Of a stretch of 64,000 nt of DNA, positions 1 through 64,000 are shown piece after piece. Location of the stretch: positions 390,414,001 through 390,478,000 of the forward strand of contig OZ024740.1 in NCBI GenBank assembly GCA_964016885.1, in the 5' to 3' direction. The notes below the pieces were generated by a model. It made no database searches, was not told the DNA's origin, and saw only the letters and a list, made by a program, of their open reading frames with translations. Origin of the DNA: Eledone cirrhosa. Lineage: Eukaryota. A program made the translations under genes and the position numbers. Numbering within the stretch: the stretch's first letter is position 1; each line of letters begins with the position of its first letter.

Positions 1-690
1 AATGTTTTGCATATTTTGAAGGTGCCAGCTATCGCAGCCATTTGTAGACTATGAATTAGGGAGCTGCGCTTTTTGTCCGCAAATCCAAGTTCGGTCATAC
101 TTTGGTCCAAGCGGGTTGGTATATAACCCGTAGCACCAATAATGATGGGTATGAAGCTAAAGGTGTATCTTGGATACTGGATTTGTAAGCTCCTCATCAA
201 TGGTCCGTAGATGTCCTCCTTTTCCTGTATTTTTCTGACAACGTTTACATCAAGTGGGCAGCTGATCTCCACAACAGAACACGTTTTCAATGTGTGGTCC
301 CAAACTACAATATCAGGCCGGTTGTGCTTTAATTTGGTGGCAGTTTTTATTTTCAGGTTCCACCAGTATTCCTTAGTGCCATCTGTCTCAATATATTCTT
401 CCTCGTTTGTTGTTAATTTTGTTTTCCGAAGTGCGTTCCAGATAGTTCTAGCTATCCCATCGTGTCTCATGGGGAGGTAGTAGCGAGATGACATTCTTTC
501 GCAGCTGGCAACAATGTGGCTTACATCCTCGATCTTTGTTTTACATAGCCTACATTTATTGTCAGCTGCTGGCCCTCCTCTTTTGTGCAGCAGATATTTG
601 GTAGGGAGTTCTTGTTCCTGTATTGCATAGAGATATCCCTCAAGGTGTGATGTCATAAACTTGTCGGAACTCCATGCCAGGCTTCTTGAG
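1..690 (-). mobile_element. R4/Dong-like (RLE-type) non-LTR retrotransposon fragment: CCHC knuckle plus restriction-like endonuclease
   Basis: Manual minus-strand translation reads SLAWSSDKFMTSHLEGYLYAIQEQELPTKY..KCRLCKTKIEDVSHIVASC..RHD..KHNRPDIVVWD..VVEISCP, i.e. CCHC, RHD and PD..E motifs. It runs off the window edge. Confidence 0.85.
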
Positions 691-694
691 TGGT

Positions 695-1336
695 TTCAGA
701 TCGTCTTTCGTATTGCAGCTAGATCTGTTGGTGTCTCGTTTCACTGCGCCCCACACAAAGAAGTCGAGGGGGTTGCAGTCAGGCGAGCTGGGAGGCCAGA
801 TGTCAGGTGAAGTGTGGTCGACGAATTTCTCTGACAGCCAGGCATGGGTCTTTCGGGTGGTATGGCAGGGTGCTGAGTCTTGCTGCCACACGTACGGCCT
901 ACCTGCAGCTACCTGGTCGATCAAGGGTTTTACTACCTCGCTCAGAACGTGGATGTAGCCATCGGTGTTGAGCTTGAGGCCCTCAGGGAAGAAATGAGGT
1001 GGCATGACGTCACCTTGACTGCTGACGACACCTAAGACCAATGTTGTCGCTGGAAACTTTGTCTGCATGACTGGGCACGTCTTTGGATGAGACACCATTC
1101 TCCTGCTGAGAAAGTCTGAAATATCCTTATTTGTCCCCCCGGCGCGGATTCCAAGAAGAACTCCCTGTCTCTTCCACACATTTGGAGGTTCAAAATTATT
1201 CATAATCAATTATTCTGAAAATAAATAATGGAAATATAGTCACTGTTTTTATGAAGACAAGAGTGACAACGGAAGTAAAAAGAAATTGCATAAAATTAGC
1301 AGTTGAAAATTGCGAACAAATATCGTCCACACCCTG
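695..1336 (-). mobile_element. Tc1/mariner DD37D (maT-family) transposon remnant, internally deleted and 3'-truncated
   Basis: ORF 640..1209 contains WQQDSAPCH...WPPSSPDCNPLDFFVW with 37 residues between the last two Asp. A TIR-like end (minus strand TA-CAGGGTGTGGACG) lies at 1336, next to (TA)n. Confidence 0.85.
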
Positions 1337-1361
1337 TATATATATATATATATATATATAT

Positions 1362-1495
1362 ACAGTGTAAACCCCGGAATTCGCTGTCCCGGAATTTTCC
1401 TGATAACCTAGCTAATAATTGTTCGTGGAAACCATCGCATATTTTCGCGAAATCGTAAATGTCTTCCGCGTCTTTTTATGGGTTTTTTCGTGGTA
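1362..1495 (+). mobile_element. possible pogo/Tigger-like MITE end fragment
   Basis: Begins TA-CAGTGTAAACCCCGG after a TA run; no partner TIR seen. Confidence 0.3.
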
Positions 1496-1504
1496 ATATA
1501 TATA

Positions 1505-1610
1505 TATTTCGTTTCTGAATTTGTTTAGCAAGATTCTTTATCTGAAATCGTGTGTTGAAACCGATATTGTTTCTTATTGGCAACATGACCCTCCCAAAGT
1601 ATAACAATAT
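1505..1610. mobile_element. short derivative of the PLE-like element at 37908-38790
   Basis: 1505-1570 matches 37908-37972; 1570-1610 matches 38752-38790. Flanked by TA runs. Confidence 0.7.
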
Positions 1611-1911
1611 ATATATATTTTTCACGCTTTTAAACGCTAAATTATTAATATTAAATCACCGTATTTGCCGGCCTATATTTTACGTTGTTATGACATTTAT
1701 AGGTGACTTTTATGGACCACATCCAATATTCGCGGCTTTTCACTTTTCACGGGTGCTCTAGGAACGTAACTCTCGCGAATACCGAGGACAACAGTATATA
1801 TATATATGCATAGGTATTTGTATGTGTGTGTATATATGCGTGTGTGTGTATGTATACGAGTGATATTCATACATAATATACACACTTTACTACACGTCCC
1901 CTCCCATATTA

Positions 1912-2100
1912 TGTGGATTGGCAGAATCAGTAGAGGGTCGGACGCCATGCTTTGCAGCATAGAGTTACGGTCCTTTATGATCTGAGTTCAAATCCCGCCG
2001 AGGTTAACTTTGCCTTTCATCCTTACGAGGTCGATAAAGTAAAGTACCAGTAATGCACTGAAATAATTGCTGGCCTTGTGCCAAAAGTAGAAACAATTAT
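1912..2100 (+). mobile_element. tRNA-derived SINE (cephalopod family)
   Basis: A-box-like TGGCAGAATCAG, B-box GAGTTCAAATC and body CTTTGCCTTTCATCCTTACGAGGTCGATAAA. About 20 copies or fragments in the window. Confidence 0.85.
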
Positions 2101-2342
2101 TAACTTAATTATCTATTTTTAAATTCTTTAAATTGTATTCTATTCTAGCCTTTTCACCCATTTACTTACTAATTCATTTATCTGTTTATTCATGTACTTC
2201 TATATAATCCATCTTATATTTTCTGAAAATTACTTCTTTACCGTCGAAACCCTGTGTATACATAGTTTTACCTCTCACTTCCTCCACCTTCTATTCTTAT
2301 GACCACTGTATCTCTTCTATTACATTCCTACCTATTGTTTCC

Positions 2343-2925
2343 GTTCTCTGACCCCTCGCCTGTATAGATACACCTAACATTCTCTGACCCCCAGCCTGTA
2401 TAGATACACCTAACATTCTCTGACCCCCTCGCCTGTATAGATACACCTAACATTCTCTGACCCCCAGCCTGTATAGATACACCTAACATTCTCTGACCCC
2501 CAGCCTGTATAGATACACCTAACATTCTCTGACCCCTAGCCTGTATAGATACACCTAACATTCTCTGACCCCCAGCCTGTATAGATACACCTAACATTCT
2601 CTGACCCCCAGCCTGTATAGATACACCTAACATTCTCTGACCCCTCGCCTGTATAGATACACCTAACATTCTCTGACCCCCAGCCTGTATAGATACACCT
2701 AACATTCTCTGACCCCTCGCCTGTATAGATACACCTAACATTCTCTGACTCCTCGCCTGTATAGATACACCTAACATTCTCTGACCCCTAGCCTGTATAG
2801 ATACACCTAACATTCTCTGACCCCTCGCCTGTATAGATACACCTAACATTCTCTGACCCCCAGCCTGTATAGATACACCTAACATTCTCTGACCCCTAGC
2901 CTGTATAGATACACCTAACATTCTC
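2343..2925. repeat. 36-bp minisatellite, about 16 copies
   Basis: Unit TTCTCTGACCCC(TC/CA/TA)GCCTGTATAGATACACCTAACA repeated head to tail. Confidence 0.95.
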
Positions 2926-3058
2926 CACCCTCCACCCTCCCCTTAGCCCACCTTACCACGATGACAAATTTCACCCCAAAGCCACCTATTGACCTATTTC
3001 AACAGACCTTGCAAAAATTCAAAAAAATTGTAAATATTCCTCACCCAGTACACCCTGA

Positions 3059-3535
3059 GATGTTCAACATACATGTTTAGTGTAATGTAGAGAGACATTC
3101 AACATACATGTTTAGTGTAATGTAGAGAGACGTTCAATATACATGTTTAGTAAAATGTAGAGAGACGTTCAATATACATGTTTAGTGTAATGTAGAGAGA
3201 TGTTCAGTATACATGTTTAGTGTAATATAGAGAGACGTTCAATATACATGTTTAGTGTAATATAGAGAGACGTTCAATATACATGTTTAGTGTAATGTAG
3301 AGAGACGTTCAATATACATGTTTAGTGTAATGTAGAGAGACGTTCAATATACATGTTTAGTAAAATGTAGAGAGACGTTCAATATACATGTTTAGTGTAA
3401 TGTAGAGAGATGTTCAGTATACATGTTTAGTAAAATGTAGAGAGACGTTCAATATACATGTTTAGTGTAATGTAGAGAGATGTTCAGTATACATGTTTAG
3501 TGTAATGTAGAGAGATGTTCAGTATACATGTTCAG
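3059..3535. repeat. 35-bp minisatellite, about 13 copies
   Basis: Unit GTTCAATATACATGTTTAGTGTAATGTAGAGAGAC (e.g. starts at 3132 and 3167). Confidence 0.95.
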
Positions 3536-3657
3536 TTTAAAGGCGTGTCAATCAAGAATGAGTACTAACTCCTAGACACGAGAGTCATCCTGGAAGATTT
3601 GACAACTTGATCCCCGAATATAATTCCCATTTTTACTACTTTTATATCAAAATATGC

Positions 3658-3666
3658 TACACACAC

Positions 3667-3729
<63 letters not shown>

Positions 3730-3749
3730 CTCGCTCTCTCTCGCTCTCG

Positions 3750-3785
<36 letters not shown>

Positions 3786-4030
3786 CTCTCTCACACACAC
3801 ACACTCTCTCTCTCTCACACACACACACTCTCTCTCCCTCGCTCTCGCTCTCTCTCGCTCTCTCTCTCTCACACACACACTCTCTCTCTCTTTCTCACAT
3901 ACACACACTCTTTCTCTCTCTCCCACACACACATATACTCACACACCCACACACCCACACCCACACCCACACACACCCACACCCACACACACAAACACAT
4001 ACACATACACAAACACATACACACACACTA
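3658..4030. repeat. compound (CT)n/(CA)n microsatellite
   Basis: Directly visible. Confidence 0.95.
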
Positions 4031-4645
4031 ACAAAGATAAATAACAGGTATTCGTCCCACATGATGTGTTATTTCAAGGTTTGATTTCAAGGTTCTGTAT
4101 AACTTGATAGAAGTTTCTATTGCCAAGGCTTATGTGCTTAATGTGTAACTGACTTTTGATTGAACTGTAACGTATCTACTTAGTTAAAATCTCATGATTA
4201 CATGTTTGAGTTGATAGAAAGAAGAAAGCTTTGATAAATCAATAATCATGATGTCATTGATTTATGATTGGCATCTATAACAAGGAAGACATTTCAATAG
4301 GTACCCTAAAACATACTAGAGAGAATCTGTGGTTGCAATTAAAAAATCGAATACTATTAATACTATTAATACTATTAACATATGCTCCCACCTCTTTACC
4401 AAGCCAAGTCAGGTACTTATCTGACTATCTATATTCTCTTCTAGATGACGGGTTCTAGATGACTGGTTAGTTAATGCTAATTATGTTGTTACTGATATAT
4501 TAAGGCACTACAACTTACTCTGTCTAATTAAGTGAAACAAAATAAACATTTTCTTGGGGGGGGGGGGGTGAGGAAAACTTGGATCTAACTTCCCCTTCAA
4601 ATTGCTGGCCTTGTGTCTAAAACAGAAGCCATTATTTGTTATATG

Positions 4646-4855
4646 AGGGCGGTGAATTGGCAGAATCGGAAGAGCGTCGGAAAATATGCTTCGCAGCATA
4701 GAGTTACGGCCCTTTGCGTTCTCAGTTCAAGTCCCGCCGAGGTTAGCTTTCGGGGTCGATAAAATAAAGCACCAGTAATGCACTGGGGTCGATTCAATCG
4801 ACTTTCCTTTCCCCTTCAAATTGCTGGCCTTGTGCCTAAAGTAGAAACAATTATG
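4646..4855 (+). mobile_element. tRNA-derived SINE, longer-tail variant; a further SINE tail fragment at ~4580-4635
   Basis: GGGCGGTGAATTGGCAG...GTTCAAGTCCCGCCGAGG...GCTGGCCTTGTGCCTAAAGTAGAAAC. Confidence 0.8.
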
Positions 4856-5099
4856 TTATTTGCTGTATCTAATATGAATGCTTTTCCTCTATACGTTGCA
4901 ATACTACCAGAGTGAAGTCCTTTACCTCAGTGTGATGAAATAAGTATTGCTAAGAAATATGGATATAATAAACAGTGCATGATTATCCAGTTTTAGAAAG
5001 GGCTATTTCAAATCTAAAGCTTGAATGTGAAAATGGTTAGAAGAAACCTTATACTTTTCAGGCCAAAGGGAACCCAGACTAGTACCGTGTGGTATTCTC

Positions 5100-6110
5100 C
5101 TTATTAGACATTTTTTGTGTAGGGTTCGTTCTGGCTTCCACTATTTAACTTTGGCCTTTCACGTAATCGGGTGTCAAATTACCCAACCTTCCAATTTGCC
5201 AAAGATTTTGAACCTGTAACATAAGATTCAATGGTTGATCTTGTTAAAGAATTTGGAGATGAAATTTGATCTTTACAGGAGACTCTGTAGAATTTTGTTG
5301 TATTGTTTTCGATATTGTATCCGGTACTTTTTTCCAGGTCGGAATCTTTTCTGATTGTTACTACAAAATTTCCGTTCCAAATAATTTAGTGGATGTCTGC
5401 ATTTGATTGATTCTCTTCATGATATTCAAAGGAGGAATGTATGTGACACTGATCTGTACTTGTTTTACTATGTCTGATAACCATTTTCAGGAATCGGAGT
5501 TATTTATACTTTCAATCCATCTGATAGTCATCTAGCATCTTGAGTGCTCTGATAAGCTATTTTCAGAGAATTTGCTAGACTAGTTCTGCTATATCTAGTT
5601 ATGTTAGGTTTACATTTCTTAGGTTGCTACGAAAAGTTATTGTTTGGTATCAGTGTGTTCAATATTAGGCTTTTTTTCTAGGATAGAAAAATATGTTTTT
5701 GCATTCTCCTAATAGCAAATCAGGGAAGGTTCATTCGTATACGATGGAATTTGACATAAAGGAAAACAATTTTGGTTTCAAAACTAGAGACCCACATAAT
5801 AGAAGAGCGCTTTTAAACTTCAGTTTATTGGCATAACAGCCTTGAGTTCTTTTCTTCATTTTTCTTTTTATCTATGAGCAGTGCATTTTGAAAGAATTTT
5901 CTCTCAACTTTCTTTTAGTTTTATCCGTATGAAAGCTTTATTTTTGAGGTCTTCAGTGCTTGCTATTGAAGATTTAGATGTGTCTGGGAATAGTATTCGT
6001 TGCCAGCAAACAGTTTTAAACATTTCTTTGAAATATTGAATACTTTAGATTTTACAATACTGTAAAAAATGTACAACATTTGTACCATTGGCACAAGAAA
6101 CACATTTCTT
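5100..6110 (-). mobile_element. possible highly decayed retroelement coding remnant (PLE N-terminal-like)
   Basis: Non-repetitive block whose minus-strand frames are Lys-rich and full of stops; no diagnostic motif. Confidence 0.25.
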
Positions 6111-6552
6111 GTAGAGAGATTTTTTATTATCGATTATATCAACTTTTCTAATCGACTGGTACGTATTCCATCGATCTCGGTGGGGTAAAAGGTAAGGACG
6201 GGTCCAACAGAATTCCAATCGAGAAAATAACAGAACAAAATTGAATATCTTAAGGTGTTTTGTTCGGCGTTCTTTAAAATCAGGTAATTCGCTATTTGTC
6301 TCATAAGGGAATTGTTTATGCTAGCATAGGATGACACATTTGTAAGAAAAAGGTAGAGTCTATTGAACTGATCTCAGTAAATTATTGGAACGTAGTTTAT
6401 TGGCTTTCGGAGGAATTAAAGTACAAGTCGAATATGAAAAGTTGGGATAATGCAGCTTAAAACCCGAAGGGAGCTGCCAAAATGGTGTAAAGCACATCTT
6501 TCTGGTATTCAGCGGCTACTGCAAATCCACGAGTGCAATTTAGTAGAAATCT

Positions 6553-6686
<134 letters not shown>

Positions 6687-7570
6687 CATAACACAACACT
6701 ACTCGCACACAACACGCACGTACACACACACACTCAAAGTAAACATAAGTATACAGAATACAAACACACACAAATATGAATACTCATATACAAGCAGACT
6801 CAGAAACAGAAACATACAATCACACAAAAGCAGACACACATACATATACATACATAAACACAGATGCCAAAGGAATTATTTGTATCATTGTCACTATTAC
6901 GTGTGGGTCATATCACACATAACACTTCTACTTAATATTACACTATAGGTGATATTATTAGAATATCGAAGAAGTATCGAAAATTGCCACTCCTTGACCT
7001 TTTTCTCACACATGGGTGGCACGAACACGACATTTTAGCCATCTCAATGATTTATATTCCTTTCTGTATATGCTGCAGCGAAAGAAAAAAAAAGTCCAGT
7101 CCATGCTCACGCAACAGTTGTTTAGATCAAATGATGCCTGTGCTGGAAGCTTTTTTAAGTTAAGATAGGCCTTATACTGGACCTATACTATTCTGAACAA
7201 CTGTAACAGATATCCGAAAAGAAGAACAGGCCAACACCATTTGTTGCAATCGAGTCACAGGTTTTACATCAGAGTTTTTCTTCTTCTAGAATGATGTCCT
7301 AACAAGAACTAGAAATCTCTTACTCCTGGTGGACTAAGCGTGCGCTCAGACAAATAGAAATACATACATATATGCATGCATAAATATATATACATACATG
7401 CACACATACATACATACATACATGCATGCATACATACATACATGCATGCATACATACATGCATGCATACATACATACACATATATTAGGCCGTAGAGATA
7501 CATACATACATACACGGATGCATGCATACATACATCCATCCATCCATCCATCCATCCATACATACATACA

Positions 7571-7869
7571 TGGTGGCTGCCAACTCGTTTTCGAGTACGG
7601 CCACTACTTTATATCCATGTAGGAGAACCCCTACCGATGCGCTGAACGAGTGTGACTTTTTAGTCCAGCCAGCGACTTGAAAACTCTGGTACAAACACTA
7701 CACTTGTGACAATTATTGACACATAGTGCTGGGCACATGGTACCATGTGACGACAAGTGCAGAGATATCTCCAGATATAAAGCAATGCCTGTGCCGTGAA
7801 GCTTTTATAGTGAGCAAAGGCACTGCACAAAGCCAGTCCCACTCTCTTAACCAAGACGATATTTACCAA
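7571..7869 (-). mobile_element. RTE-derived non-autonomous element, 3' half; a more decayed copy at ~7085-7310
   Basis: Near-identical to 9146-9445; flanked by (CATA)n. Confidence 0.8.
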
Positions 7870-7899
7870 AATACATACATACATACATACATACATACA

Positions 7900-7930
<31 letters not shown>

Positions 7931-8344
7931 TAGGTCGTAGACATATATTGAGTATATGGAGAAGTCATAAATGAGCTAAGATGAGAAACTGAAATATTGA
8001 TTGTACTTATGTAAGATTGTAAAACCATGAAAGCTAAAGTTGCACAATGTATTTCCAAGCGTACGAATCATAATAAATTAGCTCTGTTTATATATATAGC
8101 GCACTTCCTTTTCCTTTTCCACAAAATCTTTATAGGCCCTTGACCACTCCATACCAAATGGAACAACTAATTTAGTTGAAGCCGCTTACGCTCTACCCCA
8201 TTTTTAAATAAGAAGAAAAAAGAAAAAGGAAATGATTTAAAAAAAATGTTATGAAATAATTTTAATGGAACATATTTTACACAGGTTAACATTCATGAAA
8301 ACAGTGGTCGTTTGAATGGCTAAAATAACAGACAAATATTCTCA

Positions 8345-8782
8345 AATCTCTATATACAAAGTTGTATTCCTGTCTGTTTGTTTGTTCACGAAGTACTCCT
8401 ATGGTTTTGGAGATAGACCCCCATAACCGTATATATTCTGAAACTACATTGCCCAGGGTACTTGGATAAGTATATTTCATTTTAATCAAAGGGTTCCGTG
8501 GGGGCACAAACCATCGCTTAAAATCCCCGCTGAAAAAGTTTTCCCTTTGATTTATATGAAATTTAAACCATCGGTAAATGACAAGATATGATGCCTATTC
8601 ACAAAATTTCAGCAAATTTCAATAATATTAAGACACCCTAATGGGGGTTAAACCCCCTATAGTGAAAATTTTGGCCAATAAATGGAACAAGATTTCACGA
8701 ACTCCTCCTGTGGTTTTGGAGATAGACCCTCATAACCATATATATATTCTGAAATACATTGCCCAGGGTACTTAGATAAGTA
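8345..8782 (+). mobile_element. possible Helitron/Helentron-like non-autonomous remnant with internal duplication
   Basis: Starts TCTCTATATACAAAG..GTCTGTTTGT; ~90 bp repeated at ~8386-8475 and ~8696-8782. Confidence 0.35.
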
Positions 8783-9145
8783 TAAATAATAAAGATCACA
8801 TGATTGTCCTCTCCTACCCAGTTTTCATAAACATATATTGAAAAACGAAAACTAAAATATTGGTGACAGAACAGCGATTTTGGAATATAGCGAGTGATAT
8901 CAACGATAATATTACAGTTACTATAGAACTTTGAAAGAAATAAAGACAACATGGTTATAGCAATTCTGATTTTAAAGAAAGGAAGGAAATACTGGCCATA
9001 TATAGAGGAGAGAATCTACGACCAAGCTCGCCTCAAAGCAGACCTATATATGTGATTTACAGCACATCAAATTACATTTACATAATAGAACAACATATAT
9101 ATAATGGAACAGCTGTAGTAAAAGATGACAAACATACATACATAC

Positions 9146-9749
9146 ATGGTGACTGCCAACTCGTTTTCGAGTACGGCCACTACTTTATATCCATGTAGGA
9201 GAACCCCTACCGATGCGCTGAACGAGTGTGACTTTTTAGTCCAGCCAGCGACTTGAAAACTCTGGTACAAACACCCCACTTGTGACCATTATTGACATAT
9301 AGTGCTGGGCCCATGGTACATGTGATGACAAGTGCAGAGATATCTCCAGATATAAAGCAATGCCTGTGCCGTGAAGCTTTTATAGTGAGCAAAGGCACTG
9401 CACAAAGCCAGTCCCACTCTCTTAACCAAGATGATATTTACCAAAAAGAAGAACAAGTCAACATCATTGGATACCATCAGAGTTGCAGGTGTTATATCAG
9501 AGTTTTCCTTCTCCTAGAATTCTGCCTTGACAAAGGCTAAGGGGTCATCTCTCCCTGTGATTTTGGATGGCCATTGACTCTTAAGAGCTCCTTTGCCCTT
9601 TGACAGGTCTTGTTTTTAGTCCTGCAGGATGTCCAAAGTCACCCTCCTCACCAAGAAACCTTGGTGGGGTTGCCAGTTTCGTCGCCAACGACCCGACCAT
9701 GAGCCAGGTTGTACTGGGATACATGTTACCAGTAGCACCAACTGGTGAC
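9146..9749 (-). mobile_element. ~600-bp RTE-derived non-autonomous retroelement, full copy
   Basis: RTE-like 5' UTR motif GGAGAAGGAAAACTCTGAT joined to a 3' C2H2-like remnant (VCTRVFKSLAGLKSHTRSAHR*) and an (ATGT)n tail. Confidence 0.75.
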
Positions 9750-9870
9750 ATACATACATACATGTATACGTACATAGATACATATATAAATACATGCATA
9801 CATACAAGAATACATACATGCATACATACATATATACATCCATACATACATACATATATACATATATACA

Positions 9871-9953
<83 letters not shown>

Positions 9954-10092
9954 GAGTTAAACAAGATTCAATGAGTATATCAAAGAATGAGTTTTACAGT
10001 AGATTGGAAGCACTCTATGGTAAATAATTTTCCAGAGTTATTAATATTAAAATACAAATATTAATAAAATAGATGTTCTTTTGATCAATTAC

Positions 10093-10146
10093 ATTTTATT
10101 ATACATATTTCGGATGTACAACAGTACGTCCTCATCAGACAAAATA
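10093..10146 (-). ncRNA. type I hammerhead ribozyme, PLE-associated
   Basis: Minus strand: ATTTTGT CTGATGA GGACGTAC TGTT GTACATCC GAA ATATGTAT A^ATAAAAT. It sits within an inverted-repeat element at ~9948-10232 that has a relative at 53620-53810. Confidence 0.75.
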
Positions 10147-10225
10147 TAATGATACATGACATACCCGAAGTATGTATAATAAAATGTAATTGATCAAAAG
10201 AACATCTATTTTATTAATATTTGTA

Positions 10226-10259
<34 letters not shown>

Positions 10260-10639
10260 CGCACATACACACATATGATGTATATATATATATATGTATA
10301 TGTGTGTATGTGTGTGTGTGTGTGTATGTATGTATGCATGTATGTATGAATGTATGTGGTGGTGATATTGGTGAAGTTATGTGTATTTCATGGCATTGGT
10401 ATACATTTCCGGGCGCAGCTTACGGTTCTGTTTTAGAAGGGTATCCCGTCACTTTGCTCCAATCAGGCATACAATCTCTGTTGGGGAAAATAGTTGTAGC
10501 TCTCATGTTTTTACTAAGGCAACGATGTTTTGAAAGCATAGAATCGAAACTAAATAGGCAGCTTGCCTCCCTTCCCTCTACACTCCTAATAGATAGCCAT
10601 ACATAGATGATATATTTATAAGTATATGTATGTATGTAT

Positions 10640-10697
<58 letters not shown>

Positions 10698-10700
10698 ATA

Positions 10701-10844
<144 letters not shown>

Positions 10845-11251
10845 TGAGAGACGTAAAATAAGAAAATTATAAAATTAACTTATAAATATACACTACTACT
10901 CTTTTACCTGTTCAATATATATATATATATATATACAAAATAAAAAAAGTTATATACATATGTATATATATATATGTATGTGTGTGTGTGTGTGTGTGTG
11001 TGCATATATATATATATACGTAGAGGTGACAGAGAGAAACAACCGACACCATTGTTTCTGGGTTATTGGTCTTTGTCAAGATTGCGTATATTAGAACTCT
11101 TGAAAATGTATAGTATTCTCTAAAGTATACATCGTCTGATTAGCATAATTTTCTCCCTGTCACCGCTAGAACAAAAAGATGGCGATGGTCATCTAGAAAC
11201 ATAATATAGTGAGGCTGTGTGCTTGCAAACGAATCGAATATTATTATTATT

Positions 11252-11628
11252 AGGGCGGTGGATTGCAGCATAGAGTTACGGCTCTTTATGATCTGAGCTC
11301 AAATCCCGCCGAGGTTAACTTTGCCTTTCATCCTTATGGGGTCGATAAAATAAAGTACCAGTCACGCACTGGGGTCGATTTAATCGACTTTCCCCTCCCA
11401 CCAAATTACTGGCCTTGTGCCCATATAAGAAACCATTGTGGATTGGCAGTAGCAGTAGAGGGTCGGACGCCATGCTTTGACACAAAGAGTTACGTCCCTT
11501 TACGATCTGAGTTCAAATCCCGCCGAGGTTAACTTTGCCTTTCATCTTTACGGGGTCGATAAAATAAAGTACCAGTAATGCACTGGGTAATTTCTGGCCT
11601 TGTGCCAAAAGGAGAAACAATTATTATT
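11252..11628 (+). mobile_element. two tandem tRNA-derived SINE copies
   Basis: Family consensus at ~11252-11435 and ~11437-11628. Confidence 0.85.
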
Positions 11629-11726
11629 CGATATAAAACTCACAAATGCATTGACGTATCTGCTGTGTTAGAGCGAAAAACCAAATCCAAATTATATATA
11701 TATATATATTTATATATATACATAAA

Positions 11727-12861
<1,135 letters not shown>

Positions 12862-13823
12862 AATAACGTGTGGCTGTCGCCGACATCTACATAATGAAAC
12901 AGACATCTTGATCACGGCTAAAATGTAAGCTACATCTGCTCTTATTGATGATATTATTGTAAGAAATACAAAACAAAAACCACAATAACGACAACAACAA
13001 CAAAAATTCAGAAATAAGAAATTTTCCTGGATGCAACAGGAAAAAAGAAAACACGAAACGAAAAAGAAAAAAGTATTATCGCTAGTTAACTTTTTGCTTC
13101 ACCACCTCAGCTGAAGATTATCTTGTATCATCCTCAACTTTCTCTTGGTCTCTTACCCCCCCCCCCCTATCTCCGCATGCCTTATTTTCCATCTGTTTAC
13201 TCTCTCTCTCTTTCACTCTCTCTCTCGCCCCCTCTCTCCTTCTCCCCTCTCTCCCTCTCTCCTCCCTCTCTCCCTCTCTCCCTCTCTCTTGCTACCAACC
13301 CCCATGAACTTGTATTCTGTCTAACAACCATACATCCTTTCTACGTACAATAAATAAATAAATAACCATATTATAAACGCACGCAGTCATGCACGTACGC
13401 GTAGAAGTACGCGTGTGCATATGCACCCACGCATGTGCACATGTACTTTAGTGAGTGCGCGTGCACACACACACAACCGTGCGACACACACACACACACA
13501 TATGTGTGTGTGTGTGTGCGTGTGTATTTGTGTGTATATATATACACCACATCTGCTCTCCAGCATGGTATCGTTCCTAAACTTTTTTTGTTTCTTATCC
13601 TTTTCTTTCTTTGCGAGACTTACTTTGATAAAATGCGAGACGTACTTACTGTTTAGCGTGAAACGTCAGACCCATCTTCTTTTTCTATTCGATGCAAATA
13701 TTTCCACACTACATATATTATTCATAATTTTGTGCATAGATTTTCTTAGCCATGTAGCTACTTTTGGCAGTTTTGCGTCACTTTATTTTAAACTCTCACA
13801 TTTCAACTTGTCTTTTTGTGACG

Positions 13824-13960
<137 letters not shown>

Positions 13961-14055
13961 GTAAAAGGTAAACAGAAATAACAACACAATCGGTACAGTA
14001 TATGGAAGGTATATATTAGATTAACGCTTGATATAGCAGGAAGATGGTCTTAACA

Positions 14056-14095
14056 TTTCTTAACGTTTCGGACGCTAGTCCTTCATCAGAAGAAA
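14056..14095 (-). ncRNA. minimal type I hammerhead ribozyme
   Basis: Minus strand: TTTCTT CTGATGA A GGAC TAGC GTCC GAA ACGT T^AAGAAA. A homologous copy with weak stem I is at ~58989-59022. Confidence 0.7.
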
Positions 14096-14128
14096 GAATG
14101 AGATATGAAATAGATTGAGGGGACGGAT

Positions 14129-14279
<151 letters not shown>

Positions 14280-15010
14280 GGGATGCGGCTTTGCATTGAT
14301 TTCCTTTGCATTAACAGTGCTCTATTATTTTTGTAATGCATTTGGTATGACACTCAGGACTTGGCTATGCCGCCAAGCGTATACTGCCAGAATATGTTCC
14401 AATAATGTATAACCTCCAGATCGATGACATCTAATATTGGCTGGGCATGCAAACATATTATACACTACTCTTAGGAGAAATTGCAGCTTGTTCAGCTCCG
14501 TACTCCATTATTTATTCAACGACATTTCCTTTGTTTTGCTCTCCCCCTATGAAGTCCAAGCACATTGAAACCCTAATCCAATTGATTTGCTTGCAAGCTG
14601 CTTCTTAAAGTGGCGAATTGCTTTTGGTACAATTTCTCACCTTTTTGTTATTTTGACGTGATATCCATTAGTTCTCTGTTTGTTCCAACACCTCCCGTGT
14701 CTTCTTTACTACAGCTTACACCTCCTTTATTTTCATGATAGTCTTTGTTTCCCTCGCTGAATTTTTTACCCCCCTTCTTACTCTCTTCCTGCTCTCTTCC
14801 TATCACCACCCTTGGTTGGGCTGTGCGAACAATGGGATCTTCCAAAACTCATATGGCAGCAGACTTTTGCTACTTTCAACTCTACATAAGAGATGTTAAA
14901 AAAAGCAGTTGAAGTTTTTCAGTAGTATTATAAAGCCCGATTTTCGTCGGAAACTGTTAACACATCACACACACTTTCGAAACAACAGCCATCTCACACA
15001 CACACACACA

Positions 15011-15159
<149 letters not shown>

Positions 15160-15333
15160 TAGAGATAAAAAGAGCTTAATATAATGGAGTAGAGCAATAT
15201 AGTAAAATTTCAGAAATTGTGTTTGATAGATTCCTAAGTCTATAAAGGGTGAAGTGACTCAAATGAATTTATTACATGACTGCAAAACAAAAAATCTAAA
15301 AATAGAAGTTAAAACTATTAAGTAAATTATAAA

Positions 15334-15500
15334 CAATTGTTTCTACTTTTGGCACAAGGCCACCAATTATCCCAGTGCATTACAGGTACTTTATTTTATC
15401 GACCCCGTAAGGATGAAAGACAAAATTAACCTCGGCAGGATTTGAACTCAGACCGCAAAGGGCCGTAACTCTATGCTGATACTGCCAATCCACCGCCAAA
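15334..15500 (-). mobile_element. tRNA-derived SINE
   Basis: Reverse complement of the family consensus. Confidence 0.85.
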
Positions 15501-15870
15501 ACATATGCAAACCTGCCAACCTCTAAAAACCCAAACGAGGAGCACCATGAAAAAAAGGGGAGAAATTAGGCAAAATGGGGAGATTTACATAATGAAAGCT
15601 ATACCTATTTTCAGAAGAGAAGACATCTCCCACCCCAAAGTGTGTGGGAGATCTCCCCATCGGACGAGGAGAGTGGACAAGTCTGCGTATGAATATCTTT
15701 ATCAACATTAGTATTTTTACAGGAGTGTTCGATGGTCAAAGCATCTCAGAATATATGTTGATTTATAAAAAAAATATTAGTTCTTAGCTTATGATCAAGA
15801 ATTCCTGTTGAATAAAATGTACATCTTACGAAGACGAAAATCACAACCGGCATTAACCTATTTATAAAGT

Positions 15871-16056
15871 ATAATTGTTTCTACTTTTGGCACAAGGCCA
15901 GCAATTACCCAGTGCATTACTGGTACTTTATTTTATCGACCCCGGAAGGATGAAAGGCAAAGTTAACCTCGACGGGATTTGAACTCAGATCATACAGGGA
16001 GGTAACTCTATGCTTCAAAGCATGGCATCCAACCCTCTACCGATATTGCCAATCCA
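15871..16056 (-). mobile_element. tRNA-derived SINE
   Basis: Reverse complement of the family consensus. Confidence 0.85.
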
Positions 16057-16089
16057 GTATAATGTCAGTTGCTAGCAAACATAATTTCA

Positions 16090-16540
16090 GCTCATCTTCC
16101 AATCATACCCAGGTAACATATCCATTATAGATCTCTCCATCCGCTGTCACGGTTCGTATTTCTGATTTACAGTTTTCAATCCGATGTCTTTGTGAAGTCT
16201 GTCAGTGAAATTGTCAGGTTATCTGCCGCATTTAATCTCTCCATCTGTTGGCTGTCATGGCACTAGAGTGGAGACTGTTTCTTCATGATATCTCACCTGT
16301 CAATCGCAGTTTTTGCTCAGCTATCTTTTGAGTTAATTTTGACAGACCATTACAAAATTTCATCTTAACGGTATGCCTTTTCCGAAAGATGTCCCATAAC
16401 AGGCAACAGTTTATTCTCTCAAGTTGATTTTCAAGTTTCTTTGTGAGCCTCCACACCTCGGAACCATATAAGAAGACAGATTTAACCATTGCTAAAAGGA
16501 ATCTGATTTTAACATACTTCCTCAGGGGCAAACATCATAT
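16090..16540 (-). mobile_element. RTE-clade LINE 3' fragment, RT C-terminal region
   Basis: VKIRFLLAMVKSVFLYGSEVWRLTKKLENQLE resembles the RTE LLYGxETW motif. Confidence 0.75.
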
Positions 16541-16859
16541 AGAAAAGAAGAAAAACATCGTCATAAATCGAAATTTTCTGTAGAACTATTTCAAATCAAC
16601 TAGCAAATGAACCTTAATCATCTAGTTTATTCAATACTATTGCACAGTTAGTACCTCAGACAACCTCGTAACCATATGTCTTTTGGTAGAGAACATTTAT
16701 TCCTTCCCTCCCACATACACAAAAAATATACTGTTAAAAAATGTTTGATCTCTACAAATTGCGAGATTTAAACTGCCCTGTTATTTTTATTATTATTTTT
16801 GTAATTAAATGTTTTTATTTCATTATTTCATTATTGATTTAATTTTTTTTATGAAATTG

Positions 16860-16990
16860 ATCTCGCCGAGGTCAACTTTGCCTTTCATCCTTCCGGCGTC
16901 GATAACATAAAGAACTAGTAAAGAACTGAGATCGATATAATTGCCCCCTCCTCAAATTCTGGCTTTGTGCCTAAATTAGAAATAAGCCTT
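16860..16990 (+). mobile_element. partial SINE
   Basis: CGCCGAGGTCAACTTTGCCTTTCATCCTTCCGG. Confidence 0.7.
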
Positions 16991-17858
16991 TATTACTTAT
17001 CATTTTTTAAAAACTTTTATTTAATTTTACTTTATTGTTATTTTGCATACATACAAATTTCACACACACACGCACACACACACGCACACACACACACACG
17101 CACACACACAAACATACATACATACACACATACATACATACATACATAGATACACACATACATACATACACACATACACACATACATACATACACACATA
17201 CATACATGAATACATACATACATATATACATACAAACATGTATATATGTATGTATGTATATAAATATGTATGTATGTGATCGAAACTCCAATCGTTATTT
17301 GATCTCTCTGCTAGTCCTTCTCTGTCTATAAGCGGCTTGTCACAAGAATACATAAAATATCGATAAGATTAAATACCGAATCTATAATGCCAAATGGAAA
17401 AAAACACTTCAATCGGGCTTAGCGCCATCATGCACTTGATTATTATATATAAGAAAACACACAATGGAATTACTGTCGTATCTGCAGACGATAAGTTGTT
17501 GCAATGGTTATGAATCTGAAATACAGTGCATTCGACTGACGTCAAGGTCTTATCGAAGAAATCATGTATTCATTTCAATTAAAGTCTGCAAAACTATAGC
17601 GAAAAAAAAAAAAGAAAAGAAAAGAATTAACTGTGAGATTAGCGTGTGGGTGTTCTTTCACTGTCATGGTACGTGACGTCATTACAACAGCAGGATATTG
17701 CTTCTTGAGTCTATGGAATTGGTGAAGATTATGTTCATTAACGTTTAGCCATTTATGATCACGTAAAATATTGATTTTTCATATTAACATAGACACAATT
17801 AAAGTGCAACACGGAATCAAAACCATATCATACATTATTACACTATATTGCTTCTGTA

Positions 17859-17982
17859 AAGTACATTAAAATAAAGTACATTACTGGTACTTTATTTTAT
17901 CGACCCATACGGGGTCGATAAAATAAAGTACCAGTAATGTACTGATAATTGCTGGCCTTGTGCCAAAAGTAGAAACAATTAT
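17859..17982. mobile_element. 5'-inverted SINE fragment with ~20-bp flanking duplication
   Basis: Head-to-head SINE body halves, flanked by TTACACTATATT(G/A)CTTCTGTA on both sides. Confidence 0.7.
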
Positions 17983-18958
17983 TACACTATATTACTTCTG
18001 TAGATTGTTTTGTGAGAGGAAGTGTAGGAGTAGTACTCATGGAATTTTCAAGCACTCGTAAAATGAAGCTAGGGAGAGAGCTAGTTGAAGTCCATGCAAG
18101 TAGCATAAATTTTCAATAGTTAAGTGAGGAGGAAGAGTAAAGCAGGAATTGCAGTAGTTATTGTTGTTTAGCTCCGAGTCAGCTCAGACCTAACAGTTCT
18201 ATGACCAAAGGTATTCTAATCATACCCACTACGTCTCTTTTGTAGGTATGTAGCTCTAGAATGTTCAGCATACTTCCTCCTTGACCATGATCATACAGTT
18301 TGATTTGAAATATATTTGGTTGCATCTTCTAACAAAGGGAATGAGCACGTAAAGGAATTTCAGTAACTTGCAATAGTGTGAAAGGAAGGGTTGGAGAAAG
18401 TGTTAAACATGATACATATGAGGAAAATGAAAAAATCAGTGAGAGAGAGAGAGGAAGGAAAGGTGTGGGTAAATTACGTGAGACTAATTAGAAGAATATA
18501 AATTCAGCAAATTCAAACTTATAATACTAAGGACAGGTTGAGAAAGCTAATAGGTCAACACTTAACTTATTTAGATAAACATTGGTTTCTTTTTATTAGG
18601 TATATAGGCTGCATGGTTTAGATAAGTGGATCTTTTGTGACGCAGCGGCCACTTTCACCTAATGGCATTTTACAAACGCCTTCTTATGTTTTGCACAAAA
18701 AACAAAACAACAGCAACAAAAAATATCAACAACAATAACAACAAACAAAAAAATCAGAATATTCTAATTAAATAGAAACTAATTTTTCTCAATGATTTCT
18801 TTGCCCATACTATCCCATCTTGTACCTTCTTTTTAGATATTTGCATGGACTAAAGTTTTCTTATTAAATTTGTATGGACGTTACTAAGGCCTGTAGTTAT
18901 TTAATACATATATACTTATGTTAGTGCATATAAATATTAAATTTCGAATAAAGGACAT

Positions 18959-19490
18959 TCTTCTTCTTCTTCTTCTTCTTCTTCTTCTTCTTCTTCTTCT
19001 TCTTCTTCTTCTTCTTCTTCTTCTTCTTCTTCTTCTTCTTCTTCTTCTTCTTCTTCTTCTTCTTCTTCTTCTTCTTCTTCTTCTTCTTCTTCTTCTTCTT
19101 CTTCTTCTTCTTCTTCTTCTTCTTCTTCTTCTTCTTCTTCTTCCTCCTGAGAGGGGTCATGGGGTAGGAGTCCCCAAATTTTCTTTCCAGCAGGTCTTGT
19201 CAGAAGCAAACGTTTCCAACTGATCCAGCTGGATCCCCATGGATGTTGGTTTTCTCCAGCCATTCTTTCCTGAGACATTCTAACCACATGCCCATATGAT
19301 CTTTCAATTCGGAGAAGTAGCGGCTCTACCTGGAGCGACTCCCTCACGCACTCCCAGGTACGATCTCAATCGAGTAACGTTTCTTCAAAGACCCTTCGGA
19401 AGGACCCCATTTCGACCGCTTGTATTCGTGATTGTATTTTTCGGTCATTACCCAAGATCCATGATCATGGGTAATGGTTTGCATTAATAC
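18959..19490 (-). mobile_element. RTE LINE 3' fragment with (GAA)n tail (18959-19142)
   Basis: RESLQVEPLLLRIERS..YGHVVRMSQERMA followed by a long GAA repeat. A related fragment lies at 31320-31445. Confidence 0.75.
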
Positions 19491-19593
19491 GGAATTGAAG
19501 ATAGCGAGTTTGGTTTTTATATTACCGAATGTTTGTCTATAATGATGTGAGGTAAGAAGCGACAGCACACACACACACATACACATACATACA

Positions 19594-19635
<42 letters not shown>

Positions 19636-19816
19636 TACACACACATACAGAGAGAGATACAGACACACACAGACATATAGACACACACCCGTATATGTAT
19701 GTATATATATATATGTAGGAGGTGAGTTTTATTGTAGTACAATAAAGCAATGCAGATATCGGATTTGAAATGCGCATAATAAAATACATGGAACTCTTTT
19801 AACCATCTTTTGATCT

Positions 19817-19895
<79 letters not shown>

Positions 19896-20704
19896 TGTGT
19901 GTATGTGTGTGTGTGTATGTGTGCGTGCGTGTGTGTGTGTGTATATATATACAAAAAGTAAATGGAAACAACAAAGCAAACAACACAGTACAACAAAGAA
20001 ATAGTTTCTTTACTAGGTCACTGCCTTCGAGGGAGTTAGTCGATCATATTTTACATTGCCATCCCCCAACAATCTACTTATGATTATTATAGGTTTAAAG
20101 AAATAGAGATGTAATGATTTATAACATTGTTACAAAGCTACACATTTTCAGAGAAGGGGAGATAATCAATTGAATCGACAACAATATGTTATTGGTGCTT
20201 ATTTTATCGACTTTCTTATTTACAGAAAGTGAAGGCTGTAATAAAAGGAGAAAAGGTTGAAATGTTTCTGATAACAATCCGAAAAAACAAAACAAAACAA
20301 AAGATGTAGAATGAGAACGCGGGGCAGACAATGGGTTGATAAGGTCGTAGATCTTATTACTGATAATAGCATCAGGTCAGATTAATTAGTCAAGGAGCAA
20401 TATATTGGCGGACAGTAGGTTTCTCAACGAGACAAACTAGATTCGATATTCGATTGTAATCATTTCATGTAACGTATTACACACGTCGATAGTTACCTAG
20501 GAGAAGCTATGGATATCTTGAAGTTTCATATCATTCACTTATTCACTTCTTTACAAGGTCTTGTGCAGGAATAAGAAAAGAAAATACCTTCTTCCTAGGA
20601 ACACGTGGTTGAGTCATGTAAAGTGATATAACTGTTTCTTCCTTTTCTTTTCATGCTGGAATTATTGTTGCAAAAAGAGAGCATTATTAATAGTAGTTGG
20701 GAAT

Positions 20705-20765
<61 letters not shown>

Positions 20766-20789
20766 GAGAGAGAGAGACAGTGAGAGAGA

Positions 20790-20854
<65 letters not shown>

Positions 20855-21927
20855 CTAGAAAGGAATATAATATAATATGATATAATATAATATATAACAG
20901 CCGCCTTAACTCTGGAGTACATTGAAGTATAAACCTTGCACGTGACGGAGCCTCGTAACAGCACTGAGTGCTTTAACCGACGAACTGCCTGTAACTATAG
21001 TTATACATATATCTACTGTATATATACAGAGAAAGAGAGAGAAAGTATGTGTGCGTGAACAAAGACTAAAAATAAGATTAGTAAGATATACTTGAGATGA
21101 CCCTTACAGAGTAAATAAATAAAATACCATTTCGATGCCATTTCATTTGTCGACTATCGTCGATAATATCTCTTATTTTATCTGACAAAGGCATTTAGGT
21201 GTGTCTCAATGAGATATAATTGTTATTGGCTGCATATCGGTTGCATAGCACACTGTTCGTGTCGGTTAAATAATGTGGCAGCTGTTGAATATGTTTTGTA
21301 AAACATAACAGTGTTTATTAACAGCAATAATAACAAAAGGATTTCGCGATAGAATAACAATAAGGAGAACAAACAAGAATGAGAAGAAAAAGGAGAAGTA
21401 GGTGAAGAAATACATTTATAAATTAATGATGTACTTATGTAGAAACTAATCTGTTTCTTTACATTGACGTATCTTCTCTAAACAGCTACAGTGCTGTATT
21501 GAATAATAGAATAATTTTAAGCGCGAAGATTGCTACGTTTGATTACACCTAATGTAGTGACACAGCTGGCTGTGTCAATGGACCGTCGTCAGTTTGCACT
21601 GTCCGTCAAAATTTCGGTTTTCAGAAGTCGAATTACCAGCTCTTTCCCATAGACCCGAGGTTTTAACGAAAATTCAAGTACTTATATTTTGATTTATCTA
21701 AAATGAAGATATGATTTTTCAACAACTCAGATCACTATATTTTAATGCATCAGAGTTTAAATGTAGAGCAACAAACCCTATGTTTTGTTTTTGTAAACAT
21801 TTAATGCATTTGTACACTTAGTTTTTCTACTCGGATGAAAATTCAGTTTCAATATTCAGCTCTATGTGTAGTTCTGACACATTACATTCTTACAAACTTG
21901 TTTATTACATATTATTAGATATCAAAA

Positions 21928-22292
21928 AGGTGGGGATTGGCAGTATCGGTAGAGGGTCGGACGCCATGCTTTGACGCATAGAGTTACGGCCCTTTATGGT
22001 CTGAGTTCAAATCCCGCCGAGGTTATCTTTGCCTTTCATCCTTACGGGGTCGATAAAATAAAGTACCAGTAATGCACTGGGTAATTGCTGGCATTGTGCC
22101 AAAAAGTAGAAACAATTATTAGATATCAAAAAGGTGGGGGATTGGCAGTATCGGTAGAAGGTCGGACGCCATGCTTTGAGTTCAAATCCCGCCGAGGTTA
22201 ACTTTGCCTTTCATCTTTACGGGGTCGATAAAATAAAGTACCAGTAATGTACTGGGTAATTGCTGGCCTTGTGCCAACAGTAGAAACAATTA
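21928..22292 (+). mobile_element. two tandem SINE copies, the second internally deleted
   Basis: Family consensus; ATTATTAGATATC occurs before, between and after the copies. Confidence 0.9.
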
Positions 22293-22762
22293 TTAGATAT
22301 CTTTTGTGACATATATTTAGTACATCTAGGATACTAGAAACTTTGGTCACGCGTGTCACGTTGCATAGTTTAGCTGTAGTTGGCAAATAGTCTCTCTGAT
22401 CATTTGCTGCGATATGTTTTCAAACACTGGAATATTTTGGTGAAATATTTTACCATGCTTGTCCGATACGGCATTGAGAATGTAGAAATTGAAATTTTAG
22501 CGACATTTTGCATCACAAGGAACGATTGTTTTGAGGCAAATTATATGTGTAGATATCTGCACGAAGTTTTCCACACAAAGCCCTCGCATAATTCTTTAAA
22601 AGAGTTGCAAACATATACTGTTTAAAAACTGGAGAGAAAGGCCACCAAGGAATAGTTTACGTAGGGGAGAGGAGGGGGATGCAACAAAGATTCTTTCTTT
22701 GATTCCTTCAACAAAAGACCTACTTTAATATGTTGTGGGGAAGAAGAATGATATTTAATATT

Positions 22763-22928
22763 ATAATTGTTTCTACTTTTGGCACAATGCCAGCAATTAT
22801 CCCAGTGTATTACTGGTACTTTATTTTATCGACCCCGTAAGGATGAAAGGCAAAGTTAACCTCGGCGGGATTTGAACTCAGACCATAAAGGGCCGTAACT
22901 CTTTGCTGCAAAGCATGGCGTCCGACCG
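22763..22928 (-). mobile_element. tRNA-derived SINE
   Basis: Reverse complement of the family consensus. Confidence 0.85.
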
Positions 22929-23110
22929 GGCATTATATGTTTTTGAAGTTATCACTGGTTGGACCCTTCAACTCCTGCACTCCCTGGTCCAGTGACTTTT
23001 GAATTTGATCTACTCTGTCTACATGTATCCTGTGTTATTAGTTTTAGTTTTAGACTTTATATTGCTAAAAAAAATAAATACCATCTTTGGAAACATTATT
23101 AGTTCAGTTA

Positions 23111-23299
23111 AGGGCGGTGGATTGGCAGTATCGGTAGAGGGTCGGACACCATGTTTTGCAACAAAGAGTTACGGCCCTTTATGGTCTGAGTTCAAATCCC
23201 GCCGAGGTTAACTTTGCCTTTCATCCTTACGGGGTCGATAAAATAAAGTACCAGTAAAACACTGGGATAATTGCTGGTCTTGTGTCAAAAGTAGAAACA
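23111..23299 (+). mobile_element. full-length tRNA-derived SINE with 16-bp TSD
   Basis: TSD ATTATTAGTTCAGTTA at 23095-23110 and 23300-23315. Confidence 0.92.
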
Positions 23300-24190
23300 A
23301 TTATTAGTTCAGTTATTTATTGTCTTAAACCTTGTTCTAACGTTGATAAGATACCAATACTAATGTGAAATGAAATGGCAAAGTTATGTTTACATAGGGA
23401 TCAACTTCTGTTTTCAAGATTTTACCGTGGCCGTATAACATCTAGGTCTCAATTTAAGAGGTCCAGCTTGTATTTTCATATGTAGTGTTCATTTTATGAA
23501 GTCGTGATCTCCACAGACACAAGAAACAAAAGTGCTTCATGTAACCCAGCAGTATCATTGTTAAGATAGCCACAATAGATAGACCAATTAACAGTAGCAT
23601 AATTAATTCGATCTATTATGAGAGAGAGAGAGAGAGAGAGTTCCATATCTTTTTTTTATCGCTGTTAAATATACAACTGGCATTGAGAGTTAAATATTTC
23701 CAATAAGAAGTAGAACAGTTTTTTACGCTTTACTTTTATATATCTATAATCTTCAGTCTTCAATATCAAATTGTCTCCAAACAATGCAACAGACAAGGAA
23801 TGTTGGTACAAAAGCTTAGCACTCCGTCTTTATAAGGCATTATAATTTTGATGATAGTGAATTAATTTACTCCCCATTGCTACAAATATCCACTGTTATA
23901 GGCATAATACAAGGAGTTCCTGTTTCTCCTTGAACAAGTTTAAATAAGTTACATCATCAACATCTTATTGAGTGTTGAAATGGTTCTCTTCTCGCATTCG
24001 TGATCTGGCTAAAAAATAATACTCTACTTCTCGTTGAATTGAAATCTCACTGAAGTATTTATGAAGAAGATATGAAGTTGGTTTTATACCAGTAGAGGAG
24101 CAGATTATATATAGTACTAAATGATGGATGTAAGAAATAATTTTCTTGATTTTGTGTGTAAATGATAAGATTCAATTATTCCCTCTAAAT

Positions 24191-24565
24191 CAGTGGTCGC
24201 CAACTGGTGGTCCGAGAGAAAATTTTGGTGGTCCGCAGAAAAATGTGTACATTATTTGTAATTTTTATGTTTTATTAATAAAAAAACAAAAATAATATTT
24301 GGTTAAAATATATTTTATAACACCCCTAAAAAATGTTTCTCCTTAGTAAAGAACTAATATCCATGAAAGAATTTTACACATATGTATCATCTATCGACAA
24401 TATGACACACGTACGCTTCAGTATTGTTTAATAAAATGGAAGTTCTCTGATCTTTATTTTCCAAATATAAATGTATTTATCTTAAAAAAATTCATATTAG
24501 TGGCCTGCGGGATTCAAAATTATGAATTTAGTGGTCTGTGAGGTCCGAAAGGTTGGCGACCGCTG
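24191..24565. mobile_element. hAT-superfamily MITE
   Basis: TIRs CAGTGGTCGCCAAC / GTTGGCGACCGCTG; perfect 8-bp TSD CTCTAAAT at 24183-24190 and 24566-24573. Confidence 0.92.
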
Positions 24566-25139
24566 CTCTAAATCACTGGTACAGGCAAAACTTATAGACA
24601 TTTACAGCTGAAAACAACTCATTAAGATTTCGGTCTGTAATGAGCTTTCGTTACTTTAATATATTCATTCTATCACACATATAGCAGAACGTTTTAGTAT
24701 TATTCTTGCACAGATGATGCGTCATACCATATTCTGTACAGAAGTCAGACAATTATCTAATATACAACCACGATAACAAACATCCATAAATCGATTTAAC
24801 CAATCAGGAGAAAGTAAATTTATTTTTTTCTTTGATTAAATTACAATTTATCGAGGTGTTTTATTATTGAAAGTTATATATAGGTTTATAGATGAGAAAG
24901 CATTTGAAAACTATTTTCAGCATGTGTATGGGTGGCACTGAAGAGTGGAGAAACAATCCATGATTGGCAGATCCGAACTAATAAGAACATTTCTTCTATG
25001 GTCGAGAGAAAAGAACTGACGGGCCTACATATTTAATTAATCACTAATCACTGACCTCATAGCTTATAACGGAATTGTAAGGAGGCCACCGTGACAACTT
25101 GGTGGCACCTATCTCTCTCCAGATTTTACTACAAATGAT

Positions 25140-26040
25140 TCTTCTTCTTCTTCTTCTTCTTCTTCTTCTTCTTCTTCTTCTTCTTCTTCTTCTTCTTCTT
25201 CTTCTTCTTCTTCTTCTTCTTCTTCTTCTTCTTCTTCGCCGCCGCTCTGTTTGTTTTGAGCATTTTGCCTCAAACATCTCGCAACCATCTTTAACTATAC
25301 TACACCGCCCTATTCTGTTCTTCGCTAAGGATTCCCAATTTCTAATAATCATATCGAGAATTTTCAAATTATCCCTAATCACATCGTTTGTTTGGTTTAT
25401 GATTTGGCCTTTTTTTTTCATTTAAAAGCTTTCCCTATAACAATCTCTTGGGCAACCTGGTACAGTCCTTCTTGATAACATGACCAGTCCAACACACCTG
25501 GCTGTAAACAATCAACTTTTCAATCTTTCACAACCAGACATCTTCAGTACTTCTGTATCTGGTGTCAAAAATGTCCACTTAATTCCTAAAATCTATCTAA
25601 GACAGTCTTGATGAAACTTTTTTTTGTCATTTTTTTGTGCCACCTATAAGTTTTTCGTATCTCAGATCCATATAGTAATACAGTTAGCACACATGTTCCA
25701 TACACACTTATTTTAGTTACTAGATGAAGGACCTGATCTGCCCATACCCTGAAAAATGCTGAAGTGGCATTTTGAATTCCCTGAATGGTTTTCGCACCAA
25801 GTGATCCATCCTTACTGATGTGAACCTATCTACTACACTCATCCGTTAACTGTTGTTTAGCTCAACATGATCTGCGTCCGGAGGAGGAGCGAACATTACT
25901 TTAGATTTTGTGATGCTGATAGTTAGTCAGAAAACATGACAAACCCTATTAAAATGATCCATTGTAACTTGCAGCTCAAGGATAATGTTCTGAAAAGGTT
26001 TTAATTTAGCGCGATATCGCATGTTAACTCCCACACTGCA
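25140..26040 (-). mobile_element. decayed RTE LINE 3' part with (GAA)n tail (25140-25237)
   Basis: Minus-strand KISVYGTCVLTVLLYGSE and HQDCLR*ILGIKW motifs. Confidence 0.75.
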
Positions 26041-26640
26041 ATCATTAAATGCATAGCTCAAACAGGCTGCAAAATACATGGAGAGTGCTCGAGAACGGGT
26101 CGCAGGTGGCGGATGGCCACCAAATAGGATGGTTAGTTGCGATATAAACGACTAGCTGCCGTACAAATAAGCAACCCCAGACCAACAGCAGTAGACTACT
26201 AGGGGAGATAGAACAATGGGTGACACCTGTAGTTCCCAAGAAAACTTTCACACCCCAGTGACATAGCTATGACGAGGCGAGTAAAGACTGCCTCTAAACA
26301 AGCCTAGTCCTTGCGGGCTTGAGAGTGTATCAGATTGTTGACTGGCACGAATAAGACCACCAAAACTGCGATATGGTGAGAGGTACGAAATAGAACCATA
26401 CAGCATCGCTCCTCACGCGCGTTAACAAGTGACGTATTCAGGCCTGAGATAGAGGGGCCCGTTCGAAAGGTATATTGTGGTCTCCATTCCATGTCGCAAA
26501 ATCTGACGATGGGCTTGCCACCTGTACTAGGAGACGTGGGATGGATACACAAAGATTGCATATCCCGAAACCCCAAAGAGGCTTCGGAAGGGAGAAATTT
26601 TGCTACCGTCTAGATATAGTCGGGTTTCCTCAACAAAATT
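26040..26640 (+). mobile_element. probable RTE-like 5' region remnant
   Basis: GC-richer block with RTE-UTR-like GGCGAGTAAAGACTGCCTCTAAAC; no intact ORF. Confidence 0.4.
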
Positions 26641-27214
26641 CCGTTACTCTGATACTGTAGATTTGGATGGAGGTGTGGTGCCAGAAATGACTGCACAGGT
26701 GAGAGTGGGGATACTCACAAGCCCCAGGTTGTCAGAATGTGTTATGGACTGAATCCCATTAGTGTTCATACATATATTGTATGTACATTCATCCTCCGAA
26801 ATGATAATTAAAATACTGTTTCCACCACTTTGATACTTTAGTATCAATTCACGTTAATTGAGTATACGGTCAGTTTTTATAAGGATGTTAATGCAGGGAT
26901 TTGAACTCATATCGTAAAAAGACGCTAAGTATGTTTTCCGGCCTCTACCAATTCTACCAATCCACCGCCCTCGTGAAACTGAAATTATATGAAATAAAAT
27001 CTCTGCCATTTTTACGTTTTATCATGGAACACAAAAGACGGAAGTAAATAATATTCTAAAACCTTATCTGCCAACGAGGTTGTCTATCTGTGTCTTTTTC
27101 ACTCACCCACTCACTCACTCACTCCCTATCTATCTATCTAGAACGACTATTGTCGCGGGTGGGACCAATCCAGTTGACCATCGAGTCTATTGTCATGATC
27201 AAACCGCCACCCTC

Positions 27215-27657
27215 CTTCAAAAACGAAGGAAAGGCGGTTTTCCTTTGTGTGATAGCTATGGCGAAAGAGATTGTATGGTGGACGAGGTTAAAAGGGCTGA
27301 GGTCAAACACCTTTCTCCCCGGCCAACAACTGATTCTTTTTTTCAAATACCACTTTGGAAGAAGAATCAGGATGGAGAGAGAGGTGCTGTACCCCAGCAA
27401 GTTTTATGAAAGGTGGGTGAAAGTGGCGAGAATGGCCCGAGTGAATGGGCCTTCTCTCTATATCAGCCTGTAGGATGAGGGTTGCACATTTTTTCGGGGG
27501 TATGTGTTACCCATATGAACTGTCTCCCCCTATTGGGGAAAATCGATTAATTTTTAAATTGCATTTGTGATAGTATTTTACACGTTTTTATTGTATGTAA
27601 ACTTCCCTCTTTGTATTTGTCCCCTTCTTGTGTGCCCCTGTGGCTAATAAAGAAACA

Positions 27658-27660
<3 letters not shown>
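27215..27660 (+). mobile_element. Tx1/L1-like LINE ORF2 C-terminal fragment plus 3' UTR
   Basis: AVFLCVIAMAKEIVWWTR...FYERW..., then AATAAA and (TATC)n. Second copy at 47080-47610. Confidence 0.7.
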
Positions 27661-27727
<67 letters not shown>

Positions 27728-27782
27728 CTTACCTACCTACGTACCTGTCTGTCTGTCTATTTATCTAACTCCCCCCTCTCTC

Positions 27783-27844
<62 letters not shown>

Positions 27845-27997
27845 GCTCCTTCTTCATTCGTTCACAAAAGATAACGCTTGAGCGTACTATGTCTGTGCGT
27901 GTGTATATATATTTAATATTTCTATTTAAATTAATGATTCTTACAGGACGAGCTCCATATCCTTTACTAAGAAATTGTCTGTGAGTATACATACATA

Positions 27998-28138
<141 letters not shown>

Positions 28139-29104
28139 GTGCGCGTGCGTGTGGAGTATATAGAAGCATAAAAACCTCTCCATGAAGACCGAGTTGTTAA
28201 GGTATACGTTTGAGATTCCGGCGTTAGAACAATCAATATATCAATAGTCTGAATTTCAGCCGAATCATCTTTCTTTCAGTTTGGTAAATTTTTATGTATC
28301 GGAAATTTCATCAAGTCGATGACTATCCGACAAATAAAATCGATTATTTCGAGTATGCTGATGCTGAATATGGAAAACAGGTTTTGTTTTTATTTTATTT
28401 ATTTATTTATGTGTTTTGGACAAAATCCAAGTTATTTGATCGATGATCCAATCAGGCCCGAAAACAGAACCACGTTTTGTCCTATATATTTACCAGAGCG
28501 TATGATTGTAGCCAGAGTTTAAAAAATAATAGATATTTATTATTATAAAGAAATAAAATCAATATATGTGCGATAGAGTTTGTTTGAAATGGTATAACAC
28601 TGGACTAAACGAATGATTTACAGCATTTAATTATTTTATCCTTTTTGGTTCAGGCTAACATTTATTATACTAGGCATGGTATTATACCATCTTATAAAAT
28701 CAATATTTTTATTGATATACCCTAGCATGTACTTGGGCAGATTCAACTTCCACTGCTTCTCTCATATACATGTGCTGTCTTCAACGTATAGTTTTGTTGA
28801 ACCTACGTCGCTTTCGTGAACTGTTGTTCCAGTTAATTCCATCAATGGAACTGCCTGCTCATGAAATTAACAGGCAAGTCTCTGAACAATTAACAGACAC
28901 GTGTTCTCAAGGAAATACAGTAAGACACACCGTGCGATAAAGTTTGCACTTTCAGTTGAGTAGACTTTTTCCCCGGATAACATTCCTCTTAGTTACCAAC
29001 GCACTGTGGTGGGGATGTACTGTCTTTAATAGGTTCGGAACATTAGTGAACCTCAGAAGACAGCCGATGAGCTGGAATTGTACTTGTGTTTATGTTTGTG
29101 TTTT

Positions 29105-29285
29105 GAATTGGCAGTATCGGTAGAGGGTCGGACACCATGCTTTCCAGCATAGTTACGTCCCTTTACGGTCTGAGTTCAAATCCCAACGAGGTTAACTTTG
29201 CCTTTCATCCTTACGGGGTCGATAAAATAAAGTACCAGCAATGCACTGGGTAATTGCTGGCCTTGTGCCAAAAGTAGAAACAATA
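29105..29285 (+). mobile_element. tRNA-derived SINE
   Basis: Family consensus. Confidence 0.85.
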
Positions 29286-29322
29286 TTTAATAGTAACCAC
29301 ACAGCGCCTTTGTTACTTTTTA

Positions 29323-29419
<97 letters not shown>

Positions 29420-29645
29420 ATAAGGAACGAGTTATCAATATAACATCATTATGTTTATTCACGTGTGATGCGTGTTTCGCGATCGATCAGCTCAAGGTAC
29501 GATCCTTAAGGAACCCAGGAGTCTAAAGAGCTATCGATTCCAGAGTCGAGCCCGATCGGTATTAATCAACCTTGAGCTGATCGATTGTGAAACGTGTGTC
29601 AAAATATAACAATGATTGTTATGTTAACAATCGCTGTTATATATA
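29420..29645. mobile_element. fold-back PLE-like terminal fragment
   Basis: Imperfect inverted repeat GTTTCGCGATCGATCAGCTCAAGG / CCTTGAGCTGATCGATTGTGAAAC with a GAAACGTGTGTC hammerhead-like 3' half; between TA runs. Confidence 0.55.
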
Positions 29646-29833
29646 TTTCGATGATAACTGTTAGGCAACAGTTACGTCCTCCTTAGACAGCTATTAGTTG
29701 AACAGAAAAAAACATGAAGAAGAAATAAAAATTACTCCTGCTGTTTCAATTCATTGATATGTCCCGGGCTGATCATTGGTGTTGCTTTCTCATATTCTAA
29801 CTTGCTGACTTGTACTTCATTATTATAGTATAA

Positions 29834-30027
29834 AGGGCGGTGGGTTGGCAGTATTGGTAGAGTGTCGGACGCCATGCTTTGCAGCATAGAGTTACGGCCC
29901 TTTATGATATGAGTTCAAATCTCGCGAGGTTAACTTTGCCTTTCATCCTTACGGGGTCGATAAAATAAAGCACCAGTAATACACTGGGGTAATTGCTGGC
30001 CTTGTTCCAAAAGTAGAAGCAATTATT
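29834..30027 (+). mobile_element. tRNA-derived SINE
   Basis: Family consensus. Confidence 0.85.
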
Positions 30028-30097
30028 GTAGTTATACTCCGAAGTAAGCAGACCTAGTTGTAAACTTCGTTGAGTGCTCTATTCTGCATACAATAGT

Positions 30098-30284
30098 TGT
30101 TTCTACTTTTGGCACAAGGCGAGCAATTACCCAGTGCATTACTGGTACTTTATTTTATCGACCCCGTAAGGATGAAAGGTAAAGTTAACCTCGGCGGGAT
30201 TTGAACTCAGAATGGAAAGGGCCGTAACTCTATGCGTCAAAGCACGGCGTCCGACCCTTTACCGATACTGCCAATCCACTACCC
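30098..30284 (-). mobile_element. full-length SINE with 16-bp TSD
   Basis: TSD TTCTGCATACAATAGT at 30082-30097 and 30285-30300. Confidence 0.92.
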
Positions 30285-30685
30285 TTCTGCATACAATAGT
30301 GTTGGTTGATTAACTAACATATTTTACCACCTATATTAGGCTACAAATTTCGATTATTTCTTGGGTGTTGTTTCATATTTCAAGTTGGTTAAAGATTCAC
30401 TCTCAGACTCGTCTCATTTTGTTAAACATTTCGATTAGTCGTTTTATTTTAAAGCTGTTTAAAACGTTTCGAGTTTGATCCATATGTTTTCGAGTTTGAT
30501 CCATAGTCAAAATTGTTGAAAACATAATACTCGAACACGCGTCGTGTTTACAGAAAATGTAGCATAGATGCTTATGTGTTTTGTATCAGAACGCGTTCTC
30601 TCTCAACAATCATGACATCATCTTCGCACATTTACTACTTTAGACCACTTTCACAAATTTCTTGAATTAGTGTTTAGAGTATAAT

Positions 30686-30872
30686 TTGTTCTACTTTTGG
30701 CACAAGGCCAGCAATTATCCCAGTGTATTACTGGTACTTTATTTTATCGACCCTGTAAGGATGAAAGGCAAAGTTAACCTCGACGGGATTTGAACTCAGA
30801 CCGTAAAGTGATGTAACTATGCTGGAAAGCATGGCGTCCGACCCTCTACCGATACTGCCAATTCACAGCCCT
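30686..30872 (-). mobile_element. full-length SINE with 16-bp TSD
   Basis: TSD GTGTTTAGAGTATAAT at 30670-30685 and 30873-30888. Confidence 0.92.
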
Positions 30873-31650
30873 GTGTTTAGAGTATAATATTATAATACTA
30901 GTTTATAGTAAAATTTCTTAGCCATTCATCTAGAATTTTGATCAAATTCATCGGGTTTATTATCATTGAAATATATATGTTAACTCCTTTTCAGGAATTA
31001 CAAGTAATTTTGCCCCGTGGCCAGTAAAACAGGGATTAGAGACAGAAAAAAAGATTCCAGAATATGAAACAAACAGTCACAGTCTAGCATCAAACAGAAA
31101 TTACCTAAAGTCATTTGTCATGATAAATGTCTCTTATTAATTAGTTTACCATTAATTAATTTCTTCCTTAATCTGACATTAGTTAAAATACTTTGATAGA
31201 AAACTATTTGATGTTCTGTTTTACTAGACGTGTAGTTGAATATTAAACCCCATCTGATTATAATTGCTTGAGCAGACCTATAAGCATAAATGTAATGAAT
31301 CAAACGCTTGGAAACAATTAGCGACTCTACCTGGAGCAACTCTCTGATCTTCGAGCCACGCACTCTATGGGGAACGTTGCTCCAAAAGCCCTTCGGAGGA
31401 ACCCCATTTCGACAGCTTGTATTCACATATTCTTTCGGTTATTATATGAAACTGTTGCTATTATTTGTTTCTACGTGGCTGCTCAACTGTTAAATATAAC
31501 AACTAAATTCCTTCATGCCAAAGTAAACAAATGAAAATTCACTGTGTAGTCCATGATGCATAAAAAGAACTGACGGTCATGGCCGGAATATTTTAACTCA
31601 TAGTACTGCTGAGTTAAGTTAAACAACAGCACTAGTAACATTAGTACTTA

Positions 31651-32018
31651 TTAGAGGGTACACTTAAATGTTAATCAGAGAGGAAGACGACTTCGTGTGG
31701 GTATGAAATTTGAGTTACCCGGGCCGATGTACCAGTTTCTACGATTCCGATCTACCGGCGGTGGTCTGAATGGAATCACCATATACAAAAATCAGGTAAT
31801 ATTAGTATGCATTACATAATTAGACAGGAACCGCGTCGTCAGCGAGAATTTGCCTCCCTGGACTGGAAAGTTCCGTATGACTAGCTAGTACACCATGTTA
31901 GTGGACGCAAGTGATTTAGTAGTAATCCTTAAACGTTTTGTGACGCGTGACGTCACATCAAAGGAGAAGTAAGCCAGGCGTGACCAATTTACAGGGAACC
32001 CGTGCTGGCATTGGTTCA

Positions 32019-32049
<31 letters not shown>

Positions 32050-32437
32050 TGATCATATCAGAAGCACTTTACGAGGATGTTTAGGTAGATAAAACGCAGA
32101 CCAGCAAACAAATAAATCCAACTAAAATAAACAAGGGGAGAAACTTACAATTTGAATGCAGGTTAGTCTCCTGGGAGTCAGAAATAATTATGGAACGTAG
32201 CTTATCGAATAGAATGGACACAGTTTCGGTCGTTTCCTCATTCACTCAATAATTTAATTAAGTCCGACTTATTAAAATTCGAACCTAACCGATTAGAGCG
32301 TACATTTAAACGTTAATCATTGAGGGAGACCACTTGCGTGGGTAGGAAGTTTGAGTTACCCAGACCGATGCACCAGTTTCTACGATATATATATCGTAGA
32401 AACTGGTGCATCGGTCTGGGTAACTCTCAAACTTCCT
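31651..32437 (-). mobile_element. retrozyme-like element: ~642-bp monomer, partial second unit and terminal inversion
   Basis: 31651-31745 recurs, diverged, at 32293-32385. It ends in a near-perfect palindrome at 32344-32437. Confidence 0.6.
31717..31848 (-). ncRNA. extended-stem-II hammerhead ribozyme; this copy has U16.1->C
   Basis: Minus strand: CTCG CTGACGA C GCGGTTCC [78 nt] GGAATCGT A GAA ACTGG TACA TCGGC C^CGGG. The partial copies at ~32360-32425 keep GUC. Confidence 0.6.
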
Positions 32438-32489
<52 letters not shown>

Positions 32490-32779
32490 GAGATATCCAC
32501 GGTAAGTTGTGGGGTCTAGTCAGCATGAAGAACTCAATGTAATCCATATGTTGAAAATGTTGTAGGTTAAAATAAATCCCGGAAGACAATAAAACATTAA
32601 AAGGAAAACAGAGTCATGATATAAGTTAAAACAATGAAATAAAAAATAAAGTCATTAGAAATATTTCATTTTTTTAAATTTCATTTTTTATTTCATTTTT
32701 TTATTCTTTTTATTTCATTTTATTATTTTTTTTATTTCATTGTTTTAACTTATATATATATATATATATATGAATAAAT

Positions 32780-33165
32780 TTAGTCCTTCATCAGTGATCT
32801 TCCAGCCTTCATTGGTATTTCATCGCTTTAAAGACCATCCATAAACCTCCGGTTGGTGCGAGCAACGGCTAAAGAAAGTAAATAGAAAGACACGTAAATA
32901 GGGGGAACGAGCAAGACAGTAAACAATCAAAGATGGTAATGCAACGAAAAGTGAGGAAGAAGGAGTCAAGTCCCTGAAATCGATGAACATAAGTTCTGTG
33001 AAATCGTGGACGAGAGAGAATAAAGACCATCCAACCTGGTCGAAATGTGAGTAAGGAAAGAATTTCGCACAGATCAAACGGGAGGAAGAAGGAGTCAAGT
33101 CCCTGAAATCGATGAACATAAGTTCTGTGAAATCGTAGGAGAGAACTTATGTTCATCGATTTCAG
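32780..33165. repeat. PLE-like fragment with a ~55-bp direct repeat and short terminal inversion
   Basis: ~32953-33006 repeats at ~33083-33136; inverted at 33142-33165. A truncated minus-strand CTGATGAAGGAC lies at ~32785-32793. Confidence 0.45.
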
Positions 33166-34320
33166 TTACGGCTCTTTGCGTTCTGAGTTCAAATCCCGCC
33201 GAGGTTAGTTTTGCCTTTTATCCTTACGGATTCGAAAAAAAAAGACCAGTACGTACTGGGGTAGATTTAAAGTCCCCCCCCCCCCAATAAAAAAATTATT
33301 GACTTTGTGCCTAAATTAGAGACCATTACTTCTTTTCTTCCTTTATATATTTCCCTCTCATCAAAATCTGACACCATCCTGTCCCTTCATTTACAAGCGT
33401 TTTCTCTCTCCATACTTCGATAACGCATTCTTGGGTCTCCAATAATCATTCCCCTCCACACTTATTAATTTTTCAGACCCCCCCCCCCCCCCCCCCTTCC
33501 CCTGCTCTTATTCTAATCTATCTCTGGCAAAATGTTGTTTTAAGTGGTAGCATTTCTGCGACACTTAATTTTCTTTATACATTTAAAAAACACTTTATAC
33601 ATGACAAGCAGTGTCGGTAGAGGGTCGGACGCCATGCTTTCCAGCATAGTTACGCCCCTTTACGGTCTGAGTTCAATCCCGCCGAGGTTATCTTTGCCTT
33701 TCATCCTTACGGGGTTGATAAAATAAAGTACCAGTAATACACTGGGATAATTGCTGTCCTTGTGCCAAAAGTAGAACAAATTATTAGAAATCCATACGTT
33801 ATAAAATAAATAGGATGGGCTGGAGGTCTCAATATGTAAACTAAACGACTAATTCTGGTTTTTAAAAAATGAACGGAGACAACCTAGAAAAATTACCAAT
33901 TTTCAAAAATCTCCCCCGCCTCGCTTATTCCAACACTACCGTTTACTTCAAATCCCATTCCTCCCTCTTATTCGAACCCCCGCCCCGCTTATTCCGACGC
34001 TACCGTTTACTCCAAATCCCCTCCCTCCCTCTTATTCCAACCCCCGCCCCGCTTATTCCAAGCCCCTTATTATTTGGGACCTGAGAATACAGAAATGTAT
34101 CCATCTCTCCATCGCTCTCTTTCTAGCTTGTCTATTTGGCGGTTTGGCTGTATCGGTAGAGCGTCAGACACCAGGCTTTGCAGCATAGAGTTATGGCCCT
34201 TTGCGTTCTGAGTTCAAATCCGCCGAGGTTAACTTTGCCTTTCATCCTTACGAGGTCGATAAAATAAAGTACCAGTGATGCACTGGAGTATTCGCTGGCC
34301 TTCTGCCAAAAGTAGAAACT
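33165..34320 (+). mobile_element. three SINE copies (~33165-33330, ~33610-33785, ~34138-34320)
   Basis: Each matches the family consensus. Confidence 0.8.
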
Positions 34321-34527
34321 CTATTTTCTCACTCTGTACACCTCAATTATTTTATCGTGTTACCTCTCTAATACCCGCCCCTTCTTTACCTCTTTTCTCT
34401 TCTATTCACGCTATCACTTCCTCTTTCTCTCATTCTCTTACTCCTCTCTATATATCACTATCTGTTCACCTGACTGCCCGCCTAGATCAGTTGCTGGGTG
34501 ACTGTTGGCCATTTCTTTTTCTTTCTA

Positions 34528-34602
<75 letters not shown>

Positions 34603-34722
34603 TCTCTCTCTCTATGTCTTCCCCAAATCAGTCAACCGTTCATCTATCTATTTATCCTTCATGTTCATATTTATATATAACACATTCTTCCTTTCTCTTC
34701 CGGCTGTATCAGCACAGACACT

Positions 34723-34796
<74 letters not shown>

Positions 34797-35018
34797 TCTA
34801 CAAACATACATCATAAATGAAAGAGAGAAACTAGGAGAAAAAAGAAAGAAAAAATCCTAGAAAAAGGACACGTGACTTGACCTTTTATATTAGTGATAAG
34901 TATACAATGAAAATTACGTAATAGACCACAGAGCGTATGAATAGATTAGCCCCACACAAGTACATGATTTTGTCTTCGTTTTACATGTGTGTGTGAGTGA
35001 GTGTGTGTGTGTGTGTGT

Positions 35019-35067
<49 letters not shown>

Positions 35068-35546
35068 CGCGCGCGCGCGCCGCAGCCAACGTGTTGCAGC
35101 ACTTGTGACAAGTAAGTGGAAGCATACGAATAAACTAACGACAATTGTTCATATTTTTCATAATGTACGGAATATGTTACAAACATTCCCAGGACAACAA
35201 GCCACTATATAGCACAGTACTCCTACGTAACGTTTACAATTATGGTCATCCATACTTTTTCCGTTGTTGACCAGTTATAACATCGTATTTTTCGTCCTAG
35301 TAACTCCCTACTTTCATTTCTGACAAATATTTCTTTCTCGTATGTAACGTAAATGCCTAACTATAGTATGTATGTATGTATGTATGTATGTATGTATGTA
35401 TGTATGTATGTATGTATGTATATGTATGTATGTATGTATGTACGTATAGTAAAGAGCTGTGCAATGTACTTAGTAATCTAATTTCGCAGCACACACGCAC
35501 ATACAGACGAACACACACAAAGACGCACGCACACACTCACAGACAC

Positions 35547-35664
<118 letters not shown>

Positions 35665-35749
35665 AAAAATTGAACGGGAACAAAACAGAGAGGCAGTACG
35701 AACAAAGGTTTATTAGTTTCACGCGCTTGAGAGTGGAGTGGTGGTGGGG

Positions 35750-35783
35750 AACGACGTTTCGGGCATAAGCCCTTCTTCAGGTG
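35750..35783 (-). ncRNA. minimal hammerhead ribozyme with weak stem I
   Basis: Minus strand: AC CTGAAGA A GGGC TTAT GCCC GAA ACGT C^GT. Confidence 0.6.
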
Positions 35784-37309
35784 AAAAGTGTGTGGAAAGA
35801 GAGTTCCAAGGGTGTGTAGGGGAGTGGTGGAGAGACGTATAGAAAAAAGGGGGTGAGAGGAAACGGTACAAATGAAATTAAATATAAAAGCATGATAAAA
35901 ATAAAAATAAAAATACACATGATGTAAAACAGGTGGTGGAAGGGTGTGGGCGTGTAGGGGTGATGGCGGGTGGAGTGGGGAGAGGGAGGCGGGGTGTCGG
36001 AGCGGGGACGGCTGAAGGTGGTGTGTGTGTGTAGGTGTACGTGTGTGTGTGTATGTGAAAGTAAGAGTTGGGGGAAGAACGGGGTTGCATGTTCAGGAAG
36101 AGGTGTGTGTGGGGTGGGGTGTAGGTCGGAGTGTGTGTGCGTGTGTGAATAGAGGGGTGGGGGGAGAGGATTCCGGAGGCTGAATGTGTAAATATGTGGT
36201 GGTACGCACGTGTGTGTGTGGTGTTTATGCGTGTTGTGGATGTAGGTGGCATGTGGGGAAAAAAAATTTGTTTTGGGTGTATGTCAGTGGGTGAGTCCTT
36301 AAGGTAGTTCCGTAGACGATGTGGTGGAATGCTGAGTATTATCCTTGGGATGTGGTGGATTCTAGGGATCGATGTTCACATATGTGTAATCCGTGAAGAG
36401 ATTGGTCGGAAGAGGGGAGATGTGGGGTGCGCGCGCAACAAGAAGTGGTCAGAGGGTCAAGGCAGGAGGAGGGTTGTGTGTCTGTGTGTGCGGGGAGGTG
36501 GTCAGAGATAAGGGCATAGCAGCAGTAGGGTAGAATGGTAAGTGAAGAAAGTCGGTGTGTCAGTGTGTGCGGAGGTGCGGTGGACAGGGGAGAGGATGGG
36601 TAGGTGTGAAAGTTGGAGTAAGGAGGGGGGGTGTGTGTATTAGTAGAGGTGTTAGTGGGATGTGTGTGTGTGTGAGAAAGGGTGTGGGTGGAGCGGGGAG
36701 AGAAGGGTGTGGGGGCCGATGGAGGGAGTGTAGTGTACTGGTGTGTGTGTGCGTGTTTGGATGAGTGTGTGTGTGGTGAAGGGGGTGTTAGTGGGTGTTA
36801 GTAAACTGGAGGTGGAGAAAGGGTTGAATGCGAGTGTGAGTGGGGGTCAGTGGTGGTAGGGTGTGTAGAGTGGGTGGTGTAAGAGGGTGTGTGTGTTCGT
36901 GTGCGTAGGGTTGGAGGGTGTTAGTGATGTTAGTTGCGTGTAGAGTGGGTGGTGTAAGTGGGTGTGTGTGTTCGTGTGCTTGGGGTCGGGGGTGTTAGTG
37001 ATGTTAGTTGCGGGGTGGTGGGGTGGATGTGTGGGGGTGAGGGTTAGTGGTGGTAGTAGGGTGTGTGTTTAGTGTGAGCGCATGTATATATGTACCGGTG
37101 GGTGTGCGCGTGTGATAAGGAGGGGGGGAGAAGAAGGGAGGGTTGTTAGTATGTTAGTTGGGGAAGGGTGGTCGGGTGTGGGGTGGAGGTGTTAGTATTG
37201 TTAGTTGTGAGGTGGGCGGTGAAAAGGAGGGGTGTGTTAGTGGTGTTAGTGGGGGATATGTGTGGGGGGAGGGGGGCGGTCGAAGGCTAAAGGAATAAGG
37301 GTGGGGAGT

Positions 37310-37675
37310 TCAGGCCGGGGGGAGTGTGGGTCTGTAGGGTGAAGATGGCTCGTTGTTCGACCCTGAGGAGAGTGGCGGGTGTTCCGCGGCATTGGAGTAG
37401 GCCACAGACTGTGAGGTGGTGTGCGGAATGTCCAGGGGCACCAAAGTGGCGGGCGATGGGGGAACTACCACCGAGACGAATATATCGGAGGTGTTCAGTA
37501 AACCTGTCCGCCAGGCGACGTCCAGTCTGTCCGACGAAGTCCGTAAACTAGGTTGGAGGAGGTGCAGCGGAAGGCATGCCGGACAGAGAGAGAGTGGCCG
37601 TTGGGACCCTGGAAGGTGGTGGTGTTGGTGATGTGGGGACAGGTGTTGCAGCGGGGCCTGGAACAGGGAAGGAAA
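37310..37675 (-). pseudogene. Penelope-type GIY-YIG endonuclease remnant, frameshifted and deleted
   Basis: PCSRPRCNTCPHI...FRCTSSNLVYG, then in another frame FVGQTGRRLADRFTEHLRYIRLGGSSPIARHF...EQRAIFTLQTHTPPGLN. Confidence 0.85.
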
Positions 37676-37739
37676 ACGCACACGCACATACAGACGAACA
37701 CACACAAAGACGCACGCACACACTCACAGACACACACGC

Positions 37740-38893
<1,154 letters not shown>

Positions 38894-38924
38894 AAAGAAT
38901 AGAGGTGTAACACACAAGTTATGA

Positions 38925-39481
38925 TATATTGGTAAACGGAATAGAAAATGCTGACAAATTGTTCACAGTGAAAAATAGTTTAATTAGGAATAAGTGAGAA
39001 TTAGTAATAGTATTGGTTAGTATTCATTTTTGGTTTTAAGTTTTACCGGTTGCGCATTTCTAATGCTTTTCAAAAATAATTTTGAGATAGCGCGTCCGTG
39101 ATGTTTGCTCTGATCTGATTAGTTTTGGGAATTCTACCTGTTTTTATGTTAAAAAAGTGGCTCCAGCGGTATTAAAATAAGTTTTGCGCCAATTCGTGTT
39201 GCAAAAATTCTTGTGGTCAAAACAATTTTGATTGGTCGGTAGAGGTCATGTGAATGTAAAAAATTGATTTTGCGCCAAATGTAGGTTTGTGTCGGCTGAC
39301 CGAGAAATAAGTCTTTCACAACAAATATGTGTGTGTGTGTGTGTGTGTGTGTAGTAGTAGTAAAGATGTTCGTTGTTGTGATAATGGTCAGCAGGGATGT
39401 GTGTGCGAACCGCAACCTGTTGACAGTTCAAATGCCTATTAAGACAAGTGTGTGTGTGTGTGTGTGTGTCTGTGTGTGTGT

Positions 39482-39557
<76 letters not shown>

Positions 39558-39716
39558 CAGAGTAATTCGTGGTAGAGGGATGGTCAGTAGGAATGTGTCT
39601 GTGTAAGTGTGTGGGGGATATTTTTTGTGAAAGACTTATTTCTCACTTATTCCTAATTAAACTATTTTCACTGTGAACAATTTGTCAGCATTTTCTATTC
39701 CGTTTACCAATATATA
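38925..39716. mobile_element. element bounded by ~75-bp inverted repeats in a TA context
   Basis: 38925-39000 is the inverse of ~39641-39716; 39302-39328 is the inverse of 39618-39645. Confidence 0.6.
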
Positions 39717-39807
39717 TATATTAGGTTATGCGAGAAATGCTTAGGATTATCCTGAATGCACACGGAATAAATTACCTTTTTATGATGTCTACCTGTTATT
39801 ATTCATT

Positions 39808-39864
<57 letters not shown>

Positions 39865-40275
39865 TAACATTCTCGGTATTTTTCTATATATTTACCCCAT
39901 ATTGTTTTACTTATTGTTTCGACTTCCTCCCCCTCCCTAGTATACTTCCTTGACTTCCTGCCCTGCTGTAGTTGGCACTATCAACGCACGACTGGGTTTC
40001 CTCCACCCCCTCTTCCTTTTTCTTCTACTGGCAGGTTCAACTACCCCCCCCCCCCCCCTTCCACAAATTGCCATGATAGAATTATGTGTCTCAACAACAA
40101 ACTTTTGACCAATCCTTGTGACAATCACTTTTACCATATATGGAATTACCCCCTGAGAAGCTCGGCTATTCATATAACAGGATAAACATTTTCATTTAGT
40201 CCAGAATTAGCCGTCGAAACGGCTTGAGCTCAGCCGTCGGGGTCCTACTCGTTCCTATATATATATATATATATA

Positions 40276-43200
40276 TTAGAAAGATCGAGTATCGAAAAAT
40301 CGGCGCACGAGTTAACGAAAAACGAAATCCGATATGAGCGGCAGAGGGCTCAATAATTCAGATGAATCAGAGCTATAACTATCGTTAAAATACCGTCACA
40401 TATAGAACAAGTCTACAATCAACCATACGATTTAAAATCGATAAAGGAAGATTCGGGCCAAACAGATAAAAAATATCAATAAAACAATACGTCAATAATT
40501 TAAATGAATGTAAAATCATACCCGGACCCACTAGAAAGGTGTTAAATCTAGCTTCATGGGTTTCTGTAAATCCTTAGACAGTACTCTATCAGCTCACATA
40601 TAAATATAAAAGCCTACTAGAATAAGTGGAATGGAGTTTACGTTGTCAACGAGTTTTATCCTGGCGGCAAAGGAGTCAACTAGCGGTGAAAAACGCACAT
40701 GGCATTAGACAAGGGAGATGACCCCTATATCCGCGAAAATAATTCGAGTGAATGTGGAAATACACATATCGAATTAGAGTGCTCAATAGACATGTTAAAA
40801 TAAAACAAAAGCTATTCATCACTCAATAGAATCGACAAAATATGAGCAATAAAATTAACTGGTGGATAGCTATGTCCAGAGCTAAATATATTAGAAAGAT
40901 CGAGTATCGAAAAATCGGCGCACGAGTTAACGAAAAACGAAATCCGATATGAGCGGCAGAGGGCTCAATAATTCAGATGAATCAGAGCTATAACTATCGT
41001 TAAAATACCGTCACATATAGAACAAGTCTACAATCAACCATACGATTTAAAATCGATAAAGGAAGATTCGGGCCAAACAGATAAAAAATATCAATAAAAC
41101 AATACGTCAATAATTTAAATGAATGTAAAATCATACCCGGACCCACTAGAAAGGTGTTAAATCTAGCTTCATGGGTTTCTGTAAATCCTTAGACAGTACT
41201 CTATCAGCTCACATATAAATATAAAAGCCTACTAGAATAAGTGGAATGGAGTTTACGTTGTCAACGAGTTTTATCCTGGCGGCAAAGGAGTCAACTAGCG
41301 GTGAAAAACGCACATGGCATTAGACAAGGGAGATGACCCCTATATCCGCGAAAATAATTCGAGTGAATGTGGAAATACACATATCGAATTAGAGTGCTCA
41401 ATAGACATGTTAAAATAAAACAAAAGCTATTCATCACTCAATAGAATCGACAAAATATGAGCAATAAAATTAACTGGTGGATAGCTATGTCCAGAGCTAA
41501 ATATATTAGAAAGATCGAGTATCGAAAAATCGGCGCACGAGTTAACGAAAAACGAAATCCGATATGAGCGGCAGAGGGCTCAATAATTCAGATGAATCAG
41601 AGCTATAACTATCGTTAAAATACCGTCACATATAGAACAAGTCTACAATCAACCATACGGTTTAAAATCGATAAAGGAAGATTCGGGCCAAACAGATAAA
41701 AAATATCAATAAAACAATACGTCAATAATTTAAATGAATGTAAAATCATACCCGGACCCACTAGAAAGGTGTTAAATCTAGCTTCATGGGTTTCTGTAAA
41801 TCCTTAGACAGTACTCTATCAGCTCACATATAAATATAAAAGCCTACTAGAATAAGTGGAATGGAGTTTACGTTGTCAACGAGTTTTATCCTGGCGGCAA
41901 AGGAGTCAACTAGCGGTGAAAAACGCACATGGCATTAGACAAGGGAGATGACCCCTATATCCGCGAAAATAATTCGAGTGAATGTGGAAATACACATATC
42001 GAATTAGAGTGCTCAATAGACATGTTAAAATAAAACAAAAGCTATTCATCACTCAATAGAATCGACAAAATATGAGCAATAAAATTAACTGGTGGATAGC
42101 TATGTCCAGAGCTAAATATATTAGAAAGATCGAGTATCGAAAAATCGGCGCACGAGTTAACGAAAAACGAAATCCGATATGAGCGGCAGAGGGCTCAATA
42201 ATTCAGATGAATCAGAGCTATAACTATCGTTAAAATACCGTCACATATAGAACAAGTCTACAATCAACCATACGATTTAAAATCGATAAAGGAAGATTCG
42301 GGCCAAACAGATAAAAAATATCAATAAAACAATACGTCAATAATTTAAATGAATGTAAAATCATACCCGGACCCACTAGAAAGGTGTTAAATCTAGCTTC
42401 ATGGGTTTCTGTAAATCCTTAGACAGTACTCTATCAGCTCACATATAAATATAAAAGCCTACTAGAATAAGTGGAATGGAGTTTACGTTGTCAACGAGTT
42501 TTATCCTGGCGGCAAAGGAGTCAACTAGCGGTGAAAAACGCACATGGCATTAGACAAGGGAGATGACCCCTATATCCGCGAAAATAATTCGAGTGAATGT
42601 GGAAATACACATATCGAATTAGAGTGCTCAATAGACATGTTAAAATAAAACAAAAGCTATTCATCACTCAATAGAATCGACAAAATATGAGCAATAAAAT
42701 TAACTGGTGGATAGCTATGTCCAGAGCTAAATATATTAGAAAGATCGAGTATCGAAAAATCGGCGCACGAGTTAACGAAAAACGAAATCCGATATGAGCG
42801 GCAGAGGGCTCAATAATTCAGATGAATCAGAGCTATAACTATCGTTAAAATACCGTCACATATAGAACAAGTCTACAATCAACCATACGATTTAAAATCG
42901 ATAAAGGAAGATTCGGGCCAAACAGATAAAAAATATCAATAAAACAATACGTCAATAATTTAAATGAATGTAAAATCATACCCGGACCCACTAGAAAGGT
43001 GTTAAATCTAGCTTCATGGGTTTCTGTAAATCCTTAGACAGTACTCTATCAGCTCACATATAAATATAAAAGCCTACTAGAATAAGTGGAATGGAGTTTA
43101 CGTTGTCAACGAGTTTTATCCTGGCGGCAAAGGAGTCAACTAGCGGTGAAAAACGCACATGGCATTAGACAAGGGAGATGACCCCTATATCCGCGAAAAT

Positions 43201-45231
43201 AATTCGAGTGAATGTGGAAATACACATATCGAATTAGAGTGCTCAATAGACATGTTAAAATAAAACAAAAGCTATTCATCACTCAATAGAATCGACAAAA
43301 TATGAGCAATAAAATTAACTGGTGGATAGCTATGTCCAGAGCTAAATATATTAGAAAGATCGAGTATCGAAAAATCGGCGCACGAGTTAACGAAAAACGA
43401 AATCCGATATGAGCGGCAGAGGGCTCAATAATTCAGATGAATCAGAGCTATAACTATCGTTAAAATACCGTCACATATAGAACAAGTCTACAATCAACCA
43501 TACGATTTAAAATCGATAAAGGAAGATTCGGGCCAAACAGATAAAAAATATCAATAAAACAATACGTCAATAATTTAAATGAATGTAAAATCATACCCGG
43601 ACCCACTAGAAAGGTGTTAAATCTAGCTTCATGGGTTTCTGTAAATCCTTAGACAGTACTCTATCAGCTCACATATAAATATAAAAGCCTACTAGAATAA
43701 GTGGAATGGAGTTTACGTTGTCAACGAGTTTTATCCTGGCGGCAAAGGAGTCAACTAGCGGTGAAAAACGCACATGGCATTAGACAAGGGAGATGACCCC
43801 TATATCCGCGAAAATAATTCGAGTGAATGTGGAAATACACATATCGAATTAGAGTGCTCAATAGACATGTTAAAATAAAACAAAAGCTATTCATCACTCA
43901 ATAGAATCGACAAAATATGAGCAATAAAATTAACTGGTGGATAGCTATGTCCAGAGCTAAATATATTAGAAAGATCGAGTATCGAAAAATCGGCGCACGA
44001 GTTAACGAAAAACGAAATCCGATATGAGCGGCAGAGGGCTCAATAATTCAGATGAATCAGAGCTATAACTATCGTTAAAATACCGTCACATATAGAACAA
44101 GTCTACAATCAACCATACGATTTAAAATCGATAAAGGAAGATTCGGGCCAAACAGATAAAAAATATCAATAAAACAATACGTCAATAATTTAAATGAATG
44201 TAAAATCATACCCGGACCCACTAGAAAGGTGTTAAATCTAGCTTCATGGGTTTCTGTAAATCCTTAGACAGTACTCTATCAGCTCACATATAAATATAAA
44301 AGCCTACTAGAATAAGTGGAATGGAGTTTACGTTGTCAACGAGTTTTATCCTGGCGGCAAAGGAGTCAACTAGCGGTGAAAAACGCACATGGCATTAGAC
44401 AAGGGAGATGACCCCTATATCCGCGAAAATAATTCGAGTGAATGTGGAAATACACATATCGAATTAGAGTGCTCAATAGACATGTTAAAATAAAACAAAA
44501 GCTATTCATCACTCAATAGAATCGACAAAATATGAGCAATAAAATTAACTGGTGGATAGCTATGTCCAGAGCTAAATATATTAGAAAGATCGAGTATCGA
44601 AAAATCGGCGCACGAGTTAACGAAAAACGAAATCCGATATGAGCGGCAGAGGGCTCAATAATTCAGATGAATCAGAGCTATAACTATCGTTAAAATACCG
44701 TCACATATAGAACAAGTCTACAATCAACCATACGATTTAAAATCGATAAAGGAAGATTCGGGCCAAACAGATAAAAAATATCAATAAAACAATACGTCAA
44801 TAATTTAAATGAATGTAAAATCATACCCGGACCCACTAGAAAGGTGTTAAATCTAGCTTCATGGGTTTCTGTAAATCCTTAGACAGTACTCTATCAGCTC
44901 ACATATAAATATAAAAGCCTACTAGAATAAGTGGAATGGAGTTTACGTTGTCAACGAGTTTTATCCTGGCGGCAAAGGAGTCAACTAGCGGTGAAAAACG
45001 CACATGGCATTAGACAAGGGAGATGACCCCTATATCCGCGAAAATAATTCGAGTGAATGTGGAAATACACATATCGAATTAGAGTGCTCAATAGACATGT
45101 TAAAATAAAACAAAAGCTATTCATCACTCAATAGAATCGACAAAATATGAGCAATAAAATTAACTGGTGGATAGCTATGTCCAGAGCTAAATATATTAGA
45201 AAGATCGAGTATCGAAAAATCGGCGCACGAG

Positions 45232-45234
<3 letters not shown>
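40276..45234 (-). repeat. tandem array of 8 full 615-bp units plus a ~39-bp partial unit, retrozyme-like
   Basis: Unit starts at 40276, 40891, 41506, 42121, 42736, 43351, 43966, 44581 and 45196. Units are nearly identical (one A->G noticed at 41660). (TA)n on both sides. Confidence 0.97.
40520..40654 (-). ncRNA. variant hammerhead ribozyme (U3-A8 core, extended stem II), repeated every 615 bp through 44825-44959
   Basis: Minus strand: ACTCG TTGACAA C GTAAA(C)TCC [59 nt] GGATTTAC A GAA ACCCA..CTAGA..TCTAG TGGGT C^CGGGT. Confidence 0.65.
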
Positions 45235-45263
<29 letters not shown>

Positions 45264-45397
45264 CTTTATCCCGGGTTCAATCGGGTGTAACAACAGTAAG
45301 TAAGGTACTCAATACAAAGCAGAGTATAAATATTTAATATAGAAATGGGTTCTACAGGACTAGAACTGTTTAATTCGGGAGAGATCATCATCATCAT

Positions 45398-45540
<143 letters not shown>

Positions 45541-45809
45541 AACGGCGGTTTTCTGCATTTTCCGTCTACCAAATTATTGGTCATCCTCAGGCTGTAGTTG
45601 AAGTGCTGCATTGTAGCATTGAACCCGAAACCACGTGTTTGCGCCTCTGTGTTTGTCTCTCTCTCTCTCTCTCTGTCTCTCTCACTCTCTCTCTCTCTCT
45701 CTCTATGTATATATATATATATGTATATATATGTATTTCATTCATAATGTCGGTCTAAAACAACAGGTGTAACATTGTCAACATTCCACACCTTCCAATT
45801 ATTTCTAAT

Positions 45810-45820
45810 ATTGTTGTTGT

Positions 45821-45851
<31 letters not shown>

Positions 45852-45907
45852 ACTACTACTACCACCACCACCACTACCACCATGACGACGACGACCACCA
45901 CGACCGG

Positions 45908-45947
<40 letters not shown>

Positions 45948-45978
45948 GTTGCTGCTGCTGCTGCTGCTTCTCATGCTG

Positions 45979-46012
<34 letters not shown>

Positions 46013-46048
46013 CACTACCACCATGACGACGACGACCACCACGACCAG

Positions 46049-46118
<70 letters not shown>

Positions 46119-46124
46119 GTTGCT

Positions 46125-46157
<33 letters not shown>
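45810..46157. repeat. compound trinucleotide repeats (GTT/GCT/ACT/ACC) with an internal duplication
   Basis: Directly visible. Confidence 0.9.
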
Positions 46158-46314
46158 CATGTTTAGTTTCCACCTCAGCTCAGAATGATTAGAATTATGG
46201 CATAAAGTATTCCATCCATGGCAGGTTCAACTACCCCCCCCCCCCCTTCCACAAATTGCCATGATAGAATTATGTGTCTCAACAACATTATTTATGTAGC
46301 ACTATATTATCCTA

Positions 46315-46490
46315 CTGGCAGCATCGGTAGAGCGCCAGACACCATCTTTTGCAGCATAGTTATGGCCCTTTGCGTTCTGAGTTCAAATGCGCCGAGGTTA
46401 ACTTTGCCTTTCATCCTTACGAGGTCGATAAAATAAAGTACCAGTGGTGCACTGGGGTAATCGCTGGCCTTGTGCCAGAAGTAGCAACTC
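46315..46490 (+). mobile_element. tRNA-derived SINE
   Basis: Family consensus. Confidence 0.85.
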
Positions 46491-46823
46491 TATATTATCC
46501 TACATATCCTTTCTTCATCTAAGACAATAATGTGCGATTTGAGGGAGATTTGACTGTTGTTTCTAGCAGATCAAGTGACAACATAGAGGTTCCTCACTCA
46601 GTTGCTAAATTACAATAAAATAAATATGCTACATTATCTCACTCAACTCACAAATCGCAGATGATTAGTACACACACACACATACACATACACACACATA
46701 CACACACATATACAGACTCATATACACATATGCACACTCACATAAACATGTATCATATGTATAGATATTCGTGTGTATATGTACACCCACCCACACATGC
46801 ATATCATATCACATATATATTTA

Positions 46824-46869
<46 letters not shown>

Positions 46870-46990
46870 GCAAAAGTTCTATTTAAATTGTTGGGATACA
46901 GCAAGCAAATATTTTTATAACTGATATAAAGCACTCAACAAGTATTTGGAGTAAACATACGATATATAGTTTCCATTTGTTAATATCGTA

Positions 46991-47039
<49 letters not shown>

Positions 47040-47079
47040 ATGTATGTTTGTATATATGTATATATGTATGTATCTAAAG

Positions 47080-47610
47080 AAGAGGCGGTGTTTCTGTGCG
47101 TGATAGCCATGGCGAAAGAGGTTGTATGGTGGACGCGTCTGAAAGGACTGGGGTCAGACCCCTTTCTCTCTGGCCAACAACTGGTCCGTTTCTTCCAATA
47201 TCATTTCGGAAGAAGGATCAGGATGGAGAGAGAGGGGCTGCACCCCAGCCGTTTTTATGAAAGATGGGTGAAAGTGGCGAGAATGGCCCGTGTGAATGGG
47301 CCTTCACTCTACATCAGACTGTAGGTGAGAAAGATGAAAGATCAAGGGAGCACCCTCTCTCTGTACTCCTGAGGAGAAGGGTTGCACACTTTTTTTTGGG
47401 GGGGGGGGGGAGGGGGTGCGACTCCTCAAGGCGCCTCCTCCCTATTGAGGATTTTGTTATTCAATTTATTTTTGTTATATTTTATATTTTTATATTTTTA
47501 TATTTTGTTATTGCCTCCTCCTTATTGAGGACGCCTTTTTATGTAAACTCCCCCCATTGTACTTGTCCCACTTTTTGATGCCCTGGTGGCAAATAAAAAG
47601 AAAGTTATCT
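47080..47610 (+). mobile_element. Tx1/L1-like LINE 3' fragment
   Basis: AVFLCVIAMAKEVVWWTRLKGL...FYERWVKVARMARVNGPSLYIRL*; homologous to 27215-27660. Confidence 0.7.
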
Positions 47611-47686
47611 ATGTATGTATCTGAATCTATGTATCTATGTATGTGTGTGTGTGTATGTATGTATGTACGTATGTATGTATATATGT

Positions 47687-49134
47687 CGGGTCACCAGTTG
47701 GTGCTACTGGTAACATGTATCCCAGTACAACCTGTCTCATGGTCGGGTCGTTGGCGACTAAACTGGCAACCCCACCAAGGTTTCTTGGTGAGGAGGGTGA
47801 CTTTGGACATCCTGCAGGACTAAAAACAAAACCTGTCAAAGGGCAAAGGAGCTCTTAAGAGTCAATGGCCATCCAAAATCACCGGGAGAGATAACCCCTT
47901 AGCCTTTGTCAAGACAGAATAATAGGAGAAGGAAAACTCTGATATAACACCTGCAACTCTGATGGTATCCAATGATGTTGACTTGTTCTTCTTTTTGGTA
48001 AATATCATCTTGGTTAAGAGAGTGGGACTGGCTTTGTGCAGTGCCTTTGCTCACTATAAAAGCTTCACAGCACAGGCATTGTTTTATATCTGGAGATCTC
48101 TCTGCACCTGTCATCACATGGTACCATGGGCCCAACACTATGTGTCAATAATTGTCACAAGTGTAATGTTTGTACCAGAGTTTTCAAGTCACTGGCTGGA
48201 CTAAACAGTCACACTCGTTCAGCGCATCGGTAGGGGTTCTCCTACATGGATATAAAGTAGTGGCCGTACTCGAAAACGAGTTGGCAGCCACCATGTATGT
48301 ATCTATGTATGTATATATGTATATATGTACGTATGTATGTATGTATGTATGTATGTATGTATGTATGTATGTATGTATGTATGTATGTATGTATGTATGT
48401 ATGCATGTATGTATGTATGAATTTATGTATGTATATATGTATGTACACATGCGTACGTATATATATATATGTATGTATCTATGTATGTATCTATGTATGT
48501 ATCTATGTATGTAAATATGTATGTATGTATGTATGTGTGTGTATGTATGTACGTAACATGTATCCCAGTACAACCTGTCTCATGGTCGGGTCGTTGACGA
48601 CTAAACTGGCAACCCCACCAAGGTTTCTTGGTGAGGAGGGTGACTTTGGACATCCTACAGGACTAAAAACAAAACCTGTCAAAGGGCAAAAGAGCTCTTA
48701 AGAGTCAATGGCCATCCAAAATCACCGGGAGAGATGACCCCTTAGCCTTTGTCAAGGCAGAATTCTAGAAGGAAAACTCTGATATAACACCTGCAACCCT
48801 GATGGTATCCAATGATGTTGACTTGTTCTTCTTTTTGGTAAATATCATCTTGGTTAAGAGAGTGGGACTGGCTTTGTGCAGTGCCTTTGCTCACTATAAA
48901 AGCTTCACGGCACCGGCATTGCTTTATATCTGGAGATCTCTCTGCACTTGTCGTCACATGGTACCATGGGCCCACCACTATGTGTCAGTAATTGTCACAA
49001 GTGTAGTGTTTGTACCAGAGTTTTCAAGTCGCTGGCTGGACTAAAAAGTCACACCCGTTCAGCGCATCGGTAGGGGTTCTCCTACATGGATATAAAGTAG
49101 TGACCGTACACGAAAACGAGTTGGCAGCCACCAT
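47687..49134 (+). mobile_element. two tandem ~600-bp RTE-derived elements (47687-48294, 48553-49134) separated by (ATGT)n
   Basis: Near-identical to the reverse complement of 9146-9749. Confidence 0.8.
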
Positions 49135-49137
49135 GTG

Positions 49138-49171
<34 letters not shown>

Positions 49172-49255
49172 TGTATGTATGTATGTATGTATGTATGTAT
49201 ATGTATGTATGTATATATGTCTGTACACACATGCGTACGTACGTATGTATGTATG

Positions 49256-49289
<34 letters not shown>

Positions 49290-50065
49290 TGTATGTATGT
49301 ATGTATGTATGTATGTATGTATGTATGTATGTGCGTATGTGTGTATGTATGTATGTATGTACGTATGTATGTGTATGTATGTGTGTTTGTGTCTGTATAT
49401 AAGTTTTCTACTCAACTATGTATGATATTAGTAGATGGAAATTGGTGGCCTTGTGCCTAGATAAAATATCAATACAGCAGTGGCTGTTGTATAGCCAGGT
49501 TTTAATGTAATAGAAGTCTTCTTATTATTGACCCCCATGTTAGCACTTATTCAGTAGACCTATGGTCAAGGACCTTCCAGACGATAGCGACCCCTTTTTT
49601 GTATATTCTGGACTTTTTTTTAAAGGTGTTATCCAAAGGCTACGATTTCTAGAAAGTCGAGTTACTGTCTGGAGCTTACTTCTTTGGTGTTTTAAATAAT
49701 TGTTGTTGTTGTTGTTGTTGTTTAGTCCCAGGTTAGCCTTGGTTGGGCAGTCCTATGATCGATGATATTTCATCTGTGACCATCCTGTCATTTTTTTATT
49801 TTGTAGGAGGGGCTCAAAAATTAGTTGTAGTGCACCCGAGCACTGTACACAATAATAATAATAATTATGTTTTATTAGCAATATTACAGAACCCTTTTTT
49901 TAAAAGATGATGGAGGGTGAAAGAGAGATTTAGTTGTAATGTCTAACAGATCGAGTGACCGTGTTACGGATTTCTCTTTCATTCGTGTAATAGGAGTACT
50001 AGTAATAGTAGTGGCAATCGTTGGAGGTTATCGTTAAATGTGATTTGGTAGTGAAGACGTCTCGC

Positions 50066-50533
<468 letters not shown>

Positions 50534-50870
50534 TTAGACCTTGACGTATCATGTCTTTACAACTGTTTTGCAGCTAGATCGCCGCCACTATTACATGGAA
50601 AAAACACCACTCCTCCCCTCTACTACAACCACTATCGTCTGTAAGGAACCTCGACTTGCTAGAAGTAGCTGTCATATCTCCACCTCTGATCAAACTCTAG
50701 CCCCATGTGCAGTATGTCAGAATAAAATACAGAATGGTCACGACTGGAATGGCTTTTGACCATAGGTCAATAGTGTCAAGACTGATAAACCCATAGAAAT
50801 AGCAGTCAAATCTCCTTTAAACAACACAAAAATGTCTTAAAACGGAAGGATACATTAGATAATATAGTCA

Positions 50871-50941
<71 letters not shown>

Positions 50942-51167
50942 ACACATACACATACACACACACACATACTAAGAAATGGTCGCGGATGGAACGCCTATGA
51001 TCATAGTTCAGCTTAGAGCAGAGCTGACCATAAGCTAAAAAAGACCTATCACATCTATATTTTCCATTGCTCCAAGTTGACGGCGGTGTTTCTATGTGGT
51101 TGATCTAACTGCTAAAAATAGTAGCCAAATCACTCATGAATTGCGCTAACATCATAAAGCCACCAGA

Positions 51168-52088
51168 GCACCACCACAACAACAACAACCACCACCAGAA
51201 CCACCACCACCAGAACCACCACCACAACAACAACCACCACCACAACAACAACCACAACACCACCACAACAACCACAACACCACCACAACAACCACAACCA
51301 CCACCACAACAACCACCACCACCACCACCACCACTACCACACAACGACAACCACACCACCACCACAACAACAACAACCACACCACCACCACCACCACCAC
51401 CACCACACAACAACAACCACACCACCACAATCACCACCACCACCACCACTACCACCACCACTACCACCACCACCACCAGACCACCAGCACAAACATCCAC
51501 AACCACCACAACCATCACAACCATCACCACCACCGCAACCACCACCACAACCATCACTACCACAACCACCACCACAACCACCACAACCACCACCACCACA
51601 ACCACCACCACCACAACCACCACCACCACCACCACCACCACCACCACCACCACAACCACCACCACCACCACCACCACCACAACCACCACAACCACCACCA
51701 CCACAACCACCACCACCACCACCACAACCACCACCACCACAACCACCACCACCACCACCACCACCACAACCACCACAACCACCACAACCACCACCACCAC
51801 TACAACCACCACCACCACCACCACCACTACAACCACCACCACTACCACCACCACCACCACCACTACCACCACCACAACCACCACAACCACCACCACCACT
51901 ACAACCACCACCACCACAACCACCACCACCACCACCACCACTACAACCACCACCACTACCACCACAACCACCACCACCACCACCACCACCACCACCACCA
52001 CCACCACTACAACCACCACCACTACCACCACCACCACCACCACCACCACCACCACCACCACCACCACCACCACTACACCATCACCACC

Positions 52089-52131
<43 letters not shown>

Positions 52132-52308
52132 CTACTACTACTACCACTACTACTACAACTACTACTACTACTACAACTACTACTACTACTACAACAACTA
52201 CTACTACTACTACTACTACTACAACAATTACTACTATTACAACAACTACTACTACTACTACTACAACAACTACTACTACTACTACTACAACAACAACTAC
52301 TACTACTA
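51168..52308. repeat. (CAC/CAA/CTA)n trinucleotide low-complexity tract
   Basis: Directly visible. Confidence 0.95.
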
Positions 52309-52581
52309 TTTGTTTTACAACTTCGTTCAATGTTTGTTCAATGTTTTTCCCCAGTTTATTTTTCGACATTTATATTTTCCTGCTAAGATCTGTCATCTTG
52401 TGTGACCCCCTCCCCCCTCGTAGCGGATGGCTTGTTGTTTCAATGAGGAACTAGCTGTATCATCATTACATCATATCAGAGAGAGGGGGGAGGGGTTGCA
52501 TGACAGAGAGAGAGGAGTTGTGATGGGGAGTGAGGGGGAGAGATTGTACGAAAGAGAGAAAGAGAGGGTGCTCGAAGGAGA

Positions 52582-52621
<40 letters not shown>

Positions 52622-52690
52622 GGAGAGGGTGCACGAAAAAGTGAAAGAAAGTGAGGGAGGGAAAGAACGAGAGGGAGAGAGAGGGAGAGA

Positions 52691-52741
<51 letters not shown>

Positions 52742-53321
52742 TGATATGACGTCATTTAACAGTTCTGTCACTTTTTCATATTCTTCATCGTTCTTTCTAG
52801 TAAATGGCTTTCACAATCCAAATAAGCTTTAACGCACTCCTACTCATTCCTACATAAGTACATGCGCACAACACGCACAGACGCAGAACCGGAAGCAATC
52901 CACGCCTACACTCACACGACCACACATGTAGCTACATGTGTGAGTGTGCGTGCGTGTGTGCGTGCGTGTGTGTATGCGTGTGTGTGTCCGTGTGTGTGTG
53001 CGTGTTTGTGTGTCCGTGTGTGTCCGTGTGTGTTTGTGTGTCCGTGTGTGTGTGTGTCCGTGTGTGTGTGTGTTCGTGTGTGTGTGTATGTGTGTGTGTT
53101 TGTGTCTCTGTGTGTGTCTCTCTGACGCTTTCTTTGGATCTCAAACTCTTGATGTAGGGGTAATTTGTCTCGATCATTTTAAACATGGCAGAGTCGATCA
53201 CTCCTCATGTTTGAATAAAGCCGATTTCTCTTGAAGGGTGGGGACAAGTGTGTATAAGTGAGAGAGAGAGAGAGAGAAGGGGGCGGGGAGGAGGAGAAAG
53301 AGAAGATGACGGTGAGAAATA

Positions 53322-53430
53322 TTAATTGTTTCTACTTTTGGCACAAGGCCAGCAATTACCCCAGTGCATTACTGCTTCTTTATTTTATCGACCCCGTAAG
53401 GATAAAAGGCAAAGTTAACCTTGGCGGGAT
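53322..53430 (-). mobile_element. partial SINE
   Basis: Reverse complement of the SINE 3' half. Confidence 0.8.
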
Positions 53431-53558
53431 TATCAACCCTGTTACTAGAGTAGTTCTTTATTTATCGGCCTCGAAAAAAAGAACTGCAAAATTGGCGTCA
53501 GTGAGTGTTCTATCTGATGTTCTAAAGATTCTGCCAATTCGCGTTGTGTGCGTAGATA

Positions 53559-53624
<66 letters not shown>

Positions 53625-53876
53625 TTCAAAATATTAACAAAAATACAACTTCTTGTGATCAAGTATATTTTATTATACATATTTCAGAGGTACTGAGCTA
53701 ACTTTTGAATTAATATTAATAACTCCAGAAAACCATACTGTTGAGTGCTTCCAATCTATTGTAAAACTAATTCTTTGATTTATTAATTGGACCTTGTTTA
53801 ACCTTTAAATATATATATATGCTGCCAATACCTTAATGGGACACGGGTATACAATACCTAACTCCTATTAACCTAA

Positions 53877-53911
<35 letters not shown>

Positions 53912-53914
<3 letters not shown>

Positions 53915-54717
53915 ATAATAAATGAAAAATTAGAAATAGAAGCCAGGAATATCCGTCATCAGTGGTCTACTAGCCTTCATAGGTATTTCTTCGCATTACA
54001 GACCATATACCTGAAGCTGTGGTCTGTAATGCGAAGAAATGATGGCTAGTAGACCACGGATGACAGATATTCCTGGCTTCTATTTCTAATTCTTCATTTA
54101 TTATATATATCCTATTTGCAACAACACAGCTCGCCATTTTTCATTCATATGTGCCTTCCCCTTCGCTGTGACCTGTCTTTTTCTCTTCCCTTACCGCTAT
54201 CCTCTTTTTCTCTTCCCCTTCTCTCTCCTTCTCCCTCTTACTTTTACTCACTCCCTCTGCTAGTCACCCTCTCTCGGCTAGCCTCTTCCTCACACTTTCA
54301 CTCACTCACTCTCTGCTACTCACCATCTCTCTCACTTTCTCCATCGTCCCACACCGTACGAGATTCTTTCGTCGCTCACATCCGCACGGCCAAGATGTGT
54401 CTTTGCCTTCTCGTCAATATTCACAGGTTCTTATGTTCGAAATGAATCATTGATTTGATTTTCTCATTTTTTCCTCTCTTTACGTTGCCTCACCATTCGT
54501 GTTTGTTTACCTGGCTCTCTTTCTCCACCCAACTCTTTTTATCCCGATAACTTAATTTAGTTATTGTATCACCCTAGCTTCAGGTATATGGTCTGTAATG
54601 CGAAGAAATACCTATGATGGCTAGTAGACCACTGATGACGGATATTCCTGGCTTCTATTTCTAATTCTTCATTTATTATATATATCATATTTGCAACAAC
54701 ACAGCTCGCCATTTTTC

Positions 54718-54720
<3 letters not shown>
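53912..54720. mobile_element. PLE-like element with direct terminal repeats and an inverted 5' copy
   Basis: ~54020-54145 repeats at ~54588-54720; 53915-54018 is the inverse of ~54576-54680. Inserted in (TA)n. Confidence 0.65.
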
Positions 54721-54783
<63 letters not shown>

Positions 54784-55054
54784 AACAGGGAGGTGATTCA
54801 AGAACACGCGCCTTGTCCGCTCCCTTGTCGTTTCTGTTTGGATTGCTTGGGAACGTAACCTTATTATATAAGAAGCTGTCTGATGATGTCATGGCACTGA
54901 GTACACGGAATCGTGTGACCACTGTCGTCATTGAAATATGTATCACATTATCAATAAAGGACTTTAACATCTGAAAGTACTTCGCATTTTCTCATTCTCT
55001 CTCTATATATATGTGTGTGTGTGCGTGTGTGTGTGCGTGTGTGTGTGTGTGTGT

Positions 55055-55106
<52 letters not shown>

Positions 55107-55537
55107 CCTCACACACATAGTGTCTTGATATGGGGCTTAATTCCTCAGCAGCCAATGCCAACTTCTTTTTCCGTCTTTCCAGGGTCTTCACTCTATTTTT
55201 ATAAACTATTCTTATAGCATCTCTGCGCTTCAGCACATCATCCTTTATACTTATACTTTATAATTATAATTTTATATATATATGTATATATATGTAGGAG
55301 GTGAGTTTTATTAATTTGAAGTTTTATTGCTCACTACAGCATTTTCCATTTTTCCATTTTTCCATTTTCCTCATATTATTGGCCATAGAAACTATATTTT
55401 TTTATACATAATAATATTACCATTAGGAAATTTTTGTAAACATATATACTTTTTGACGTTAGATATCTTCTTCCTTAAATTCTCTTTTTTCTTCTCTCCT
55501 TCGGTGCTCGTTTTAAACCTATTATTTACTTTTACAT

Positions 55538-55723
55538 AAGGGCGGTGGATTAGCAGTATCGGTAGAGGGTCGGACGCCATGCTTTCCAGCATAGTTACGT
55601 CCCTTTACCATCTGAGTTCAAATCCCGCCGAGGTTGACTTTGCCTTTCATCCTTACGGGGTCGATAAAATAAAGTACCAGTAATGCACTGGTAATTGCTG
55701 GCCTTGTGCCTAAAGTAGAAACA
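55538..55723 (+). mobile_element. full-length SINE with 17-bp TSD
   Basis: TSD ATTATTTACTTTTACAT at 55521-55537 and 55724-55740. Confidence 0.92.
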
Positions 55724-56291
55724 ATTATTTACTTTTACATATTACAATACATAAAAACAAACTTAAACCCTAACTAATTCCTCTAAGTTCATAATTCATT
55801 TATTCTTCTCCTTCTCTCACATTATATCCTTAATATTATTAATATTTTTATTTTAATAATACATATTAATAATTTTTTTCGCACATATTATTAAACCCTT
55901 CAATATATAAACCTTTAATACTATTCTTAATTCCTTTTTCTTTAATCATAAACATCAACATCAATAAACCTCATTAACTCTTAATTTCAAAATCTTTTTA
56001 AATTATCTATTATCTTCCAACGGTTTTTTTAATTTCTCTTTGTGAGTCAATGTTTTTCTCAGTTGTAAAGGCTATTTCTCTCTCTCTATCACTCATTTCT
56101 CCTCCTCTCTCATCCTTCCTTCTTATACTCCTCCCACTTCATCCTTTATTTTCTTTCTTCCTCTTCCTTACCATTTCCTACCCCCCTCCTTTTTTTCCCA
56201 ATCTCATATATCCATCTCATTTTATTTTTCATATGTTGATTTAAAACTTCACTGCTCACAAGTGTTTTTTAAACTTCATATCATGTTTCCC

Positions 56292-56362
56292 TATTTTATC
56301 TGATGAGAACGCAAATATCATCCCATGATGATATTTGTTTTTGAAATGCGCATAATAAAATA
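56292..56362 (+). ncRNA. type I hammerhead ribozyme with long stem II
   Basis: TATTTTAT CTGATGA GAACG CAAATATCATC CCAT GATGATATTTG TTTTT GAA ATGCGCAT A^ATAAAATA. Confidence 0.7.
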
Positions 56363-56397
56363 CTTGGAACTCTTTTAACCATCTTTTGATCTTATAT

Positions 56398-56457
<60 letters not shown>

Positions 56458-56474
56458 CATAATAAACAACATAG

Positions 56475-56544
56475 TTTCATCTGATGAACGTGCTAAACGT
56501 TTCTGTAAGGATCGTCTAGTTTCTTGAAACCTTTGGTAATGGAA
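56475..56544 (+). ncRNA. degenerate hammerhead with damaged stem II
   Basis: TTTCAT CTGATGA ... GAA ACC TTT GGT A^ATGGAA; stems I and III pair, but the base of stem II does not. Confidence 0.45.
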
Positions 56545-56642
56545 TAATTATATTGTTGTTTATTATTTAATTAAATAGCTCTGTACTATACATACCTTTT
56601 CTACGGAAATACTTAACACACACACCTACACACACACACACA

Positions 56643-56709
<67 letters not shown>

Positions 56710-57097
56710 TTGAAGCTTATTTGAAGCGTGGTGTGTGGTATATAACATTTGAAGTTTGACAATGTGAAATTAAAGTAAAACACGCAAAACCTTGTTTCAC
56801 TCTTTATTCGTCCATTTCACATTGTCGTGGCTTTCAAACTTCAAATTTTATATTTATTGAATGAAATAATTATTGAATAAAATGACATGTGCCGGACTGG
56901 TGAAATTCTTTCAAAGACTTATTTCAGCAAACATTACGTACATTTCAGTGGTATATTGCATAATGGTTATATAATAAAGGAATAATTGTAAACACAACCC
57001 AAGAGGCTATAAGGAGAGAAAACATATAAACAAAGAGCTCGAAGGCGATCAAGAGGGCCAGTTGTTGTCAGAACTTTTTTCTAACTTGTTCAGATAA

Positions 57098-57425
57098 ATG
57101 ATGACACGTATCAATCTAACTCAGCAAATGAAAAAGCACGCTGTAATCGTTGCCTTAAAATTAGTGCATAATGCTTTAGAGACTGCTCACTTCCTGAAAG
57201 CTGCATGGTCGTTTGTTGTCAAAGTTCGCAAAGAACTGGAAGCCACTGACAGGGATTCTACAACAGAAGTCAAACGTAAAACACCTAAGGTTCTAATACC
57301 ATCAGAACATCCAAATTTGTACGAAAGAAAATGCAGAAAATTAGCGATAAGAACCCAGAGAATCAATTAGCACCATTGCTAAGGTACTCAAGGTTTCATC
57401 ACACACTATCGGAAGAATTGTAATC
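57098..57425 (+). mobile_element. Tc1/mariner (maT-like) transposase N-terminal remnant
   Basis: KKHAVIVALK..ETAHFLK..FVVKVRKELE, then frameshifted IRTSKFVRK and TIAKVLKVSSHTIGRIV (HTH-like). Confidence 0.6.
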
Positions 57426-57433
57426 CCCAAGAC

Positions 57434-57681
57434 CAGGGGTTCTCAAAGTTGGCGGTATTGCCCCCGGGGGGAGGGGGCGTTGAAATATAGTAAAATAAAA
57501 AGATTATGCTATTTATTTATACATAGTATATATATTATTTATTATATATCAATTAACGATTTTATTTATATATCATTTACAATTTGCGTGTAGGCGGGTC
57601 TCTCTGGAAATAGGGTTGGGGGTGGTGAGGTTATTACGTGGCCTTGAGGGGGGCAGTGGCCCAAAAGTTTGGGAACCTCTG
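57434..57681. mobile_element. hAT-superfamily MITE
   Basis: TIRs CAGGGGTTCTCAAAGTT / AAGTTTGGGAACCTCTG; 8-bp TSD CCCAAGAC / CCCTAGAC. Confidence 0.85.
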
Positions 57682-60529
57682 CCCTAGACCATTGAGAGGA
57701 TTATCTGCTCTCGTTTAGGGCTCTTCTTTTTCCCCTTTTTTCTATATTTCCTTTCAGAGTAAACTTTTCCGGTTCATTTTCACCGGCACAGGTTGAACAA
57801 GCTGGTCCCCACTGACCAACGAAACGTACGTACCTGGTATGGCACCATTGTAGTAACAGGCCTTAATACTTATTGACACACACACACACACACACTCACA
57901 CACACATACACACACACATACATACACACACACACACACACACTCACACATACACACACACAGACACACACACATACACACACATACATACACACGCGCA
58001 CATGCATACACACATATTTTTTTGGACTTCCGTCGGTTCCAACGGTGAGTGTTCCAGTTGTTTGATCAATCGAACAGCGTGCTTGTGAAAGTGTCTGTGT
58101 ACTCCACAGACACATGAAGCTTTAATGTAGTCCTCTGAGAGATTCGGTGTGACACTGTGTGAATTACAGGCACAACTCATCTTTTCCAAAGCGCATACAT
58201 ATAGATTACACAGATAAGCATGGATACACGGACATTTTGTCATGCGCACACATACATAATGCATATTTTCTGATCAATTCGTCAATATTTACGTACTCAA
58301 ACACATCGACCATCAAACCATACTTGCCAACACACAAATGACCACAATTGCTAAAATATTTAATGTGTGTGTTCGAACACTCTTAAAATAAAATGCACAT
58401 ATAAACACTGGAGGTTCTACATGAGTCTCTTGACTTGCTAGAAATAGCAGCGATATGTGCTGCAAAGCACACATCATCGTTATATAAAAAGAAAGGATAT
58501 ATTCACTATATTTAATAAAAAATGGGATGGTCCACTGCCGGAACGGTTTTATTATAGAATAAGATGAAAATCATAGCGCTTTGACTATAAGCAAAACAAA
58601 GAATACCTTTATTTATGGACGATCCTCATCTATAAAACACACACCAGAAGTTCTTTTTTTCCATGAAATTTATCAGTATACAGATAGATATACCTATATA
58701 AAAATACGCAGACAGCGTCATGTAGTGATTTGTATATGGAATGACATTTTGAACGTGAATAGAATCTATTCATAATTATAATTAGTATTAATCATATTTG
58801 CTTATACACATGTGATTATTTGCAAATTCAGACATTGTTTTATTGTTACATAGAAACAAATGTGTGTGTGTATGTATGCGCGCGCGTGTGTGTGTATGGA
58901 AAAGGCAAACAGAAATAACAAAGCAAACGACGCAGAACAATGATGAGATATATCACTAGTTTTACGATTGATATAGTAGGAAAAGAGTCTTAACGTTTCG
59001 GACGCTAATCCTTCATCAGAATGGAATAGAATGAGAAATTAAAGAAGTGAAAGACTTAAGAGAATAGACAGTGGCAAAAACGAAGAGAAATTCCCAGAGA
59101 AAAAACAGGTCTATTCAAGTTGCTGGCCATCCAATATAGTATTTTTTTTTTTTTTTTTTTTTTTTTGTGGAGCGAGAGACTCCTAGTCTTCATTAAGACA
59201 TCTCTCTAGATATAAAACCTCGACTTCATTTGCATCCAATGATGTAGACCAGTTCTACTTTTTGGGTAAATGAAATCGATGTTGAAAGAGTGGGAATGGC
59301 TCCATGCAAAGCCTTTTATAACTTAATAAAGAAATATTTTGAGCAGATATGTTTCTATTGAAAAATTAGCCTAGAGTTAGAAGCTTCAACGCACGTATGT
59401 TTTTTTACTGTAAAAAATAGTCTAACATATCGGACATAAAATCTCCTGGACGGAAAAGAGCTGGCGGTGATGTTTTGTGACATCGTTTTCGACATTTTGA
59501 GTGTTCTGAGATCACCTAAGACGTCACTGGTACCAAGTTATATTGGTATTTTCCTTTCCCTTGCAGAGGAGCTTTCTACGACAATTAATGATTGAAACAA
59601 TGCTGACAACAGAGCATAGTGATAAACTCGCCCCCTCCAAACACAGACAGCATATACTAGATACTGATGACGTATCATTAACAATAAACATTCATATTCT
59701 GACGTTTTACATCATTCACATTGGATCCACCTACTATAAAGAGAAAACAGCACACGTCAGTATCACGCTGAAGATAAAACTAGAAACGTCTAGAAACGTC
59801 GATGAAGGAATTAAGAACTTCATTGTTCTAAACTAACTGCATGGAATTCATATGAAAATAAGAAAGAATTTTGATGAAAAAAAGACAACGTGTTTTCAAT
59901 ACAACACACATACGTGGAAATAGCAATAGAAATAGTAGAGGTTCGTGGCTCTTGATTTGTGGAGGCATTTGGATATGAGGGGTGTCGATAGAAGACCCCC
60001 CCCCCACCCTCTTTCTTTTGTATGTTTATACATTCTAATAGATTATGAATTATTTAGTGCCCGTCATGTCTGAAGATGTAAAAGCTAAACCATGAGTTAT
60101 CAATATTAGATCTAAATTTGAGATCGTTTTCGGTGCTTTAAGTTAACAGTTCTTTAATTTCAGGAAGGGAATGGGGAATAGGTGGCAGTAGAACCTGTCT
60201 ATTGCTATCATAGAACTTGAACGGAGGATTTCTCTGGGAGCTCCAAAAGAATCTTTCCTGCAATCACCAGAATTCACCACAGTTAGAACAATTCTCATGT
60301 ATTTCAATTCGATCATTTTTTAAGCAGATATTGATCTTTTGTCTCCTTCCCGTCTGTGCATTGTTGTATCACAATTTTTACGTTCCTTTGTAGAAGATGT
60401 CTTGATCTTTCATTATGCTGAATTTGCAATCTTTACCCATTAGTGAGTAACGGATGGCGGAGACGTCGTTCGTTAATACAATGTCACTTATTTGTGATTT
60501 CCGTTAAGTAAATGTTATTTTGAATTGCA

Positions 60530-61853
60530 ACGGATTGTACTTGTAATTTCCTAACTAGTTGTGTTCTTCCTGTTCCTGTGAAGCCTAGCTACTCAAGATT
60601 TGTATTGAGACAGTTACTAACATACCCCAGTGCCCCAATAACCACAATAATCTGAAGGTGTAATCAGGGTGGAATATCTGCAGATTTCTCACCAGTTCTG
60701 CATAAATATTCTCCTTTTCGCTAATCTTTGATATTATATTGGCATCTGCTGGGCAGCTAATTTCCACTACAGTGCATGCTTTCTTCTCCCTGTCCCATAT
60801 CATAATATCTGGTCCGTTATGCCTGCATTTTATTGGGGTTTTTACTGGAACATTCCACCAGTACTCTTTCATATTATGTACGTGAATATCTTCCACATTG
60901 CTGTAGCTTTTAATGTGTTTATTTTTTTTGTTTATTTGTTTTTTTGTATGTATGTATGTATGTATGTATGTATGTATGTATGTATGTATGTATGTTCTTC
61001 TGGTTTTATAATTTCACAAAGTTTTACCAATAGAGAGAGAGTCGGTTTCTAACCTAGACACAAGACTCTCATTGGAATTTACACAACATCAACAAGGTAG
61101 ATATGTATGTATGTCTGCATGCATGCATGTATAGATTTGGATGTTATTGTATGTGTGGATGTGTATGTTTTGAGTTGTATGTGTGCATGTGTATATGCTT
61201 TGTATCTGTACATGTGTATATGCAGTTATTAGATGCAAAATGTTTGGAATGTTTTACATATTTTCACTGTTCCATTAATGGATTGTACTTGTAGTATCCT
61301 AACTAGTTGTGTTCTTTCTATTCCTGTGAAGCCTAGCTACTCAAGATTTTTATTGAGGCAGTTACTAACATATCCTAGTGCCCCAACAATCACAGGCATA
61401 AATCTGAAGGTGTAATCAGGGTGGAGTATCTGCAGATTTTCTCATCAGTTCTGCATAAATATTCTCCTTTTCACTAATCTTTGATATTATATTGGCATCT
61501 GCTGGGCAGCTAATTTCCACTACTGTGCATGTTTTCTTCTCCCTGTCCCATATCATAATATCTGGTCTGTTATGCCTGCATTTTATTGGGGTTTTTACTG
61601 GAACATTACACCAGTACTCTTTCATATTATGTACATGGATGTCTTCCACACTGTGGTAGCTTTTAATGTGTTTATTATCGGGGCTATCTTTTTTACGAAC
61701 TGCATTGTACAGTGTTTTGGCCACTACATCATGCCTCATAGGTAGATAGTACCGCGATGACATCTTTGGACAGCTGCTGATGACATGAGTGATATCCTCG
61801 ATGTTAGTTCTGCAGAGTCTGCACTTGTTATCACATCTAGGTGTTTTGCCTGC

Positions 61854-61855
<2 letters not shown>
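60530..61855 (-). mobile_element. two tandem R4/Dong-like RLE fragments (~60530-60925 and ~61278-61855)
   Basis: MSSRYYLPMRHD..KCRHNRPDIMIWD..VVEISCP..EKENIY; homologous to 1-690. Confidence 0.85.
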
Positions 61856-61884
<29 letters not shown>

Positions 61885-61910
61885 TGTATGTATGTATGTA
61901 TGTATGTATG

Positions 61911-62442
61911 TTAGGTTGCTCTCGAGTGCTACTGGTAACATGTAACCCAGTATAACCTGTCATATGGTCGGGTCGTCGACGAGTAAACCGGCAACCCCAC
62001 AAAGCTTGCTTGGCGAGGAGGGTGATATTTGGATATCTGCAGGATGAAATACAAGACCCGGCAAAGGGCGGAGTAACTCAGCAGAGCCAACGGCCATCCA
62101 AATAGTATTGTATTTTCTCACCTGGGAGTGGAAGGCCCCCAGTTGTTGTCACAACACCTTTCTAAGAGAGGGAAACTCTGAAGAAAAAAAAAAAAAAGAC
62201 CTGCGGCTTCAGAAGCATCCGATGATGTTGACCAGTTCTCCTTTTCGGGTAGTGTTTTCGAGGCTCAGAGAGTGGGATTGGTCGAGTGCAACGCCTTTCC
62301 CCACTTAAAAAACCTTCAAGCACAGGCATTGCCTGTTCAGGATCTGTTACAGGTTCGTGTGGCTGGCCGTAGCCTAAAGGTGCATTATTTTCTGTAATCT
62401 GACAAGCGATTGCAATACTCTTAACAGAGTTTGCAGTCATCA
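61911..62442 (+). mobile_element. divergent subfamily of the RTE-derived non-autonomous element
   Basis: Shares GTGCTACTGGTAACATGTA..GGTCGGGTCG..GGCAACCCCAC..GAGGAGGGTGA with the main family; different 3' end. Confidence 0.7.
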
Positions 62443-62547
62443 TGTATATGTGTATGTAAGTATGCATATATGTGTGTCTGTATGTATGTATGAATGTATG
62501 TATACATATATGTATACATATATGTACGAGTATACATATACTTATGT

Positions 62548-63153
62548 CAGGTCACCAGTTGGTGCTACTGGTAACATGTATCCCAGTACAACCTGTCTCA
62601 TGGTCGGGTCGTTGGCGACTAAACTGGCAACCCCACCAAGGTTTCTTGGTGAGGAGGGTGACTTTGGACATCCTGCAGGACTAAAAACAAAACCTGTCAA
62701 AGGGCAAAGGAGCTCTTAAGAGTCAATGGCCATCCAAAATCACCGGGAGAGATGACCCCTTAGCCTTTGTTAAGGCAGAATTCTAGGAGAAGGAAAACTC
62801 TGATATAACACCTACAACCCTGATGGTATCCAATGATGTTGACTTGTTCTTCTTTTTGGTAAATATCATCTTGGTTAAGAGAGTGGGACTGGGTTTGTGC
62901 AGTGCCTTTGCTCACTATAAAAGCTTCACGGCACAGGCATTGCTTTATATCTGGAGATCTCTCTGCACTTGTCGTCACATGGTACCATGGGCCCAGCACT
63001 ATGTGTCAATAATTGTCACAAGAGTAGTGTTTGTACCAGAGTTTTCAAGTCACTGGCTGGACTAAAAAGTCACACTCGTTTAGTGCATCGGTAGGGGTTC
63101 TCCTACATGGATATAAAGTAGTGGCTGTACTCGAAAATGAGTTGGCAGCCACC
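62548..63153 (+). mobile_element. ~600-bp RTE-derived element, full copy
   Basis: Near-identical to 47687-48294. Confidence 0.8.
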
Positions 63154-63689
63154 ATACATATATGTCAGTATGTTTGTATATATGTATGTATTTATGTATG
63201 TGTGTGGTATATATATATATATATATCACCCCCACCCCACATATTAAATAACAGTAAGCAAGGCTGGAAGTGTCTTGGCTTACATAAAACAATATGGGTG
63301 GAAACTGCAACATCCCCTATATTTTGAGTGTGTATGTGTTCTCCCGGAATTTTTTAACGACAAAATTGTTTACAAATAATCCTTTGATAAAGACAGAACG
63401 TTAAAAAAGATAGAACATATACATGCTCCTCCAATTAAGCGACAAATTAAGAAGTGAAAAAAAAAATGGCGTTTGCGCATAAACTTCTATCTGAATTTGT
63501 GCCAATTTTCGATAAATTTCCATTGCACATGCATTTAGGAAAGTCACTATAAAGATGTCTTTTTATAAAGTAATGTATATATCAGTGAAAAAATTGTTAG
63601 ACTGTAAATAAAACCCTTTTTTGTACTGTTGACCTTGTTATTCTTCACTCTTTCTATATATATATATTATATATATATATATATAAATA

Positions 63690-63842
<153 letters not shown>

Positions 63843-64000
63843 GTGTGTGTGGAAAATAGAGAGGTAGATGGTCTTGTCACCATAGTAACTAATTAGTATT
63901 GTTTCAAAACGCGGGAATTTTAAGCGCATATCTGTCAACACGTGCGTGGAAATAAATGTGTATGTGTTTGATTCTGTGTCATTCAACATATAGACAATGC

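Follow-up and report, generated by a model that had tools for sequence, protein, structure and literature searches.

Hammerhead ribozymes of Penelope elements have the consensus CUGANGAH-G...C-GAAA (Cervera and de la Pena 2014; PMC4209133), and the text of that study describes a U3–A8 pair, an extra base between positions 9 and 10.1, a G10.1–C11.1 pair, a long helix II and a palindromic loop III. Non-LTR retrozymes were defined by Cervera and de la Pena (2020; PMC7229834), who noted a basal U.U in helix II, and a preprint by Li, Clavereau and Pollet (2026) describes retrozyme units of 51–972 bp with a Penelope origin and reports cleavage in only one of nine predicted retrozyme dimers. Penelope-like elements have been described that form partial tandems, carry inverted copies and target (TA)n (Craig et al. 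2021; PMC8557442). Internal starts of reverse transcription, an uncut template and protein-assisted cleavage have been reported by Frangieh et al. (2024; PMC11167929), and in the same work mutations in the ribozyme made no difference to in vitro insertion by an anole Penelope protein. A study of natural core variants describes U3–A8 covariation and tolerated core insertions, and ranks G10.1–C11.1, which stacks on G12, as the most conserved helix pair after A15.1–U16.1 (Perreault et al. 2011; PMC3088659). In the giant squid, 235 Rfam hammerhead loci have been counted (PMC6962438).

Here we analyse a hammerhead-like motif on the minus strand of a 64-kb window (the whole stretch of DNA studied), which an earlier note had read as a variant hammerhead supported by covariation with a 615-bp unit in the same window. 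The feature is real and that reading is broadly right, its covariation and kinship claims being overstated. The locus at 31651–32386 is best read as a decayed copy of a non-autonomous element. We consider it probable that this copy, which has mutated, belongs to a retrozyme-like, protein-free repeat present in many copies and bearing a variant type I hammerhead motif, and that a Penelope-like reverse transcriptase (RT) and endonuclease likely inserted it, as has been proposed for animal retrozymes.

Architecture of the motif

A sequence check placed every element of the claimed minus-strand motif where the earlier note had put it (Table 1). The core follows YUGANRA with a 3–8 pair and is accompanied by GAAA, in the full copy (CUGACGA) as in the 615-bp unit (UUGACAA), and the full copy has complementarity for three helices of 4, 8 and 4 bp, with low predicted pairing. 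The 10.1–11.1 pair is G.U in the full copy and G–C in the 615-bp unit. The A15.1–U16.1 pair and NUH triplet expected of a type I hammerhead are lacking in the full copy, which has GCC, and are present in the partial copies and most homologues, and an extra A separates 11.1 from G12 in both families, so that G10.1–C11.1 does not lie directly beside G12. The full copy therefore falls outside the type I hammerheads on its triplet, and both families do so on their 11.1–G12 junction. The letters of the 'C.A' proposed at the base of stem II are present in both families, but they would be better described as two features, the C corresponding to the published extra base H after A9 and the A before G12 being an additional, unreported base. 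The internal GATTCC that had been named as a competitor for stem II is also present, with a predicted pairing (0.06–0.67) that depends on the boundaries. Inspection by eye recognised no tertiary contact between loop 1 of helix I and loop 2 of helix II.

Table 1. Positions of the features discussed, numbered along the window
Feature	Position	Strand	Details
Type I hammerhead-like motif, full copy	31718–31846	minus	predicted cut between 31722 and 31721
Stem I, 5′ strand CUCG (CTCG in DNA)	31846–31843	minus	
Core CUGACGA	31842–31836	minus	
Extra C, after core	31835	minus	
Stem II, 5′ arm	31834–31827	minus	GCGGTTCC (= GCGGUUCC), 8 bp
Helix II insert	31826–31749	minus	78 nt
GAUUCC, competitor for stem II 3′ arm	31772–31777	minus	sequence and fold prediction
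Stem II, 3′ arm	31748–31741	minus	GGAATCGT (= GGAAUCGU)
Extra A, before G12	31740	minus	
GAAA	31739–31736	minus	
Stem III, CUGG/UCGG	31735–31732 and 31727–31724	minus	4 bp
Stem III with loop	31724–31735	minus	loop UACA in full copy, palindromic UGCA in partial copies (predicted dimer helix)
Position 16.1	31723	minus	C in full copy (GCC triplet), U in most homologues
Stem I, 3′ strand CGGG	31721–31718	minus	
Element body	31651–32386	minus	5′-truncated partial unit, then one 641–642-nt unit; from alignment and read depth
Element 3′ end at TCTAAT	31655–31650	minus	
A26 tract (U26 on ribozyme strand)	32024–32049	plus	unit is 615 nt without the tract
Single-copy segment	32053–32138		depth 4.5–5.5 (X1), 7.5–9.2 (X2); not common to the other family members aligned
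Highest-copy segment	32182–32310	minus	depth 661–1832 (X1), 715–2523 (X2)
Direct partial copy	32292–32386	minus	ribozyme 3′ half: GAAA at 32380, GUC, UGGG
Inverted partial copy	32393–32437	plus	GAAA at 32399; ends at TTCCT against (TA)n
(TA)n tract, probable insertion target	32438–32483		on the 5′ side of the element only
615-bp array	40268–45234	minus	8 units and about 45 nt; flanked on both sides by (TA)n
Motif of each 615-bp unit	within 40268–45234	minus	UUGACAA-C-G...C-A-GAAA...GUC-CGGG
5′-truncated Penelope-like element	37909–38890	plus	(TA)n on both sides; GIY-YIG remnant with core, inverted end and (TA)n at 37948–38790
GIY-YIG frame with upstream CxxC	37948–38349	plus	Pfam E 0.00047, below curated cut-off; atlas score 0.95
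Hammerhead core CTGAAGA...GAAA of GIY-YIG remnant	at 38596	plus	about 250 nt after stop codon
Inverted copy of the remnant's 3′ end	about 37967–38015		
Third family, inverted half-hammerhead pairs at (TA)n	11693–11962, 12283–12544, 12626–12865, 40197–40260		
Short Penelope-type hammerhead cores	14089, 59019, 35780, 10138	minus	

To assess specificity, we used a descriptor that was written after the motif had been seen and that allowed C at 16.1. In its strict form it matched nine times in the window (the eight array units and 31846–31718) and 23 times in 1,927 shuffled windows; with the C...A feature added, the nine matches stood against none in the shuffled windows. A loose form gave 180 matches in the 1,927 shuffled windows, and a first, smaller run of 12 shuffles had given two loose and no strict matches. 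No hammerhead was among the 150 of 302 Rfam matches listed for the whole window, and neither motif alone matched a hammerhead family at E values up to 10. The collection scans covered viral and metagenome sequences. The half-pattern scan of viral sequences returned 43 loci, none of them with all stems (0/43; chance matches), and the full-pattern scan returned no viral loci and four metagenome loci, none of the four with stems II and III. Beyond the sequences used to train it, a covariance model built from the two motifs matched only the partial copies (E 0.002 and 0.3) and weak candidates at E values of at least 0.5, two or three of which fall on third-family half-ribozymes.

Organization of the element

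The body of the element is a partial unit followed by one complete unit (Table 1). The direct partial copy, truncated 6 nt upstream of G12, is identical to the full copy at 82 of 97 aligned bases and is spaced 641–642 nt from it. The direct and inverted partial copies form the arms of one perfect 37-bp palindrome (32353–32426) and therefore represent one event, not two. Both keep GUC, as had been claimed. This combination of a partial tandem, an inverted 5′-truncated copy and a (TA)n target, together with the 3′-biased depth described below, supports a Penelope-like insertion.

Six-frame analysis of 31651–32392 revealed no coding trace and no reading frame of note, and the RT and GIY-YIG frames of an autonomous Penelope-like element are absent. 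The GC content of 31651–32386 is 0.39, and the locus resembles a non-LTR retrozyme in having no protein and a GC content below 50%. By the two-unit definition of Li et al. it does not qualify as a retrozyme, as it has one complete motif; the 615-bp array does.

A multi-copy family with a GUC triplet

Genomic homologues were viewed through two contig sets (X1 and X2), which come from one sample that may be the source of the assembly, and through two RAD runs from other samples. Three of the six sequencing runs surveyed, all from one sample, contain the stretch. The reads show a multi-copy family. Depth here is summed contig depth and not copy number, and 32011–32060 was skipped as a repeat. Against a flank depth of 6.2–6.5 (X1) and 9.5–9.8 (X2), the ribozyme 5′ half reached 90–98 and 135–138 (about 14–16 times single-copy), the 3′ half (31709–31751) 346 and 434 (44–56 times), 31666–31708 901 and 1,093 (111–145 times) and 32225–32267 1,832 and 2,523 (257–295 times), respectively, with a drop to near single-copy below about 31650. 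Along the permuted unit, depth falls away from a 3′ end near 32184, which is probably the commonest 3′ end of the family, as expected for 5′-truncated retro-insertions; the exception is a rise at 31924–32009, which may come from another repeat. The segment at 32053–32138 is single-copy, and a family-wide 642-nt circle is therefore not supported: the proposed ~642-bp monomer holds as the 641–642-nt spacing of full and partial copies and lacks support as a unit common to the family.

The majority letter is carried by 17–22 contigs at 31793 and by 31–39 at 31723, in keeping with a dispersed multi-copy repeat. U at 16.1 accounts for 278.5 of 322.1 in depth in X1 (31 contigs) and 343.8 of 390.3 in X2 (39 contigs), about 87%, and for every RAD read (8/8 and 10/10, 18/18 in total). 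Contig depth and RAD reads thus identify the GCC of the full copy, which had been noticed earlier, as a private change from a family state of GUC. A palindromic UGCA in loop III (31730) is likewise found in 260.6 of 332.8 (X1), 308.2 of 400 (X2) and 5/10 and 7/12 RAD reads, and at one position of the helix II insert the majority letter replaces a predicted G.U by A–U. The core, the extra C and the extra A show no variant among the 40 of 324 variant rows listed, which suggests that, so far as these rows go, they are the majority state in the family.

Copies differ in layout. One 529-nt contig (record 3) runs from 31877 to 31659 with 33 differences and continues with 32284–32184, and others have joints skipping 239–440 nt or a 513-nt spacing (record 2). 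Joints from 32273–32318 to 31659–31695 were considered as tandem junctions and dropped; they show only that 32293–32184 comes after TCTAAT in other copies.

Comparison with the 615-bp array

The 615-bp array shows a single internal difference among its eight units and is therefore recent; it appears to be a younger family with the same variant core. An unguided alignment sets its motif in register with that of the full copy. Across the 17 pairs compared, 33 of 34 cells are paired: five pairs are changed on both sides (3–8, three in stem II and one in stem III), five on one side, six are invariant and one is unpaired in the 615 motif. Stems II and III thus differ yet still pair, positions 3 and 8 switch together (C3–G8 in the full copy, U3–A8 in the 615-bp unit) and the stem I letters CTCG/CGGG are common to both families, all as the earlier note had observed. 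The comparison is suggestive only and does not amount to the covariation proof that it had drawn: two sequences are involved, the structure scored was derived from those same two sequences and, although slid controls fall short, 14 of 500 shuffles reach the pairing score.

Flanking similarity, which the earlier note had also put forward, is not significant against shuffles or real window segments. The flanking blocks that it cited are visible in both units, yet upstream alignments at five lengths from 40 to 150 nt were equalled by 189, 79, 398, 477 and 722 of 2,000 shuffles and by 527 of 5,560 real window segments, downstream alignments by 501 and 472 of 2,000 shuffles, and the helix II insert alignment by 403 of 2,000. 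The best local alignment between units scored 33, against 38 ± 6 for shuffles. The whole-unit alignment was matched by 5 of 300 shuffles with the ribozyme included and by 29 of 300 over the first 400 nt. For the 3′ part of the partial copy against the third family the shuffle count was 13 of 2,000 (107 of 2,000 for the full copy), so that this part is at least as like the third family, which has no extra A before GAAA, as it is like the 615-bp unit.

The layout said to be shared agrees in the 3′ ends, which lie at TCTAAT in both, but not in the rest: the 615-bp array, with its eight units and a remainder of about 45 nt, is bounded by (TA)n at either end, whereas here (TA)n stands on the 5′ side only. 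Softer links are the TCTAAT end, a U-rich ribozyme strand and a length of 641 minus 26, or 615, nt. Common ancestry of the two families, probably as distant relatives, is plausible.

Predicted folding

In the full copy, predicted pairing was 0–0.31 for stem I, 0–0.16 for stem III and 0.26–0.87 for stem II, and forcing the hammerhead fold cost 4.3–15.8 kcal/mol. Fold z was +0.84, against −1.47 for the 615 motif, whose stems were predicted at 0.75–0.99 in a 137-nt fold; in a 244-nt fold its stems I and III fell to 0 and 0.14. The two units folded as circles gave z = −1.71 and −3.44 (25 shuffles). The full copy's own predicted fold disfavours the active form, and this copy, with GCC and a lost loop palindrome, is probably inactive. 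Intact family copies are predicted to cut their own RNA. The stem III 12-mer of the partial copies is self-complementary, with a self-duplex at −16.3 kcal/mol (−5.9 for the full copy), and forms no hairpin alone, which points to cleavage as dimers.

Two further ideas were set aside. Cutting of the upstream partial copy's GUC by the 5′ half lies 8.9 kcal/mol above the best two-strand fold and has probability 0 in the whole-locus fold, and an extended stem I seen by eye differs between constrained folds and is not claimed.

Penelope-related sequences in the window

The window consists of AT-rich eukaryotic DNA with many microsatellites and a 190-bp repeat. It contains a GIY-YIG remnant (Table 1) that had no match in an NCBIfam search and that, judged from its domain order, would belong to a Neptune-like element; the ribozyme strand is A-rich in its 3′ region and U-rich at 31651–32386. 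Third-family pieces have GAAA, stem III with a palindromic loop, GUC and GGGG, with no 5′ half in the window, and one of them shares its TA tract with the 615-bp array. Truncation lies no more than about 30 nt upstream of GAAA in four third-family insertions and in the partial copy at 32386–32292. Five inverted or TA-abutting ends terminate in TTCCT, 18–21 nt past the cleavage site; one of the five has an earlier TTCCT at 8 nt and its TA-abutting TTCCT at 18.

In three of the short cores (14089, 59019 and 35780), A9 is followed by an additional A and the 15–16 region is palindromic. Segments at 53915–54150 and 54576–54725, duplicated in inverted and direct orientation with a CTGATGA half-core, lie between (TA)n tracts. 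A repeat some 800 bp long, with (TACA)n on its flanks, occurs at 7360–7871, 9128–9948, 47606–49382 (in tandem) and 61855–63226, and the descriptor found no full hammerhead in it. The minus-strand segment 45262–45380, which ends at (TA)n beside the 615-bp array, has GTATTGAGTAC in common with the third family and is possibly the 3′ end of another element. A very abundant repeat fragment at 31316–31424 (also 19315–19427) reaches a depth of 30,000–36,000, against 6–10 in its flanks. On the minus strand, 640–1209 is a DDE transposase remnant (Pfam E 0.00094) and 60585–61013 with 61416–61910 a duplicated zf-RVT-like retrotransposon remnant (E 0.018), all below curated cut-offs.

Origin of the locus

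A Penelope-driven origin would proceed as follows. RNA would be read from the minus strand, and cleavage of intact copies would follow GUC, probably in dimers held together by the self-complementary stem III. AT-rich DNA would prime reverse transcription, which would begin at a small number of internal sites, pass a cleavage site left uncut or re-ligated, and often halt at the long helix II, a short way upstream of GAAA; the inverted copy would come from a second primer. A rare product that went once round the unit could have given the 1.15-unit copy at 31651–32386, which would later have decayed, losing U16.1 and the loop palindrome. Against this explanation stand the poor predicted fold, the one complete motif, the single-copy 32053–32138 segment, the non-significant kinship with the 615-bp unit outside the ribozyme, the low rate of cleavage among the dimers of Li et al. 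(one of nine) and the lack of an Rfam match.

Several of these observations would also fit a different origin, in which an autonomous Penelope-like element supplied the sequence as its 3′ terminal repeat (pseudo-LTR), the locus consists of two truncated insertions and a copy-specific spacer, and 642 bp is a spacing with no circular monomer. The steep 3′ bias in depth, the single-copy segment, the skipping joints with the 513-nt spacing, and the hammerhead core that follows the stop codon of the GIY-YIG remnant all favour such an arrangement. We nevertheless rate it unlikely, given six frames without a coding trace, a ribozyme strand of opposite base bias in that remnant, the occurrence of the same variant core in a true eight-unit array, and the agreement of unit lengths once the A26 tract is removed.

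The extra A before G12 raises the further question of whether the variant core cleaves in either family or was disabled by this base, leaving the fold as a binding or priming signal for a Penelope protein, or as a passenger. The strong conservation of G10.1–C11.1 on G12 and the indifference of anole Penelope insertion to ribozyme mutants, both cited above, agree with a non-cleaving core, as does the complete absence of the ribozyme 5′ half from many copies. However, the letters of the catalytic core persist in full across two very different contexts with a two-sided 3–8 change, most of the family has GUC, the 615 motif readily adopts its helices in the 137-nt fold, and active ribozymes tolerate a basal U.U mismatch in helix II (PMC7229834, PMC3088659); we regard a non-cleaving core as quite unlikely. 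A chance match, its likeness to the 615-bp motif arising from looking for it, would agree with the non-significant flanks, the post hoc descriptor and the poor fold, but is largely refuted and most improbable given the C...A descriptor's lack of matches in 1,927 shuffled windows, homologues that restore GUC and the loop palindrome, and the position of the motif within an element with Penelope insertion marks.

With the mutated retrozyme-like copy as the preferred reading, a wider proposal can be made tentatively, as a possibility that we put somewhat below even chances: at least two long-diverged, Penelope-mobilised retrozyme families would share an active hammerhead subtype that neither Rfam nor standard descriptors pick up, in which a C.A opposition separates helix II from the A9–G12 pair, helix II is extended by 65–80 nt and both C3–G8 and U3–A8 are used. 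If so, the long helix II would be the usual stopping point of RT.

Penelope elements and retrozymes are familiar carriers of hammerheads, and the full copy is probably dead, so that the locus alone is of modest interest; its value lies in showing the same odd core a second time, in a divergent sequence. Should natural copies with GUC prove to cleave, helix II would be less strictly bound to stack directly on G12 through G10.1–C11.1 than descriptors assume, and genome surveys would miss whole families. The common truncation point before GAAA and the other common end, about 20 nt past the cleavage site, offer clues to how Penelope proteins copy ribozyme-bearing RNAs.

Comparison with known systems

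Both the extra base after A9, in Penelope hammerheads, and U3–A8 are already published. New relative to the literature text, and not found in print, is the extra A before G12 combined with the 78-nt helix II insert: the literature text searched mentions no A at the 11.1–G12 junction, which figures and some supplements beyond that text may show. The axolotl HHR_Amex2 and the variants of PMC3088659 resemble the present core in U3–A8 covariation, core insertions and a tolerated U.U at the base of helix II, whereas the text of that paper lists no variant with an A placed between 11.1 and G12 and facing an extra C.

The pseudo-LTR hammerheads of Penelope elements, as described in PMC4209133, are likewise type I, with an extra H after A9 followed by G10.1, a helix II of 7–8 bp, a helix I of 4–5 bp, a palindromic loop III, a U3–A8 variant and motif pairs on opposite strands. 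By contrast, the family of 31846–31718 has an extra A between 11.1 and G12, U11.1, a 4-bp stem III and a 78-nt helix II insert instead of a short loop, and its 642-nt unit lacks the RT and endonuclease frames of the Penelope elements in that study.

Animal non-LTR retrozymes, as presented in PMC7229834 and by Li et al. (2026), are similarly protein-free, with a GC content under 50%, a type I hammerhead per unit, monomers and multimers, and co-occurrence with Penelope elements. The 642-nt unit lies inside the 51–972-bp range of Li et al. but is longer than the 150–450-bp units of classical retrozymes, with non-canonical core flanks, and 31651–32386 differs further in having one complete motif.

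Unlike the Neptune and Naiad (PMC8557442) and anole Poseidon (PMC11167929) elements, 31651–32386 is non-coding, a candidate C-terminal GIY-YIG remnant with upstream CxxC lying 5.5 kb away. With these elements, as far as those accounts describe them, it shares a partial tandem, an inverted 5′-truncated copy, a microsatellite target, more than one 3′ end and copying through an uncut ribozyme site.

Follow-up and report, generated by a model that had tools for sequence, protein, structure and literature searches.

The region between positions 40276 and 45234 of the window (the whole 64,000-nucleotide stretch of Eledone cirrhosa DNA analysed) raises the question of how almost identical non-coding units came to lie head to tail within a TA repeat. 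The initial annotation proposed a retrozyme-like element copied around a circular RNA. Comparison of the array with its relatives in the genome suggests that it is probably a recent insertion of the non-LTR retrozyme type: a U3-A8 hammerhead would cut the transcripts into 615-nt monomers, and circles formed from these would be copied into (TA)n by a borrowed Penelope-like reverse transcriptase (RT).

The array and its dispersed family

The tandem insertion (40271..45234, RNA sense on the minus strand) is composed of 8.07 units of 615 bp with a single mismatch across them, the unit count being taken from the assembly alone. Eight units begin at 40276, and 39 bp of a ninth end at 45234, where the insertion is 5'-truncated; the 615-bp periodicity extends leftward as far as 40271. 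The sole difference among the eight units is A>G at 41660, in unit 3. The unit is non-coding (GC 0.36); the longest ATG open reading frame of the array measures 47 aa, and stop-to-stop stretches reach at most 62 codons. (TA)n flanks the array on the left (40256-40275) and on the right (45233-45262). The near identity of the units, the partial ninth, the clean (TA)n bounds and the lack of a reading frame of 60 aa or more, as described in the initial annotation, are all borne out.

A 32-mer of the unit had 1704 exact matches in the genome, against 0 for the control, and 751 exact (TA)n-junction ends and 1426 internal unit-unit junctions were also found; the array is therefore neither confined to a single locus nor an assembly artefact. 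More than 750 recent insertions, this array among them, make up a young, dispersed family, which is multicopy, has no LTR structure and recurs in TA repeats genome-wide (the 751 junction ends), in support of a retrozyme-like tandem element. The young family sits in a superfamily whose members are 59–83% alike.

The left (TA)n junction (40256..40276), identical at the 751 ends, is the constant RNA 3' end. Among 19 arrays found by whole-unit similarity, 18 begin at the identical base after (TA)n, and the 19th adjoins an assembly gap. In an older subfamily, 26 of 28 arrays chosen by an internal motif begin at the same fixed base, one runs ~20 nt further and one is unread; in older subfamilies, 62 of 72 loci have a shared motif and then (TA)n at their end. 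Variation is confined to the right (RNA 5') end. At this end, here the (TA)n at 45233..45262, TA microhomology is seen, and in 70 of 106 arrays a TA lies no more than 6 nt from the 5' end. Dispersed arrays with permuted, arbitrary start and end points in TA repeats had been predicted; the dispersal in TA repeats was found, whereas the start is not permuted and only the RNA 5' end is variable. One fixed end points to internal target-primed initiation. The junction at 40256..40276, which shares ATATAT microhomology with the unit's own internal AU-rich site, would be the start of reverse transcription, and the adjoining 3' domain (40276..40415, minus strand), the most conserved part of the sequence, is likely a protein-binding or initiation region.

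The older subfamily also has a mosaic array of ~38 kb (C1:81.71-81.75 Mb), which indicates that DNA-level expansion probably happens too. Contigs of 4 of 7 sequencing runs, none of those listed being on record as RNA, were also inspected, and one run, of a kind not on record (X4), contained a self-closing contig of 645 nt (615 + 30) with ~7 differences and no flank; it was not counted as evidence, since a tandem yields a closed contig just as a circle does.

A variant hammerhead in every unit

The unit carries a conserved type I hammerhead with a variant core, which is predicted to be self-cutting. In unit 1 it spans 40520..40654 on the minus strand, and it recurs every 615 bp. Stem I is formed by 40654-40650 with 40524-40520. 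The core U3-A9 (UUGACAA, 40649-40643) is followed by an extra C at 40642 and by stem II (40641-40633 with 40573-40566), which carries an insert of ~60 nt. After an extra A at 40565 come GAAA (40564-40561), stem III with 40529-40526, and C17 at 40525. The predicted self-cleavage site (GUC/CGGGU) falls between 40525 and 40524, and the monomer from 41139 down to 40525 given earlier is therefore right. This putative cut-to-cut monomer or circle of 615 nt (40525..41139, minus strand) follows from the periodicity and the hammerhead; its fold z is -3.75, versus -1.16 for the plus strand. The model built in this analysis matches 8 of 8 array units on the minus strand, in agreement with the one fold per unit noted before, and the hammerhead fold is the minimum free energy structure of the isolated motif.

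Comparison of 21 divergent sequences showed that the core U3 U4 G5 A6 N7 A8/G8 A9...G12 A13 A14 A15.1...U16.1 H17 is invariant in 21/21 apart from N7 and position 8. The general form is UUGANRA, in which N7 is free (6/6/5/4) and position 8 is A or G only; the 3-8 pair is U-A in 16 sequences and U-G in 5. Base conservation thus tracks the hammerhead core exactly, with 13 core positions invariant, and the suspicion of a variant ribozyme was correct. The extra A before G12 is also present in 21/21, so that C11.1 does not directly adjoin G12. Pairing was found in 91.5% of cells, versus 0/500 shuffles and 22-52% for slid controls, although the shuffle counts are not probabilities, because the 21 sequences are related. 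Stems I, II and III are paired in 93, 79 (exactly 78.6) and 100% of cells. Four pairs have changed on both sides, with compensatory changes in stems I and II; stem III gives no covariation since it never varies. The core departs from the canonical CUGANGA, and no Rfam hammerhead model scored above noise, neither at the gathering score nor at E up to 10; the UUGANRA variant escapes Rfam and CUGANGA-based screens. A genome search for a canonical-core ancestor revealed only an unrelated dispersed family, and a metagenome pattern scan gave 0 matches.

Other readings of the conserved boxes were rejected. The CUGAUAGAG box, 30 nt upstream of GAAAC, is out as the core because G stands at its U4 position in 7 of 21 relatives (GCGGAC) and its stem II is not kept; the true core UUGACAA lies ~80 nt upstream of GAAAC. 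A second conserved box, NUGAUGAAU (40816..40822, minus strand), reads GUGAUGA in the array and CUGAUGA in many relatives, and 17 of 25 sequences covering the region have NUGAUGA; as a hammerhead or K-turn (CUGAUGA...GAG) it was ruled out, no consistent fold being found. The hairpin ribozyme has a loop A, with AGAA opposite N/GUC between helices 1 and 2, and a loop B. It is also out by the layout given in PMC8216279, since ACCC pairs here directly with GGGU, leaving no loop A, and there is no Rfam match.

GCCCG at 40454..40458 (minus strand), downstream of the ribozyme, could pair with the 3' strand of stem I instead and is predicted to act as a lock on the ribozyme. The lock helix co-varies in distant subfamilies (CAGGU with ACCUG), its central pair is paired in 31/31 with 4 compensatory changes, and its probability in the predicted circle is ~0.85. 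When 30-480 nt of natural upstream sequence is included, an alternative hairpin is favoured over the active fold by 2.4-4.2 kcal/mol and P(stem I) is at most 2%; cleavage may therefore be partial or need a protein.

Ends, variants and the template of copying

Among truncated insertions, the 5' ends form a cluster at 0-24 nt on the 3' side of the predicted cut. Seventeen of 106 fall in phases 225-249, just short of it (scan p = 0.0004); most of these are 5-24 nt short, and L063 alone ends exactly at the cut. The cluster weakens after the first pass: in a consecutive sample from chromosome 1 it holds 11 of 35 sub-monomer copies versus 4 of the 50 longer copies (p = 0.008 by Fisher's test). The older subfamilies echo it: of 59 informative ends, 17 lie between 12 and 45 nt beyond the cut.

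Variation within arrays is 0.043% per site, versus a mean of 11.6 differences between arrays. The 50 arrays compared include 28 haplotypes, one of which is common to 18 of them, and at many loci there are arrays whose 15-18 units show no more than three differences. Private array-wide variants occur in 9 of 34 arrays of at least 4 units, two of these being majority calls at mosaic sites; no variant at the same unit index in two arrays was found among the 34. Private, mosaic, multi-allelic single sites are present in 3 of the 50 arrays, a signal that rests on three assembled arrays and for which assembly error is an alternative source; same-site double hits are expected by chance 0.26 times, generously reckoned. 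L047+048 has C304A in 5 non-adjacent units of 13 and stops at 303, L031 has the alleles T, G, A and A at 381, and L132 has three alleles at 576-582. Oxidised guanine (8-oxoG) miscodes to give C>A on the cDNA strand, and the change in L047+048 fits an oxidised G on one template. Such private mosaic sites, with one array stopping there, are as expected if an RT repeatedly circles one damaged RNA ring. Single-unit changes are strand-biased (A>G 14 versus T>C 1; C>T 10 versus G>A 3; combined p = 0.003 after correction for composition), the pattern that wobble errors of an RT would leave. A few variants are common to adjacent units (L146, L118+073, L059).

Copying around a circle, as first suggested, is supported as the best model by arrays that are homogeneous inside, differ from each other and have mosaic single sites. 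Minus-strand array transcripts would self-cleave into 615-nt monomers, and a monomer would be ligated to a circle and then locked by the downstream helix. An endonuclease would nick (TA)n, and the nick would prime at a single AU-rich site inside the unit, ~254 nt on the 3' side of the cut. On a linear monomer the copy could then be no longer than ~254 nt; a circle could yield an array of as many as 20 or more units, all of one haplotype.

A Penelope-like RT is the likeliest driver. Inverted 5' copies, which are typical of Penelope-like elements (PLEs), occur in L038, L139, L200 and L279; inversions are, however, rare in the youngest subfamily (1/106) but common in the candidate driver, which speaks against the link. 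The element also shows 5' truncation, tandem copies and an AT/microsatellite target. The genome contains a very young TA-inserting Penelope-like family (P0001) with an intact 821-aa ORF, which we take from its motifs to be Penelope/Hydra-like; a Pfam search of P0001 gave 0 families. The unit and P0001 share no clear similarity in a comparison of about 12 PLE loci (best E = 0.72 by blastn, at least 4.3 by profile), and no autonomous element sharing sequence with the unit was found among the families compared in the genome. A GATCTT end motif common to P0001 was dropped as a link, since it is not kept in the older subfamily.

The same element and ribozyme could work without a circle if read-through of an existing array supplied a linear multimer, only partly cleaved, as the template. 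The fixed end, the 5' cluster and the strand bias fit this equally well, folding predictions disfavour the active structure in its sequence context, the 18 of 50 arrays with one haplotype could derive from one master array, and unprocessed RNA was the main substrate of a Poseidon element in vitro (PMC11167929). Linear copying only shortens arrays, yet private array-wide variants occur in arrays of 9-20 units; no position-specific variant is common to two arrays, and multi-allelic mosaic sites within one array are unexpected, so we consider a linear template unlikely. Growth of retrotransposed monomers by DNA-level duplication (unequal exchange), as in a satellite, is far less probable still: the ~38-kb mosaic array and the adjacent units sharing variants speak for it, and local amplification is discussed by Li et al. 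2026 (bioRxiv 10.64898/2026.07.22.740005), whereas the strand-biased single-unit changes, the many loci with 15-18 nearly uniform units and an array (L047+048) that stops exactly at its own mosaic site argue against it.

The cluster near 40524 might instead mark a transcription start or a structure-caused RT stop, with the hammerhead-like fold as an inactive relic or binding site. Most ends fall short of the cut, a helix begins near 40524, and Li et al. (bioRxiv 10.64898/2026.07.22.740005) saw no cleavage by 8 of 9 predicted elements; however, bases are conserved just as a hammerhead core requires, with N7 varying freely, the 3-8 pair retained and 13 positions invariant, and a simple stall would not give a stronger cluster in the first pass, which makes this quite improbable. 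Helitrons have a 5' TC, and their copies finish at a hairpin-CTRR. A Helitron-like non-autonomous DNA rolling-circle element, with a fixed nick, a hairpin and CTAA at the unit end and read-through tandems, would account for the one fixed end, the tandem copies and the hairpin then CTAA just before the internal junction, but 0 of 106 arrays end at CTAA and the 5' TC is absent. Moreover, the conserved hammerhead lies on the opposite strand with ends clustering at its cut, and inverted copies and RT-like errors occur; this origin is hardly credible.

Relation to known systems and significance

By sequence the family may be classed as a non-LTR retrozyme with a variant hammerhead. It resembles the metazoan non-LTR retrozymes, as far as described in PMC7229834 and Li, Clavereau & Pollet 2026 (bioRxiv 10.64898/2026.07.22.740005), in its low-GC non-coding tandem units with one type I hammerhead each, its dispersal, its lack of LTR/PBS/PPT, its length and its presence beside PLEs. 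The large size had been taken as a sign of an undescribed family; however, 615 bp is within the 51-972 bp of consensus lengths given there. Unlike the retrozymes in these texts, the element has a U3-A8/G8 core (theirs CUGANGA), the ~60-nt stem II insert and a long self-standing stem III, and its copies show a fixed internal site of initiation together with a peak of truncations at the cut. Its co-varying blocking helix also sets it apart from most metazoan retrozymes; Cervera & de la Pena 2020 (PMC7229834) connect such a feature with plant retrozymes and viroids. The retrozymes of Li 2026 are derived from or homologous to PLE pLTRs, whereas no homology to pLTR was found here among ~12 PLE loci compared.

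The minimal U3-A8 hammerheads of the Schistosoma mansoni PLE Cercyon (PMC4209133) share the covariant core, a 5-bp stem I, an unpaired base between A9 and G10.1 and the G10.1-C11.1 pair. These are dimer-type and mostly single copies; the present element has tandem ~600-nt units, a full stem III, a much larger stem II and an extra A before G12. The fixed 3' end, 5' truncation, head-to-tail and inverted 5' copies and microsatellite/AT-rich targets are also known from PLEs and derivatives such as Chlamydomonas MRC1 (PMC8557442), and RT initiation inside the RNA from Anolis Poseidon (PMC11167929). In contrast to these, the element has one start site, not two (no 'tail' in the youngest subfamily), and no ORF, and no autonomous family with a common 3' end was found here.

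A search of the openly readable literature revealed no match for a UUGA-core hammerhead retrozyme; the repeat or its core variant could already stand in subscription papers or supplements. For rolling-circle reverse transcription of circular RNA into tandem retrotransposons, none of the matches was by title on retrozymes, and none of the matches listed on octopus Penelope and hammerheads concerned such an element. A circular-RNA template for retrozyme/Penelope transposition has been proposed since 2014 (PMC4209133; PMC7229834), and the 2026 preprint (bioRxiv 10.64898/2026.07.22.740005) still calls the mechanism unresolved. Thanks to its youth and abundance, the family can display in the genome the footprints expected of circular-template copying, and it supplies exact predicted coordinates for the cut site, the priming site and the lock helix. 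An RT copying an RNA circle 15-20 times (>12 kb), if it does so, would be of technical interest. Since the ribozyme escapes Rfam and CUGANGA-based screens, similar families may hide in other animals.

In the widest reading, which we hold tentatively and at a little under an even chance, the superfamily would be thousands of ~600-nt viroid-like RNA circles, still active, and the arrays single-molecule records of rolling-circle reverse transcription by a telomerase-related RT. If so, each array would log repeated passes over one ring and its chemical damage, and the truncations would log the ribozyme cut. The circular-template model of Penelope/retrozyme mobility would then have direct evidence from a genome, and animal retrozymes would be undercounted.

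The window array and its dispersed family

The array in the window consists of eight 615-bp units from 40276 plus 39 bp of a ninth, flanked by (TA)n at left and right. Only a single base differs among the eight units and the longest ATG ORF is 47 aa, which bears out the initial annotation of near-identical, non-coding units with a partial ninth between (TA)n tracts. The minus strand folds more strongly than its shuffles (z = -3.75); the plus strand folds no better than shuffles, and Rfam models showed no match to the array sequence. On either side (40150-40258 and 45262-45395) the array is bordered by the terminus of another high-copy, TA-joined repeat that also occurs as fold-back copies (76 and 40 matches among the loci retrieved), and the (TA)n tract of the array is therefore a nesting site. 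Open frames also lie on the minus strand at 2-695 and 642-1209, which we take to resemble the C-terminus of a non-LTR retrotransposon and part of a Tc1/mariner-type transposase.

Tandem copies of the unit at 100% identity were found on many contigs (similarity search, 24 of 394 candidates scored). Exact pattern counts for the 615-bp subfamily gave 1704 units, 751 ends and 1426 internal junctions, with zero for each control; the retrieved sample of this subfamily comprised 113 arrays or array parts. Among 19 arrays found without selecting for that end, 18 have the same start base after (TA)n, and the nineteenth abuts a gap. The start after (TA)n is also fixed in 26 of 28 arrays of the older 610-bp subfamily (79-86% identity). 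The opposite end is variable in position. The arbitrary start and end points proposed earlier were not borne out, only one end being variable, and the expected dispersal in TA repeats was found without the permuted starts. Viewed on the minus strand, the copies have a fixed 3' end and a truncated 5' end, which is the pattern of target-primed reverse transcription. The fixed site is distinct from the predicted ribozyme cut and is found about 254 nt 3' of it, where the RNA is AU-rich and shares microhomology with (TA)n. For a Poseidon element, initiation at an internal position has been demonstrated in vitro (PMC11167929). Two older-subfamily arrays with interleaved variants on chromosome 1, G000:C1:81709810-81748189 (about 38 kb) and G000:C1:150104741-150123319 (18 kb or more), probably reflect DNA-level expansion.

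A predicted variant type I hammerhead

The CUGAUAGAG box was rejected as the hammerhead core, since its neighbours vary freely and distant relatives read GCGGAC. Distant relatives (59-83% identity to the window unit) were obtained by profile search and then in bulk, the latter giving 1546 further core motifs with slight overlap with the earlier count. When these were aligned, one helix proved to co-vary, and GUUGA, located 80 nt upstream of GAAAC, to be invariant. From 27 representatives, 21 complete, non-redundant copies were picked by hand, leaving out six that were incomplete or mis-anchored. Read as a type I hammerhead, the 21 copies have invariant U3, U4, G5, A6, A9, G12, A13, A14, A15.1, U16.1 and C17; N7 varies at random, and only A or G occurs at position 8. 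Pairing holds in 91.5% of cells versus 22-52% in slid controls, and stems I and II contain double-sided changes. The cut site predicted earlier, between 40525 and 40524, is upheld. The motif deviates in having one additional A ahead of G12 and about 60 nt inserted in stem II. The combination of a U3-A8 core and an unpaired base behind A9 has already been described for the Schistosoma Cercyon PLEs (PMC4209133). Neither the hairpin nor the permuted ribozyme forms outlined in PMC8216279 and PMC10085705 apply.

The hammerhead is the predicted MFE fold of the isolated motif; in longer context it is predicted to lie 2.4-4.2 kcal/mol above an upstream hairpin. A downstream GCCCG/ACCYG could take the 3' strand of stem I. 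This putative lock helix co-varies and is dominant in the predicted circle.

Some other motifs were also observed. A conserved NUGAUGAAU box opposite YGAG inside the unit (40816-40822 and 40770-40790) looks like half a hammerhead or box C, and a consistent fold sought for this pair was not found. The hammerhead model built here (R1) matched weakly at 31708-31855 on the minus strand (18.4 bits, E = 0.054), possibly an old relic. A second TA-inserting tandem family has units of about 310-320 bp (L056:2659-5259; L033:8523-8838; loci L273, L281, L282 and L284); L056 contains five identical units together with an inverted pair. A UUGAAAA...GAAAC...GUC|CAG motif in one of its branches is similar to the variant core of the window family; model R1 gave no score on it.

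Proposed copying of the arrays

The 5'-end set comprised 106 complete ends, six re-called by hand; edge-cut arrays, gap-cut arrays and one inverted arm were dropped. Seventeen of these ends fall short of the predicted cut by less than 25 nt (scan p = 0.0004), and the clustering recurs in older subfamilies (17 of 59 informative ends). In the consecutive sample from chromosome 1, 11 of 35 sub-monomer copies end in the peak; of the longer copies, 4 of 50 do (p = 0.008). Such a peak would be the trace expected of linear monomers starting at the cut; a transcription start at that place would produce it too.

The arrays are internally uniform (91 variants in 344 units), and the 28 haplotypes among 50 arrays are arranged as a ladder. 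Private array-wide variants occur in 9 of 34 long arrays, among which no variant was common to two arrays at the same unit index. Three arrays have one private site each, with the allele flipping from unit to unit. For example, the array at L047+048, which terminates at base 303, carries C304A in units 5, 9, 10, 12 and 13. One damaged base in one ring, passed repeatedly, would yield such a site and explains the three arrays simply; gene conversion or assembly error may also account for them. Single-unit changes show a strand bias in the RT-wobble direction (p = 0.003 in all arrays, 0.01 in young arrays), as RT wobble errors would give. A circular RNA template for the copying of the arrays is considered fairly likely.

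Candidate driver and known retrozymes

The inverted 5' copies, tandem copies and (TA)n targeting of the window family are similar to the inverted 5' copies, tandem copies and microsatellite-type targeting described for Penelope-like elements (PMC8557442). The genome contains a very young family of Penelope-like type, whose 821-aa ORF is intact and presumably includes a C-terminal endonuclease (L062:1529-3994, equal to G000:C1:1139128-1141593), and termini of this family lie in the window at 56232-56401, 19710-19821 and 55289-55312. It is presumably Hydra-like, judging from its motifs. At least 150 copies share 99-100% identity in the RT core. The family has a minimal hammerhead in the pLTR and is frequently inverted; it inserts into (TA)n, to which it is joined at two ends spaced about 90 nt from each other. 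The unit has no significant shared sequence with this family, which is only a candidate for the driver.

In the main texts and literature searched, neither a retrozyme that combines such a core with the lock helix nor comparable genomic evidence for rolling copying was found. The large unit had been taken as a sign of novelty; however, 615 bp falls inside the 51-972 bp given for non-LTR retrozymes (Li 2026). At the sequence level the element agrees with the metazoan non-LTR retrozymes as characterized in PMC7229834, and appears to behave as one. It is a real, young and mobile family.

Follow-up and report, generated by a model that had tools for sequence, protein, structure and literature searches.

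The minus strand of a 64,000-nucleotide stretch of Eledone cirrhosa DNA, referred to here as the window, carries a sequence that resembles a hammerhead ribozyme with an unusual core. This raises two questions: whether the sequence is a real ribozyme, and what kind of element it belongs to. The initial annotation had described one hammerhead with a UUGACAA core and a long extension of stem II, and every coordinate that it gave for the elements of the motif was confirmed on the minus strand. The parts of the motif are as follows.

40520..40654, minus strand: type I hammerhead fold, copy 8 of an array, from coordinates, minimum free energy (MFE) folding and comparative pairing
40654-40650, minus strand: 5' strand of stem I, ACUCG, with pairs kept in 99.3% of cells
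40649-40643, minus strand: core UUGACAA, read as U3 U4 G5 A6 C7 A8 A9
40642, minus strand: extra C after A9
40641-40633, minus strand: 5' strand of stem II, GUAAACUCC
40632-40574, minus strand: 59-nt insert within stem II (the hairpin arm)
40573-40566, minus strand: 3' strand of stem II, GGAUUUAC
40565, minus strand: extra A preceding G12
40565..40642, minus strand: the extra C and extra A, enclosing stem II with its 59-nt hairpin arm
40564-40561, minus strand: GAAA, read as G12 A13 A14 A15.1
Within 40525..40564, minus strand: stem III, made of ACCC/GGGU, a 5-nt bulge and GCUAG/CUAGU
40527-40525, minus strand: GUC triplet, ending in U16.1 and C17, with the predicted cut between 40525 and 40524
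40520-40524, minus strand: 3' strand of stem I, CGGGU

All three stems were present in the MFE fold of 40510-40665. The energy of this fold was ordinary (z -0.70; 47 of 200 shuffles were equally good), and the fold of the arm had a z of -2.1. Stem I, which has two wobbles among its five pairs, had a pairing probability of 0.30 in the window copy and below 0.1 in 21 of 32 representatives, and it was unformed in the predicted fold of the circularized unit. One detail of the annotation had to be corrected. The fifth pair of stem III, given as A-U, is actually G(40552)·U(40530), and among 29 relatives, 19 have G-U here and 10 have G-C.

A relaxed type I descriptor was designed after the motif was known, and it allowed C or U at position 3, G or A at position 8, the extra nucleotides and a long stem II. 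It matched 0 of 3,000 dinucleotide shuffles of the repeat unit, its only matches in the window were the eight array copies, and 53 of 87 natural variants passed it. The annotation had also predicted that standard searches would miss the motif, and this was the case with Rfam at both thresholds used: there were zero matches in the whole window at the gathering threshold, and none of the eight weak matches obtained between 36000 and 41600 at E ≤ 10 was a hammerhead.

As for the larger element, the annotation had the fold right but missed that the motif occurs in eight copies at 615-nt spacing, in a retrozyme array with the following features.

40277..45234, minus strand: tandem array with 8.06 copies of a non-coding 615-nt unit, 36% GC
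41135..44959, minus strand: seven further identical hammerhead copies, with stem I starting at 41269, 41884, 42499, 43114, 43729, 44344 and 44959
40277..40324, minus strand: conserved segment at the 3' terminus, which is the fixed end of the insertions and the putative priming site, lying about 245 nt beyond the cut
40256..40276: (TA)n run bordering the array on its 3' side, common to the array and a neighboring Penelope-like copy
45233..45262: (TA)n run bordering the array on its 5' side

The units are identical except for one base, and a complete type I hammerhead lies in 8/8 of them, arranged head to tail. There was no ORF of at least 120 aa in the array, and coding potential of the unit was rejected since the longest ATG ORF on the circularized unit is 47 aa. 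The 3' half of the motif had 2,908 exact matches in the 3.0-Gb assembly, compared to 0 for the control. Head-to-tail units with a hammerhead, the non-coding sequence, a GC content below 50% and many dispersed copies are all features of retrozymes. There are no fixed long terminal repeats, as the terminal redundancy varies with the 5' end. By these features, the 615-nt element is a non-LTR retrozyme with a variant hammerhead, whose expression, cleavage and circular RNA are predicted.

Next, conservation of the fold was examined in natural variants. The 497 redundant matches in the fetched loci yielded 87 distinct near variants, with 18 dropped because their 5' half was absent. Among the 87, position 7 took all four bases (33 with U, 24 with A, 21 with G and 9 with C), and positions 3, 5, 6 and 9 were invariant (U3 and A9 in 87/87). 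U4 G5 A6, A9, G12 A13 A14 A15.1 and U16.1 H17 were conserved around a free N7, with deviations in a few decayed single copies. A position 7 that is free between invariant neighbors is the pattern of a hammerhead. In an alignment of 29 sequences, made of the window copy and 28 of the 32 representatives (three truncated flanks and one sequence identical to the window were left out), pairing of the named structure reached 96.4%. Changes on both sides of a pair were confined to the stem II arm, where four pairs showed them, which supports the long stem II with a hairpin insert that had been proposed. RNAalifold recovered stems I and III and the arm from the near subfamilies and preferred a small alternative hairpin over proximal stem II.

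A far subfamily at 69.5% identity kept the three-way junction, and its changes in stem II pairs decided the case for proximal stem II. When this subfamily was included in a hand-picked set of 30 sequences, 99.3% of 553 cells were paired and 33 cells were changed on both sides, where cells count related sequences and not independent events. Four of the five pairs of proximal stem II changed on both sides in this set. None of 500 shuffles paired as highly, and slid controls reached 26-41%. Stems I and III had almost no changes on both sides; their variation was one-sided or absent, and in stem I it was mostly an exchange between wobble and Watson-Crick pairs on one side. The three helices surround the core with stem I open, as seen from the 99.3% pairing and the MFE fold. 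The conserved fold, the N7 pattern and the stem II changes on both sides support the hammerhead reading, and this comparison of sequences identifies the motif as a conserved type I hammerhead fold and not a chance match. The conserved internal loops of the arm are candidates for a tertiary contact between stem I and stem II. A 209-nt contig from another public run spans the whole motif with three differences, including C to A at 40642.

The 3-8 pair of the window copy is U-A and Watson-Crick, and the annotation had treated it as a maintained compensatory pair. The variants contradicted this. With U3 fixed, 48 of the 87 near variants had A8 and 39 had G8, and in the far subfamily A8 was found in 31/31 and C3 in 27/31 variants, the latter giving C3·A8. 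Within the youngest subfamily, U3·G8 was present in 193 genomic copies, often in whole arrays, and these copies came from at least 17 loci among the matches listed, one of which had 26 consecutive units. Lineages with U3·G8 and with C3·A8 have been amplified, and U3-A8 is not fixed. Since the single states U3C and A8G occur as natural amplified forms, they may keep activity.

The canonical C3-G8 core was searched for in the motif context throughout the genome, giving 19 matches compared to 1 for the control. One was a near-family copy with a broken GAAA (L260), one carried a deletion, two were chance-like and the remaining 15 had a downstream GAAA. In these 15, the GAAA lay 75-104 nt downstream with A or G before it (A·A in 9, A·G in 3 and C·A in 3), and the first stem II pair was G-C (12) or G-U (3), with its 5' side fixed by the search pattern. 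At least 12 of 14 junction pairs were scored by 9 of the 19 matches and by 5 of 400 shuffled controls. Three matches were similar to the far subfamily by BLAST, six scored with a covariance model built here, and about 11 of the 16 fetched loci ended, by eye, in (TA)n at a similar distance. There was no second full copy within 10 kb of the 16 fetched loci. All lineages share an extra A or C behind A9 and an extra purine ahead of G12, followed by G-C and a stem II arm of 75-100 nt. Because the distant C3-G8 families share the register and the extra nucleotides, the register of the annotation is right and the hammerhead architecture is old.

The same families bear on whether the structure is real and has a different catalytic register, with either a two-nucleotide position 7 and an invariant A8 or the CUGAUAGA of the arm as the core. 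We find this highly unlikely. With two nucleotides at position 7, all 87 near variants would have U3-A8, but A9 would then be a C in the youngest, most amplified subfamily, and the distant families read CUGANGA in the register used here. The CUGAU of the arm is conserved in the near subfamilies; CUGAUAGA was nevertheless rejected as an alternative core since the arm motif is base-paired and its AGA is lost in older subfamilies.

The C·A that had been noted at the base of stem II is indeed not a Watson-Crick pair, but it is a recent form of a conserved A·A that precedes an invariant G-C. The A·A form is the commoner one, with A in 77/87 variants, and the first Watson-Crick pair beyond the C·A or A·A is G-C in 30/30 sequences. 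Stem II does not start directly at 10.1-11.1, as C·A or A·A comes before the G-C. The better reading is that C·A and A·A are two extra nucleotides flanking a kept pair that resembles G10.1-C11.1. Mismatches at 10.1-11.1, including U-U, are described for other natural hammerheads (PMC3088659), so the base of stem II marks a variant and does not exclude the class. Hammerheads with U3-A8 also occur naturally (Perreault et al. 2011; PMC3088659), and about 1,300 such motifs are described in Penelope-like elements of Schistosoma (Cervera and de la Pena 2014; PMC4209133). When a type III hammerhead was scanned for pairwise mutations, the only change reported to rescue positions 3 and 8 was the swap of C-G to G-C (PMC9901934), which suggests that cores with U-A, U·G or C·A may cleave slowly. 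We found no description of the combination of 3-8 and stem II departures in open-access text, although supplementary hammerhead lists, including 'half-core' motifs with 35-50 nt spacers, may hold similar cases; the extra purine before G12 was likewise not found described in open-access text.

The ends of the insertions were then compared. The 3' junction of the array end had 920 exact matches for two young subfamilies and 0 for the control. Among loci chosen independently of the junction, 13/13 ended at one point followed by (TA)n, and in a broader set of such loci 87/90 terminal stretches ran into (TA)n at a point 228-263 nt beyond the cut. Another 70 stretches continued into the next unit. 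The 5' ends were spread over unit positions 1-564 (67 ends), and the three at position 1 are partly due to BLAST splitting at the unit boundary. Insertion sizes ranged from 47 nt to 16 or more units and up to 26 units, and some copies, 1.04-2.4 units long, had a short terminal redundancy. Whole arrays could be uniform for a single variant, such as the array of 26 consecutive U3·G8 units. Judged by these ends, the insertions have the polarity of an element whose hammerhead-sense strand is reverse-transcribed by target priming from a single internal site. Insertions longer than about 250 nt span the cut site, and the template was therefore re-ligated or uncut and not a cleaved linear monomer. 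Of 26 loci selected for a start at the cut, 10 were true junctions, giving ten insertions that begin precisely there. There was no clear excess of 5' ends at the cut: two were found there in a neighbor-position control with about 20 loci over 30 positions, counted by eye among the first 100 of 1,241 overlapping matches (293 Mb of C1), and one locus was found there in the unselected set. Head-to-head inversions of the retrozyme were seen in one fetched locus only, and they are common in the neighboring Penelope-like family.

A variant restricted to 4-5 units of a 13-unit array means that DNA-level expansion also occurs. A satellite-like repeat spread by DNA-level duplication, with the hammerhead as a vestige of an ancestral retroelement, could leave subsets of units that share variants and arrays that are nearly identical internally. 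We consider this unlikely as the overall origin, because the fixed 3' end, the random 5' ends, the strict (TA)n target and the hundreds of loci are marks of reverse transcription, and covariation continues between subfamilies.

The array shares its 3' (TA)n with an element on the opposite strand.

39866..40257, plus strand: 3' end of a Hydra-clade Penelope-like element, truncated on its 5' side and lying tail to tail with the array
40148-40243, plus strand: type I hammerhead fold of this Penelope-like copy, with the core CUGAGAA at 40153

The hammerhead of this neighbor family has long stems II and III without the extra nucleotides. Its core was CUGAGAA (C3·A8) in 27/29 and UUGAGAA in 1/29 sequences, and the genome had 2,402 first-look candidates. 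Copies of the family occur as inverted truncated pairs, have two 3' ends and are inserted in (TA)n. The ORF contains RW, DKT, CxCX5C (CNCPDGSIC), CxxC (CNLC) and CxH (CKH) motifs. The signatures described for the Hydra clade are an RWK-like motif, DKT, a CxCX5C linker and CxxC with CxH around E and N of the endonuclease, and Hydra-clade elements insert into (TA)n (Craig et al. 2021; PMC8557442). By its motifs and its (TA)n target, the neighbor family reads as a Hydra-clade Penelope-like family, and an assignment to Neptune was replaced by Hydra on the signature motifs. Pfam and PDB searches with one copy of the family (L292) gave zero matches, and among atlas neighbors RVT_1 and GIY-YIG were found on some members only. 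A second Penelope-like family has an open ORF of 1,097 aa (L289:1213-4503) that ends near (TA)n; the label 'Naiad-like' was rejected for it since the endonuclease is C-terminal. Other pieces of this kind were seen in the window. Short inverted 5'-truncated pairs of the neighbor family, with two 3' ends, lie in (TA)n at 11720-11938, 12290-12510 and 12650-12843. A GIY-YIG endonuclease fragment at 38050-38319 on the plus strand (Pfam E 2e-4) has 62% identity to the C-terminus of the 1,097-aa ORF, and an 84-aa open stretch at 37296-37547 on the minus strand, with zero Pfam matches, looks by eye like a Penelope-type GIY-YIG end.

No homology was found between two retrozyme units and eight loci of the two Penelope-like families, including their pLTRs. 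Likewise, no unit was fused to a Penelope-like ORF in the fetched loci, where the neighbors were 0.6-1.2 kb off or separated by (TA)n. The retrozyme and the neighbor family have the same target and the same insertion polarity, and a Hydra-clade element is the likeliest candidate for the mobilizer of the retrozyme. For PAc, a Poseidon element of the anole, it was demonstrated that AT-rich targets are nicked and that reverse transcription starts internally, downstream of the hammerhead; the PAc hammerhead is described as protein-dependent and as not required when insertion is assayed in vitro (Frangieh et al. 2024; PMC11167929).

Taken together, we favor the reading that the motif is a real, slow ribozyme and that its monomers circularize and are copied round into (TA)n, likely by a Penelope-like reverse transcriptase; we put this at roughly 60%. 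The observed part of it is the tandem anatomy, the conserved fold, the fixed 3' end with variable 5' ends, the (TA)n target and the insertions of more than one unit. In this sequence of events, the units would be transcribed, and the hammerhead in each of them would likely self-cleave after GUC, probably slowly, to release 615-nt monomers. The monomers may then be ligated into circles, by analogy with the retrozymes of coral, mussel and axolotl; circles were demonstrated for other animal retrozymes (Cervera and de la Pena 2020; PMC7229834). A Penelope-like reverse transcriptase would likely copy the retrozyme RNA into nicked (TA)n, starting from a single internal priming site that lies about 245 nt beyond the cut. 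Copying that runs round the circle and stops at random would give products from 47 nt to many units.

The same element and helper could also work without a circle, if an uncut multimer served as the template and a weak or protein-assisted hammerhead only trimmed 5' ends or bound protein. The amplification of all three non-canonical 3-8 states fits this alternative, as does the single canonical C3-G8 of the near family, which has a broken GAAA (L260), and the dispensability of cleavage for PAc insertion in vitro, as described for that system (PMC11167929), points the same way. We regard it as the main rival, though clearly less likely, since monomer-plus copies and arrays of 16-26 units would require equally long uncut source transcripts, and since the core and the junction are kept over at least 30% divergence, which suggests selection on catalysis. 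The cut site itself speaks on both sides, as 10 insertions begin exactly there but 5' ends are not clearly enriched. The 3-8 rescue scan of another hammerhead and the weak predicted stem I speak against strong activity. Other points against the preferred reading of a slow, circularizing ribozyme are the inactivity of most Xenopus retrozymes, of which 8 of 9 assayed were reported without cleavage (Li et al. 2026; bioRxiv 10.64898/2026.07.22.740005), the alternative hairpin preferred by RNAalifold, the scarcity of two-sided changes in stems I and III, the absence of homology to the eight Penelope-like loci and the rarity of inversions.

A more far-reaching version of the preferred reading is possible, and we offer it tentatively. 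The motif may be an old hammerhead subtype, defined by the extra nucleotides, the 75-100 nt arm and the long stem III, in which any pyrimidine-purine combination at 3-8 works. Slow cleavage may have been selected so that circles survive as templates, and the insertions may record internally primed rolling-circle retrotransposition by a Hydra-clade enzyme.

The element was compared with known systems as far as these are described in the cited texts. The metazoan non-LTR retrozymes (PMC7229834; bioRxiv 10.64898/2026.07.22.740005) likewise have non-coding, low-GC tandem units with one type I hammerhead each, are present in thousands of copies and co-occur with Penelope-like elements. The 615-nt unit is inside their reported range of 51-972 bp and above the typical 150-450 bp. 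In contrast to these elements as described, the retrozyme here lacks C3-G8 in its core and has extra nucleotides flanking stem II on either side, a 78-nt stem II arm, a long stem III, a strict (TA)n target and a single fixed internal 3' end, and pLTR homology was not found in the eight loci of two Penelope-like families. The natural U3-A8 hammerheads (PMC3088659, PMC4209133) share U3-A8 and an unpaired nucleotide after A9. They differ, as described there, from the present lineage, in which U3·G8, C3·A8 and C3-G8 also occur, a second extra purine comes before G12 and stems II and III are long and not minimal. Hydra-clade elements (PMC8557442) and PAc (PMC11167929) are similar in their (TA)n or AT-rich targets, 5' truncation, tandem copies and a fixed internal start of reverse transcription downstream of the hammerhead. 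Compared to the accounts of those elements, the retrozyme has no ORF, has a single 3' end instead of two and is rarely inverted. The start of reverse transcription lies about 245 nt past the cut here; the corresponding distance is about 20 nt for the local Hydra family and about 90 nt for PAc (PMC11167929).

In nature, this one ribozyme thus occurs with each of the four pyrimidine-purine states at 3-8, every one of them in a lineage that spread, and the textbook requirement for a Watson-Crick 3-8 pair becomes testable in a natural scaffold. This class of hammerhead is missed by Rfam and by CUGANGA descriptors with short spacers, so animal retrozymes are probably undercounted. Together, the single fixed 3' end, the random 5' ends and the lengths of several units make an unusually clear footprint for the proposed Penelope-like copying of retrozyme RNA, and this footprint points to a putative priming site and a candidate enzyme.

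Several other repeats were seen in the window and elsewhere in the genome. Loci L254-L272 (for example, L267, L270 and L271) hold 600-700 nt families that end in (TA)n, with a canonical C3-G8, the same extra nucleotides and long arms. A (TA)n-flanked tandem array with a period of 310 nt lies at L289:5140-6500 (C1, about 36.042-36.043 Mb); its minus strand has a canonical CUGAUGA ... GAAA hammerhead half, and it is probably a second retrozyme family. Within the window, a look-alike of the minimal Penelope-type hammerhead, with CUGAAGA, a short hairpin and GAAA, is at 38596-38625 on the plus strand, and a degenerate CUGAGGA ... GGAAA look-alike is at 45545-45640 on the minus strand between two (TA)n runs. 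Minisatellites of 36 nt and 35 nt occupy 2344-2925 and 3057-3540, respectively. A dispersed, SINE-like repeat of about 180 nt is present at 46316-46499 and in at least 15 other places in the window, at 75-91% identity.
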